A DNA stretch of 64,000 nucleotides from Nemertoderma westbladi. Its lineage: Eukaryota; Animalia; Xenacoelomorpha. The DNA is taken from positions 8-64,007 of the forward strand of contig JAUCBJ010001692.1 of assembly GCA_032718475.1 (NCBI GenBank), read 5' to 3'. Numbering within the stretch: the first letter of the stretch is position 1; each line of letters starts with the position of its first letter. A program made the translations under genes and the position numbers. Below the pieces are notes generated by a model. The model did not search any database and was not told the origin of the DNA. It saw only the letters and a program-made list of their open reading frames with translations. This document shows positions 1 to 64,000 of this stretch, in pieces.

Positions 1-29
1 TACGCGTCCCTATGGAAACAATCAATAAC

Positions 30-297
30 AATTAACGATCGATCTTATTAATACAGACAGCCGCGCTGAGTCGTTGTTGGGCCGAGTGCTTTATTACTCG
101 CTCGGTGTTCATCATGACGCCATTGGCGGCGTCTCAACAACCACTAACACACCGTCGCAGAGACGAAACGCATCCGTTACTTCGTCGGAGAAGTTCATGT
201 GACCCGGGGTGTCAATCACGTTGAGGAGGTATGACTTGCATTTTGAGTCTTGGGGAAGGAGAGAGACCGGCGTGGATTTAATGCTGACCAAAGTTCC
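30..297 (-). pseudogene. EFTUD2: Decayed fragment of EFTUD2/Snu114 (U5 116 kDa GTPase) G-domain
   Basis: Minus strand reads [50 protein letters not shown], then after a frameshift [33 protein letters not shown]. DTPGHxNFSDEV and NKIDR are the EF-2/Snu114 G3 and G4 motifs; the KSYLxN and VMxNTERxIKH context is Snu114-like. Confidence 0.85.
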
Positions 298-2191
298 TAA
301 AGTTCTTATAAGTTAAGATAAACTAATAAGATGACGATCAATCGATCTATATTAGGGTGGCCCAAAAAAAATGTGGAAATTCCTATGGGTTACACCACCC
401 CCCCCCCAAAAAAAAAAAATGTGTCAAATTGTGAAAAAATAAGCTGTTAAATTTTTTATCAATTTGGTTGAAGTCTACTGCTATCATTGGTAATGTCGCG
501 ATATGGCATTTTGCCACTAGAAACACAATCATTTATTTAGTGGGGGTAGGTGAGACTAAAACTGTAAAATAGAATATTTCTGAGGTGTATGCCATTTTTT
601 TCTCAAATTTTTACAGTATATCACCTTATTATTCAAATTACTTGTATTTTGGGTAATTCGTAGGACCCAAATCTCCAGTAAAAACGTAGCGTCAGCCTTC
701 TCATTAAAATTGTGGAGCACCTCCAGCCAGATCGTCAAGAAGAAGAATGTTACAATTATTGTATTAGGCCTGTGGCCTACAGTACCATATAGGTGAGGTA
801 CTTCTCGCTGTCACTCTGCACTGGCTTAATTCAATTACCGGTATTATAATGTACAGTTATATGTACTCTAGGGTACTACTCTACTGTCTTACTGTTTACA
901 AACATAGTATTCATTCATTGTGTTTATAATCAAATTAAATTGATACACAGTATAATTAGGATCAGGTAAAAACTGCCCAGCACAAATATAAGCGTAAAAT
1001 AGAGTAATTATGTAGTTGAAATTAGACAGTAAAAATAAATGGCGATGCACGATGATTGATAAATGTTGCATATACTAACTAATAAGAATTACCAAATAGG
1101 TCATCCGATATTATATTAACATAGTAGTAAAATGAACTGCGTAAGGCTAGGTCATTTGCATCCTTCCAATGATGAACCGGCTTTGTGTAAGCAGATGTAT
1201 AGTCTAGTACAAAGATATCCGGTAGTAGTGATGGGTTCGGATTTGACAGTGTTCAATAGAGAATAATTAAGACGACTTTCATGCATTCTTAATGGTGTCC
1301 GAACCTCTTTCGCACAAGCCCGAGCTTATTCTGGAAAGTCAGACCATTGATCCCATAACAATCCCTTATGATTTGACAGTCTACAGTAGTAAATCATCGA
1401 TTGAACATGAGTCCACTGAGATGCGGGATGCAAGCTCATATTTCGCATACTGATAATTCAGGAAGTTGAACATCATTGGGAGGGCTGCAACTTGCCTGGC
1501 ATTCTCATATGCGCTACCAAGGCTAATCGGCATTCTATAGTACAAATTGTTTATTGACATACAGTACTAAAGTACTGGTAATTCTATTTTACACATTGTA
1601 GTCTACAGCCTGTCTGTACCTGTCGATATCCGTACCGGTCCCGGTATAAACAATTTAGTTTCATTTTCTTAATGTGTAAGCTGTATGATGAAAAATTAGT
1701 TTAAAAAAATACTTTTTTTACTAAATTTCCACAAAATTAGTTAAAAAAATACTTTTTAAAACTAATTTTCCGGATAATTAATGAAAAAACGTTAAAAAGA
1801 TTAATTAACCCAATTTTAAAAATAATAGAGAGAAAACGAGCTTTTTTCAAATAAAATGTTCTTTTTTTTCAAACTTGTCAACGAATTTTACAAAAAAGTG
1901 ACTTACAAAAAAATAAATAAAGTCTTATTTTATGAACAATGACGTATATAGTTAATATGACAAATAAGATAACATTAAGTTGTCATGAAATTTGCCAAAG
2001 TTTTAAAAAACTTTCTAGAATAAAAAATATTTGTTCTACCAGTCCATTGAATAATTAAAAAGGCCTTCTTCAATAAATAATTATGCTTTACTGCAGTACT
2101 TAGGTATGTAGTCAGCTAACTAAAATAGCTGAAAGGATTAAAAGTGCACTGATAAGCATACAATGCACCAGAAGGCCGATGTCGTCACAGG

Positions 2192-4207
2192 ATGGAACGG
2201 GATAATTATGTGGCATGTATTCGTAGTCTATTTTCAATGCTAAAATTGACATGTGCCTACATAGATGACAATTGTACAGCAAAATTACAAGAAATCCACA
2301 ATAAATTAGAACAACACAACATAAAATATGGAAGGTTGGTAACATATGTAGTAATACAGTGTAATTTACAAGAGATATCAGATACTGCCAGGGATTTAAA
2401 TCTGGAAGAATTACTTAATAAATGGGAGATGCTTTTAAGGAAACAACTTGATATATTGAAGAATCATAGTCCCAGTCCGCAGATACACCACTTGGAAAGT
2501 TTACATAATCTTGACAGTGAACTCGATAAATTTGCTGAAACATGGACAAACGAACTTATAGAAATAACGGCGAGAATTCTAAAAACTAGTCCAGGTGAGC
2601 ACCGCCGCTGGGTAAACAGTTCAGATGGGGCGTGGGTTCTTGCAACAGTACAAAGTCATCCGGCCTCCATACTTGAGCCATTCCCGAACAGTATGCAAGC
2701 AGAAGTACCGCATGTCACCTTACCAATAATAAACACTCAGATTAGGCAACAGCAAATGGTTCAAACTCAACCTATGCAACAGGGAACACTTCAAACTCAA
2801 CCTATGCAACAGGGAACACTTCAACCTAGGCAACAGGGAGCATTTCAAACTCAACCTATGCAACAGGGAACACTTCAAACTCAACCTATGCAACAGGGAA
2901 CACTTCAACCTAGGCAACAGGGAGCATTTCAAACTCAACCTATGCAACAGGGAACACTTCAACCTAGGCAACAGGGAGCATTTCAACCTATGCAACTGGG
3001 AGCACTTCAAACTATGCAACAGAGAGCATTTCAACCTATGCAACTGGGAGCACTTCAAACTATGCAACAGAGAGCAATTCAACCTATGCAACTGGTAGCA
3101 CTTCAACCTAGGCAACAGGGAGCACTTCAACCTAGGCAACTGGTAGCATTTCAACCGAGGCAACTGGGTGCACCTCATACTCAGCAGTTACCCCCAATAT
3201 GCACAAATACTGGTATGGTAGGATTGGATCATATTTCGTTAGGAACTTCTTGTGAAGAACAAGGGGCTAGGCCAAAGCATACACATGTGCCAACACATTT
3301 ACCAACTTATTCGGGAGAGAGAGACCTATTACAAGAAAACATAACATTTTTTGGTCGGTGTGTAAATAAGTTTAATGAACGATTTGCTTACATTGAACCT
3401 AATGTCAAACACGCAGATTTAACACAACCTCTGTACTTCGCAAAAAACAGAGTACATATTGGTAATCATGGATTAATACCGGAAGCAAACACACAGCTTT
3501 TATTCCAGTTTAAATATACTATTTCTGGAGCACGATGGGTCTCATGTGTTACATTAAAGGATGACTACACATGTAGTGCATCTCGAATGATTAATATGAA
3601 TAAAGAAGCTGTTGACATAAATGGAACGGTTCAAGGACCATTGGATGACGAGATTATAGCTGATAATACAACATATACCGGGCTAGTGCAGTTAATTAAG
3701 AAAGGTGATGTTGGTTTTTGGAATACTATTCCGGTAGTAGATGACATGGAACTCTGTGCCTGTTATCGTAAGAACACTTATTGCAGTAACGTCCATATTA
3801 ATGGACATAAGGATGAGAGAGTGGTGGACCAACAACTTGTTAAATTTCAGATGAATTCTCAAAATGGATACGACAGAGTTACAGTGGCTACGGTTGCAGG
3901 TGACTTTAAATGCAGAGCAGCACGGAAGATAAACAGGAACCTAAATTATATTGAAGAAGTAAATCTAGGACACACAGAAGATGCCTATAAGTTGTTCGCT
4001 AATAAACTATATACTGGCAGATTCAATTACTCTTCATTCAATGGTAGACCAGATTATTTTGGATATATTTCTCCAATAATTGATGGGAAAGAACTGTGTA
4101 GATGTTACGGAGTATGGGTTTGTCGTGGCAAGACAATTATTGACAATATGACATATATGGAAAATAAAACTGTTGAATTTTACTTCCAATATGACCGAAA
4201 TAAATAA
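2192..4207 (+). CDS. 671-aa protein: helical N-terminus, Gln-rich tandem repeat, three putative cold-shock/OB-fold-like repeats
   Basis: Uninterrupted 2-kb ORF in AT-rich DNA. Three repeats of about 110 aa start near 3341, 3668 and 4004 (FFGRC..FAYIEP; YTGLV..VGFW; YTGRF..FGYISP). The fold is inferred from the pattern only. Confidence 0.6.
   Translation: MERDNYVACIRSLFSMLKLTCAYIDDNCTAKLQEIHNKLEQHNIKYGRLVTYVVIQCNLQEISDTARDLNLEELLNKWEMLLRKQLDILKNHSPSPQIHHLESLHNLDSELDKFAETWTNELIEITARILKTSPGEHRRWVNSSDGAWVLATVQSHPASILEPFPNSMQAEVPHVTLPIINTQIRQQQMVQTQPMQQGTLQTQPMQQGTLQPRQQGAFQTQPMQQGTLQTQPMQQGTLQPRQQGAFQTQPMQQGTLQPRQQGAFQPMQLGALQTMQQRAFQPMQLGALQTMQQRAIQPMQLVALQPRQQGALQPRQLVAFQPRQLGAPHTQQLPPICTNTGMVGLDHISLGTSCEEQGARPKHTHVPTHLPTYSGERDLLQENITFFGRCVNKFNERFAYIEPNVKHADLTQPLYFAKNRVHIGNHGLIPEANTQLLFQFKYTISGARWVSCVTLKDDYTCSASRMINMNKEAVDINGTVQGPLDDEIIADNTTYTGLVQLIKKGDVGFWNTIPVVDDMELCACYRKNTYCSNVHINGHKDERVVDQQLVKFQMNSQNGYDRVTVATVAGDFKCRAARKINRNLNYIEEVNLGHTEDAYKLFANKLYTGRFNYSSFNGRPDYFGYISPIIDGKELCRCYGVWVCRGKTIIDNMTYMENKTVEFYFQYDRNK
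2760..3175 (+). repeat. Coding minisatellite of 30-bp and 24-bp units (QTQPMQQGTL / QPRQQGAF)
   Basis: Units TTCAAACTCAACCTATGCAACAGGGAACAC and TTCAACCTAGGCAACAGGGAGCAT, both frame-preserving. Confidence 0.95.
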
Positions 4208-4351
4208 ACTAAGGTTTGCACCACGGATGGAGGTCATTTAAATAGATTATGTTAAGAGATAAAAGCCTATGAGCACGAAATAGTGTAATCGTCGTTTTCT
4301 TAAGATATTTCAATTATAATAGGTCTGTTAACAACGGACTCATGACCCGCC

Positions 4352-4400
4352 CTGGTACACTGATGAGGCCTGTTAGGCCTAAACGTGCGTATAGCGCTGG
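4352..4400 (+). ncRNA. Degenerate minimal type I hammerhead ribozyme motif (Penelope/retrozyme-like)
   Basis: CTGATGA (4360), then stem II GGCC-TGTTA-GGCC, then TAAA in place of GAAA, then short stem III C-GTGC-G with a GTA triplet. Confidence 0.6.
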
Positions 4401-4891
4401 TTCAACCCCCGGTGACGCGCTTTCTCATTTTTTCCTCTTCTGAACAAACCCATAATATTACAGCTTTAGTGAATTTCGAATTAATTGACTTAAATTGAAA
4501 GAATTAATTGACATTCGTAGATTGATATTCGCTGATATGAGTTTGCAGAAATTTGATCTAAGTGAATTCAACTATGACACAAAAAATGGAATAACTATTC
4601 CGTATTTACTCGAATAAGAGCCCCCCCCCCCCCCCCCCCCGCCCTCGAATAAACTCCCCCTCGAATTAACGCCCCCTTTACCATCCAATTATACAGTAGC
4701 AACTTAAACGACTTCTCCGAATAAACGCCCTGCCGTTTAAAAATATTACAATGTGGGGCGTTAACATTGTTGAGAGTTTACTGATTGTTAAGATTGAAGG
4801 TAAATGTAGTAGGGTGTTGGTACCGCAGTAATAGGCTGTGTGTAATAAAGATAATCCTGGTTTTATTTCAATTATTTCATTTGTTTAATGG

Positions 4892-5945
4892 TAATAATAA
4901 TAATAAAATTTTTATATAGCGCTAAATTTACGTCTATAGTACACTAAAGCGCCTAGGACTAAGTACAGAAAATGTAAGCTTTAAAAAAAGTGTTAATTAA
5001 AATGAGCTTAAAATGGTGAAAAGTGGCATATGAATCAGTCAGTTTAAAAATTACTTATTAAAGGCTTCCCTAAAAGGATGAGTCTTAATATCCGTTTTAA
5101 ATTTCAATGTGTTCCCTTCTGGAAAGCGTAGTCGTGGACGACCGGCCATAACATATATAGATCAACTTGAAAGGGATACTGAACTTGGGAGAAACGAAAT
5201 TGCGACAACTATGGAGAATCGGGAAGCCTGGAAGGATCTCATTTCCACTGCCCGAGTTCGCTCGACCTAGTAGTAGTAGTCCCTTCTGATCGCAACTCGT
5301 GAAGGAGTTTATTCCATAGAGTTGGTGCGGCGACTCTGTAGGCCCGACGTCCGTATGATGCACACTTGTAATGGGGTGTAATGAGCTTTGGTGCTGTTTG
5401 GCTCTGTCTCCGTATGTTGTATCTATTATTTAGTGCAATGTGAAGCATTTTCTTTACATATTCAGGGCCATTACCAATGAGAATCTTGTGTGTTATCAGA
5501 AGAATTTTGTACTGCACTCTGTGTGTAACAGGAAACCAGTGTAATTCTTCTAGAACTGGAGTTATGTGGTCGTATTTGTGGATCGATCGTAGCAGAGTCG
5601 GGCAGCAGGGTTTTGGACTAACTGCAGCTTATTTAGGTGTTTTTTAGCGATTCCAAAGAGCAAGCTGTTGCAGTAATCAATTCTACTAGTTACGAAGGAG
5701 TGAACTAGAGTCTTCATTGCGGTTTAAGAAAGAAATCTTCTGATCTGACTGATTATGGTTGTGGATGTGGTAGAAGGCCGTTTTGCAAGTTTTGGAAATA
5801 AAGTTTCCTATAGTCATGTTGTTGTCGAACCACACACCCAAATTCTTGACTGCCTTCGCAAGTTTGATCCTGAACTTCCCCCATTGATTAATTTCACTTT
5901 ACTGAGTTGCTGTAACAATAATCTTGATAATCTTGGTGCGTATAA
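4892..5945 (-). mobile_element. 5'-truncated L2-clade LINE (3' end of ORF2 and tail)
   Basis: [51 protein letters not shown]; ends in GCGCTATATAAA...(ATT)n. Confidence 0.85.
5122..5279 (+). mobile_element. Short 3' fragment of an RTE-clade LINE inserted in the L2
   Basis: GKRSRGRPAITYIDQLERDT..MENREAWK followed by a (TAG)n tail; flanked by direct repeat TCCCTTCTG (5113-5121, 5280-5288). The L2 frame rejoins across it. Confidence 0.8.
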
Positions 5946-6134
5946 ATATACAACATAATAATGTCCAATTAGTGCAATTAGTAACAAATATACAGTATGT
6001 ATAGTGTATACTGTATATAAGGTGCATTAATGTAGCTGCAGACTGCTACCGGTACCGGCAGCAGTAGTTACATAGGAACAACTCTCTGTGTGTGCTGTAA
6101 CTTATGTTTTTTCTGTTGTAAACCATATACCGGA

Positions 6135-6169
6135 CAGCTAGAAAAAGGCCTGTGGCCGAAATATTGCTG
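6135..6169 (+). ncRNA. Hammerhead-like motif variant, probable Penelope-like element terminus
   Basis: CAGC-TAGAAAAA-GGCC-TGT-GGCC-GAAA-TATT-GCTG: stem I, stem II and GAAA are present but the CUGANGA box is non-canonical. Confidence 0.4.
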
Positions 6170-8339
6170 GAATACTCAACTTAATTATTCTCAGTGGGTC
6201 ACTAGTAAAAAGATCTTCACACCCGTCTACTATATCAAATCTTGATTTTTGGTCGCTGAGCTTTCATTTAATCGGACATGTTGACATCTATTGGTGAGGA
6301 AGGATTTGAAACAATTAACTTGTTTTCTTGAATTTAACAACATTCTTTATTAGGGTATTTAAATTCAAAATGCTGAAAATCTAGAACATAAGCATAAACC
6401 CCCCCACTCGAACTACACAATTTGGAACTTATACGCCTTTCCTGTATCAACGCCCCCCTCAAATAAATGCCTCCCCAATTTGCAATTTATAAACTTAAAC
6501 GTCCATCCTCTTATTCGAATAAATACGGTAATTAAGATATTTAATACTGTATGATGACTGAAGTGATTGTTTGAACAGACATTAATTTAATGCAATAATT
6601 TTTCTCATCCGTTTAAATCACCCATAATGTCCTTTTATTTTTACTTTTTATGTCCGCCGGTAATTTACGGTTAGGTTCCATGCTACTGGTTTCTCTACTG
6701 CTGTTCTCTTTAGGATCCATCAGTACTGGTATTAGTATATCTGTATTTTGCAGTATTGCTGTATTGTATGTAGGTATAAAGCCTATGCCTTAAAAATAAA
6801 TATACTGTATACTACATTACAGCATTAGGTACTGACTCACTGATTCTGTGATATGTACTGTTGTAAATATGATAGGCCTAAATTGTGATAAAGGAATATG
6901 ATAAAGGTAATATATTAACTACGGTAATTTCAGAATTTTACTACCGGCACCAGTACTGCTGTAGGCCTACTCGCCGGACTGGGTAAAAAACTTGCCTACT
7001 CACCAGTATGTAAGCCACGACTTCCGGATCTAATCCCGGCATTCGCGTTACCCTAGGGTATCACCTACGCTATCTCTCCCAGCATGGCCTATAGTATGTT
7101 CACTATGACCTAAAGTATGTGGTATGTCCTGCAGTCTGAATGTGGTCCTCTGTACCGAAGTTTAATCTTCTCGAATATTCTGAGAACTCCTCCCCGCGAC
7201 TACCATATCGTCGTTCAGCAGTTACTGCATTAACCCCCTCAACCGGGTATACATATCATCCTGCATTCTTTTACCGACTCTCTCTCTCTCTCGGTCCTCT
7301 CTAATACTCCGATCAGCTAACTCTGCTCTTTTCTTGCATCTTGTTCTTTACGCTCGTTCACTTATCTTGCCTCTCGTTCTTTATGCTCATTCACTTCCCT
7401 CGCAACCCTTTCTCTATACTCGTCTGCTTCGGAAGCAGGACAATTCGGTCCGGGCAATTCGGTCCGGACAATTCGGTCCCGGACAATTCGGTCCCGGACA
7501 ATTCGGTCCCGAACAATTCGGTCCCGGACAATTCGGTCCCATTAATTTTGTGTTTTGGGACCGAATTGTCCGGGACCAAATTTAATCGGTACTATAAATG
7601 GTGAATGTTCTAGAACCTTAATATATATTATTATATGGTTGCTAGTGTTTTTTTTTACTAGCTAGTATTTTTTTGAAAATAAAAAAAATTTTACTTTTTT
7701 TGTTAACATTATTAGTTATGGTAGCTATGGTGTTTTTATGGAGCTTGTGAATTATTTACTAGCTAGGAATAGTATGTATGTAAAATGTTTAAAACTGATT
7801 TTTTTTATATATTGCGTATGTATACTGTATGTCGTGGGGCGGGTGGTAAAACGTCCTAACTTTTTACTTATGGTGGTAAGTTGTCCTAAGTCAAACAAAA
7901 CTAATTACGTAAGTGAAACATAGGACGTTTTGTCAAGTTTAATGTCCGCCCACCAGGAAGTATCCATTACTATTAATAGGTAGTATTTGTTGCTGAGAGG
8001 CATTAGTGATTCCGGAAAGACCAATGTCGCGTCACACTAATAATATTATGAGATTTTTAACCTAAAATATCCAATACAATAATTTAATTTTACATTCAGG
8101 AAAAGTCTGACGGTGGCAATTGTATAGTACTTACCGGTGTCCCAGTTGAAATTGCCCAAATGTAATATATGCATCAACCCCGGTCATAATCGCCTTGGGC
8201 ATTATGCCCCCTCCACTGGGCATAATCGTCTCTAGTCCGTAGTGCCCCCTATGGGCAAAATCTTCTAAGGCGAATTTGCCACATAACTACTACTATTAAT
8301 CGGCCTACTGCATTGAATCTGCACATTTCGAAACATTTT

Positions 8340-8700
8340 GTCACCACCATGCAATTAACAATTGGCAAACCCAATGCAGAGTGCATTAAGAATGCTACGC
8401 CGATTATTCGATATACGATGCGATGCGAGATTATCGGCATCCTCAAGGCCAGTGTGTTTCCTTTGAGATTCATCTCGCGAAAGCCATGGTCTGTCCACCA
8501 TGCTTATTTTCTCCACGAGGCCACCAAAGCACAAGTTTGCGCACAGGATGTTCCTCACGCTGTAAGCAATGTCCTATAATGTGGAGGCGGCGCCGTTGAA
8601 TTGTCAAGCTAGGGGAGAGTAATGAGACACCTCCAACGTTATATAAGTGTCTGATTGGATATCTGTGCATTGTATTTGATTCCGAATGTGATATGGATAC
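8340..8700 (-). mobile_element. Degenerate RTE-like LINE 3' fragment
   Basis: LYNVGGV..TIQRRRLHIIGHCLQREEHPVRKLVLWWP resembles the RRL..GH..R..W.P C-terminal motif of RTE ORFs. Confidence 0.6.
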
Positions 8701-8769
8701 TATGTAGCTTTTAAATATTTTTATCTTTTAAATAGCCTACTTGGTAACCTGTTTCTTTCCTTCAATATA

Positions 8770-9130
8770 ATTTGATCGTTTATTGTTTTGGTTAGAAAAG
8801 CGTGCCCCTGTAACCTGCTCATTTGCATGTATTGTTAATGAGATCTTATATAGTTTTGATTATAAAAGGCTGCCCCTGTAACCTGTCATTTCATGTATTG
8901 TTAACGAGATTGTTTATTGTTTTGGTTAGAAAAGACAGTCCCTCTAACCTGCGCGTTCATTTCCTTGAATTGGTAAAAAGTTTTGGTTTGCATTGGTTAG
9001 TTACTGAAAACTCCTGTATTGTATTGTTAACGAGATTGTTTATTGTTTTGGTTAGAAAAGACAGTCTCTCTAACCTGCGCGTTCATTTCCTTGAATTGGT
9101 AACAAGTTTTGGTTTGCATTGGTTAATAAC
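8770..9130 (+). repeat. Tandem repeat of about 125 bp plus partial units
   Basis: TGTATTGTTAACGAGATTGTTTATTGTTTTGGTTAGAAAAGACAGTC... occurs at about 8894 and 9020, with shorter variants upstream. Confidence 0.8.
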
Positions 9131-12100
9131 TTAAAACTGTCAAATGGGGGTGGGGGGGGGGGGGGGGGATACTCGGGAAGGGGCACTAGGCGCTAGGCCA
9201 AAAGTATTTACTAAAGTGCACCAAAGCAAAATTGCCCCCACCACCACCCCCCCCCCCCCCCCCCCGGGCAATCTCGCCTGGGGGGCATTTTCGCCTAAGA
9301 CACCAGTACATTAGAAAATTTAAATTGCTATTCATCCTACTAGCAGTAGATAGACCGGACTTAGACACGATTAGTACCGAACAATTATTTATAACTTTTG
9401 ATTAAATTTATTCTTGTATTTAAACAAGAACCGAAATTATAATGGGGGCGCATTCATATAGTATCGGATCATAGTTACTATCGGTACATAACCTGCACCG
9501 GTTAATAGAGAATAGAGTAATAAGTAAGCAATAATACGTAGTGATAAGTTTGTAAAATGTCCTATGTCACATTAAAATTGAAATTGGTAAAACGTCCTAT
9601 GTTGCAAATTTGTCAAAAAACCCTACCAGAAGGCTATGTATCTATATTTCTGGTATCAGAAAACGATCTAACACCCTTTTTTATGTTAGAAAATGAAATA
9701 AAACAGAATAAATTTGCAGTTTTGTTGAAATATTCAACAAAAATACGTGTTTTCTCCAAACTACATTTTTAGACTTAGGACGTTTTACCACCCGCCCCAC
9801 GATGTGTTGTTAGTTGGTTAACAAGCCTAAATTATTATCCTACATAATAGCTGGATCTCATTCAGGGACTGTTATAATATCATCAATATTTTTGGTAATT
9901 AATATAATCAGCAACAGTTTAGGCCTAATTCTGAAATATCAATGTTTTCACAAGTGTTTTTATAATTTCAAGGAAATACTACCTAGTAAAAAAAACACTA
10001 GCTACACCTTAATAAATAATATATAATAATGTTCTCGAACACTTACCAATAACAAAAATAAAAAAACATACAGTATTTTTAAAATTTCAAAAAATTATAG
10101 CAACTAACACTAGCTACCATAAAAGTATCTCTACTAATGTTCTAGAACATTCACCAATATCAAAAAAGCACTAAAAAGTTGCTATCAGGAACCGGAAAAT
10201 TCGGTCCCGGACAATTCGGTCCTAGGACAATTCGGTCCTAGGACAATTCGATCCTAGGACAATTCGGTCCTAGGTCAATTCGGTCCCGGACAATTTGGTC
10301 CCGGACAATTCGGTCCTAGGACAATTCGGTCCTAGGACAATTCGGTCCTAGGTCAATTCGGTCCCGGACAATTCGGTCCCGGACAATTCGGTCCCATTTA
10401 TTTAGTGTTTTGGGACCGAATTGTCCGGGACCGAATTGTCCTACATCCGTCTGCTTCCCTAGCAGCCCTCTCTCTATACTCTCGCCACCTGCTCGGCTCT
10501 TTCTTTACATTCACTCGCTAACTCCCTTTCCCTTTCTAACAACGCAGTCCCCTCATCCAACTGTCTCTCTAACTCCTTTTGGTCCAACGCAACTATGTCT
10601 AACTAACGCCAGATCTATTTCTAACACCCTTCTTTCTTTGGGGATGTACACTATATACTGTACGGCATTATCCCCGATCGCCACAATTCAAACAGTTCTG
10701 TGGCGAATTCTCTCGCCCTCTCATTCGCCAACTCGCCCTGCCTTAATCGGGCTAAATAGTGAAAGTGTTTATTGCACTCACCGAGTCTGCGGTTTAACTT
10801 GGGTTCATATATCTTTCCTCCTTTCTTGGCGTCGTTGAGGATTACACCATACCATCTCCCTTAATACACCAATGGAATGCTCAGTAAACTCGTTGTATAG
10901 TAGCTCAGTGTGGGATTTTCTTAGTCCGGTATTCATTTTAAGTAACCACATTATTATATACTCGGATACATCTCTATATAGTTCCCAATTTTCATTTAAA
11001 TGGGGGGGGGGGGGGGGGGGTGGGGTAACCCCCCCCCCCCCTCACCCCCTGAATACAATTTCATATCTTTTTGCATCTACAGCTGAATTTAATGGGGATT
11101 GCAGACCTGAAAACCGCTTAGAAAGCCCCCTTTTAGTTTTTGAGGTATCGTGGAATATATGTCTCACAATCTGTCTGTGAAAATGTAAGATAGACAACCG
11201 GCGGACGGCAGACTTCAAGACATCCTCGCCGTTCTATCATCCCCGTCAACCGACGGAGAAAGTTCTCATACAGACTCATCCCGAAGATTCCAACAAATAT
11301 TAAAACTAACATCTGAAGTTATATCAGCGACCCCGAAAACCCCTGTAAATATAATTTAAGCTCGGTGGTCGTGGTATGCATCCTTCCAACTATCCCATTT
11401 ACTATTAACCAACCAGACCCCATACTGGCAATTTTGGGGGGAAGGTTTGAACTTGAAAGTATTTATCTCTGAATGACATATTTTCACACGAAAAATACTA
11501 CCGTTTTTTGTAATTTTTTATTTATATTAAAGGTAATTTCATAAGCTTAAATAAATTCCGGCTAGTTTTCTTGATTACATAATATTTCCAATATTGCAAA
11601 TGATCAGAAATAGAAAATTAAAACACAAAAAGTGGCCGAAAATGAACATGCTGTTTCAAAAAATGTGGTATCGAAAAATACCCCAACCCCCCCCCCCCCC
11701 CCCTTGGGGGGTATTTTTCCCTCACCCTCACAGGCTACTGTCGCCGGCAAACTAACTACAGCCTTCTAAACAACGTACATTATTGATCGGTTGTGTAGGA
11801 ACCAGCCCAGGCTTTCCTACTCCGAGGGTTTAAAACAACAGGAAAAACAACAATGGGGAAACAAATGTTCCTGCCCAAGCGTTAAATAACCGGGAAAATA
11901 ACTCAATAATAGGGTAATAAGTGTGTTATTCCCCATTACCTTCACTCATCTACGGGTAATTTATTGATTAGGCTTCAACATTTTCTAAAAGGGTTTTGTT
12001 TGGGGGAGTTGATTAAAAATGGGGCTTTGCACGTAATCCCTGGCCTAACGCCCGAATAAAAGTTTAACTTTTTTTATTTATTTTTCATTTATTGTTTTGG

Positions 12101-12664
12101 TTAGAATAACTTGCCATTGTAAACAGCTCATTTCCCTTAATTTAACATTGAGACGAAATATGAATTCGCCGAGATGGGATTTGCGCCAAAAAACGGCAAA
12201 AAACTAGCATATGTTCTAGAAGGTAATCTTTTTTTATGTGTACCCATGACCATATTTTTTTTACTATAGCTAGTTTTTGCTACTTTATTTTAGAACTATT
12301 CTATTTCATGTTAGCTATTATTAGGTAAAAAAATTATGTTCTAGAACAAATATTGTTTGTTCTAGAACATTTTTATATAAAAAAAATTAATTAAAAATTT
12401 ATTATTATGTGTAATAAATTGTTTATTTATCTACAAACATTAAAAAATACATATTATCAGGCTAGCTAGTGATTTTCCAAATTAGCTAATTTTCCAAATT
12501 ATTTAAAAAAAAATCAAATAAAAATATTTCTTAAAAATTGTTAATTATGTGTAATAAATTAATTATTTGTTTTATATTATTTTAGATTACTTTGCATAAG
12601 AATTGTTACTAAATTATGAAAATAATTAAATATCGAAGCACAAAATGATGATTACTGAACAAAA

Positions 12665-15600
12665 GTTATGTTATGTTACATGGGATCTAAGTCGTTCACT
12701 CTCAGTTTCTATGCGGTCTCGTCAGCACTCATCGGGGTCTCTTTTAGTTTGTTAATGGCAGCGAGTTTATCTTCCGCTGTCGTCCCATTGGTTACTCCGT
12801 TAGTTACCGTTTCGATGATCTTAGCCACGCTCAGAGAGGTCTGGGCCTCTGATCCCCGCACCATCACCAAACCCCAAGCCCCGCCAACTGCGTCATCCAC
12901 CCCGGATGCATAGGGAGCTAGACCGCACCAACGCAAACTGGAGCCGGCGGCGAATTCCTCCGAGGATGCATCCTAGTCCTCTCTCTCGCATTCCTTCTCT
13001 CCTGCTAACCAGTGACTCAGCGAGGTGACGGATCAGAATCTGCGTCTCATCGCACCAGACCCCATCTGTTGTTCCGGCGAGGGGGGTGAATTCCATCCGT
13101 CGGGCTTCGCAGATCGAGCGGTAGTGTTCCTTCTTTACATGGCAGCGAGCTTCAAGGATTGACGTGGTGGACCGGTTGGTCTGTGTATATGATGTGGCGT
13201 CAGCGTTAATTAACACAACATCAAAAGACGCCACACGTTGGTTTGACCAGATACCCCGAGCCACCAGATCTGCCCGAACACCTCCAACTTCAAGGCCCTC
13301 ACGATCGGTATGACCCCGGGAGAGTGTCACTTCTCGCTCCACACAGGAAGGACCAACCACCTCAGCCATTAGCTGGCCAAAGACTTCGCGAACCTCGTCG
13401 TGTCGTTTGATCACAAGCCCTCCGGTTTTACAGCTCAAGGCATGGGAGGTTGTAAAGACACCCCCTTACCATTTGGCCACATTTGTTGTTGTCAACTCTT
13501 TTGACGTTTATCTGTCCGAAACTGAAACTCCTCGATCAATTTATGATTATAATAAATTTACTAAAGATAAATTCTTATCTGACATAAATAATCCTTCAAA
13601 TTGGACATATAATGATGACGCTATTTTGAAAGAAGAAAAATTCCAAGTTTTTTACAACAATTTTAATTTAATTTGTGCCAACCATTTGCCGAAAAAAACA
13701 ATAAACCCGAAATTAATTCCGAAAAAACCATGGATGACAACTAACTTGGTCAAATGTGTAAGGAGGAAAAATAAACTATACACTGCTTTCATCTCAAACC
13801 CGTCGGATACAAATCTTTCACAATATAAAACCTACCGAAACACTCTCACAAAAATTATGCGTAATGCCCAAAAAAGTTATTACGAAAATGAGTTTCTGAA
13901 AAATCAAAACAATAGCAAAAAAACCTGGAAAACAATAAATACGGCACTACAAAAAGATCCAAAACATTATCGTCCCCCGTGAAAATCAAGATAGATTCAA
14001 TAGATTCAACTACAACTGATAAATCTATTATTGCTAATATATTAAATAAACACTTTGCATCGATTGGGCCGCAATTAGCGAGTAAAATACCAAAATCACA
14101 AAGGCAACCAACTCGTTATGTAAAAAATAATAAATTTAATTCTTTCTCACTCATAGAACCCAGTGAAACTGAAATAATATATTTTTTGTTAGATATCGAC
14201 AAAAATGTCTCAACTTTTGACGAGTTTCCTGTCTTATTGGTCAAATTAGCTGCCCACAGCCTTGCCCCTAACCTAACTTATCTCATTAACCTTTCAATTA
14301 AAAATGGATTCTACCCAGATGCTCTAAAAAAGGCTAAAATAATACCAGTTTTCAAATCCGGAGATCCAACCGATAAAAACAATTACCGCCCGATATCAAT
14401 ATTACCCTTATTCACAAAGATATATGAACGTGTAGTCAATTCCCAATTACTGACCTTCTTAAACAAATACGACCTGTTATCACCATGTCAACACGGATTT
14501 CGTAAACACATAACGACAACGGACGCTATTCTTACTGTTACGGAACAACTACAGGAAACACTTGACAACGGTAGCTCTGCATGTTTAATATCAGTAGACT
14601 TAAAGAAAGCCTTCGACACCCTACTGTACCACATGACATACTGTACTACTGAAAAAATTAGATTGTTACGGGATACGGGGACTTCCATTGCAACTTAAAG
14701 GCAGCTTCTTACATAACCGCTCTCATATTGTCTCTATTGATGGTATTACCTCAGAACCAGCTTTGGCCCCTTGCGGTACCCCACAGGGGGCTATATTAAG
14801 TCCCATTTTGTTTCTTATGTACATAAACGACTTACCGCTCTGCACAAAACTTTTCACCACACTCTTTGCAGACGACACAACTTTACTCTATTGCCATAGC
14901 AATACTGACACACTAATCTCGACAGTCAATACGGAACTCTCTAAATTAGACAATTGGCTCATTGACAATAAATTATCCCTAAACCTTAAAAACACTGAAT
15001 ATATAATCTTTAACAACTCTAGGAACTATATAACACCCAACATCACTATTAGATCCACTAATCTTACGGAAGCTACCGCCACTAAGTTTTTAGGTATATA
15101 TATTGATAATAAAATTAACTGGTCGACTCATTGTGAATACATACTCTCTAAAATATCCAAATTATCTGGTATTTTCTTCAAATTGCGACACATTTTACCT
15201 CTACACATTATGAGAACCCTGTACTTTGCACTAGTTCACCCTCACATACTGTACGGAATTTTAATGTGGGGAAATAGCTACAACTATAACACGTCGAAAA
15301 TAAAAGTAAAAATAAATAAGATAATCAGAGCAATAACATTTAGCCATTACCAAGCGCATGCAGCACCTATTTATAAATCTCTACAAATCCTCTCACTAGA
15401 AAAATTATTTGACCTAGAAGTAGCTAAATTTATGTACGACATTAACAAACATAAGAAAACTGAAACCATGCAAAAAATATTCCGTCACACAAGTACAATA
15501 CACAAATATTCCACGCCCTCTGCTTCTACACAAAAGTTCTTTGTCCCTCGTGTCCGCTTACAACTTTCCCAAAATTCTATAAAATATACAGGACCTAAAA

Positions 15601-17561
15601 TTTGGAATGATTTACCCTTAGAACTTAAAAACTCACTATCTAAAAATGCCCTAGCAAATAAATTAACAAAACGTTTTCTTGATACCTTGTCTTGAAGCTG
15701 GTAAAGATTCCACAAATAAAGTATCCACTTTGCGACTTAGGCATACTGTCCATACTCAAGTTAGACCTATACTGTATTTATCTATGTTTGACCTATATAC
15801 AATAAAACATCTCCAATATATCCAATGTGCAGTATATTCCTGATGGGTCCCACTAGCTAGCAACTGTTTCATAAACATGTTTTTTTACATTCCGAGCACC
15901 TAAATTATCTCCTTTCGAATCTATCGAGTAACACCCCCCCCCCCCCCCCCGCCTCTCCTGATCAGTCCACTAAACCTTTCACAGTCATGCACCAGTGGAA
16001 ACCTATACTAGCTTTGCTACAGCTGACCACTGGCTGCACCCCAACACCCCACGGCTACGGCATATTATCATTAGGCCTATCATATCACCCACATTCATGA
16101 ATAAATACTGATCAACCTTAAACATTTTATGGTGACCTTTGGTGTTGGGTTTTTGCAATATACTGTATAACGATATCGAAAGGCGAACTTCCGAAATTAA
16201 AGGCCCGGGCCTATCCCGGATTGAAAATTGAAATTGAAATTGACCCCCACACCCTTCACATTTGTCTGGAGTAGCTGGTGGGGTGAGGCCGTAACGAAGG
16301 GCTAACCCATCTCTGAACTCGTCGGGACTCAGATCGGTGTGGTCCAGAACTGATGGCTGTGCTGTCAACCACCCCCCGATCTTGTATTTAACTGCACGCT
16401 CGACAGTCCTCCTCCGAGCCACAGGCAGCGATGAGACCACAGACTCCCGTTGCTGTTTATAGGCCTCTTCCTGATGGATGCGACTTTCCTGCAATACACT
16501 TCGGAGGTGTGCAGCATGATTTGCTGTATTTAGAGGGCTTTGGGTGCAGATTGCTTCAGTAACAAGAGCTGACGCGCATACCGAGCCAGTCCGGGCAGGA
16601 CCGACTCTCTTAAGGGGGTCCCGCAGACCAATCCCACCATGGCGTACGGGTAGGAGGGCAAGATCCCTCTCGATGACACTGTGTGCAGTACCAAACAAGG
16701 ACGGGACAAAGTCCTGAATCAGTGCTGTGCGGATGGGGGCAATATCTTCTTCCACTGTTGGGGCAACTCTTAAAAGAAAATCCCATTCAGCTTGCACGCA
16801 CCGGGACATCCCGGTGTGGGCGGCTTGGGGGAAGTCCTTGGCAACCTCTGAAAGTTTTTTGATGCTAGATACCCAGCCCTCTACTTTGCCTGCGACAAAC
16901 TCCCTGCGTGCTGACTCATCCCCAATGAAGCCGCCCAGATAACGGTGGCCTAAAACCACCTGGACCCCACTGGGACCAAACAGCGTTTTGGCTGCCTCTT
17001 CAAGACCGGGTTTAATTATTAGGATGGATTTTGTAGGTTCTGGGTTATACCCTATATGAGGTCCCTGTCTGAGTAGCTCGGTCCACCACTCAAAGACTCC
17101 TGTGAGTGACCCTGCTGAAGAGGAGTCGTCAGCATACCATGATTGGCGTTGTGATGGGGCCGGTGTTGGTAATGTCAGGTTTGTTTGCGGGGTGGTTTGT
17201 TGTGGAGGGTGTGAAGGTTGGGCCAGAACCGGGACTGCACGGAGGTTGCGAATAAGTGGTAGTGTTGCACAGCCATACCCAAGCATAGCCAGAGGATCAC
17301 CCTGGGTGAATCCCTCCTGACTCCAGAGTGGTGCGTCACTGCCTAGCATATAGAGGGCTGCATGGCCGTTATATGCATTATAGAGAAACTTAGATGCCCT
17401 GTGCCAGTATTGCCGACAATTCCAAAGTGCTACTGGGCGACTTATTGCATTAAATGCATTCTTTGCATCAACTAATAGTAGCGCCTCGGTTGAATCTTCT
17501 TCGAATATGGCATTCATCGCATGGACTGCTCCCTCAATACCTGCCTTTGTGCCTGCACATA
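12665..17561 (-). mobile_element. 5'-truncated CRE-clade non-LTR retrotransposon (RT, CCHC, restriction-like endonuclease), split by a LINE
   Basis: RT motifs LLVDAKNAFN, EGFTQGDPL, WYADD, RYLG. CEGCGG/VFTTSHALSCK..RHD rejoins across the insertion. RADL..FDV..KK..Y is an RLE motif. (TAACA)n tail near 12665. Confidence 0.85.
13466..16242 (+). mobile_element. 5'-truncated CR1/L2-group (Crack/Daphne-like) LINE with frameshifted ORF2
   Basis: KPW, NYRPISIL, QHGFR, DLKKAFD, GTPQGAILSP, LFADDT, KFLG; frameshifts near 13980 and 14630-14690; (TTGAAA)n tail; 6-bp TSD ACCCCC (13460-13465, 16243-16248). Confidence 0.9.
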
Positions 17562-18821
17562 GTGTAATAAATAGTTTATTTATCTATAAACATTTAACAT
17601 TTTTTTTTTAAAAATACTAATTATCAGGCTAGCTAGTGATTTTCCAAGTTAGCTACAGTATTGTTCGCGCTTTTAGACCTTTAGCAGTTTAACCTGCCAA
17701 ATTTAGGTGTCTTCTAGGTTATAAATCGACTTTAGCCTATGACAAGTATTTGATACACATAAAACTACATTAGCCGAAGCCAGCCTATGCGCGACCATTC
17801 ACCCACTGGATTTACCCGGGAGACTGGATTCAGAAGCTCTGACCTTATTGCGGTGTAGGCCTACTATATTATTCGATTGATCGTTAATATATAATCTCTG
17901 ACAAATATTATTCACTTTCGGGAAATATTAACAGTTCCTTTAGGACGTGGCGCTCTAAGTATGTAAACAGAATTATGACTTACACTAAACACAACGGGAT
18001 GGCTATTGATTCACGTATAAAGCGCATTCTTTAGGAGATGCTTTGTTATCTATCACACTCATGCACACTACTGCACAATGCTGCACACCGATCTGCCGAC
18101 CTTCACTAATTTTAATCATATATAAGGAGAACAGCCAATGACACATGTAGGGTCTATGAAATAGCATTCAATTCACTCCAAAACCACTATAATGTAAGTC
18201 GCAATTGCTATATGTAACCGGTCTCTCTAACCTTCAGTATATCAAGAAGATTGGGGTTTTCTGATTATTTATCGATATTCTCCAAATATAACAATATTCC
18301 ATCAACTGATACAATTAATAACCGACAGTAAATAGCAGTAAAAATAATGCGGTGTTTGTATGTGACAATATGAGCAGTTTGTGATATGCAGATTTGGTTT
18401 GCCAGTTTTGTTAACAGTTATACGTTTCTATGATCAAAGCCGTTCTAATGTTTGGCTAAAGTCTGAAACACAGAATAATTCCAAAGCCGGTGTTCTGGGC
18501 TTAGAAAGATACACACTGACTGAATTGTGTGAGTTTCTGTATGTGTAAAAGCTTTTGCGTCATTAACCGGTTATTTTCCCTTAAAGTACTCTGTAGTTGG
18601 TTTACCAGGCATAAAAAGGCTGTGTCCTTGCTGTACTGGTGTTTTAGAGGACATAAAAGTCATTTCTTCTGTATTTGTACTTTAGAGGACATAATCCGCA
18701 ATCTCGTGACGCGATAAGCTAGATACTCTTGAAAACAGTGTCGCTACCATGACGACGGCTAACAGCTGATATTGCCACGTCGACATTTCTTTGTTTCTTT
18801 GTTCTCTCGTGGTTCGGTTGA

Positions 18822-18833
18822 CCAATCAGAGCG
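18822..18833 (+). promoter_or_regulatory. Conserved CCAAT (NF-Y-type) box in the LTR U3
   Basis: CCAATCAGAGCG is invariant in LTRs A, B, C and D although the surrounding U3 has diverged. Confidence 0.55.
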
Positions 18834-19714
18834 TTTTTGTCTCTGTGTTGGAGGTATATACAGAACTCAGTAGTTCAGTGTTATGTTTTTTGCCCAGAGC
18901 CTAAGAACATCGGCTTTTGGCACCTCCGTATATCAGCATTCTTTAGCTTTACATTAGTAGGCTTAATTATAGAACGTATATCTGTTATCATACAAATCAA
19001 ACTACTTACAAACCAATTCAATGCTGTTCAGTGTTATTGTTTATATCTTACTAATATTACTGCTTTTGCTGTCGGTTGTTCATTATATTGGTTGATGAAA
19101 TATTATATCGGAATACTGATCAATAGTCAGACACCCCACCTTCTTGATATACTAAAGGTTAGAGAGACCGGTTACAGATAAACGATTGCGACCTATGTTG
19201 AGTGGTTTGAAGTGAATCTAATGCTATTTCATATGCCCAACATAAATTGTCTGTTGCTCTCTTTATACGTGACCAAATTTAGTGAAGGTCGGCAGATTAG
19301 TGTGCAGTATTGTGCAGCATTGTGTATGATTGTAACTGATAACAAAGCATCTCCTAAAGAATGCGCCATATACGTAAATCTATAGCCTTTTCGTTGTTTC
19401 TAGTTTAAGTCATAACTCTGTTTACATATTTAGAGCGCCACGTCCTAAAGGAACTGTTAATATTTCCCGAAAGTGAATAATATTTGTCAGAGATTATATT
19501 ACGATCAGTCGAATAATACGGTAGGCTTACACCATCAATCATTAAGCTCCGAACTCAGTCTCCCGGGTATATCCAACGGGTGAATGATTGCGCATAGACT
19601 GGCTTCGGCTAATGTAGTGTATCAAATACTCGTCATAAGCTAAAGAATATATATCATCCAAAAGACATCCTAATTTGGCAGGTTAAACTGTCAAAGGTCT
19701 TAAAAGCGCAAACA

Positions 19715-19732
19715 ATAACAGATATAGCTTCT
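19715..19732 (+). promoter_or_regulatory. Non-tRNA primer-binding-site position, complementary to the element's own LTR
   Basis: ATAACAGATATA is the exact reverse complement of 18977-18988; no TGG follows the LTR. Confidence 0.65.
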
Positions 19733-19995
19733 GGATTGCGGTGTAAGCAATCTAGTCGAAAGTACCGGTCGACCGGTAACCAGTAGGCCTGACTGCCTGA
19801 TCATCCGGACCGGTACCTACAACAGTACAGGTACAGCAGTATTATTCGATTTGATTATTATATGCCGGTAGGTCTTAATAATTAATCGGGGACGCCTGGT
19901 TTTTATTGGGATTTTACTTAGGCCTATTTCTGTCAGTTTTATTTATTTGTAGGCCAGTATTGAGCAGAAGGCGTGTAAGCCTGCTCAGATTGTGC

Positions 19996-20560
19996 AGATA
20001 ATTTGTAGGCTTGACTGTTGGCAAACTGTTGATTAGGTTTGAACGGATTGCAGTGCATGTAGAGTGTATGTCCGATAAAGAACGGTTAGGAAGTAGGGGC
20101 AGCCATAGCTGTAAGGTAAACCCCCATCTAAAGAATAAGTCGTACTACTGGGTTAGAACGCATACTACTTAACCATTTCGGAGTCTGCATGTCCTGTGGT
20201 TTATTTAGGCTTGATAGTAGTCTGCCATCGTTTAGTCTGTACTTTGTTTGTGTAGTCTGTACGGGTAGCGTATAATTTTATTTAGATAATTTGTAGGCTG
20301 GATAGTTGTCTGGCTGCTGTTGGGTTTGAGGAAATTTCGGTGTGTGTAAAGCATCTGTCCGATAAAGAACGGTTAGGAAGTAGGGGCAGCCATAGCTGTA
20401 AGGTAAACCCCCATTTAAAGAATAAGTCTTACTACTGGGTTAGAACGCATACTACTTAACCATTTCGGAGTCTGCATATACCGTAGTTTGTTTAGGCTTG
20501 ATAGTAGTCTGTCAGTATTTGGTCTGCATTTTGTTTGAGTAGTTTGTACGCGTAGCGTAA
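19996..20560 (+). repeat. About 288-bp tandem duplication in the leader of element A
   Basis: Copies start at 19996 and 20284; the homologous leader of B has a single copy (about 44260-44550). Confidence 0.9.
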
Positions 20561-21903
20561 TATTTATTATTCAGAGTTTATGCTATTATTCGCAACATTC
20601 ATATCCCCAAGTTTATTCCTACAGTAATTGTGTTTGTTATACATACCGTTATAGTTAAACTAACCCCGGTACTACATCAGGGCTGCTCGGCGTAGGTAAA
20701 GACTGGTGATTTTGTGCACCGGTCACTCTGGCAGATACCGTGGTTCTTTTAGCTGTTCAAGTATTTTTAACTACTGATTATTTGTTGTACAAGTACTTGT
20801 ACCTAATTTAGGGTTTAGTGTACAGTGCTTTCCGAAAGCAATTAGTGTATAGGCAGTGTATTTGTGTTGTAAAGTGGTTAATAGGCACGTTGGTTCTGGT
20901 AGACCGCGGTAATTAACTTCTAGGTAGGGACACTCCGTGATACATAACGTAGTACCTATAGCGATACGGTTATAGGTCGTCAGGCGGTGGTATTTTCCTA
21001 TCTGGACAACGCAGTATATTTACTACTACTTATTATTTTCAAATACCGTAGTAACCTGTCCGTTGTAATAACCAGATATTCTAACCCTTTGTTAGGCTGG
21101 TTAGTAGACTTCTTGTAAAATTACCCTAAAAATTTGTATTTGTGTATTTGTAATTAAATTTTTGTGTTTACTTAGAGATTGTAATCTCAACCCGAATTGT
21201 ACGTAATTTGTAGTATTAAGTAACTTAGGTAAATTAGAATTATTTGTTTTAGTGTCTAACAAGTAGCACTCCACTGAGAGCGCACAGCTTATGTGTAGTG
21301 ACTCCCCCAGAAATAATAACATTTATTTCAACATTGACAAAAACCCATTTCAACGGGTATATATATATTATAAATCAACTCAAACGATTTATAAATAGTA
21401 GGCCTGCCATACAACAATTAGGTCTCAATATCAGTTGGACTACTGCTTAAATAACGGTAATAAAGTAAGTTAAAGTAACCAAGTAACCATTAAAATTCAG
21501 AAATTCAATTATTTAAAATAATTGATATACCGGTATTTACAATATGCTTATTACCTTTATTTTCATAAACTTAAGCTGAAATCATACCGGTATTCTGTAA
21601 TTAATTCTAGTTAATAATTATACTTATATATACTATAAGTGTAAACTGCATACCGGTATCCACGATAGGCCTATTATATATTTATATATATTTGTGCTAA
21701 AATTATATACCGGTATTCTGTGAAAAACCTAGTCTGTAATAATACTTATATATACCCTAAGTATACCGGTATTCTAATATTATATATCACGCTACACTGA
21801 GTAGCAGTATCGGTAATTAATTACTAGGCTAGCAGTTAACACTGAATTACTAGACTTGCTTTGACTGTAATATAGCAGTAGGCATTCAACTGTGCAAACA
21901 AAC

Positions 21904-24900
21904 ATGTCTGATACTAAGCAGAACATGTCAGACAGTTTATTAGATGTAACTATCTGCGACTCAGATAAGGGTGTAGAACCGTCTACACCTAAGTTCACCT
22001 CCCACTGTGAGGAAGGTCATCCCTCCAGTAGTAATAACAGAACCGAGGCTGGTCCAACATCGTAGGTCTATCATAGGCACTCGAGCTCAGGTCAAGCGGG
22101 ACCAAGAAGCAGCGGAACAGCAACAACTTGCGAGCCAAGAACTTATTTCTCAGCGGCCCAACAGCTCCAGTAGTGAGGATACTGTAGAGCTGACACCCGA
22201 GCGCGGAGCAAGGATGACGGATGCGGTTTATTCGGATCCCCTTCTCATCCTTCCTGCAGCCGTACTCACTAGGTTATTGATCGCTGTAGAAGAACACCAG
22301 ATCGATTGGGCGAGAAGTAAGCGATCAACTAAAGATAGTTATGAGGGATACACAAGGGAAGAACTGAAGTCTATGGTCGAGTCGCAATGGAACTTCCCCG
22401 GACCCGGACTCCCGTTTGATTTATCAGAAGCTGCCTGGGAAGACATACACCGGATGGGAGTAGCCAAGGAAACCATCGATCCAGCTGTGTGGAAGAGGTC
22501 CGCAGCCGGATACGCACAGGGATTCTTCAGCTCTATGGAGCGAGTAAAAGAACAACTGTTTCAACAACCTCAAGGACCTCAAGAGCAGGGACAACTGCTT
22601 TATCAAGTTAGAGAAAGAATTCTGCAAATTAGGCTAATCTTATCGGCCTTCGAGGAGGCTTCTAAAAGAAGACAAGACACGTCGTTGCAAGTTGCCGTAA
22701 AGACTTGGTTTCAACGGGTGAGTCGCCAGGTTCAAGGAACAGCTCAGTGGAAAGCTCAGCTGGAGGAGCGCTCAACCCATGGAGAATCAACAGACGCTAC
22801 TTTTTCCCAAGTGGAAAGTGAAGCGACGGCAGAGAAACCGCATAAGAGGGATGCCATTGACATCTATCTGTCAGACTATCAACGTTTTTTAGGTGATGAA
22901 GAGTTGAGGAGAAGGTTAGAGGGGCTTAGCCCTAATAGTGAAGGAGCCCAGCGTGTGTTGGACGCAATCGATGTGGATAGGTTAGCTGCGAACCAAGCTA
23001 AATTCAATGAAAGCATCCGCATCGCTAAGGTTCAAGAAGAACAAGTAAAGAAAAAACGTATAGAAGATAGAAAGAAAGCGGCAGAGGCAGCGGCAGAGGC
23101 AAAAGCGGCAGCGGCAGAGGCAAAAGCGGCAGCTGCAGCAGTAGAAGCCGAAAGAAAGGCGGCCGAAGCGGAAAGAAAGGTGGCAGCTGCAGCAGTAGAA
23201 GCCGAAAGAAAGGCGGCCGAAGCGGAAAGAAAAATAGCAGTGGCAGAAGCAGAACGGAGGGCATCTGAAGAGACAACCCAACTAGAGTTGGAAAATCTTC
23301 AAGAGAGACAAGACAACTTTAATAAACAGTTAACAGCTAGTAATATGCAGATGATGAATCGATCTACTCCCAAAAGACAGGGATATACATCATCTGAGGA
23401 AGGCGATACCACCGATACTGAAGGCAAAGGAAATAGATCTCACTTAAGCAGACGTAAAAGAACATTCCAACGTCAGAAATTGCCTGATTTGCCTCCAGCT
23501 GTTAGAAGGCAACTAAATAACACCAACTTAGGTAGTACAGAACCCACAGACCAAATAATTACAATAGAGAGACTCCCTACTATAGTAGATGAGCCTGAAA
23601 TAGTTAGGCCTGTTCCCGAAGCCACCCTTTCGGTCGTAGAGACACCTTTACTCCCTGAACCTACCTCTCAATTCCCGTTGCACAGCACTAAGCTACCTGT
23701 GCCCAGCAGAACAGCCCATGAGACAGTTCATGCCCTGGACTCCGAGCGAAATATTCATGATTTGTCGCCCGTTGTCCCTCGTCCGCCCGCTACAACGTTG
23801 GCGGATCCCGTTTCGGCGGTTGATTGGGTGGACGAGAGACGGCGGGGGATGGACATTCTCCTCGAAAAGATGGAGGAGAATCGAGTACGCTCCTCCCAAC
23901 AGGTCCGAGAGTTAGAAGGGACTGTTCAACAGTTAAAGGGAACCGTAAAGGAAAGTAGGTTAGAGTTGCAAGAAGTACAGCAAAATATCGCGCTAGAACG
24001 TGATAAATTAGTAAATTTACAAAAGGGTATACCACCACCCCTTGTAACAATGTGTCAACCTGTTAGGTCTGAAGTATCTCATGCGCAAGGTGTGGAGCCT
24101 ACACGCATCTATACTGCTAGCGAAGTAGAAACTCCTATAGTGAACCCTATTAAGGGTAATTATAGACCTGTTGATAATGATATTCTCTATAGACCGGATC
24201 ATAATCCGAGAAATTTATATACCGATAACTCGATATTAAATAACACGATGGCCCAAGAAAGTTTTACGCGTCAAATGGCTAGAACCGAAGCCCGGCAAGC
24301 GGTAAAGGTGGGAGAGATCGTCAAGTTCAATGGAGATGAGATGAAATGGTTACCTTTTAATGAATATTACAAAGATAACATACAGAACTCTGTGCTATCT
24401 AATGGAGAGAAACTTAGATTCCTCATCGAGTGCTTGGAAGGATCTCCCAAGTTAATGGCGTTAAAGTTTATTGGACATCCTGACGGATTAAGACAAGTTT
24501 GGGATACACTAAAATCAGGTATGGTAATAGGAATAACATAGCTGGGTATTTGTATGCAAAGTTAGTAGCGCCCCGAAAGTTTATTAGCAGCGGGATTATA
24601 GAGTTTTCCGACGAGATTCAGGAGATCTGTAGACAATTAGATTGGCTAGGTAAGTCTCATGAGTATCAGAGTGCTATGGTTATTAGAGCAGTGGCTTCTA
24701 CTTTACCGAAGGGTGGAGTAGGTACACGCTGGGATAAGAAAGTGTTATATATGATGGAACAACAACGACGAGACCCTACCATGGCTGATCTCATGTCATT
24801 CCTAGATGGAGAAGTGAAATTACAGCTCCTGAAACTGTCCAGAGAGAAGACACCGGAAAACAAGGTAAGTGAAAAACCCGTCGCTAGGAGAAAGGTAACA

Positions 24901-27617
24901 CCAGTGTGTTATACAGATGATGGCGAAAGCCAGACTTCTCAAGGAGAAGATAGCGGGAAAGATACTGACAGATCTTATTACGTAAATAAAATGCCTAAAG
25001 ATCAGGTAAGTAAATTCAAGTCTCGAACAAATGACAGGAGAGAACAGGTAAGAAAAACTCCTACGTCTCCCAAGAGAATTCAGGTGAGAAAGCCCGAAGA
25101 AAAAGCAAGTGTACACAATGTTACTCAGAGTAAAGTAAGTAACATCAAACCGAAATGTGCGCTATGTGATGGGACCCATCGCTTAAATATGTGTGATGAA
25201 TTTCTAAAGAAATCATTAACTGAGAGACGTGAAGTCATGTGGGACAAGCGGTTGTGCTATAATTGCCTCAGACAAGGACACCAACGGCGAACCTGTTACT
25301 CTGACACAAGATGTGCCAAGTGCGGTGCGAAACATCATATCTTGTTGCACACTGAATTCGAGCGAAATAGTCCGAGTCAGGTAAGTGATTCCGAACTACA
25401 TGTCCAATTCAGTGATGTGAACGACACTGATCAATCTAAGATGGAAGGATTCTATACGGACGAGTTCTCCGACGAAAACGAATCCTGTTACATGATAAAT
25501 ACCACAGTGTATCGAGCACTCATTTATGAAAAAGATACAGACATTGACCTCGCTCTAACTACTTCTGATCGACAACCATCTTGGAAAGCGCCAACTTCCA
25601 ATGTAGGGATTAGAGAATTTCCTGTGGTACAGGTAAGGGTCCATGGACCAAAAAGGAGTTATGTAGTGAACGCCCTCCTTGACTCCGGTAGTACAGGAAC
25701 ATTCATCGACAAAGAGCTAGCCGAAGACATATTCGCTGGACAACCCAAGTTCCGAACTAAGCTAAACATGTCAGGAATTATGCAAGTTTGGAAATCCACA
25801 GTAACCGTGGATTATTATGTAGGTGCGTTGTCCGCCCCCCAGGACGAACTAGGAGAACATAGCATAAGGTCAGTGAAAATGGTGGCTATAAAGAACTTCG
25901 CTACTACTCAAGCAGACCTTTATAATTGGGGCGAGGATGAGAGCATCCAACATCTTAAGATACCTCGATTCCAGACAGATTATCCTGGAGTGCAAATACT
26001 CATCGGTCAAAATGCGCATGAAGCGCTCGAGACATTAGAGAAACGACCTGCTCAACCGCAACCTCTACAAGTTTATGCGGGAAGAACTAGAGTAGGTTGG
26101 TACTTTACTGGCCCTTCCCGTAGAACTCTCATGGAAAGATTACCGAAAGACCAGGTATATCAAGCACGAGAATGGGAAGTTGAGAACAGTGAGTTCGACG
26201 ATCCAACTGAGGGAACTCCATACTCCTCAGACAACGACGATATACATCAACTCTTCGATGAGGAGAATGCCATCGATCTCCTTAAGGAAAGCGAGACTTG
26301 GCAAAATCAAGTGAACTTATGTCAACTCCTTCTCCCATCCGAGCGAGACGACTATAACGACGAGCTTAATGACGTCATTGAACGTTATAATGCCAAGACT
26401 CGGGATGAACACGCCGTGAGATTCTTTACTCAAGAGGTCGTAGAGCCCAACTCCTACGATAAGGCCCTATCGGTGGAGGAAGAAAGAGCCAAGCAGATCC
26501 AAGCGACAACTACTCGTTTCTTAAAGATCAAGATAGGTATGAGATCGGACTTCCTTTCCGAAAGCGAGAACCAAAGTTTATTAACAACAGACCTTTGGCG
26601 GAGAAAAGAATTGCTCAACTACATCGACGCCTTACGGCAAATTCTTCAGCTAAAGAAATGTATAAAACACAGTTGAAGAAGTTTATTAGCAAGGGATATG
26701 CGGAGCTAGTACCGGAAGAAACCCCTATAACTGAGAGAACGTATTACTTAACTCACCATTACGTTCCCAAACCCGGTAAACCCCATGAAATACGAGTGGT
26801 GTTTGACGGTTCCGCCCTTTATATGGGCCAATCTCTTAATTCTGAATTGTTACCCGGACCCAACTTACTCCAATCCTTGTTGGGAATACTACTAAGATTA
26901 AGACAATACTCCATTGCTTTCGCCTCAGATATAGAAGGCATGTTCTTACAAGTCAAAGCGCTGGATAGGGATGGAGATAGCCTACGATTTTTGTGGTGGC
27001 CTGAAGGAGACCTCAATAAGAAACCGGTGGAGTACTGGATGACCATCCAAGCTTTTGGGATAATCTCGAGCCCTTCAAACGCCTGTTCCGTGGTACGCAC
27101 CACTGCGGATGACAACCGAGACACCTTCTCTAAAGAAGTGATCGACAATATCAAACGAGACATCTACATGGACGATAATCTGAAGTCCCTTCCATCAGTC
27201 GAAGAAGCCATTGAGGTCGCTAAAGGAACGGTAGAGTGCTTAAAAAGAGGTGGATTTCGATTAACTAAATTCACCAGCAACTCCCGTGAGTTTCTGGAGT
27301 CGATCCTGGTAGAAGATCGAGGAGTAAAAGACCTAGATCTAATAAAGGATGATCTCCCAGAAACTAAGACCCTTGGTTTGAAATGGGACACAGAAAGAGA
27401 CATCCTGTTTTTCCAATTAAAACAGCGAGATAATCCAGTTCGGACTAAACGGATTTGTTTAAGTATCCTGAGCACTTATTTCGATCCATTGGGATTTATT
27501 AGCCCAGTTATATTGATTGCTCGGAGTTTAGTACAACAAATGTGGCTTGAAAACCACTCATGGGACGATCCACTTAAGGGAGAATTATTAAAGAAATGGA
27601 TGAAATGGGAAGATTCT
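21904..27617 (+). pseudogene. gag-pol: Element A gag-PR-RT polyprotein, frameshifted and truncated before RNase H and integrase
   Basis: KFNGDEMKWLPF (DUF1759-like), triple Cys motif CALC..H..C/CYNC..H..C/CAKC..HH..LH, ALLDSGS, YMDD. Frameshifts near 22000, 24510 and 26520; homology to B pol stops at KWEDSL. Confidence 0.9.
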
Positions 27618-29948
27618 CTGTTATTGTGATGTGTTATCTCTCTGATGTGTTATTCGAGGAGGAAAGAATACAACGATATGGAGATGTGGAAACATATACC
27701 ACACAATATTTAAAGTATAAAGACCTGCCTAATGCTAGCGAATGTGCTACCTTGTGGCATCCTGTGGGAATGACAATCGAAAACGCCACTAAAGAGTGGA
27801 ACGAAACTCTTAACGTTATCGAGATGTATGGAGTTGTCACTTACGATAACGAAGGTAGCGTTCCGGTTGGAGAACTTGGAACTACGCGGATGATACACAT
27901 ACGAGGACTCGCTGGTTCTACCCACGTATTTACTCGAGCATGTTCCGACGTTATTGATTATTCTTTTGAAACTCTTACTGAGACACAAAAGAAACTCCGA
28001 CATGGACAATTTGAACTCGCGCAGCGTTACGTCACCGACACCGAGCGCAAGCCGGCCATGGGTATCGATGGATCGATGTTACCCCAACCCGTGCTCGAGA
28101 TGCTGTTTAACGAAGGAATCCTTAAAATCGGCTCAGCTGTTTATGGAGACCTACAGAACGACTTTCGGAATATGGAGAACATTCCATACCCCTTCGTTGA
28201 TACTCAGCTGATTGCTCCTTGGGCAGAAGGCCGAGGTTTCTTCCGCACTATGTATGCCAATACACCCAGCGGAATTACCAAAGTACAACGAACCTCCATC
28301 GGACATCTTGCCTTTCAAGAATACGGATGGAATTTCAAGGTTGGAAATCCTATAAATTACCAACAAGTATACGGAGATCATTATTCTTGTTTATACTTTG
28401 ATGGACCATTGACCGCACCTGGAGCCGTGTATAGCTTTATGAGTGTTCCACTTCGTCCCTCCTTAGCTATATACACGATCTTTGAAAACGCAGCACTTGC
28501 CGGTTGGCTAGCCGATGTGTGCAGTCGTACCATACGCGCCCATCCCTTAATACTTGGAACCAAACTCGCCAAGTTAGATGAACACAATAAATTCATCCGC
28601 TTTGAATGTTTCAGGCGCTTTCTGACTCCGTTCCGTAACGTTGATAGTCAGTTCAAGGACCGCGCTCTGACCAAACTCAGCCTGAGAGACTCAGCGGCGG
28701 AGAAGCTAAACAGCGCGGGATTTGCCCTTTTTCAGGACGTTTGTATACAGAACTTGCACTCATCTGTTATACAAAGACCCCGAATACCCACGGGTTATTC
28801 TGTCGTCGAAGTTCAGACAGTGGGTCCACTTGCGGAGACAGCCGCACCTACCTCAGCTATGCAATTGGAAGACGAACCAATATGCTTAGAAGCTGAAGCG
28901 ATTCAGCCTACAGCGCCCCGGAGCAGCGATAATGACTACATCTTAAGAGTGGTATCAAGGTCCACAATATCTCACCACATACGATTATCGACACGCTAAC
29001 TATGTTTCTCGAAAACGTTGTCGATTATGCGCATCGAGAGACCATTTCACCCCTATGGACTCAGACGTACCCTGCTCCTATTTCCACGAACAACCAATGA
29101 TGGAGATATATTGTGCGTATTGCAGACTTAATAACTCTCATATTTTTGCAGTCTGCCCCCAATTTATGACTCAATGCCACCACTGTCAACTTAAAGGACA
29201 TGCCAGTTATAATTGCCCCTTTAATCACGATTTAGAGAGCGTAGACGAAATGATTACCCTGCGATACATTCGAGCTTGGGAAGCGAACGCGGATTTACAT
29301 TGTGAGTCCCGTCATCGATACTACCCTGGACGCTCTTACGAGGGAGTTTACGCATTCCATCCTTATTTATTAGCGTCTGTGGAACAAAAAACACGCATAC
29401 CGAGTTACGAGCTAATGAAGCGTGTTGGTGAGTGTATTTCCACTAAATTTGTTAGAAGATACCTTAGGAACGTCAATCCTAACGATATTACTTCATACCA
29501 TTTGATCAATTATATCCGTCAAGACCCTGAGTATGGCGATTTATTTATCAACTCGCACCCTGAGTTAAAGGAAGTATCTCGACGGCCCTACGAATATCGA
29601 GCCCGAGAACGCGAGCTGGAAAGAACTATTAAACCAAGGAAGTTTCTCACCACCCCTGGTCCGCCTACCGCCATTACCCAGACAACCCGTCAAGGACCCG
29701 TAGGAGCTGCTGTCCTGAGGCGCGCCCTAAAGGCTGTTAGACCTCGCTCCACGGAAGTTGATATCGATCAACCAGGTACCTCGACCGGCGGATACACCGA
29801 TCGCAATCCGAAACCTTCTGATGCAATTGTATTGCACCCTTCACCCAGGAGTTACAGCCCTCCTAGTAAAGTGGCTCGCCCCAAAGAGAAAAGGACTCTT
29901 ACTAGCCTCAAAAAACTGCGTAAACGCCGTCCGCGTAAGAAAGACTAA
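27618..29948 (+). pseudogene. Element A accessory ORF3 (5'-deleted, one frameshift near 28940): DEDDy 3'-5' exonuclease, 3 CCHC knuckles, basic tail
   Basis: ExoI VVTYDNEG, ExoII LPQPVLEMLFNEGILKIGSAVYGD, FVDTQ, ExoIII-like PLTAPGAVYSFMS; CRLCx4Hx9C, CAYCx5Hx4C, CHHCx4Hx4C; KKLRKRRPRKKD. Confidence 0.75.
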
Positions 29949-31584
29949 CTGTTTAGAGTATTTTTATATTTTAGAAACTGTGATTTGTTATATTTTATAG
30001 ACTTAAATCCCATTTTCTGGGAGCGGTGTAAAAGCTTTTGCGTCATTAACCGGTTATTTTCCCTTAAAGTACTCTGTAGTTGGTTTACCAGGCATAAAAA
30101 GGCTGTGTCCTTGCTGTACTGGTGTTTTAGAGGACATAAAAGTCATTTCTTCTGTATTTGTACTTTAGAGGACATAATCCGCAATCTCGTGACGCGATAA
30201 GCTAGATACTCTTGAAAACAGTGTCGCTACCATGACGACGGCTAACAGCTGATATTGCCACGTCGACATTTCTTTGTTTCTTTGTTCTCTCGTGGTTCGG
30301 TTGACCAATCAGAGCGTTTTTGTCTCTGTGTTGGAGGTATATACAGAACTCAGTAGTTCAGTGTTATGTTTTTTGCCCAGAGCCTAAGAACATCGGCTTT
30401 TGGCACCTCCGTATATCAGCATTCTTTAGCTTTACATTAGTAGGCTTAATTATAGAACGTATATCTGTTATCATACAAATCAAACTACTTACAAACCAAT
30501 TCAATGCTGTTCAGTGTTTTTGTTTATATCTTACTAATATTACTGCTTTTGCTGTCGGTTGTTCATTATATTGGTTGATGAAATATTATATCGGAATACT
30601 GATCAATAGTCAGACACCCCACCTTCTTGATATACTAAAGGTTAGAGAGACCGGTTACAGATAAACGATTGCGACCTATGTTGAGTGGTTTGAAGTGAAT
30701 CTAATGCTATTTCATATGCCCAACATAAATTGTCTGTTGCTCTCTTTATACGTGACCAAATTTAGTGAAGGTCGGCAGATTAGTGTGCAGTATTGTGCAG
30801 CATTGTGTATGATTGTAACTGATAACAAAGCATCTCCTAAAGAATGCGCCATATACGTAAATCTATAGCCTTTTCGTTGTGTCTAGTTTAAGTCATAACT
30901 CTGTTTACATATTTAGAGCGCCACGTCCTAAAGGAACTGTTAATATTTCCCGAAAGTGAATAATATTTGTCAGAGATTATATTACGATCAGTCGAATAAT
31001 ACGGTAGGCTTACACCATCAATCATTAAGCTCCGAACTCAGTCTCCCGGGTATATCCAACGGGTGAATGATTGCGCATAGACTGGCTTCGGCTAATGTAG
31101 TGTATCAAATACTCGTCATAAGCTAAAGAATATATATCATCCAAAAGACATCCTAATTTGGCAGGTTAAACTGTCAAAGGTCTTAAAAGCGCAAACAGTA
31201 TGCACTGTCCAACACAAAATGAAAATCGCTCTGATTGGTTGAGCCGAACAAAGAAAGCCAAAAGCTACACGTCGACATCTCAGCTGATAGATGTCGTCAT
31301 CTGAAATACACTGTATTAAGAGTATTCTGGTGCATTGCGGCATAAAATTGCTAGTTATGTCCGCTAAAGTACACATACAGAAGAAATGGCTTTTTATGTC
31401 CACTAAAACACCTGTACAGTAAGGAAACGGCTTTTTATGTCCGCTAAAACACCTACAGAGTACTTTGCGGGGAAAATAACCAGCTAATTCCGCAAAAGCC
31501 TTTACACCGCTCCCAGAAAATGGGATTTAATTCTATAAAATATAAAAAATCACAGTTTCTAAAATATAAAAATACTCTAAACAG

Positions 31585-33090
31585 TTAGTCTTTCTTGCGC
31601 GGACGGCGTTTACGCAGTTTTTTGAGGCTAGCAAGAGTCCTTTTCTCTTTGGGGCGAGCCACTTTACTAGGAGGGCTATAACTCCTGGGTGAAGGGTGCA
31701 ATACAATTGCATCGGAAGGTTTAGGATTACGGTCGGTGTATCCGCCGGTCGAGGTACCTGGTTGATCGATATCAACCTCAGTGGAACGAGGTCGAACAAC
31801 CTTGAGAGCGCATTTTAAGACAGCAGCTCTTACTGGTGCCTTACGGGTCATTTGCACGAGAGCGGTAGGTGGACCGTGTGTAGTGAGAAATTCCCTCGGT
31901 TTGATGATTCTTTCCAACTCACGTTCTCGGGCTCTATCGGGATCGATATGCTTCTCCTCGAGCTGATTTTCCTCCGCTTGTCGTTGAAAGCATTCGTCCA
32001 AAACTCTTGCAGAAAGTAGAGTCGTCCAAGTTCGAAATCTTCTTAGAGATTCTGGATTTCCTGATCGAACTGAGATAAAGCTAATTCGTTTACCGCTTGG
32101 ACTTGTTGTTGCAATCTCTGAACAATCGTAGGTTCCTTTTCCGATCTTTTTGCCGAATAATGTCTAACGCGTTTCGTTCAACTCTCTCCTCCACCTCGGT
32201 GACAGGTTGTTTCGTGTTAAACGGGGACGATTATACGGTTGAATGGCGATATTAGGTGTCCGCGTCCCAATCCGGCTAGGTAAGATGGGCGAATATTTAG
32301 GGAGCCCACAACCGGAGTGCCACCGACTAACCGTTCGGGTAACACTAGATCTTTGAACAGTGAGTACAGTTCGGGAGGATCCGTGATACTATTAGGATCA
32401 AGAGTCTGAGGTCTTAACTAGGGAATGAGGAGGTCTGACCGAGTATTCCGGAACTCTGATCATAGGTTTATTTAAGGATCGTTTGAATCGAGCGAGCGTA
32501 GGTGATACATCGAACAAGTTTCGCTCGAAACTCCCAGAAATATAGCGAGTAAAACCGTGTTTAAAGCAACGTCTCCGTGGATGTTTATGTCTTTCCGTTT
32601 GTTGGTTGGGTCTTGGGCATTCATCGCAATAATACCAAAGACGCACGTCTTGTAGGGGAAACGCGGGTGATATTTATTCGGTTTTACAATGTTTCTCTCA
32701 AGAATTCCAAATATACGTTGGAGTTACCGCGTTTATCCGGTTCTTTAACGTCTTCTCTTTCGAGTCGATTTCGAATAGAATTTTCGCATTCGATTTTCAG
32801 TTTATCATTCCGACTCCGCTGGGTAGGATATTTAAATAGTACCATTTCCCTTTCGGTGTCGACATAGTCCGTATCGTGTAAATCGATAGGATGGCCAGTA
32901 GTTAAGAAGTCCATATACGTACCATTACGATGCGTATAGCGAGCGGTGAATTTTCTATAGTACAATTCAGGCGTAAGTTGCTTCTGGGACATCGGCGGTT
33001 CGATATAACGACCATCGTCCTCCGTAGTAGTTGGACTAGCGTCGCCGCGTATCAAGCTATCCACAAACGCTTGCAACGGTAGAGTACCCT
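31585..33090 (-). pseudogene. Element B accessory ORF3 remnants (N-terminal part fused by deletion to the C-terminal tail)
   Basis: 31585-31935 closely matches the A ORF3 C-terminus (RARERELER..RPRKKD). The upstream broken ORFs at 32000-33076 have no counterpart in A. Confidence 0.7.
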
Positions 33091-34823
33091 GATACCAAGA
33101 TCATCTTCTATCAACTCAGTCATATCTGCTATATGAGTTTATCAATATTATAATTAGTTATAATTAGGCTAGCGGGCGTCGCTGCCTACCCCTCACGGCC
33201 CCCGGACAGTGTAAGATCCTCAGCGCTGATGTACTGTCGCCGCTGTGCCTATCGCCAACATAGTAGCTGCACAACGACAACAACGACCAGCGCGAGTCAT
33301 CCACTGTCCGTCCCAAAGGCTTAGATTTACTTCAGGTTCTTACTGCAGAGTTAGGGCTACTTTAACAATTGCGACTCGCTACTGTAAACACACTTTAGTA
33401 GTAACATTCACCTATAAACGCACAAATTCCACACAACTGTCACAAACCGCACACATTCGGGCCATTTGTCCGTTAGTCAAGTGCCTTCCAGAATGCCACG
33501 TTATTATTGGGTATCCTTGGATACTAGCAGTGTGCTATTATTCCTTATGCTATTCAATGGGCAAGCTTTATTGTTCTTTTAACTCACTTCTAATTCTAGC
33601 GTGGTTGTTGCCATGGTGACATTATGGAAAGCTAGCCGTAGAATTAGGGTAATTCTCATGCATACAGATCTGGGATGCTATTTAATAGTAATTCTTTAAT
33701 TGTCAATATTCCTCTTTATACATGATTTTATGAATTTTATCGGCTATTGACTATATATTGGAGATTCTCGCACACTAATACACTTAATAGGGTGAATCTC
33801 CGCTCCCATGATCTATTAATTAATGGAATTTTGGGAATGTTACAAATTGTATAAAAATGACAATTTATCAAATTCATTAAAAGATATGAATTTAAATTTA
33901 TTCCCGTAAATTTTATTATTTAATATTAAATAGACACAATTTTATTCCAGAGCATGTCTGGGGACTAGGATCCTGAATTCTAGGAAATTTGTCCTTTTAA
34001 GAGTATCGGTAGGTGCTACGATATCTTAATAGACTAGAATTTTAAAGGATCTAAAATTTTATAGATTTTAATTTATAGAATTTCTAGAGTTAACTTGTAA
34101 GTAGTTACTCTATTGTATCTATTTGACAGATTTTATAAATATTAATAGTTAATATTTAAGATGGGCACCGGTTTATTCCAGAACTTGTCTGGGGACGTTA
34201 ACCACTGATTCTAGAATTTTGTCTTTCAAGTATATCGGTGGGTGCCGTGATATCTTAATCGACTAGAATTACAGATGGTCAAAGGGTTTAACAGATTTAT
34301 TTTGCGTTTTACGCTACTGTTAAAGGGACATCACGCTACTATATGTATTATTTAATATACGGTATGAGAGCAATATCGCAAGAAGCAATGTCAGTGAGAA
34401 GAGGCAAGTCGTTTCCAAGGTCTACCCAGAGCTTGGTTTAGCCGAGACACGAGGATCTGAATTTTGCATTCCTAATACTCTACTTACCAATAATACTTGA
34501 ATATAGTAGGAGCTTTATTGTACTTTAATAAGTACGGACATTTCATCTTACTATAGTCACGTATTTATAATATGATACGGACAGTAAGGAAAGAGAAAAA
34601 TAATTATTTCTCGCCGTCGCACTAAATATATAATATATAAGTAATTAAGTAATAAACACTAATATATATTGCACTAATCTACTAAATAATCGCTAAAATA
34701 ACATTCTACTAAATAAAATTAAAGAAAACGATTAGAATAAAATTACATAATAATACATACATAAATATAAAATAATAAGAACAAATATAAAATAATATAG
34801 TCACACACCCACTCCAGACGCTG

Positions 34824-37800
34824 TTACGTTGGGGAGTCCCTAGATGTTTGTTGGATTAGGGAGGTGGTCGTGGGAAGATTATCTTGCCTTCCATAGTTTC
34901 CGGAGAGTTCTCTGTCTCTTTCCAGTAAACATAAACGACCAACTGGGCGATTGAGTTGCTGTGTCTCGAAGACAATTCCCGGTTTCTTAAAGTTACGTCG
35001 CATGACGACGAGTTCTACCGATCGCACTAAACCGTCATCCGAGATATGAGTCTCGATGATACGACCTGTCTGCCACCGCTTACGTGGAAGATCTGAATCC
35101 ACAATAAGGACCATGTCTCCGGCGCTGACGTTTTCTTGCTGCGCAAACCACTTAGTTCGAAGTTGTAGCGTGGGCAGATAATGTTTTTCGAAGTGGTCAG
35201 CGAAACGACGGGATAACAACTGCATAAGTTGCCAAGTTTGCCGACAGTATTCGTCTCCGTCCGTGATTTCCGATCGTGGGAGCATGGCTACAGGTTTCTT
35301 CAGTAGGAAGTGCACGGGTGTTAGCGCTTCCAGGGAATCGGGACTCGATGAGACTGGCATAAGCGGTCTCTCATTGAGATAGGCGGCTATTTCCTCCATT
35401 AACGTCCGCAAAAGTTCGTCGGTGAGATACACGCGGCACGGCACTATAAAGTGAAATGCGGTCTTCACGCTTCTGATTAATCTCTCCCAACTTCCTCCCC
35501 ACAAAGGGGCGTCGGCGGTGTTGAAGGTCCAGCTAGATGCTGTTACCCTTAGCTGATCGTCCACCTGTCTTTGGTTCCAATCTTTGACGTAAGCCTTGAT
35601 TTCATTGTTGGCACCAATGAAGTTCGTTCCCTTATCAGATCTCATCGTGTTACTAGTTCCAAAGCGAGCGATCTGTCGGCGTAAGCTCAATATGAAGCTA
35701 TTGGTAGACAAATCGTTCACCATATCGAGATGGATAGCTCTACAAGTCATACAGACAAAGATGACACACCATCTCTTGCCTATAGTCCTAGCACGATATA
35801 CTTCAATAGGGCTAAATAAATCCACACCGGTATTAGTAAAGGGTGGTTCATAGAAGCTTACTCGTTCCCTAGGTAATTCTGCCTCTCGCTGTGTTAAAGG
35901 CCTACTGAATGCTTTCCTACAGGGTATGCAGTTCCTAAGAACTTGGTTCAGAGCTCTACGGGGTTTATGAAAATAATAGCGAGTTCGAATTTCGCTAACA
36001 ACTCGTTCTCTACCAGCATGATAAAGCTTACTGTGAACATCTACAATCATCTTGATTTGTATTTCAAGATTTCTAATGAGTATGGGAAACTTAGTTTCAA
36101 AGGATAATGGAGCATTAGTTAGTCTTCCTCCAACACGTATTAACCCATCTATCATTGTGCTAGAGAAACGATCCCTTAAGCGCATCTGTGGATTTCTCAA
36201 CAACGGGAAATACTTATCGGAATCCTCATAGCATTGCAAGAGTCTCAGTATCTGCTTATTGGTTTCTTCATGCTCCTGGTAACTGATCTTCTCCTTCAGA
36301 AACCTGTCGGATATCTTGTATTTGGGAAGATCTTTAACAACATGGACCTGCGCAGATGTCAGTGGAGCGGTATCACTAGTGGTCTTCGTCCTGGAGTAGT
36401 GATGATGAAAACATCGCTTTAAATATGTAACGGCCTTACAGAGCCAATTCCAGGAACTATAGTGATGTATCGCTCTCTGTAGGAGGGGTGAGAGTCCTTG
36501 CGAGACATCTGGTATTCCAGATTTCCAATCTCTCTCCCTGATTTCCACAACAGACTTATTTGTGGCTGCGGGTTTCGGATCCAAAGCGTCGTCTCCGGAA
36601 GTGTGTAGTACAGACAGATCTACCACGGGTTTAAATAACTTCGATTTACTCGCCCGAGTTTTAGGTTTGACTTTCTCCGCTCCCTTGGCCTGTCTAATCT
36701 CCGCCGTAGTAAGATGAGGAGGCCATTCATCCTCTTCTTTGCTTAGGAAGTCGGGTCCACCTAACCAGTCTGGAGTATCTATCAGTTCTTGTGGAGTTGC
36801 TCCCCTGGAGGCGATGTCGGCTGGATTAATCGTTCCGGGGCAATGTCTCCATTGATCTATCTTCGTGCGACTAAGTATAATGGCTACTCTGTTGGTAACG
36901 AAGACGCTGAACTGACAGTCTTCATTGGTTATATACTCCAACACGAGTAAAGCATCGGTCCAATAGATAGTTTTCTCCAGTGGATAGTCGATCTGTTCTG
37001 TTACATTCCGGCCGATGGCTGTAGCGTATAGAGCCGCTTTTAACTCCGCTCAAGGAACTTTCAACTAGTTGTTTATCAAGGCCTTAGAGGTAACCAAGGC
37101 GACCTTGATTCCATCCAGAGTTTCAACTCTCAGGTAGGCTACTATACCTATTCCCATATCGCTGGCGTCTCCAAACACATGGAGTTGATAGGAATACGTA
37201 GGGAGAACATGACCAAAATATGAACGGGAAATTATAAAGTTCTCGATTGATGGTAGAGAATCTTCCCATTTCATCCACTTCTTTAATAGTTCTCCCTTAA
37301 GTGGATCGTCCCATGAGTGGTTTTCAAGCCACATTTGTTGTACTAAACTCCGAGCAATCAATATAACAGGGCTAATAAATCCCAATGGATCGAAATAAGT
37401 GCTCAGGATACTTAGACAAATCCGTTTAGTCCAAACTGGATTATCTCGCTGTTTTAGCTGGAAAAACAGGATATCTCTCTCTGTGTCCCATTTCAAACCA
37501 AGTGTCTTGGTTTCTGGAAGATCGTCTTTGATTAGGTCTAGATCTTTAACTCCTCGATCTTCTACCGGGATCGATTCCAGAAACTCACGGGAGTTGCTGG
37601 TGAATTTAGTTAATCGAAATCCACCTCTTTTCAAGCACTCTACCGTTCCTTTGGCGACATCAATGGCTTCTTTCACTGATGGGAGGGACTTTAAATTGTC
37701 GTCCATGTATATATCCCGTTTGATGTTGTCGATCACCTCTTTAGAGAAGGCGTCCCGGTTGTCATCAGCAGTGGTGCGCACTACTGAGCAGGCGTTTGAA

Positions 37801-39260
37801 GGACTCGAGATGATCCCAAAAGCCTGGATGGTCATCCAGTACTCCACCGGTTTCTGGTTGAGGTCTCCCTCAGGCCACCACAGAAATCGTAGGCTGTCTC
37901 GATCCCTATCCAGCGCTTTAACTTGTAAGAACATGCCTTCTATATCTGAGGCAAAAGCGATTGAATATTGTCGTAATCTTAAGAGTATTCCCAACAAGGA
38001 TTGGAGTAAGTTGGGTCCTGGCAACAACTCGGAATTGAGGGATTGGCCCATGTAGAGGGCGGAGCCGTCAAATACTACCCAGACTTCGTTGGGTTTACCG
38101 GGTTTGGGAACGTAATGATGTGTTAGATAGTACGTTCTCTCAGTTATGGGTGTTTCTTCCGGTACTCGCTCCGCATATCCCTTGTCAATAAATTTCTTCA
38201 ACTGAGTCTTGTACATTTCCTTAGCTGAAGCATTTGCCGTAAGGCGTCGATGTAGTTGCGCAATTCTTTTCTCCGCCAAGGGTCGGTTGTTTATAAATAT
38301 AGGTTCTCGCTTTCGAAATGGCAGACCAATTTCATATCTACCTTGATCTTTAAGAAAACGTGTAGTTGTTTCCTGTATCTGCTTGGCTCTTTCTGCTTCT
38401 ACCGATAGGGCCTTATTGTAGGAATTGGGCTCTACAGCCTCTTGAGTAAAGAATCGTACGGCGTGTTCATCCCGAGTCTTCGCGTTGTAGCGATCTATCA
38501 CGTCATTCAGTTCGTCGTTATAGTCGACTGTTCCTGATGGATGAATGAGTTGACATAGGTTCACTTGGTTTTGCCAAGTTTCGTTTTCCGTAAGGAGGTC
38601 GATGGTATTCTCCTCGTCGAAGAGATGGTGGATATCATCATTATCTGAGGAGTATGGTGTTCCCTCAGTTGTGTCATCTACCTCACTGCTCTCCGCTTCC
38701 CATTCACTTACCTGGTAGACCCGTTCTTTGGGTAACCTTTCCATGAGAGTTCTACGGGAAGGGCCAGTAAAGTACCAACCTACTCTAGTTCTTCCCGCAT
38801 AGGTTTGTAGTGGTTGCGGTTGAGCAGGCCGTTTCTCCAATGTCTCAAGCGCCTCATGCGCATTTTGGCCGATGAGTATTTGCACTCCAGGGTAGTCTGT
38901 GTTGAATCTAGGTATCTTAAGGTGCTGGGTGAAATCGTCCTCATCCCAGTTATAAGGTTCCACTTGGCTGGTAGCGAAGTTCTTTATCGCCACCATTTTT
39001 ACTGACCTTATACTGTATTCTCCTAGTTTATCCTGGGGAGTGGACAATGCACCTACATAATAATCTGCAATTACTGTAGATTTCCAAACCTGCATAATTC
39101 CTGACATGTTTAACTTAGTTCGGAACTTGGGTTGTCCAGCAAAGATGTCTTCGGCTAGTTCTTTGTCGATGAATGTTCCTGTGCTGCCGGAGTCAAGGAG
39201 GGCGTTCACTATATAACTCTTGTCACGCCCATGGACTCTCAACTGCACTATGGGAAATTC
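34824..39260 (-). pseudogene. pol: Element B pol: protease, RT, RNase H, integrase (frameshift near 37070)
   Basis: ALLDSGS, YMDD, LHVFGDAS, NPADIASRG, HHCC, VDLFSP/SDKGTNF/WERLIRSVK, C-terminal WQTGRI..DDGLVRSV. Confidence 0.95.
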
Positions 39261-42200
39261 TCAGATTCCTACGTTGGAAGTTGGTGCTTTCCAAGATGGT
39301 TGTCGTTCAGGAGTAGTTAGGGGGAGCTCATTGTCAGTTTCCTTCTCATACGTAAGTGCTCGATACACTGCGGTATTTATTAGGTAACAGGATTCGTTTT
39401 CGTCGGAGAATTCGTCCGTATAGAATCCTTCCATCTCAGAACTTTGGTCAGTGTCGTTCACATCACTGAATTGGACATGTAGTTCGGACTCACTTACCTG
39501 ACTAGGGCTGTTTCTTTCGAATTCAGTGTGCAACAAGATATGATGTTTCGCGCCGCACTTTGCACACCTTGCGTCGGAGTAACAGGTTCGCCGTTGGTGT
39601 CCTTGTCTGAGGCAATTATAACACAACCGCTTATCCCACATGACTTCACGTCTATCTTTTAGTAACTTCTTTAAAAATTCATCACACGTACTTAAACGGT
39701 GGGGCCCGTCACACAGCGCACATTTTGGTTTGATGTTACTTACCTTACTTTGAGTAACGTTGTGCACACTCGTTCTTTCCTCGGGCTTTCTTACATGAAT
39801 TCTCTTAGGAGACGTAGGAGGAGTTTTTCTTACCTGTTCTCTCCTGTCATTGGTTCAAGACTTGAATTTACTTACGTCTTTAGGCACTTTGTTGACATAG
39901 TAAGATCTTTCAGTGTCTTTCCCGCTGTCCTCTTCTTGAGAAGCCTGGCTTTCGCCGTCGTCGGTATAACACACTGGTGTTACCTTTCTCCTAGAAACGG
40001 GTTTCTCACTTACCTTATTTTCTGGTGTCTTCTCTCTGGACTGCTTTAGGAGCTGTAATTTTACCTCTCCATCTAAGAATGACATGAGATCAGCCATGGT
40101 AGGGTCTCTTCGTTGTTGTTCCATCATATATAAGACTTTTTCTTGTCCCAGCGTGTACCTACTCCACCCTTTGGTAAAGTAGAGGCCACGGCTCCAATAA
40201 CCATAGAACTCTGATATTCATGGGACTTACCTAGCCAATCTAATTGTCTACAGATCTCCTGAATCTCATCGGAAAACTCTATAATCCCGCTGCTAATGAA
40301 CTTTCGGGGCGCTACCAATTTTGCATACAAATACCTAGCTATGTTATTCCTATTACCATACCTGATGTTTAGTGTATCCCAAACTTGTCTTAATCCATCT
40401 GGATGTCCAATAAACTTTAACGCCATTAACTTGGGAGATCCTTCCAAGCACTCAATGAGGAATCTAAGTTTCTCTCCATTAGATAGCACAGAGTTCTGTA
40501 TGTTATCTTTATAATATTCATTAAAAGGTAACCATTTCATCTCATCTCCATTGAACTTAACGATCTCTCCCACCTTTACCGCTTGACGGGCTTCGGTTCT
40601 AGCCATTTGACGCGTAAAACTTTCTTGGGCCATCGTGTTATTTAATATCGAGTTATCGGTATAATAAATTTCTCGGATTATGATCAGGTCTATATGGAAT
40701 ATCATTGTCAACAGGTTTATAATTACCCTTAATAGTTTCTACTTCACTAGCAGTATAGATGCGTGTAGGCTCCACACCTTGCGCATGAAATACTTCAGAC
40801 CTAACAGGTTGACACATTGTTACAGGGGGTGATGGTATACCCTTTTGTATATTTACTAATTTATCGCGTTCTAACGCGATACTCTGCTGCACTTCTTGCA
40901 ACTCTAACCTGCCCTCTCTGACTGTTCCCTTTAAGTGCTGAACAGTCCCTTCCATCTCCCGGACCTGCTGAGAGGAACACAAACGGTGTTCCCTCAGCTG
41001 CCCGAGCAGGAGACCCATCTCCCGCCATCCCTCATCCACCCACTCTACCGCCGAAGCGGGAGCCGCCAACATAGTAGCGGGTAGACGAGGGACAATGGGC
41101 GACAAATCGTCGATATTTCGCTCGGAGTCCAGGACAGGAACTGTCTCAGGGGCGGTTCTGTTGGGCACAGGTAGTTTAGTGCTGTGCAAAGGGAATTTAG
41201 AGGTAGGTTCTGGGAGTACAGGTGTCTCTATCACCGAAGGGGTGGCTTCGAGAACAGGCCTAATTATTTCAGGCTCATCTACTATTGTAGGGAGTCTTTC
41301 TATTCTAATAATTTGGTCTGTGGGTTCTGTACTACCTAAGTCTGTGCTAGCTAGTTGCCTTCTAACAGCTGGGGGCAAATCAGGCAATTTCTGACGGTGG
41401 GACATTCTTCTACGCCTGCTTAGACGAGATCTATTTCCTCCGCCTTCAAGATCGGCGGTATCGCCTTCATCAGATGATGTAAATCCCTGTCTTTTGGGAG
41501 TAGATCGACTCATCATCTGCATTTGACTAGCTGTTAACTGTTTATTGAAGTTGTCTTGCTTCTCCTGAAGATTTTCCAACTCTAGTTGGGTTGTCTCTTC
41601 AGATGCCCTCCGTTCTGCTTCTGCCACTGCCGCTTTTCTTTCCACTTCGGCCGCTTTTCTTTCCACTTCGACCGCCTTTCTTTCCGCTTCTGCCGCTGCC
41701 ACTGCCGCCTTTCTTTCCGCTTCTGCCGCTGCCACTGCCGCCTTTCTTTCCACTTCGGCCGCTTTTCTTTCCACTTCGACCGCCTTTCTTTCAGCTTCTG
41801 CCTCTGCCGCTGCCGCTGCTGCTGTCTTTCTATCTTCTATACGTTTTTTCTTCACTTGTTCTTCTTGAACCCTAGCGATGCGGATGCTTTCATCAAATTT
41901 AGCTTGGTTCGCAGCTAACATTTCCGCATCTATTGCGTCCAACACAAACTTGGCTCCTTCACTATTAGGACGAAGTCCAGCCAGCCTTCTCCTCAACTCT
42001 TCGTCACCTAGAAATCGTTGATAGTCTGACAGATAGATGTCTATAGCGTCCTTCTTCTGCGGTTTCTCTGCTGTCGCTTCGCTTTCCACTTGAGAAAAGG
42101 TAGCGTCTGTTGATTCTCCGTGGGTTGAGCGCTCAGCCAGCTGAAAATTCCACTGGGCCGTTCCTTGAACCTTGAGACTCACCCGCTGGAACCAAGTCTT

Positions 42201-42926
42201 TACGGCAACTTGCAACGACATGTCTTGTCTTCTTTTCGAAGCTTCCTCAAAGGCCGATAGGATTAGTCTGATCCTTAGAATTCTTTCTCTAACTTGATAA
42301 AGCAGCTCTCCCTGCTCTTGAGGTCCTTGGGGTTGTCGAAACAGTTGTTCTTCTAATCGCTCCAAAGAGCTGAAGAATCCCTGTACATATCCTGCTGCCG
42401 ACCTCTTCCACACAGCTGGATCACTAGTGTCTTTTGTCACTCCCATCCTGTGTATGTCTTCCCAGGCAGCTTCCGATAAGTCAAACGGGAGTCCGGGTCC
42501 GGGGAAGTTCCATTGCGACTCGACAATAGACTTCAGTTCCTCCCTTGTGTATCCCGCATAACTATCCTTGGTCGATCGCTTACTTCTCTCCCAATCAATT
42601 TGGTGTTCCTCCACCGCAATCAATACCCTAGTGAGTACGGCTGCAGGAAGGATGAGAAGGGGATCCGAATAAACCGCATCTGCCATCTTTGCTCCGCGCT
42701 CGGGTGTCAGCTCTACAGTATCCGAACTACTGGAGCTGTCGGGCCGCTGAGAAATAAGTTCTCGGCTCGAGTGTTGCTGCTGTTTAACAGCTGCTTCTTG
42801 GTCCCGCTTGACTTGAGCCCAAGTGCCTATGATATACCTCCGGTGTTGGACTAGCCTAGGGTCCGATACTACTACTGGAGGGATGATCTTTCTTACAGTA
42901 GGAGGTGAGTTGAACTTCGGTCTCAC
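39261..42926 (-). pseudogene. gag: Element B gag (several frameshifts and stops, start region deleted)
   Basis: Colinear with A gag; Ala/Glu/Lys repeats, DUF1759-like motif and triple Cys motif. Confidence 0.9.
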
Positions 42927-45921
42927 ACGTTATACACAGTTGAATGCCTACTGCTATATTACAGTTAAAGCAAGTCTAGTAATTCAGTATCAACTGTTAG
43001 CCTAGTAATTAATTACCGATATCGTTACTCAGTGTAACGTGATATATTTACAATATATTAGAATACCGGTATGCACTTATAGTATATATATAAGTATTAT
43101 TACAGACTAGGTTTGTCACAGAATACCGGTATATAATTTCAGCTCAAATATATAGAAATATATAATAAGCCTATCGTGAATACCAGTATACAGCTTACAC
43201 TTATAGTATATATAAGTATAATTATAGACTAGAATTAATTACAGAATACCGGTATATAATTTCAGCACAAATATATAGAAATATATAATAAGCCTATTGT
43301 AAATACCGGTATGTCAATTATTTTAGAATAATTGAATTTCTGAATTTTAGGGTTACTTGGTTACTTTACTTTACTTTATTACCGTTATTTAAGCAGTAGT
43401 CCAACTGATATTAAGACCTAATTGTTGTATGACAGGCCTACTATTTTATAAATCAGTTTGAGTTGATTTATAATATATATACCCGTTTAATGGGTTTCGT
43501 TACAATATTTGAAATAAATGTTATTATTTCTGGGAAGGAGTCACTACACAGAAGCTGTACGCTCTCAGTGAAGTGCTACTTGTTGGACACTAAAACAAAT
43601 AATTCTAATTTGCCTAAGTTACTTATTACTACAATTATGTACAATACGGGATGAGATTACAATCTCTAAATAAACACAAAAATTACACGTACGAATTTTA
43701 GGGGTAATTTTACAAGAAGTCTACAAACCAGCCTAACAAGGGGTTAGAATTTCTGGTTATTACAACAGACAGGATACTACGGTATTTGAAAGTAATAAAG
43801 CAGTAGTAAATATATTGCGTTGTCCAGATAGGAAAAATACCACCGTCTGACGACTTATAGCCGGAGCGCTATAAGTACTGCGTTATGTACACGGAGTGTT
43901 CCTACCTAGAAGTTAATTACCGGCCTACCAGAGCCAACGTGCCTATTACTTTACAACACAAATATACTGCCTACACACTAATTATCTTAGGAAAGCACTG
44001 TACACTAAACCCTAAATTAGGTACAAGTACTTATACAACAAATAACCAGCAGTTAAAAATACTTGTACAGCTAAAAGAACCACGGTATCTGCCGGAGTGA
44101 CCAGAGCATAAAATCACCAGTCTTTACCTACGCCGAACAGCCCTGATGTAGTACCGGGGTTAATTTAACTATAACGGTATGTATAACAAGCACAATTACT
44201 GTAGGAATAAACTTGGGGTTGTGAATGTTGTGAATAATCGCATAAACTCTGAATAATAAATATTACGCTACCCATACAGACTACACAAACAAAATACAGA
44301 CCAAACGCTGGCAGACTGCTATCAAGCCTAAATAAACTACAGTATATGCAGACTCCGAAATGGTTAGTTAGTATGCGTTCTAACCAAGTAGTACGACTTA
44401 TTCTTTCGGGGGGGGGATTTACCTTACAGCACTGGATGCCCACCACGTTCCTAACTAGTAATTTATCAGACATATACTCTACACACACTGCAATCTCTTC
44501 AGACTTAACAACAGTCAGACAACAATTCAGCCTACAAATTATTTATACAATCTGGGCAGGCTTACACGTCTTCTGCTCAATATTAACTTACAAATAAATA
44601 AAACTGACAGAAATAAGTAAAATCCCAATAAAAAACCAGGGCTGCAGTCCCTGATTAAATATCAAGACCTACCGGTATATAATTATCAAAATCGAATAAT
44701 ACTGCTGTACCTGTACTGCTGTAAGTACCGGTTCGGGTGGTTAGGTAGTCAGGCCTACTGGTTACCGGTCGACCGGTACTTTTACCTTTATTGCCTACGT
44801 TGCAATAAAGAAGCAATAACTGTTATTGTTCGCGCTTTTAGACCTTTAGCAGTTTAACCTGCCAAATTTAGGTGTCTTCTAGGTTATAAATCGACTTTAG
44901 CCTATGACAAGTATTTGATACACATAAAACTACATTAGCCGAAGCCAGCCTATGCGCGACCATTCACCCACTGGATTTACCCGGGAGACTGGATTCGGAA
45001 GCTCTGACCTTATTGCGGTGTAGGCCTACTATATTATTCGATTGATCGTTAATATATAATCTCTGACAAATATTATTCACTTTCGGGAAATATTAACAGT
45101 TCCTTTAGGACGTGGCGCTCTAAGTATGTAAACAGAGTTATGACTTACACTAAACACAACGGGATGGCTATTGATTCACGTATAAAGCGCATTCTTTAGG
45201 AGATTTTTCTTGATCTTGAGGAGATCTTGAGGACATTCTTTATCTATCACACTCATGCACACTACTGCACAATGCTGCACACCGATCTGCCGACCTTCAC
45301 TAATTTTAATCATATATAAGGAGAACAGCCACTGACACATGTAGGGTCTATGAAATAGCATTCAATTCACTCCAAAACCACTATAATGTAAGTCGCAATT
45401 GCTATATGTAACCGGTCTCTCTAACCCTTCAGTATATCAAGAAGATTGGGGTTTTCTGATTATTTATCGATATTCTCCAAATATAACAATATTCCTTCAA
45501 CTGATACAATTAATAACCGACAGTAAATAGCAGTAAAAATAATGCGGTGTTTGTATGTGACAATATGAGCAGTTTGTGATATGCAGATTTGGTTTGCCAG
45601 TTTTGTTAACAGTTATACGTTTCTATGATCAAAGCCGTTCTAATGTTTGGCTAAAGTCTGAAACACAGAATAATTCCAAAGCAGGTGTTTTGGGCTTAGA
45701 AAGATACACACTGACTGAATTGCGTGAGTTTCTGTATGCACTGTCCAACACAAAATGAAAATCGCTCTGATTGGTCGAGCCAAACAAAGAAAGCCAAAAG
45801 CTACACGTCGACATCTCAGCTGATAGATGTCGTCATCTGAAATACACCGTATTAAGAGTATTCTGGTGCATTGCGGCATAAAATTGCTAGTTATGTACAT
45901 ATACATGTATATGTACATGTA

Positions 45922-47956
45922 CAGTCGGGGTCTCAAAGCGCATCTGTTCTTTGAGATTTTCTCAAAGTTTTTCTAAAAGTGTCTAAAAGTCATTACATTA
46001 CTCCCAACGGCCGCTTTGAATTCTTGTAGACACTTTTAGTTGGGAATCTCAAAGTGATTTCCTGCTTTTAGGCACTTTGAATTCTTTGAATTCTTTGAGA
46101 AATGTCACTTTGAGGTAGTTTGCGGCACTTTTAATTCTTTGAGAAAATAAACTCCGAGGTATTCCTGATTGACAGCTCGTGGTAAGTTAACTGAGAGGCA
46201 GAGGCATTCTCGGGGAACAATATTATGCGGGCAACAAAGTGATACTTGTGTGTTGGCCAGTTGTTGCATAGAAGCTATATTCCCATTAATTTATCAAATT
46301 GAGGTTCCTGAGGTCATTACAGGATGAGTTTTCGGTCGCAAGTACAAATTGAATTTACGGCACCCTAAAGTCTTTCTAAAAAAACATTCATTCAAATAAT
46401 ACATGAAACATAATTTGTAAAACAAGATTAATGCTTGACAAGATTGATTATTTTAATAACATAATACAATATCAGATTAAAAATTAATATAAGAGAAACT
46501 TCTCTGTAGTTTCTCTGTGTATACGCAGTTTCATTATAATGACCGAAAGAAGCCCTGTTGGGAGAAAGCTTGTAATAACATTTGTTATTCATTTCATTAG
46601 TCACCTCAGGTCAAACCGTACTACCTTTACTGTTTAATTAATATGATAACTATGTTGACGAGAGCGCGAGAATTCCTTCTTAAAAACTAAGAAAGGCTTT
46701 CGACTTTCAAGTACGATAGAACGGCTACAATCTTGTGTTGTTTTAGCTTAATAGAGATATTAAAATATCCCCTGCCGCTGGCGTTTATATTTGAGCATAT
46801 TTTAAATGTTTGCCTCATATTCAATTGATGTGTACCGCCTTCTGGCAAAGCGGCACCCAGTTTAAACTATCAATCACAGCTAGTGAGTAGCGACCCACGG
46901 TCGGCGACCTTCAAACAAACAGGTGCAGAGTCGGAAAGAACTGTCACATGCTTTGCTTGGCTTGTGGTACCATTTGATTACATAATAGATTTTGGCAGAC
47001 TGGGCGGTCGCTCTGACCATATGCATTGCGCACCAACAATGCCTAAAATTGAATCATTTATCTTTATTCCTGCCTCTATCGTTATTCTTTACTTTGTATA
47101 ACACAATTTACAGTACGGCAAAGTATGGCTGGTTGACCATTGAAATGCATTGGTAAAGGAATTCGGCGTTCACGTGGGCTAAACAAATTTAAACAGTACA
47201 GTTTTAGCACTATACATTAATATAGATAGGGCAACAGAAAAACTGTCTATGACACAAATACCAACACATCCCGATAGCCCGCAATTACGGCGTCTCTAAA
47301 GAGCCCAAATATAAATTAATAAAATCCTCTATGAAACAATAAAAATTCCTACAAAAAATACTGCTGTATTAAATATTAGTTACTGCAGTAACATATAACA
47401 ATTACTGCAGTAACAAATATTTATTACTGCAGTAATAAATATTTATTACTGCAGTAATAAATATTTATTACTGCAGTAACAAATATTTGTTACTGCAGTA
47501 ACAAATATTTATTACTGCAATAATCAATATTAATAAATTAATAAATAATTGAATAAAAATTAATACTGCAGTAATCAATATTAATAAATAATTGAATAAA
47601 AATTTCTACTGCAGTAACAAATTATTTGTTACTGCAGAAAAATACAATTTTTTATTACTGCAGTAAGTTTAATTCTTACTTTCAGTAACAAATATTTATT
47701 ACTGCAGTATTTTTTGGAGGCATCTTTATTGTTTCATAGAGGTTTTTATTACTTATATTTTACCCTTTAGTAGTCAAAGTCTATATACCCCATACCATAG
47801 CCAGCTTCAGGCAGGACTGTATGAAATGACTGACAGTACTACTTTGAAATCTTTGAGGACACTTTGTCATTTTCTTGGACCACTTTTAGAAATTTGAGAC
47901 ACTTTTAGTTCTTTAAGAAAATCTCAAAGAACAGATGCACTTTGAGACCCCGACTG
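45922..47956. mobile_element. TA-flanked non-autonomous TIR element inserted in the B 5' LTR
   Basis: About 46-bp TIR CAGTCGGGGTCTCAAAG(C/T)GCATCTGTTCTTTGAGATTTTCT; absent from the 3' LTR. Confidence 0.9.
47300..47768. mobile_element. Nested foldback MITE with palindromic 21-bp TTACTGCAGTAA array
   Basis: Inverted arms CCTCTATGAAACAATAAA / TTTATTGTTTCATAGAGG around tandem TTACTGCAGTAA(T/C)AAATATTTA units. Confidence 0.7.
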
Positions 47957-49259
47957 TATATATACAGAAGAAATGGCTTTTTATGTCCACTAAAACACCT
48001 ATACAGTAAGGAAACGGCTTTTTATGTCCGCTAAAACACCTACAGAGTACTTTGCGGGGAAAATAACCAGCTAATTCCGCAAAAGCCTTTACAAGTATTA
48101 TTAAAATAAAAATGGTTTTTCAAAATTATATACTTTTCTTTTATACTATTCTTTGGAAATCTCAATAATATTTGGATCTTTAGAGCACTTTTTGTTTTCG
48201 TGACGTGGCATTTTATTTAATGAAAACAGTTAAAGTGAACCTACTACTGTAAACATTAAAAAACATATAAAAACATATAAATTTTTTAAAAAATTTATAA
48301 TTCCTAATAATACACCTTAAAATGTTAATCTGTTTTTGTTTTTGTAAAGTGCTTTTTTTTTGCAAAACTATAGCTAATATGACATAGAACATTAAAAAAA
48401 AAATAAAGTATCGAAAACTAGCTACAGTACTATGTACAAAAATATCCCGGTCATGGGTACACATACTGTAGTAGTGCCCAATGAAGGAGTAATTGTATCA
48501 AATGTGAATTTTTAGAACTCTCCTCATATTATCAGGTCTCAATCTTTAAAATCGATTCCAGATTTACTATACAGTACCTAACTACCTCCTACGTATGCTA
48601 GGCATCTGTACACTTGTCGCTGTCTTACGGGATCATACCTTTCGGCAACAATTCTGTAATAAGTTCTAAACAAAGTGGTTGTGAATTGTAACCATGGTAG
48701 CTAGTGGATGGAACCTATTAATATGCGAATATTTTATATTTTATTATTATATTCTAATTGATTGGCCGTAACTAAGCTACCAAAAGCGGGATAGGATTAA
48801 TAACTGGTTATTTTCCCTAGGGCGAATTCGGATATTTTTTTACATAGACCACCATTGTATTGTTATTTTAAACAGTTTGTAATGGGGAATAACTGTTTAT
48901 AAGTTCCGTGGTGTTATCGAAATTACCATTGCTAAAGTGTTGCTAACAGTGTGTTGAACGCACTGTATTGAATAGGCCCACTACTGTATATTGCAGGGGA
49001 CAGTGGGTTTCACCACACAAGGCACAAGGCAACTGCTGAAATAAACAAATATGTCGTCCATCTTTAATACTCAAGGTGAGCCTTGAAATTTCAAATTTCA
49101 CCTTGACTAAGTATTGCTTTGAATTACCCGCTTGACTGAAACTCAAAAAAATCTTAATCAAGGTAAAACTTGAGTTTCAAGGTGACATTGAAGTGTATTT
49201 CAAGGTAAATCTCAAAATTTTGTGAGTTACTCGGCCCTGGTGTATTTATAAGATAGCTA

Positions 49260-49570
49260 CTGTTGTTAAAAATAGATGAGGATTTGTCAAGGCTTTTACG
49301 GGAGGCTGACCTACAGATGCCGTTATGTTCTGTCTGTAATTCTTATGAGTGTTATCAAGTGCCTTGGGGTACCTGCCATACAGCAGGAACACTCACGAAT
49401 GTGTGGGGGTATATATATATTATCTAATATATATATCTAAGTGAGTGTACAACTAATTACTGTAAGTATAAAGCTTCGGGGCTTATAAACTGCTTCAAGG
49501 GGGGTGATAGTTACGTGTAAACCGTTCCGTTATATTGTGTTGTTGGCGAGTAAAAATTAAATTAAATTGC
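49260..49570 (+). mobile_element. Probable LINE 3' UTR fragment
   Basis: Ends TTGGCGAGTAAAAATTAAATTAAATTG, a short-repeat tail like CR1/L2-group ends; no coding support. Confidence 0.3.
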
Positions 49571-50401
49571 ATACAGCAAGCTACACTGCATGCAACAAGT
49601 TACTATGCACACAGCAAGATGAAATACTACGAGTCCTGCAAATTACAATGACTCGCAACAGGCTTAATAAGATGTTAAGGTTACGCCTGGAAATAATGGG
49701 TGAATATCAACTATATAAATAAGTGATACAACAAAAATAGAACAGCCAATAGGAAGCAAGAATGCTTGCTCCCGTAGTTACCAATGAGAGTTCATTCAGT
49801 ATTACCACAACTGCTGCTAGGCAACATGTAAACAAGGTTCATGGTGTTATACAACACGAATTAGGCATAAATGTTATACGCACAGGAATTGAATGATTAT
49901 CTGGTAAAAATATTAGATTTCGATATGCAGTTAGCCCGTGCAGCAAAACCGTTCCTTAAAATTACGAACAAGTTCAACAATCATTCTATGATTAACACAA
50001 TATTGAGTTTTTTCTGAAATTTGCATTGAAAAGGCATATACAATCTTTCAACAATCAAAGGTGACGTTGATATCAAATACTCGCTACATACAATTAAATG
50101 TGATAAACAATCTAACTAAAATTAAACGAAATTAATTAAGGGTAGATCAACTTCCTCATATAAAGTAATAAAGTTTGTTGAGTCACTTCCGGTAAACTAA
50201 ATAAGTATTAAACAACCTTTCAAACAATATTAGAGTTTAATATGTTTACAAGTATGGGAAGTAGGTGAATTAATCGACGTAAGGAGGTAAATATTGAGTC
50301 ATATTATCCTTCAAATAATAAAATACATAAATTCAACCAATACATTGAGTTTCATTCTTACAATAGGAAATACATATTGTTTATTATTTACAAATATGAT
50401 A

Positions 50402-51570
50402 TGTTCGCGCTTTTAGACCTTTAGCAGTTTAACCTGCCAATTTTAGTTGTCCTCTTGTTTATAAATCGACTTTAGCCTATATCGATTATTTAGTGTACTG
50501 AAGTTACATTAGCCGAAGCCAGTCTGTGCGCGATCATTCACCCACAGTTAAGGGAGACTGGATTCGGGTGCTTTGAAAGTTATTGCAATGTAGACCCACT
50601 GTATTATTCGATTGATCGTTACTATATAATCTCTGACAATATATTTACTTTCGGGGAAATATTAACAGTTCCTTTAGGATGTGGCGCTTTAAGTATAAAA
50701 ACAGAGTTATGACTTATACTAATCACAACGAGATGGCCACAGAGTTTCGTAAATAGCGCATTCTTTAGGAGATGCTTTATTATCTGTCACACTACTTCAC
50801 ACGACTTCACACTACTTCACACTACTGCGCACTAATCTGCCGACCGTCACTGAATTTGATCACATATAAGGAGGATTACAACTGACACAAGTAGGGATTA
50901 TGAAATAGAATTTAATTCACACAAAAACCACTATAATGTAAGTCGCAATTGCTACCGGTAACCTGTTCCTCTTACCTTCAGTAATCAAGAAGATTGGGGG
51001 TTTTATGATTATTTATCGGTATTCTCCAAATATATCATCAATATACATCAATATAACAACAATTAATAACAGACCGTAAACAGAAGTAAAATAATGCGGT
51101 GAACAGTCAGTATGTGTTACGTAATGCATTGAGTTCAGTAATGAGATAGGTGAGATTGGATTGATAATAGATTTACGTTCTTATAATCAAAGCCATCTAA
51201 TGTTTAGGCCAAAGTCTGAAACTTCCAAAACAGAAGTACAGAAGATTCCAAGCCGGTTCTGAGGCTCAGAAAGGTAAACAAAGACCGTAATGCATTGTGC
51301 GGGTTTCCATAGGCCCCTGTCCAACATAAAGTGAAAATCGCTCTGATTGGCTGAATAGGCAGAACAAAGAGGTTCCACGTCTACAGGAAATCAGCTGACA
51401 GATTTCGTCATCTGAGCTCCAATCTCTTCCCGTCACGTAGGGGAACAAATTCATGGCTATTTTTAGAGTATTCTGCGCATTGCGGCAAAAATGACTTGTT
51501 ATGTCCGCAAAAGCACCTACACTGCGCATTGCGGGAAAAATGACTTGTTATGTCCGCAAAAGCTTTTACA
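50402..51570 (-). mobile_element. Solo LTR C of the same BEL/Pao family
   Basis: TGTAAAAGCTTTTGCG...GCGCGAACA termini, colinear with the A and B LTRs; TSD TGATA (50397-50401, 51571-51575). Confidence 0.95.
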
Positions 51571-51754
51571 TGATAGTTAAATAACGTACTTAACGGTTGA
51601 CGAACGAGTACAGTGATTTTATAAAGATTGACAGGCTAACTGGTAGTAATCTTATATCATCGCTTCCGCTTGGGATGCTTGGGTGTACTTTGCATAAATA
51701 GTCGTTTCCTCTTCCTCACAGGCGTTTGGGGCGCGGGTAACGTCATGTCATTGC

Positions 51755-52544
51755 TGTAAAAGCTTTTGCAGACAAAATAAGTCATTTTGCGCAATGCGCT
51801 AAATACTCTAAAAGGACTTATAATTGTACAACTGTCAAAAAACCCAGAGTTGTAATGACGAAATCTACCAGCTGTTCCTTTGTGTGAGAACGCTCCTTGT
51901 TGACATATATTTTTAACCAATCAGAGCGATTTTGCCTTCTCTGTTTACAGTGGCCTACGGAAGATGACGCAATGCGGCAGTTTTCCGAGAATTCATGCTT
52001 GATTCAGGATTCATTCGGACGTTCTGACTTTCAGACTTTGCCCTAACATCAGAGGCTAGAGTTATAAGAACGCAAATCTATTAACTCAATTCATACCATC
52101 GTATCACATCGAAACATATTGCATATCACTCGACATATCACATACTCTTTTCACCGCACTGCTTTCTAATATACTGTTTTATATTATTGTTAATTGTTGT
52201 TTATATTAATGGATGTTATATTTGGAGAATACTGATGGATAATCGTAAAATCCCCCTTGACTTTCTTAATATACTGAGGTAAGCATAAGGGTGTATCAGT
52301 AGCAATTGTGGCTCAATTTATACTGGTTTTTGTGTGATATAAATGCTATTTCATAATCCCAACGTACGTGAGTTGCAATCCTCCTTATATGTGATCAAAT
52401 CAGTGACAGTCGGCAAATCAGTATGCATTAGTGTGTATTAGTGTGAAGGTTAATAAAGCATTCCTAAAGAATGCGCCATTTGCGATACCTTATTGCCTCT
52501 AGTTGTGATTAGTGTAAGTCATAACTCTGTTTGATACTTAAAGC
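51755..52544 (+). mobile_element. 3'-truncated LTR D of the same family
   Basis: Starts TGTAAAAGCTTTTGC, contains CCAATCAGAGCG, AATGCTATTTCATA and CCTAAAGAATGCGCC; homology stops at 52544. Confidence 0.9.
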
Positions 52545-54480
52545 AGGAATTCGACGGGTCTCGTTGCGCCCGAGTCGACAGCCGGTCAACGGATCTCTAA
52601 ACCTGGAGTAGCAGCTAAGCGCTTCCACACAGCAGCTTGCACTGGTCCAGAGGGGACAGTTTGGGTAACGACACCAAACGGGGTGAGCACGACAGAGGCG
52701 GCTACTGAAGTCGCTTCTAGATGGATTGGTTCATCCGTTTGGTTGGGGGCATCCATAACGTCATTTTGTATTTGTCCAACCGAGAAACCAGGTTTAATAA
52801 TGTGCCTCTCGATCACCGATTGATGGAGATTGGAAATACATACATCTCGGAATATAGCAAAGCCACCACTGGCTAAAAAGACGCACCCTGAAGAGACCCA
52901 CTGTCAAGCTTCATTCCTAGCCATTTGTCTGATGAGGTCGGTTTGGACTGCTGAAGAATTCAATAAAAGGTCGGTTAGATATGAGCTTTGATCGTTCTGA
53001 TGCACTGTGTTCTCGGCATGAATACCGCTCACATCAGAGGCATATTTCAGAATTTTTACACCCTGCAACGCCGCTTGTGAGTCGACCTTTTTATTTGTTA
53101 GGGTGATATGGTCTTGCATTAAAGCCACTTGTTGCTCTAAATCGTCATTTCTTTGTAATAAAGAATCAATGATTTCTTTAGAGTCGTCGTTGCTCTGAGG
53201 TGGTCGGGATTGCCTGATATTTTGTACATAATGGTGGACGTTATGTAGGCTGGGATCTAACGGGGGTGCATATGCATCTAAAGGTGAAGTAGGGTCACCT
53301 TGGGGGAACGCCTCACCTGGGATGTCTGGCACAAACCTGACTCCACTTCTGGGGTAGGCTTCCCCTTGCCCTTTAGGGGGGACTGATATCCGTCCGCCGG
53401 ATGACAATGGTCCTGGATGCCGGGTCCCCACTGGCGCCGACGTTGTTGCGGCTAAGTGGGCCGATCCGGGGGCCAGGTGCCTGTCATCCGGCTGATTTTG
53501 ATGGTTATAATATATCGTCGAGCGGGGATTTACTTCATCCATAGACGTCCAATTATTATTGTTTCCTCCTTCATTACTATGGGGTAACGCATGTGGAACC
53601 TTGGGATTTGCTGCCAAACTGGTGATTGGGGATATTCCAGTGCCAAATGACATTCTTCCATCCTTTGTCCTGGCCAAGGTACTAGACAAGTAGTTAGGTT
53701 TGGGGGGTTCTAGACAAGCTCTCCAAGAGGTATGGTTTGAGATTGGGGCTTCACTGGGTATCCATTTAGTTATAAGTTGGGCCCCTACTGGTGGTACAAC
53801 ATCTCTATTGCGGTAGGGGGTTGCTGTCATGGTCGAGTGGGGAACTACTACTGGGTCGATCGACTCGGCTGATACACCGCACAATAGGGGCGCAACCATC
53901 TGAGGTGGCTCCCGTTCCCGTGGATCTATGCGTTGTATCTGCATCATAGGCGATCGCTCATCCCGACATCTTCCTCCTGAACTTCTTGGCCTCCTCTCCT
54001 CGTCCGGCGTGGTACCATCAGCCCCACCGTTCCCATTCCGGTGGGATGCTTGCCACCTGTAGCCGTTGGTTGTCTGGCGACTCTGGTACTTCTTTCGCCG
54101 CTCCTGTCCTGTGCCGTCTCGTATCTCTCCTCTCCTTGTACTCGTCCACCCTCCTCAGTGTCAACCGAACCGTCTCTCCTCTGTGAATCCAGTGTGGCAG
54201 GATGGTTCCGCCTTATCGCCGCCTCCCGAATCGTTTGGTCTCTGTCGCTCGGGGTGAGCGGTTGGTCAACTTCCTCCCTTCTCCGAACCTTGGGGTGTTC
54301 CTGTTTGTTCACTCATCTTGCTGTTGGCGTGTCATCGTCACAGCTAATCTCATTGATGTTAGAGTCTAGTTTTTAACTGTGACGGGATCCCCTAGTTGGC
54401 GAGGGAATCCCGACCGGTTTTTGTCGTGGTTTTGATATGCGTCGCCGTGTGCTACTGTGACTGAAGGCTTTGGGGCTGAA
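52545..54480 (-). mobile_element. Deleted distant relative E: gag N-terminus joined to an ORF3 fragment
   Basis: RQMARNEA matches A/B gag RQMARTEA; GFAIFRDVCISNLHQSVIER..DEPIHLEA..GPVQAAV matches A ORF3. Confidence 0.75.
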
Positions 54481-54989
54481 AGGCCGGTAGAATAAATGAG
54501 TTAATAGCTGAATATTGATCTTGATATAATGTCCAATGTATAACTGTATAACTACCGGTAATACAGCACAATAATAGCAGTAATGGCGATGGTTGAAAAC
54601 CGCCTGACTTCAGCACTCTACATAGCTAACTTAAGGCATAATTAATATGGGTAACGGTTATATTATTATTACACACAGTATACTCCTAGCTACTTTGGCC
54701 TAGCCAATGAATGCGCGCTTAATTGATTGTAATTCGTCCCACCATTGGGTGATCTATCTATCCTGGGCCAATATGCTAGCTTCTGCCCTGAGATGAGCTG
54801 GCATATCTCCCTGTGGCTGGCAATGTGTATTGCCCCGGTATGTCGGTATGTGATATTATATTGCTAATATCACATAGCTGAACATAATTGGTAAATCGTG
54901 ACTTTCCCTATTTTCCGCTGGGTGGTGCAGCGAATTGGATCCGCTAACATCCTTGAACCATTCCATTTATGTCAACAGCTTCTTTATTC

Positions 54990-56640
54990 ATATTAATCAT
55001 TCATGATGCCCTACATGTATAGTCATCCTTTAATGTAACACAAGAGACCCATCATACTCCAGAAATAGTATATTTAAACTGGAATAAAAGCTGTGTTGTT
55101 TCTGTTATAAAAAAAATGCTGTAAAATCGCAAAGCATTTTCACAAGTCGTCAAAGGATTCCAGTGAATTCCAAAATGTATTAAGGAAAATGGATTGAAGG
55201 TGTACGAATTTATTCGGGATATTGAAACACGGTGGAATAGCGCATATAATATGATTCAGCGACAACTCACTCTTCATGATGGTTATACGAAATGACTATC
55301 AACGACAAAATCTGAGTTTGATGTTGTTCTCACTGGGCATGAGTGAGTATATGTTGTTGGATAAATTAGCTGGTAAGTTAAACTTGACACTTTCGTATTT
55401 CGTAGGTCTTCGCGCAGGACTAAGTAAGTAAGCTTAGCATATGGGTACCACTATTTCAACTCTTACATATTCGCCCTCTTGCGGGAGACTGGAGAACTGC
55501 TGAGAACTTCCACTTAAATTTTTATTTCAGATTTGGGGGGGGGGGGGGGGGTGGGGGGGGGGGTCATAAAGTATGTCACACAAATTTTCCCGATTTTTGA
55601 CCCCCCCCCCCACCCGCTCTGTCACAAAGTATCACGCAAGCTCGCACCACCCCCCCCTCACCCTCCCAGTGCGTGAAATACTTTATGAACGCCTCCATTT
55701 CGACAGACTACTGTATTAAGTTTGGTTTAATTTCATCAAATTTAGATAAATTCATTAGAAATTCAAACAAAAACATTCAAACATTAGGCAACAGACAGAC
55801 TGACCGACAACAGTTGTTACAGCAGTACACATACTGTATGCTAAGCTCGCTTACTTTTTCGCTCGCCCCACATAGCCTTTCAGACTCAAACAGAGTTTAT
55901 GTTCTAGAATAGTATATAATATTTATATTTTGTACTAGGACTCTAGGTTGTTGCCATAGTAAGAATTACAGAAAAAATATACAGAAAATTCTGATAATTT
56001 TGATATTATTATTCCTTTCAGAAATTCTTAAACCAGTGAAGGAGATGTCGGAGGCACTGAGTCACAACAATGCCACATTAGCAGACGAATATGTGCTCAG
56101 TAAGGCACTGATACAAACCTTATCAAACTATAATGATCGCACATTTGTAGTTTTAATGACAAATTCCATTCTTTCTTCAATCACTCGACGATTTGGCGAG
56201 CTGAACAAGAAAAAACTAGTTCTTGTTACCACGTTATTGGACCCGCGTCGTAAATTAAAATGGTTTGCAGATGACGACACCAAAAAGAAAGCAACGGACG
56301 CAGCTCGGGAATATATACAGTATGTGAACTTATTACTACATGTGCGCCTGATAGTTTGCGTATGAGCGGTAAACGCGTTCACGTTAACGATAAGAGCGAC
56401 GAACCTCCTATAAAAATAATACGCGTTGGGGATTCGCAACGAGGTAGTCTCCAAGATATCGTCGATGAACTGGACGACAGTGACACTGACAAGGTAGTTA
56501 TTACTTCCGGGCCAGATGCAGACACAACTTCAGCTATAGTCGAATTAGACACGTATTTATCTGATAAACGAGTGGATTGGTTAATTACTGATATTTCAAA
56601 GTGGTGGCTTCAAAATAAGTCTTTAATAATATAAGTGCTT
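54990..56640 (+). pseudogene. hAT (ZBED/Ac-like) transposase remnant
   Basis: IRDIETRWNSAYNMIQR, ILKPVKEMSEALS, TLLDPRRK, ELDTYL..SKWW (dimerisation domain); stops, frameshifts and insertions. Confidence 0.85.
55560..55696. mobile_element. Small MITE (Harbinger-like termini) inside the hAT remnant
   Basis: GGGGTCATAAAGTATGTCAC versus GTGAAATACTTTATGAACGCC inverted ends. Confidence 0.45.
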
Positions 56641-56892
56641 TATGATGCTTTAAGTGCTTTACAAAATAAGTGCTTTATGAACTGTCGCGAATGCCTACCA
56701 ACGCGTGCTCCATAACATATCATATATTCTTGATTTCCATCACCTATACATCTAATTATTATTAGTAATTAAAAGTTTCAATTCGGTTTGTCTTTCCGTT
56801 ATCTGGTTATTCAGTTATTGCATTATTAATAAATAAATGTTTTAAAATATATCTTACGATTACGAAATATGGTTAATAATTAAAACTTGTCG

Positions 56893-57432
56893 CTAACATT
56901 CTCGCTATGGGGGTTTTAAGGAGTGCTGGTTACATTTCTGATGTCAGTTTTCACGTTTACATAAATATAGTCTGTCTGTCTGTCGGTCATTCTGTCAGTC
57001 AGTCTGTCAAAACATAAAAGAGAATTCAAATTAACTAACATTCTCGCTATGGGGGTTTTAAGGGGTGCTGATTTCATTTCTGATGTCAGTTTTCAGGTTT
57101 ACATAAATCTAGTCTGTCTGTTTGTCGGTCTTTCTGTCAGTCAGTCAGTCATTCAAAACTTAAAAAAGAATACAAACTAACTAACATTCTCGTTATGGGG
57201 GTTTTAAGGAGTGCTGATTACATTTCTGATGTCAGTTTTCACGTTTACATAAATCTAGTCTGTCTGTCTGTCGGTCTTTCTGTCAGTCAGTCTGTGAAAA
57301 CTTAAGAAAGTATACTAACTAACCAACATTCTTGCTATGGGGGTTTTAAGGGTTGCTGATTTCATTTCTGATGTCAGTTTACACGTTTACATAAATCTAG
57401 TCTGTCTGTCTGTCGGTCTCTCTGTCAGTCTG
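56893..57432 (+). repeat. About 145-bp tandem repeat (4 copies) with (GTCT)n, Helentron/HINE-type central repeat
   Basis: AACATTCTCGCTATGGGGGTTTTAAGGAGTGCTG...GTCTGTCTGTC repeated; a related monomer lies inverted at about 11305-11345. Family call is inference. Confidence 0.8.
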
Positions 57433-57608
57433 AACTACTGTACTGTGGTTGGCATTACGCCATATACCTAACACTAATAATACAGTCTACAATACAGCCT
57501 ATCTACAGTACAGAATGGATTTTTTGCCATGAAGATCAATAAATGTCATTAATACTATCAACCAGTATACCTACTCCAAGAGTCTTCCAATAAAACATGT
57601 ATTCCAGC

Positions 57609-57680
57609 ATGACGTCCACTGCACGTCTTCGTGCTGTCCATGGTGACGTGCAGTGGACGTCATTGGCTCTAAGGGGTTAA
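57609..57680. mobile_element. piggyBac-like terminus with a 19-bp perfect hairpin
   Basis: ATGACGTCCACTGCACGTC (57609-57627) pairs with 57645-57663, followed by GGGG|TTAA; no partner end found. Confidence 0.5.
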
Positions 57681-57764
57681 GCAACACGGTCCCTACTTTG
57701 CCCTGTCGACACCCCAGCCATTTTTCACCAACCCTTTTTTAGAGTTTTTTAATTTTTTTGGTAT

Positions 57765-57995
57765 TGGTCAAAGTTCTACAACATTAGTAGATGTTTTTTT
57801 ATGATAGCTAGTGTTTTTTTGCTAGCTAGTATTTTTTGAAATTATAAAAAATGTGAAAGTCCATGATATTTCAGGTTAAACTGTTGAATAATATATTAAT
57901 GACCAAAATAATTTCCAAAAATTACTAGCTAGTAAAAAATACTAGCTATATACCATAAAAAATCTACTAAGGTTCTAGAACATTCACTAATATTT
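57765..57995. repeat. AT-rich foldback repeat (GTTCTAGAAC / CTAGCTAG family)
   Basis: Inverted arms; related sequence at 7600-7730, 9970-10160, 12200-12500 and 17562-17655. Confidence 0.6.
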
Positions 57996-58612
57996 AAAAG
58001 CATTCAAAATCACAAAAAAAATAAAGGTTAAAAAACTCATTCGGGACCCTTTTGCTTGCTTAAGGAGTCAAAATTGTAGAACAAATTCCCGAAGTTTGCG
58101 ACGTTTGCGAAATTCGCGAAGAATCCGTCAGTTTCTGTGCCCTAATGGGTTCGTGCCGAAACAATCAAATCTTACACACTTAACACACACGAACTAATTC
58201 AATGTGTGTATTAGTATGCCTGAATAATTAAATAGAAATTAAATTAATGAACGCTATTTCAACATGAAATCTACGGAATCAATACACAACACACGCACAC
58301 CACTGTATTTAAAAATTTATATAGAGTGCAACCATGGAATACAAAATATACATATGTATATTTAGTATTCCATGGTGCAACTTATATTTGGCTACCTTTT
58401 AGGCCTAATGGGTGACTAATTTAATTATTCACCCCTATATATTTGTAGCCTTTTTAATTTGTTCCTCTAATTGAATCAAACATTAAACTAAAATATATGT
58501 CACAATATTGGTCTGTCGGTAGCTGGTCAATGAATCTCTCATAAATTTGTTAATTAGTCGCTGCTCAATCATTGAACATTTGAACATGTGCTGCTCGAAG
58601 ACCCCACAACGT

Positions 58613-58829
58613 GTATTCCTATACTGCTTACCTACCATGTTGTTATGTACTCCTATACTGCTTACCTACCATGTTGTTATGTATTCCTATACTGCTTACC
58701 TACCGTGTTGTTATGTATTCCTATACTGCTTACCTACCGTGTTGTTATGTATTCCTATACTGCTTACCTACCATGTTGTTATGTATTCCTATACTGCTTA
58801 CCTACCGTGTTGTTATGTATTCCTATACT
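58613..58829 (+). repeat. 34-bp minisatellite, about 6.4 copies
   Basis: GTATTCCTATACTGCTTACCTACC(A/G)TGTTGTTAT head to tail with no spacers. Confidence 0.95.
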
Positions 58830-59076
58830 GGTGCTATTATGTTGCTTGCATTGTTGCTATTACCAAATCAATTATTGAACTTTCTGACATTTTGATATAA
58901 ACTTATTGTTTTCATTATTTAATTGGAAAGGGGTATTTGGGCTGGAACATTCTTCGAACCAGATAACAAAAAAATGCCGAATGGAACAGATGCGAAAAGG
59001 AAATAATTAGGCCTACTGCCTTATATCGCCTTGGCAATCTACTAGACCTACCCAGCCTTCCGGTACCTGCCAAACT

Positions 59077-59560
59077 ATGTCACTGCCTGGATCCCGTACT
59101 CGGAATTGTGGGGGTAAGCCAGCCATTGGTGATGATAATGAGATTCGACGTCGAATTGAATTTCTGAAGAGAAACCGTACTACTGAGCGAACAAAGGCCC
59201 AAAAGTTAATAACAGATATTAAGGATCTCTGGGATCAAAGCGAGGAGGATATCGATGCTGATGAACTGGCTTACAATATTGAGGTTGCTGAGCAATACCA
59301 TAAAAACTTAAATACTATTGACTATGAATTAATAGACTTCCTCCTATGACTGTGACCTCCATAAGGCTATTTTCAAATCAACCTGTGTGTTAAATCGTGT
59401 GGAACGAGCAGAACAACACCCCCACTCTACAACCAGTGAGAAATCCCAAAGTGATTCTGGTGGAGGAGCAGGAACCAAATGTTTACCAAAAATATCTGTA
59501 CCAACTTTTGATGGTGACTTCTTGCTTTGGCGCCCATTCTGGGACTCTCTCCAGGAGGTT
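59077..59560 (+). pseudogene. gag: Gag N-terminal fragment of a different, conventional BEL/Pao family
   Basis: Helical N-terminus, then LPKISVPTFDGDFLLWRPFWDS (DUF1759 signature) at about 59483-59550. Confidence 0.75.
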
Positions 59561-60689
59561 TAACCTCTGACCTCCCTTTGTGTGGCTGTTTGGGGTTTGT
59601 TGTCCCCGTTATTGGTTGTGTGATACGAGGTTAATGGTGATTAACCTCGTATCCCCAATATTGCTAAAAGGGGCGCCGTTTCCCAACTTTATGGGGTGGT
59701 GAGCGGAATTGAATCCGCTCACATTTATTTTATTATAAATTATATTTATTTTTATTTATTATTTATTATATTTTTATAGTATAAATTTAGGCCCCCTATA
59801 ATATCTACGTAGGCAAAAAATGAACAAAACAAGTAACCAGCACTTTTCGGTTTGAACAGAACCTTTTTAATTCACTTAAACGATGCTAGAAATTCGCATT
59901 TATAGGTTTTATGGGTTGCTGATTCTAATGGAATACATTTCTAATTTACCAGATCATTGCTACACGTATTTTTTGGTGCATTAGGGCAAATTTTGGTGCT
60001 AGCACCAAATTTCGTACCCATCATTAAAAATTACAAGTTTGAGATGTCCAATGCTGTTTTTATGGATTTCATCGGATTCAGGACCCTCATAAACCCGTAT
60101 AACGCAAGAAACAAGATGATACTATCTATTGATCAATTTACTTACTTTCAAAATTTTGGTGCTGGCACAATAATTTTCATACACCGACGAAAAATACAAG
60201 TTTGAAAACTCTTATGCAATTTTTACTTATTCCATTGAACTCAGAACCCTCAAATAATATATAGGAATAAATAGTAAATAAATATATAGATTAATATATA
60301 ATGATTAGGTTAGTGTTATGACGTGTTAATAGGTTAATGAATAGTGTTAAGTAGGGTTTACCGGTGACCGGTACACATTTTTAATATTCAAGTAGACTAC
60401 TACCAATTATCACTGTTAGTGTTATTTAAAATCTAATCTGTAGGTGTTACTGTAATCAATACAGATTGGAATGCAGTATTGCTGCTGGAAATACTGCTAG
60501 AAACAGCATTTTATCAATTTTCATAATCATGAATTAAATTAATTATAGTGTCAAAAGACGCGCAAGACACACTGCTTTCAATTGATATAAGCCGCGTGTG
60601 AAATAATTGAGATTAAATGTGTATTTGAATCGATCGAAAATCACCCTCCATAGAAAACAATATAAGAAATTATCGGAGCACTGCGTAAT

Positions 60690-61748
60690 GATGTCAAAAC
60701 TAGAGGATGGTTGGTTGCGGTTGTAGGTGGGGTGGGAGTTGTTATGTTACTGGCGGTCGTGATAGTAACATCGATTTATTTATTTCATCCAAAAGTTTAC
60801 AGCTAAGAATTACGGATTGCATAAAACTAAACTGACAAGGAACAAAAGAAACAAGGAATTAGATATGATTTCAACATTCTCGTGGGTGATGTTACTGATG
60901 ATAGATTCATGGATGGGAAAAAATAGTTGAATGTCATCCGATACTAAATGGAAGTAAACTGGATAAAAAAAAAGGATCAGAAAAGTAAAAAGGATCAAAC
61001 TGAAAGAAATAGAAAGTTGGATGAAAGTATTTGTGATCTAATGGAAATAAATATAACTTTAGTAAATAGGATGTCGCGGCTTCACCCTGAAATTATTTGT
61101 TTAAATACTAAAGTAAACACATCCGCCTATGTTAGCCATATTAATTGGGTAAATTGTGTCATTAGCTGTGACTACACAATCGCTGGTGGTCCCTGGATAG
61201 TCATACAGAGATGGGTAGATGCATCATAAGTCTTCTATCGTAATTGGGACAGTTATGTCAGTTATTGGGACAGTCGGTTTGGTAACGTAGAAAGTAATTT
61301 TTGGTTGGGTCTAGAACAGATACACAAACTCACCAATGCTGGAGTTGTTTTGAGGATCGAGATCTGGTACCAAGGAGAACACAAGTACGCGGAGTACCGA
61401 AACTTCAAGATTGGCGATTATAATGATAAATACATGCTATGTATATATATGACTACAGCGGCACAACGGGCGATTCAATCAATACTACCAGATTCTATAT
61501 CTGAGTATTATTTGGGTGTCTAAGAAACCCCCCGGAAAGTCAATCACAATGTCCGTTTCTCAACTTACGACCGAGACAACGATGACTCTCCTTCCTCAAA
61601 TCAAGCCGTCAACCACAAAGGGGTTTGGTGGTTTATGGTGGAACACTCCATGTCCAATATAAATGGCGTCTACGGGGGAAAGGGTGATGAAGGTCCAAAT
61701 TGGGAGACTTTCATTGGATAAAATAGAGATGAAGATTAGAGTTCAATG
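60690..61748 (+). pseudogene. Fibrinogen-related domain (FReD) pseudogene with an N-terminal hydrophobic segment
   Basis: CDYTIAGGPWIVIQRW, FYRNW, NFWLGLEQIHKLT, YAEYRNFKIG, FSTYDRDND, GVWWF, IEMKIR; several stops and frameshifts, no evident introns in the domain. Confidence 0.85.
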
Positions 61749-63039
61749 AATTTATAATCTTTGTATAATTCGGAACTTATTCAGAATTTCATTATGAGTA
61801 AACATAAATTAACATAAAGATTAAATATATGATATAACAAGATAATTAATTCTATATTTAGAACCTTTATGTCAATATTGTGTATCAACAACTGGTTCAT
61901 TATTAATTATATTGAATCTGCTTTAAATTTACTTTCTGAAAACAAAATACAACAAATCACATAGTTTACGTCCATGATAAATCCTATGTGGTTGCTATGG
62001 AGACACGGTCGGTAACCAATACCTAGGGACGCTAATGCTAAAAATAATGCCCTAATGACCCATAATGACCCAATGATCTAATGCGAAAATTGCAGATATG
62101 GAGATGTACAATTAATAGTTCGAATTTGTTTAAAATATTATGAAGGTAGCCCGTCACTGGTTCAAATTGGAAACATTTAAATCTACAATTGAAAAATTAT
62201 TGTTCTGACCATTAGGCGTCATAAAACTATGTACGAAAATTTACTTAGTAAAAAATAATTAGTAATTAATAGAGTAATAATTAAGGGTAGCATTAGTCAG
62301 TGTGGTGCTGGTCAGTAGGGGAGATGGGTAGCCAATATAGAACCTTACTAATGTCATTTCAGTGTATTATAAAGTTCTATAAGAGTTATAATTCATAACA
62401 ATAATACAATATATTTGCAATATACTGCCTCAAGAGGATGCCTAAAGGCATATGAAATATATTGCATTATTATTGTTGTTATGAATTATACTCTTATATA
62501 ATTTAATAATAATACACTCAAATTATATTTAAAATTACAACTTTTGTTATTAAAATTTGGATTATAATCGTGTTTCTTACTAATGCACCACATCACATTT
62601 TCGGTGGTAGTTTTTTCCTCATACTACAGCTACTATGGTGCTGCCCTTCCAATGCAGCAATAAAATTTACTCTTGATTGCTCTAAACAAACAGTAAAATA
62701 TTTTAAGTTATAGTATTATTTATTTATTAATTTATAAATTATTATTTATTTATATTAATTTATTTATTTTAGTACATTATTTTATGGTGCCTTTTGTTTC
62801 AGAACAATAAATTATCTCTATTAACCCTATCCGGCCCGGGCTACAATTAAACGAATAAAAGACAACAATGTAACTTATTCCCTCAACTACAGTAATTAAT
62901 AAATATTCCGCCATTAGTACGAAATTTTCCGTGATATTGGTAGACATTCTATGAGTTAATGTACTACACTGATACAAATTTCTCGATAAATGACTCCAGG
63001 CATATTTTTTTAAATTTTTTATGTGAATCATTTTTAGAA

Positions 63040-63225
63040 GAGGGGGTACATTATGCTGTTCTAAATCTCAAAAAGGGGAAAGCTTATGGGGATGATATTA
63101 GAAGAATGTTTAAAAGAAGGGCCACATGTATTAACGCCATATATAACGCGGCACTTTTGATTGGATACTTCCCGAAAGCCTGGACTACTGGTATTATAGT
63201 ACCTTTGTACAAGAGAGTGAATAAG
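63040..63225 (+). mobile_element. Short LINE RT N-terminal fragment
   Basis: LKKGKAYGDD..IYNAALLIGYFPKAWTTGIIVPLYK. Confidence 0.7.
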
Positions 63226-64000
63226 ATGACTTCCGTCGTTTGTGGTGAGAATATTGAAAGTTCCCTTTCCGATTCCTGCGTGTTCTGCTAGCTCAATATC
63301 GACCTCCCTTCCAACTAGATCACTGGTTTCGTTCAGGGAACCTTTTTAACAGTCGAAGTTAGATCTGTGCAAGGATATGTAGTTAGACCCTAGAGTTAGT
63401 GTCGTGAATAATAATGTTTGGTTTGACTTACAATGTTATTATTTGCTCTGATTTCTACAAGTCTAATAATTACTACCTCACCAATAATGTGAGTTATTGC
63501 AGCAAGTAAGTTGCGAATAACATATACACCAATAATACACAATAATAGTAATATAAAGATATAAGTAATAGAAAGAGATTACATTTAATGTAGAAGTACA
63601 CTCAAGAATGAAATCCTACACTAAATATTGTCATGTTAAATACACCAATATATTACCAATATCAACTAAACATCTGGCCGCTCTAATATTAGCACTTCAA
63701 TCAAGGCCCTTGTATGTAAACTCCAATCTCTGATACTCCCAACCAACTCCCAAACAATATTGTCTCCCTTTGTTCTGCACAACAATGATTCCCGTATACA
63801 TTTTATACACTCCTATTGTAATACAACCACCTCGTATAATTATTGCACCTTTTGGCTTCCACTAAAAGGCAGTGTTTAATGGGTTTGGCTATTTATTGCT
63901 TCCTCCCTCTTTCTTTGTTCATCACTCTAACACACTTAGTCATACCGCACTATAACTCAATTTGTTAGCAATATTACATCCACTGTTGCTACTCCCTTAA

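Follow-up and report, generated by a model that had tools for sequence, protein, structure and literature searches.

The locus described here raises the question of how a retrotransposon of the BEL/Pao superfamily primes reverse transcription when no tRNA-type site follows its 5' LTR. The ICTV profile of the Belpaoviridae describes priming by tRNA from an 18-nt primer-binding site (PBS) for tRNA-Arg or tRNA-Gly, within a replication cycle that is poorly understood (PMC8742986). The window, that is, the whole stretch of 64,000 nt analysed (Nemertoderma westbladi, assembly GCA_032718475.1, contig JAUCBJ010001692.1, positions 8 to 64,007 of the forward strand), holds two young, related elements, A and B. 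In both of them TGG is absent from the first 10 nt after the 5' LTR, in agreement with the initial annotation, which had noticed that a TGG-type PBS was missing. No tRNA gene was found in the 64-kb window, and no Rfam match in 18500-22000.

Self-comparison and boundary inspection placed element A at 18544-31197 (plus strand), with a 5' LTR of 1171 bp (18544-19714; TG...CA) and a 3' LTR (30027-31197) just preceded by a short purine-rich tract. These two LTRs differ at 2 of 1171 bp, and the element is flanked by a target duplication of 5 bp (18539-18543 = 31198-31202). Element B runs on the minus strand from 48093 to 17662, has its own 5-bp target duplication, and is interrupted twice: its 5' LTR (44827-48093) is split by an insertion of about 2 kb, and its 3' LTR (first piece 31198-31506, second piece 17662-18538) by A itself, which is inserted head-to-head, so that the two relatives are nested. 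The LTRs of B differ by 15 mismatches in 1178 aligned columns plus three gaps, and those of A and B are 81% alike (806/995 columns). A solo LTR, C (50402-51570, minus strand, with a 5-bp target duplication), and a truncated LTR, D (51755-52544, plus strand), belong to the same family, with 72-78% identity to it. Coordinates within A given below refer to the plus strand and those within B to the minus strand.

The gag-pol of A (gag-protease-RT, 21977-27629, in three frames) is frameshifted, stops within the RNase H domain and lacks the integrase, whose place is occupied by two other open reading frames. That of B (34824-42929) consists of five open reading frames encoding knuckles, protease, RT, RNase H, integrase and DUF5641; its catalytic motifs follow the order PR-RT-RH-IN, those of RNase H being present, and Pfam matched PF05380 (Peptidase_A17; E 2.9e-28), PF18701 (DUF5641; E 1.6e-20) and PF17921 (Integrase_H2C2). 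All 34 homologs were BEL-type or unnamed. Judged from these predicted domains, the motif order and the homologs, A and B make BEL/Pao elements, and membership of the Tf1/sushi group, which has the Pol of Ty3/gypsy chromoviruses, was ruled out, the Pol being BEL-type and no chromodomain being found by Pfam. Like the Belpaoviridae (Semotivirus), the elements combine LTRs of up to 1.2 kb, a gag-PR-RT-RH-IN order, Peptidase_A17 with DUF5641 and 5-bp target duplications; the LTR features of the superfamily (TG...CA, 0.2-1.2 kb, target duplication) were all found, at 1171 bp and with 5-bp duplications in A, B and C. Unlike the profile, an 18-nt PBS for the 3' end of tRNA-Arg or tRNA-Gly was found neither in A and B nor in any of 18 related families considered below. 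We filed A and B as BEL/Pao on their protein domains, as a variant that departs in the PBS trait.

In retroviruses and LTR retrotransposons, the position of the LTR end is set by where the primer anneals; the primer of A must therefore pair within a few bases of 19715. The first 12 nt after the LTR of A (19715-19726) are indeed the exact reverse complement of 18977-18988, as had been annotated, and this core, together with the AGAA/TTCT extension at 18971-18974, defines a candidate self-primer (18971-18988) and primer-binding position (19715-19732) with a predicted duplex energy of -18.3 kcal/mol. In B the complement comprises 10 nt (nt 2-11; 44825-44816 with 45616-45607) and begins 1 nt past the LTR end, within a primer-binding position at 44816-44826. 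A PBS complement with the primer end at the LTR boundary, as the initial annotation had described, is thus present in both elements. The AGAA/TTCT extension that it had given for B needs a bulge there. As to its claim that the two sites both differ compensatorily, one double-sided change was found (18981/19722, T-A to A-T), and in B the helix of 12 bp has lost the pair at either end. A single covarying pair is weak by itself given how alike the two LTRs are, and the covariation between A and B is thin.

The first 7 post-LTR bases are common to A and B, which differ from base 8 on. For each PBS, the most stable duplex is the one with the homologous site in the LTR of the same element (A, -18.3 kcal/mol; B, about -13.0 to -13.4 kcal/mol, where the best site outdoes the next by just 0.2 kcal/mol), and swapping the PBS between the elements gave -10.9 and -10.2 kcal/mol, a loss of 3-7 kcal/mol. 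Among A-like contigs of four runs, covering 19704-19790, no other letter was listed at 19715-19730; by eye, single contigs in three runs may represent a third post-LTR variant with the first 7 bases kept. A 24-nt leader pattern had no match in metagenome contigs. Two other sites were considered and rejected: a displaced TGG at 19732, which is absent in B and lies inside hairpin H3 (19731-19755, just past the PBS), and a second CTGTTA site at about 19454-19462, which matches B over 8 nt and A over 6 nt, without covariation.

A match of this kind might arise by chance in AT-rich sequence, and in B 58 of 5000 dinucleotide shuffles of the LTR reached its 10 nt; the one covarying pair and the close kinship of A and B also leave room for this reading. 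Against it, the 12 nt of A were reached by only 7 of 5000 dinucleotide shuffles of LTR A, and among 2052 sampled positions of the internal region the PBS position alone reached that length. The related families weigh further against chance, which we consider extremely unlikely as an explanation and largely refuted.

These relatives were gathered by a profile scan of metagenome contigs, which gave 80 BEL loci (the best 80 of 379), and from genome contigs, which gave 8 more. The 18 families are those with a 5' LTR end mapped by LTR-to-LTR comparison; most of the 88 loci were left out as having an unmappable 5' LTR end or as near-copies, and L060 and L035/L032 as having unresolved boundaries. TGG was absent from the PBS position in 18/18. 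A self-complement of 10-15 nt at offsets 0-5 after the LTR was present in 16/18 families (14/15 plus 2/3), several of which are close kin; in cross-family pairings, 10 nt were reached in 3/248 and 11 nt in 0/248. In 14 of the 16 positive families the complement appears only across a junction inside the LTR, between a GTRAG donor and a pyrimidine-rich YAG acceptor, with predicted introns of 71-451 nt, and in the other two it is contiguous, as in A and B. Between the sister elements L082 and L084, two exon-end bases differ and the two matching PBS bases differ too. The LTR ends of both non-matching families (L024 and L088) are not CA. A de novo scan of six loci, counted apart and carried out without a null model, gave 11-15 nt in 4/6 and none in L074 and L024. 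A poly(A) hexamer lies 0-97 nt past the primer end in 9/11 relatives, which fits the need of an R region, and the distance from primer to LTR end is 44-278 nt in the relatives versus 726-780 nt in A and B.

In a tree of RT-RNase H sequences, A and B share a long branch, which clusters with these relatives to the exclusion of eight insect BEL proteins (100/100); with respect to the named BEL/Pao clades (Sinbad, Sparrow, Surcouf, Suzu, Flow and Dan), the tree shows only this grouping with marine-type relatives versus insect proteins. The contiguous state requires four changes on the same tree and is unclustered (128/500 shuffles as low), so repeated intron loss among the relatives is possible. 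Two scans of viral contigs found no relative. The real support for self-priming, as far as sequence comparison can give it, is this clade-wide pattern (16/18 families), rather than the covariation between A and B. The self-priming reading of the initial annotation is accordingly upheld in part: it is the best explanation, and the families fit it, although the covariation on which it had been based comes down to a single, unspecific pair. Apart from this, two observations on the relatives may be recorded: L081-L088, eight BEL elements, some with both LTRs, come from bacterial metagenome-assembled genomes and are most likely misbinned host-animal contigs, and in L002 (972-1390), L029, L051 and L065 a PBS-like segment lies downstream of the LTR splice junction, near a poly(A) hexamer in 3 of the 4.

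Given how common the splice-built arrangement is, the self-primer of A and B might itself be built by splicing, through removal of an intron at 18984-19681 that would produce an identical primer sequence at a distance of 33 nt from the LTR end. At offset 1 the junction would yield a complement of 11 nt in A and of 10 nt in B, because the intron and the next exon both begin with GTTA; A, B and C all retain the CAG at 19679-19681; the prevalence of spliced relatives (14/16), two of which have their acceptor as little as about 50 nt before the LTR end, is in its favour; and a long-range helix, H1 (5' arm, 18938-18957; 3' arm, 19609-19648, pairing through 19609-19616 and 19637-19648), would bring both splice sites together. 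The donors, however, would be GTTATC and GTTAAC, whereas every spliced relative has GTRAG, and the corresponding letters of C and D are AT. With a strict donor no junction is obtained for A, and one of just 4 nt for B. Moreover, the acceptor-like CAG, ending at 19681, lies inside hairpin H2 (19674-19695, near the LTR end), and the poly(A)-hexamer position discussed below would fall within the intron. We regard a spliced primer in A and B as very unlikely, and continue with the contiguous one.

When three aligned LTRs were folded together, the primer site found a partner 350 nt further downstream. This second partner (19338-19375) pairs through 19338-19344 with 18983-18989 and through 19368-19375 with 18974-18981. 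Across A, the 3' LTR of B, C and D, 57/60 cells of the helix are paired and 5 pairs changed on both sides, counted on the same sequences from which the structure was derived; 1/500 shuffles was as good, and none in slid controls. The five variable positions of the site are all matched by the second partner, with one break in B; in the 5' LTR copy of B, a gain of 29 nt breaks half of the helix. Within the second partner lies a hexamer (19341-19346) whose letters are AATAAA in C and D and AACAAA in A and the B 3' LTR; a GU-rich tract comes after it at about 19388-19400, and we infer from these motifs that it is a poly(A) signal. A donor-like site at 19158 (LTR position 615; GTTAG in A and B, GTAAG in C and D) lies between primer site and hexamer, and could bind U1 and help to suppress early polyadenylation. 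In the relatives, evidence for a comparable downstream partner was mixed (6/14 at <=2/60 shuffles, 8/14 not).

The predicted second-partner helix shows that the primer site is under selection as RNA. It also alters how the covariation is to be read: base 18981 covaries three ways, with both 19722 and 19368, so that the pair seen between A and B does not single out the PBS. The two pairings have similar predicted stabilities (primer helix versus second partner: -18.3 versus -15.2 in A; -13.0 versus -12.9, a tie, in B) and are mutually exclusive, which suggests a switch. The pairing of site and PBS could also be a regulatory RNA structure, acting in PBS masking or in the control of polyadenylation or translation, with a host tRNA fragment or small RNA as the actual primer. 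The complement of the 7 post-LTR bases common to A and B resembles the anticodon loop of a tRNA-Asn. The LTR, in addition, is rich in covarying helices, and the best-supported partner of the site is not the PBS. Half-tRNA priming is known in Copia lineages (PMC6317226). Between the 18 families, nevertheless, the post-LTR sequences are wholly different and each of them matches the LTR or splice junction of its own family, so a single host RNA cannot fit all of them; A and B already diverge from base 8 on, and none carries TGG. Altogether, a regulatory pairing with a host-derived primer appears improbable to us, and self-priming remains the preferred reading.

For the candidate primer to be present at the 5' end of the transcript, transcription has to start at or before it. 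A CCAAT box (18822-18831) is conserved in all four LTRs, and together with the 5' arm of H1 it points to a start earlier than 18971-18978, the interval that the initial annotation had predicted on the Tf1 model. In A, B and C alike, H1 retains 10-12 bp plus 7-8 bp and shows double-sided changes, and both 18948 T>C and 19638 A>G are among the variants listed for family contigs. In nested partition-function calculations on A, the primer helix reached 0.86 only with a start at 18971; with six earlier starts (18860-18960) it fell to 0.00-0.05 and the second partner rose to 0.95-1.0. Forcing the primer helix cost 0-2.8 kcal/mol in these foldings, in which pseudoknots are not scorable; because the primer helix crosses H1 and one of the flanking duplexes described below (X), nested folding cannot display them together.

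In C and D the site is overlapped by a TATA-like TATAAGAA, which would place the start downstream of the site. If a TATA-like element at about 18969 were used in general, the site would be present only in the 3' LTR copy, pairing with the PBS end-to-end or in a dimer partner, and would act as a primer source or in circularisation. TCA initiator-like triplets about 30 nt on, and the capacity of the 3' copy to form the second-partner helix by itself, speak for such a start. At the TATA-like position, however, the letters in A and B are TATAGAAC and CATAGAAA; pairing with the second partner accounts, pair by pair, for the conservation of the stretch; and H1 could form only in a 5' copy starting before 18938, since its 3' arm would lie beyond the likely poly(A) site. 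A downstream start is in our judgement highly improbable, and we retain an upstream one.

Further structure surrounds the PBS. H3 shows two double-sided changes between A and B and one also among contigs (19734 G>T, 19752 C>A). Two duplexes are predicted to flank the PBS, at corresponding sites of the two elements and arranged in the same order as in the Tf1 pretzel: an outer one between X (19525-19540) and the post-PBS segment 19734-19748, and an inner one between Y (19585-19593) and the last 9 LTR nt (19706-19714), with 1 and 2 double-sided changes. As with the second partner, the pairs of these helices were counted on the very sequences that had yielded them. Singly they are not significant (5 and 7 of 40 shuffles in A, 2 and 4 of 40 in B), three inner pairs of X are broken in B, and such flanks are not general in the relatives (1/14 each at 0/40 shuffles). 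A perfect 16-nt palindrome, identical in A (19763-19778) and B (44763-44778) and situated 37 nt past the PBS core, is a possible dimer-initiation site. The most conserved block of the LTR (19410-19490), which also has the highest summed contig depth, contains a cluster of small hairpins and the second CTGTTA motif.

Overall, A and B likely prime with their own LTR RNA, in the manner of Tf1, after a predicted cut. Transcription would start at or upstream of 18971, and in the nascent RNA 18974-18989 would first pair with 19338-19375, masking the poly(A) signal of the 5' LTR. A later switch of the site to the PBS would take place in the particle, probably with the Gag nucleocapsid as chaperone, H1 and the two pretzel-like flanking duplexes possibly aiding it by bridging the 726-nt gap. 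A nuclease, by analogy with Tf1 presumably the RNase H domain, would cut at about 18986-18989 and free a 3' end; extension of that end by reverse transcriptase through U5-R, as far as the cut, would be followed by a jump to the 3' R, which runs to about 19370. Granting self-priming, we rate the switch at a little short of an even chance. The broadest form of the proposal, in which a whole lineage of BEL/Pao elements is self-primed, mostly with a splice-built primer, and the intron-free 16-nt strand found here first masks the poly(A) signal of the 5' LTR and then moves to the PBS, one strand thus controlling both the suppression of premature polyadenylation and the onset of reverse transcription, is offered tentatively, as possible though we would sooner expect it not to hold in full.

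To our knowledge, self-priming has been demonstrated only in Tf1 and inferred for related gypsy elements and one copia lineage. In Tf1 it reportedly requires RNase H, as Levin is said to have found in 1996. PMC4600332 and 10.1101/2022.12.06.519325 describe self-priming for Tf1, Tj1 and the Tf1/sushi group, and the Tf1 pretzel as flanking duplexes either side of the PBS. In PMC6317226 self-priming is predicted from PBS-LTR complementarity for Tcn1 (gypsy) and TAR/Houba/Osr-1 (copia), and the accessible text of PMC3601003 mentions it only for chromoviruses and a hypothetical ancestor. Neither self-priming nor a splice-built primer in BEL elements was found in the literature searched, whose scope excluded most subscription papers, Repbase and GyDB; the main texts of the BEL surveys PMC554778, PMC3118150 and PMC6238403 contain nothing on PBS, tRNA or priming, and their supplements might list primer sites.

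Like Tf1, Tf2 and Tj1, A and B have a PBS that complements their own 5' LTR transcript and a candidate primer with its 3' end at the LTR boundary; a cut would be required, and flanking duplexes are predicted. Unlike Tf1, they belong to BEL/Pao, have no chromodomain by Pfam, and span 726 nt between primer and PBS; the candidate primer need not be the 5' end of the RNA; a competing, covarying partner is present at the poly(A) position; and most BEL relatives would assemble the primer across an intron. With Tcn1 and TAR/Houba/Osr-1, plant and fungal lineages of the other two superfamilies, they share that self-priming is deduced from PBS-LTR complementarity (PMC6317226).

If true, self-priming in a third LTR superfamily would mean that tRNA priming has been dropped repeatedly. 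It would explain empty PBS searches for such elements, and may free them from the host tRNA supply and from silencing by tRNA fragments aimed at the PBS. The second partner of the primer site in the poly(A) region is new here. In HIV-1 a helix of the R region, the poly(A) hairpin, occludes the poly(A) hexamer in the 5' LTR; unlike in the present elements, where the same strand complements the PBS, the occluding strand there is not the primer. RNA processing would be tied to reverse transcription if the primer depended on host splicing or alternated with the poly(A) signal.

The two extra open reading frames of A (27578-29948), which carry two Cys/His knuckles, include one that replaces the RNase H end and the integrase and resembles a 3'-5' exonuclease (Atlas lead 0.89, PF01612); it has no Pfam match and no solved-structure match, and a single-sequence model reached only pLDDT 30. 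A relative, P0040 (E 1e-4), also carries a zinc knuckle. By tblastn the frame is absent from B and from all 88 BEL loci, and a role as a general primer-trimming nuclease is therefore unsupported. The last 103 aa of the region are 87% like a B open reading frame (31585-32163), so the 3' frame seems to be an exchangeable cassette. Since A is young, its mobilisation probably took place in trans. The sequence that truncates LTR D includes a segment (52703-52876, minus strand) with 47% identity to the C-terminal part of the extra frame, and next to this segment lies a 416-aa open reading frame (52904-54154) without Pfam match.

The family is dense in this region, with five LTRs and two internal regions in 35 kb, C and D being within 3-8 kb, and contig depth summed over four runs, which is no copy number, suggests that it is large. 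The 2.2-kb leader of A and B contains short tandem duplications at 20033-20565 and 21393-21765. The insertion in the 5' LTR of B (45912-47966) is an element of 2 kb bounded by 56-nt terminal inverted repeats, with a 22-nt palindromic tandem array inside it, and a frameshifted reverse transcriptase (RVT_1) of another element lies at 13314-15695 on the plus strand.

Follow-up and report, generated by a model that had tools for sequence, protein, structure and literature searches.

In this study, we found that a BEL/Pao retrotransposon in a 64,000-nucleotide stretch of the Nemertoderma westbladi genome (contig JAUCBJ010001692.1 of assembly GCA_032718475.1, positions 8 to 64,007 of the forward strand; hereafter the window) carries an accessory gene, ORF3, between pol and the 3' LTR. 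ORF3 is a real, constrained, multi-copy gene, and the copy in this element is defective. With some reserve, we read it as a broken third gene whose intact copies would encode a predicted exonuclease of the RNase D type, with CCHC knuckles and then a basic tail behind it. The fusion of an exonuclease with zinc knuckles in the 3' accessory slot, proposed in a preliminary description of this DNA, is supported by an independent homolog, P0003, in which the same fusion occurs.

The window is AT-rich (31-50% GC in 2-kb windows) and packed with retroelements. The exonuclease/knuckle interval lies within element 1 (18544-31197, 12,654 bases), which is bounded by two LTRs of 1171 bases each on the plus strand (18544-19714 and 30027-31197) with TG...CA ends. 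The GTATG target-site duplication stands directly upstream of the 5' LTR and directly after the 3' LTR, which is preceded by a short purine run (30019-30026). Because the LTRs differ at only 2 of 1171 positions and GTATG is kept at both flanks, the insertion of element 1 is young. Gag, with knuckles, and protease occupy two plus-strand frames (21977-24541 and 24484-26676; Asp_protease_2 E 0.0019), and these are followed by the reverse transcriptase (RT) and only the beginning of the Pao RNase H region (26463-27629, plus strand; Peptidase_A17 profile positions 1-58 of 162, E 1.7e-14), with a stop within the deletion junction described below. The Pfam aspartic protease together with the Pao-specific Peptidase_A17 identifies element 1 as BEL/Pao.

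A minus-strand sibling, element 2, is 88% identical to element 1 over gag-RT, and element 1 is inserted in its 3' LTR, the nesting pieces of which are found at 17659-18543 and 31198-31507. The pol of both elements is of the Pao type with PR-RT-RH-IN order; Peptidase_A17 is present in both, whereas integrase and DUF5641 are found in element 2 only (34824-37049, minus strand, with the RNase H end; Integrase_H2C2 E 2.7e-7, DUF5641 E 1.6e-20), the RNase H end and integrase having been lost from element 1. Since element 1 has no integrase and split gag/pol frames, yet near-identical LTRs, its most likely history is either copying in trans by intact siblings or damage sustained after insertion. The 2.26 kb between its 5' LTR and gag frame (19715-21976) is unusually long, is kept in element 2, and in element 1 includes a tandem duplication of ~290 bases (19996-20575). 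Both Gag proteins have a tandem repeat rich in Ala, Glu, Arg, and Lys, of unequal length in the two elements (23050-23300 and 41590-41840), for which a coiled coil is predicted by composition. The 5' LTR of element 2 (44824-45896 and 47956-48093) is interrupted by ~2 kb that include a 22-base tandem repeat at 47347-47709. No Rfam match was obtained for 17500-46500.

Although the interval 27618-29948 had been described as a single accessory ORF in the place of env, it is split between frame A (27578-28999) and frame B (28947-29948), and its apparent start is a deletion scar; its position in the 3' slot after pol holds. From 27643 to 28999 (plus strand), frame A comprises a linker and, ahead of it, the DEDDy/RNase D-like exonuclease domain (about 27830-28520). 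It overlaps frame B at 28947-28999 (plus strand), and the reading frame of element 1 is broken nearby. The deletion junction (27620-27653, plus strand) contains a direct repeat of 11 bases, with copies at 27627 and 27643, and the in-frame ATG at 27629 sits inside it. Because the identity of pol to element 2 ends at 27619, and contigs of other copies turn to different sequence before 27643 (X4, one contig) and before 27650 (X2, two contigs), the start of ORF3 is this junction and the true 5' end of the gene is absent from element 1; a start at 27618 or 27629 was rejected for the same reason. Among contigs from four runs, none spans integrase to exonuclease, and no copy with both was seen. At the ~28,950 break, contigs differing in length were found in all four runs (4, 3, 1, and 1 contigs, from at most three samples), and one contig of 287 letters joins the linker to the first knuckle across it. 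The frame break is not family-wide, and in element 1 it may be a genuine mutation or an assembly error. An env-like third gene was also considered and rejected, because neither frame contains a hydrophobic segment that might form a transmembrane anchor or signal (highest 19-residue hydropathy 1.19 in frame A and 0.59 in frame B).

When 27200-30020 was divided into 30 bins, contigs from all four runs were found to cover every bin and to represent many divergent copies. Copy differences were classed from 40 of 472 rows listed; with 6 RT rows and the 1 row at the break set aside, 33 remained, of which 21 are silent and 20 fall on third codon positions, more than the one third expected (p 0.0012). 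The exonuclease domain contributes only eight of the classed rows, five of them silent. In the RT of elements 1 and 2, 85 silent and 15 replacement codons were counted among 367. The C-terminal tail that ORF3 has in common with element 2 (29596-29948, plus strand) shows a weaker bias, yet a bias, with 24 silent and 13 replacement codons among 117.

The similarity of frame A to RNase D-type DEDDy nucleases appears weak yet consistent, and convincing only in aggregate. As a reference set we used 13 bacterial RNase D/Pol I-type domains, namely E. coli rnd and 12 of the 30 plasmid matches listed. When an HMM of this set was run against 235 targets, P0003 ranked first (13.2 bits) and frame A second (10.0), and the next ORF of the window reached 2.4. 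None of 500 shuffles of either frame A or P0003 reached the real score (best shuffle of frame A, 2.7). Profile-profile comparison by hhalign gave 91.5% and E 8.6e-7 over 59 columns around ExoII, and profile support is confined to this region. NCBIfam gave just two matches for frame A, each to RNase D (E 0.015 and 0.035), and in the Atlas the nearest named clusters are of PF01612 (0.87-0.90), behind an unnamed fungal cluster. Pfam gave no match for frame A. No match to frame A was obtained by sequence search of the PDB, and word-based searches with frame A and with a two-sequence profile (the latter against proteins of 122-447 residues) returned no new homolog; in a profile search with the two sequences, RNase D appeared only at E 1.1, ranked under an unrelated ankyrin. 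AlphaFold2 models had mean pLDDT of 32.7 and 28.4. With the first of these low-pLDDT models, Foldseek gave no match at E 0.001 and VIA-align gave generic sheet matches only (best Z 6.4), results that speak neither for nor against the fold. Phage tblastn gave E values of 6-10 only, the PHROGs search nothing meaningful, and locus scans of viral contigs and metagenomes no confirmed relative. Taken together, the sequence comparisons make it very probable that the frame A domain has the DEDD fold.

P0003 was the sole match among 1.84 billion representatives (E 1.7e-4). It is an ENA protein encoded by one ORF of 648 aa on a contig of 9,449 bases, and this single ORF contains an exonuclease, an extended charged linker, and three knuckles of the CCHC type. 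Frame A is 30% identical to it over 150 aa, and the knuckles of frame B are 30% identical to it over 43 aa (E 5e-5). The Atlas cluster nearest to P0003, an exonuclease with CCHC from Euglenozoa (0.86), can be taken as a lead only, and a word-based search with P0003 returned only P0003 itself.

The DEDDy-type motifs noted in the preliminary description are present in frame A, in the order given there. The ExoI D-x-E (D-N-E, Asp90/Glu92) lies at 27845-27853 (plus strand), and GVVTYDNE is the best 8-mer match to ExoI of P0003 among frame A residues 1-170 (18, next 9); the strand pair after ExoI is likewise the best match to that of P0003. Automatic aligners fail to pair the two ExoI motifs, being misled by an insertion of ~30 residues before the ExoII helix. 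Frame A has the LPQPVLEMLFNEGILKIG motif at 28079-28132, and the ExoII Asp191 at 28148-28150 (plus strand), in whose codon the one listed copy difference is silent, is followed by FVDTQ at 28193-28207.

At ExoIII, frame A has two similar motifs of identical spacing, 14 codons apart. The preliminary description had chosen PLT...Y at 28406-28444 (plus strand), which ends in Ser (AGT, 28442), and had taken this Ser to stand in the place of the last catalytic Asp. This is probably a register error, as the alignment with P0003 points to PLRPSLAIYTIFE at 28448-28486 (plus strand; PL-x6-Y-x3-E, with Tyr at 28472 and Glu at 28484), and P0003 also has Glu. ExoIII of P0003 scored 36 with 8 of 24 identities when forced on the Glu motif, versus 3 with 4 of 24 on the Ser motif, and both BLAST and pairwise MAFFT of frame A and P0003 choose the Glu motif. 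Furthermore, three Pro residues occur in the 19 residues after the Ser motif, compared with 0-1 in the reference rows (one of the 13 matched off register), so the Ser motif is probably not the catalytic helix. The bacterial references lean in the opposite direction: RNase D blocks gave 3.6 for the Ser motif and 0.8 for the Glu motif, both weak, and a multiple MAFFT alignment picks the Ser motif. We prefer the Glu register because P0003 is a nearer relative than the bacterial references and hence a better guide, and, given this weak opposite leaning, consider the Glu-28484 register likely, not proven. The idea that this copy in particular has exchanged its catalytic Asp for Ser was accordingly rejected, and no copy differences were found in either candidate ExoIII codon among the 40 of 472 rows listed.

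In neither register is Y-x3-D present: the likely register reads Y-x3-E, as does P0003, and the one chosen earlier reads Y-x3-S, whereas all 13 references have Asp. Frame A was therefore filed as a DEDDy-like variant, and we think it probable from the alignments that the active site is D-E-D-E with the Tyr kept. With Glu or Ser, never Asp, at the last acidic position, exonuclease activity may be lost. Our literature search found no evident report of a DEDDy variant with Glu in the fourth place.

Frame B contains three knuckles (29019-29216, plus strand), separated from the exonuclease by a linker of ~160 codons. All three described earlier are present, and only one is canonical: CX2CX4HX9C at 29019-29075 is degenerate, CX2CX5HX4C at 29112-29156 is near-canonical, and CX2CX4HX4C at 29175-29216 is canonical. 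The Pfam zf-CCHC_3 match on the knuckles (E 0.013) is below the cut-off. The tail shared with element 2 closes with a basic run at 29910-29945, in agreement with the NLS-like tail noted previously.

In element 2, the integrase is followed by an AT-rich spacer (29.5% GC), a decayed stretch of ~1.75 kb, and the shared tail, which is 87% identical to that of element 1 over 103 residues. Neither the exonuclease nor the knuckles have a recognisable counterpart in this accessory slot (31585-33700, minus strand), which shows where ORF3 would stand behind a complete pol. The decayed stretch (31936-33700, minus strand) is coding-like with 43-45% GC, its longest open piece (32684-33100, 138 aa) has no Pfam match, and it may represent another accessory module. 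Element 3 still carries pieces of the linker and tail of ORF3 (52619-52876, minus strand; 66 aa at 47% identity, E 1.4e-9). Element 3 (50402-54154, minus strand) is more distant and internally deleted, with an LTR about 75-78% identical and a 416-aa frame without clear Pfam family. In the simplest reading of these sequence relationships, ORF3 would be older than the subfamilies of elements 1-3, and element 2 would have replaced or lost its front part. Siblings have different modules before one common tail, and the accessory slot may thus be swappable. Elsewhere in the window, a frameshifted LINE-type reverse transcriptase (13314-15695, plus strand; Pfam RVT_1) lies between 12893-13465 and 16003-17583 (both minus strand; no Pfam match), which, with their YADD motif and Cys knuckle, resemble pieces of another non-LTR element. 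A 683-aa open frame at 2156-4207 (plus strand) contains Gln-rich repeats of 8-10 residues and has no Pfam match, and a 152-base piece of it is found again in inverted orientation at 54950-55101 (94%).

In the explanation that we favour, unbroken copies of this BEL/Pao third gene, broken in element 1, likely make one protein comprising a predicted RNase D-type 3'-5' exonuclease, the knuckles, and the tail. By analogy with TbRND, the trypanosome mitochondrial RNase D discussed below, the knuckles would grip single-stranded RNA while the exonuclease trims the RNA 3' end, and the basic tail would import the protein to the nucleus. RNA processing by the ORF3 protein is thus plausible, and we lean slightly towards two-metal exonuclease activity. 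Its putative targets can be named only tentatively: the 3' ends of small silencing RNAs of the host (piRNA/siRNA) are a possible target, which we rank slightly above another doubtful one, the RNA or cDNA ends of the element itself. The most specific version, in which BEL/Pao elements carry a TbRND-like, knuckle-guided D-E-D-E exoribonuclease that trims or destroys host piRNAs, in a swappable cassette sharing a nuclear-targeting tail, and so would give an animal LTR element an anti-silencing enzyme of the kind suggested in the preliminary description, is unlikely as a whole.

The same gene and fold could alternatively encode an adaptor, catalytically dead or weak like EXD1 and Maelstrom, that binds element RNA for export, localisation, or packaging. 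EXD1 and Maelstrom are DEDD derivatives that have no activity but still bind RNA (PMC5408684), and in ORF3 the last catalytic position is not Asp in either register and is Glu in P0003. Three knuckles and a basic tail would also fit a role in an RNP. On the other hand, frame A and P0003, at ~30% identity, both keep the ExoI Asp/Glu, the ExoII Asp, and the ExoIII Tyr, and the fourth position is acidic. Dead enzymes usually lose such catalytic residues, and we regard the adaptor as a possible but less probable reading than a candidate exonuclease.

A role on DNA, that is, trimming of cDNA 3' ends or proofreading for RT in the manner of WRN/Pol I-type domains, is improbable. PF01612 does include DNA exonucleases, the nearest Atlas clusters include exonucleases of large DNA viruses, and the DEDDy domain of Dada transposons has been proposed to act on DNA 3' ends (PMC3706591); however, ORF3 is a separate 3' gene outside pol, its family matches are RNase D, the CCHC knuckles of TbRND bind RNA (PMC7797062), and element 2 has integrase without exonuclease. 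We consider it still more improbable that a host or foreign gene fragment was captured once at the deletion junction and has no role for the element. The exonuclease indeed begins right at the scar and is absent from element 2. Against a single capture, many divergent copies in all four runs span the whole stretch with mostly silent differences, the more distant element 3 retains remnants of linker and tail, and ORF3 continues into a tail that also occurs in element 2 and shows coding constraint of its own. A candidate RNA exonuclease remains our preferred reading, and the conserved Glu in the fourth place makes its enzymatic activity a sharp question.

Juno and Vesta of bdelloid rotifers are gypsy-like elements. 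Like them, element 1 has, behind a pol that is truncated in this copy and in the place of env, a gene for a predicted RNase D-like DEDDy protein, and DEDDy ORF3s are also found in Athena/Terminons, their activity being "yet to be demonstrated" (PMC5408684). Reviews repeat these rotifer cases (PMC5718144, PMC6431247, PMC6338049). The earlier suggestion that exonuclease ORFs occur in LTR elements of rotifers and nematodes is therefore borne out for rotifers, whereas none was found for nematodes in the literature searched. The resemblance extends to family-specific presence, the lack of a transmembrane segment, and an altered acidic motif, although this is written DEED in rotifers and is probably D-E-D-E here, the two being likened by their published description (PMC5408684). 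Unlike Juno and Vesta, the host here is BEL/Pao, and neither BEL nor nematodes are mentioned in the available part of PMC5408684. Also, ORF3 has three CCHC knuckles and a basic tail, whereas the same part of that study describes only a Cys-His-Cys motif in two rotifer ORFs. The rotifer study left the role of DEDDy third genes open (PMC5408684), and a second LTR superfamily with such a gene and TbRND-like knuckles suggests repeated capture under selection.

The ICTV profile of Belpaoviridae names no genes other than gag, pol, and env-like ones and gives a length of 4.2-10 kb (PMC8742986). Element 1 resembles them in its LTRs, Pao-type pol, and a third gene in the 3' slot, but this gene is not env-like, and the element measures 12,654 bases even without integrase. 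We found no report of a BEL/Pao exonuclease gene, nor of an exonuclease-plus-CCHC third gene for BEL/Pao, in the literature searched, which took in few subscription papers and no repeat databases. The word "exonuclease" has 0 occurrences in the main text of the BEL/Pao survey PMC3118150, and the available parts of PMC13269885, PMC11662393, and PMC11599104 contain no BEL/Pao exonuclease gene. Capture of a DEDDy exonuclease, as proposed here, has occurred repeatedly in mobile elements and viruses: Dada DNA transposons have a DEDDy domain within the transposase, and closteroviruses a small stand-alone WRN-class DEDDy gene (PMC3706591, PMC8297929). A knuckle-fused third gene is not described for either in the available text of these papers.

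A known parallel in domain arrangement, missed in the preliminary description, is TbRND of trypanosomes, in which an RNase D domain is likewise followed by tandem CCHC fingers, four in number, that bind U-rich RNA and feed its 3' end to a two-cation site (PMC7797062). TbRND is a cellular, mitochondrial protein whose linker has 28 residues and whose DEDD site is complete (PMC7797062), whereas ORF3 belongs to a mobile element and has three knuckles (one degenerate), a linker of ~160 codons, and Glu in the fourth place. Given the difference in linker length, the coupling of exonuclease and knuckles may differ between the two. TbRND structures were not among the PDB sequence matches, and convergence is as likely as orthology. 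In summary, DEDDy ORF3s as such were already known, and what is new here is the BEL/Pao host, the three knuckles, the probable D-E-D-E site, and the shared tail. As TbRND is structurally solved, the same arrangement in ORF3 gives an assayable hypothesis, knuckle-guided trimming of RNA 3' ends.
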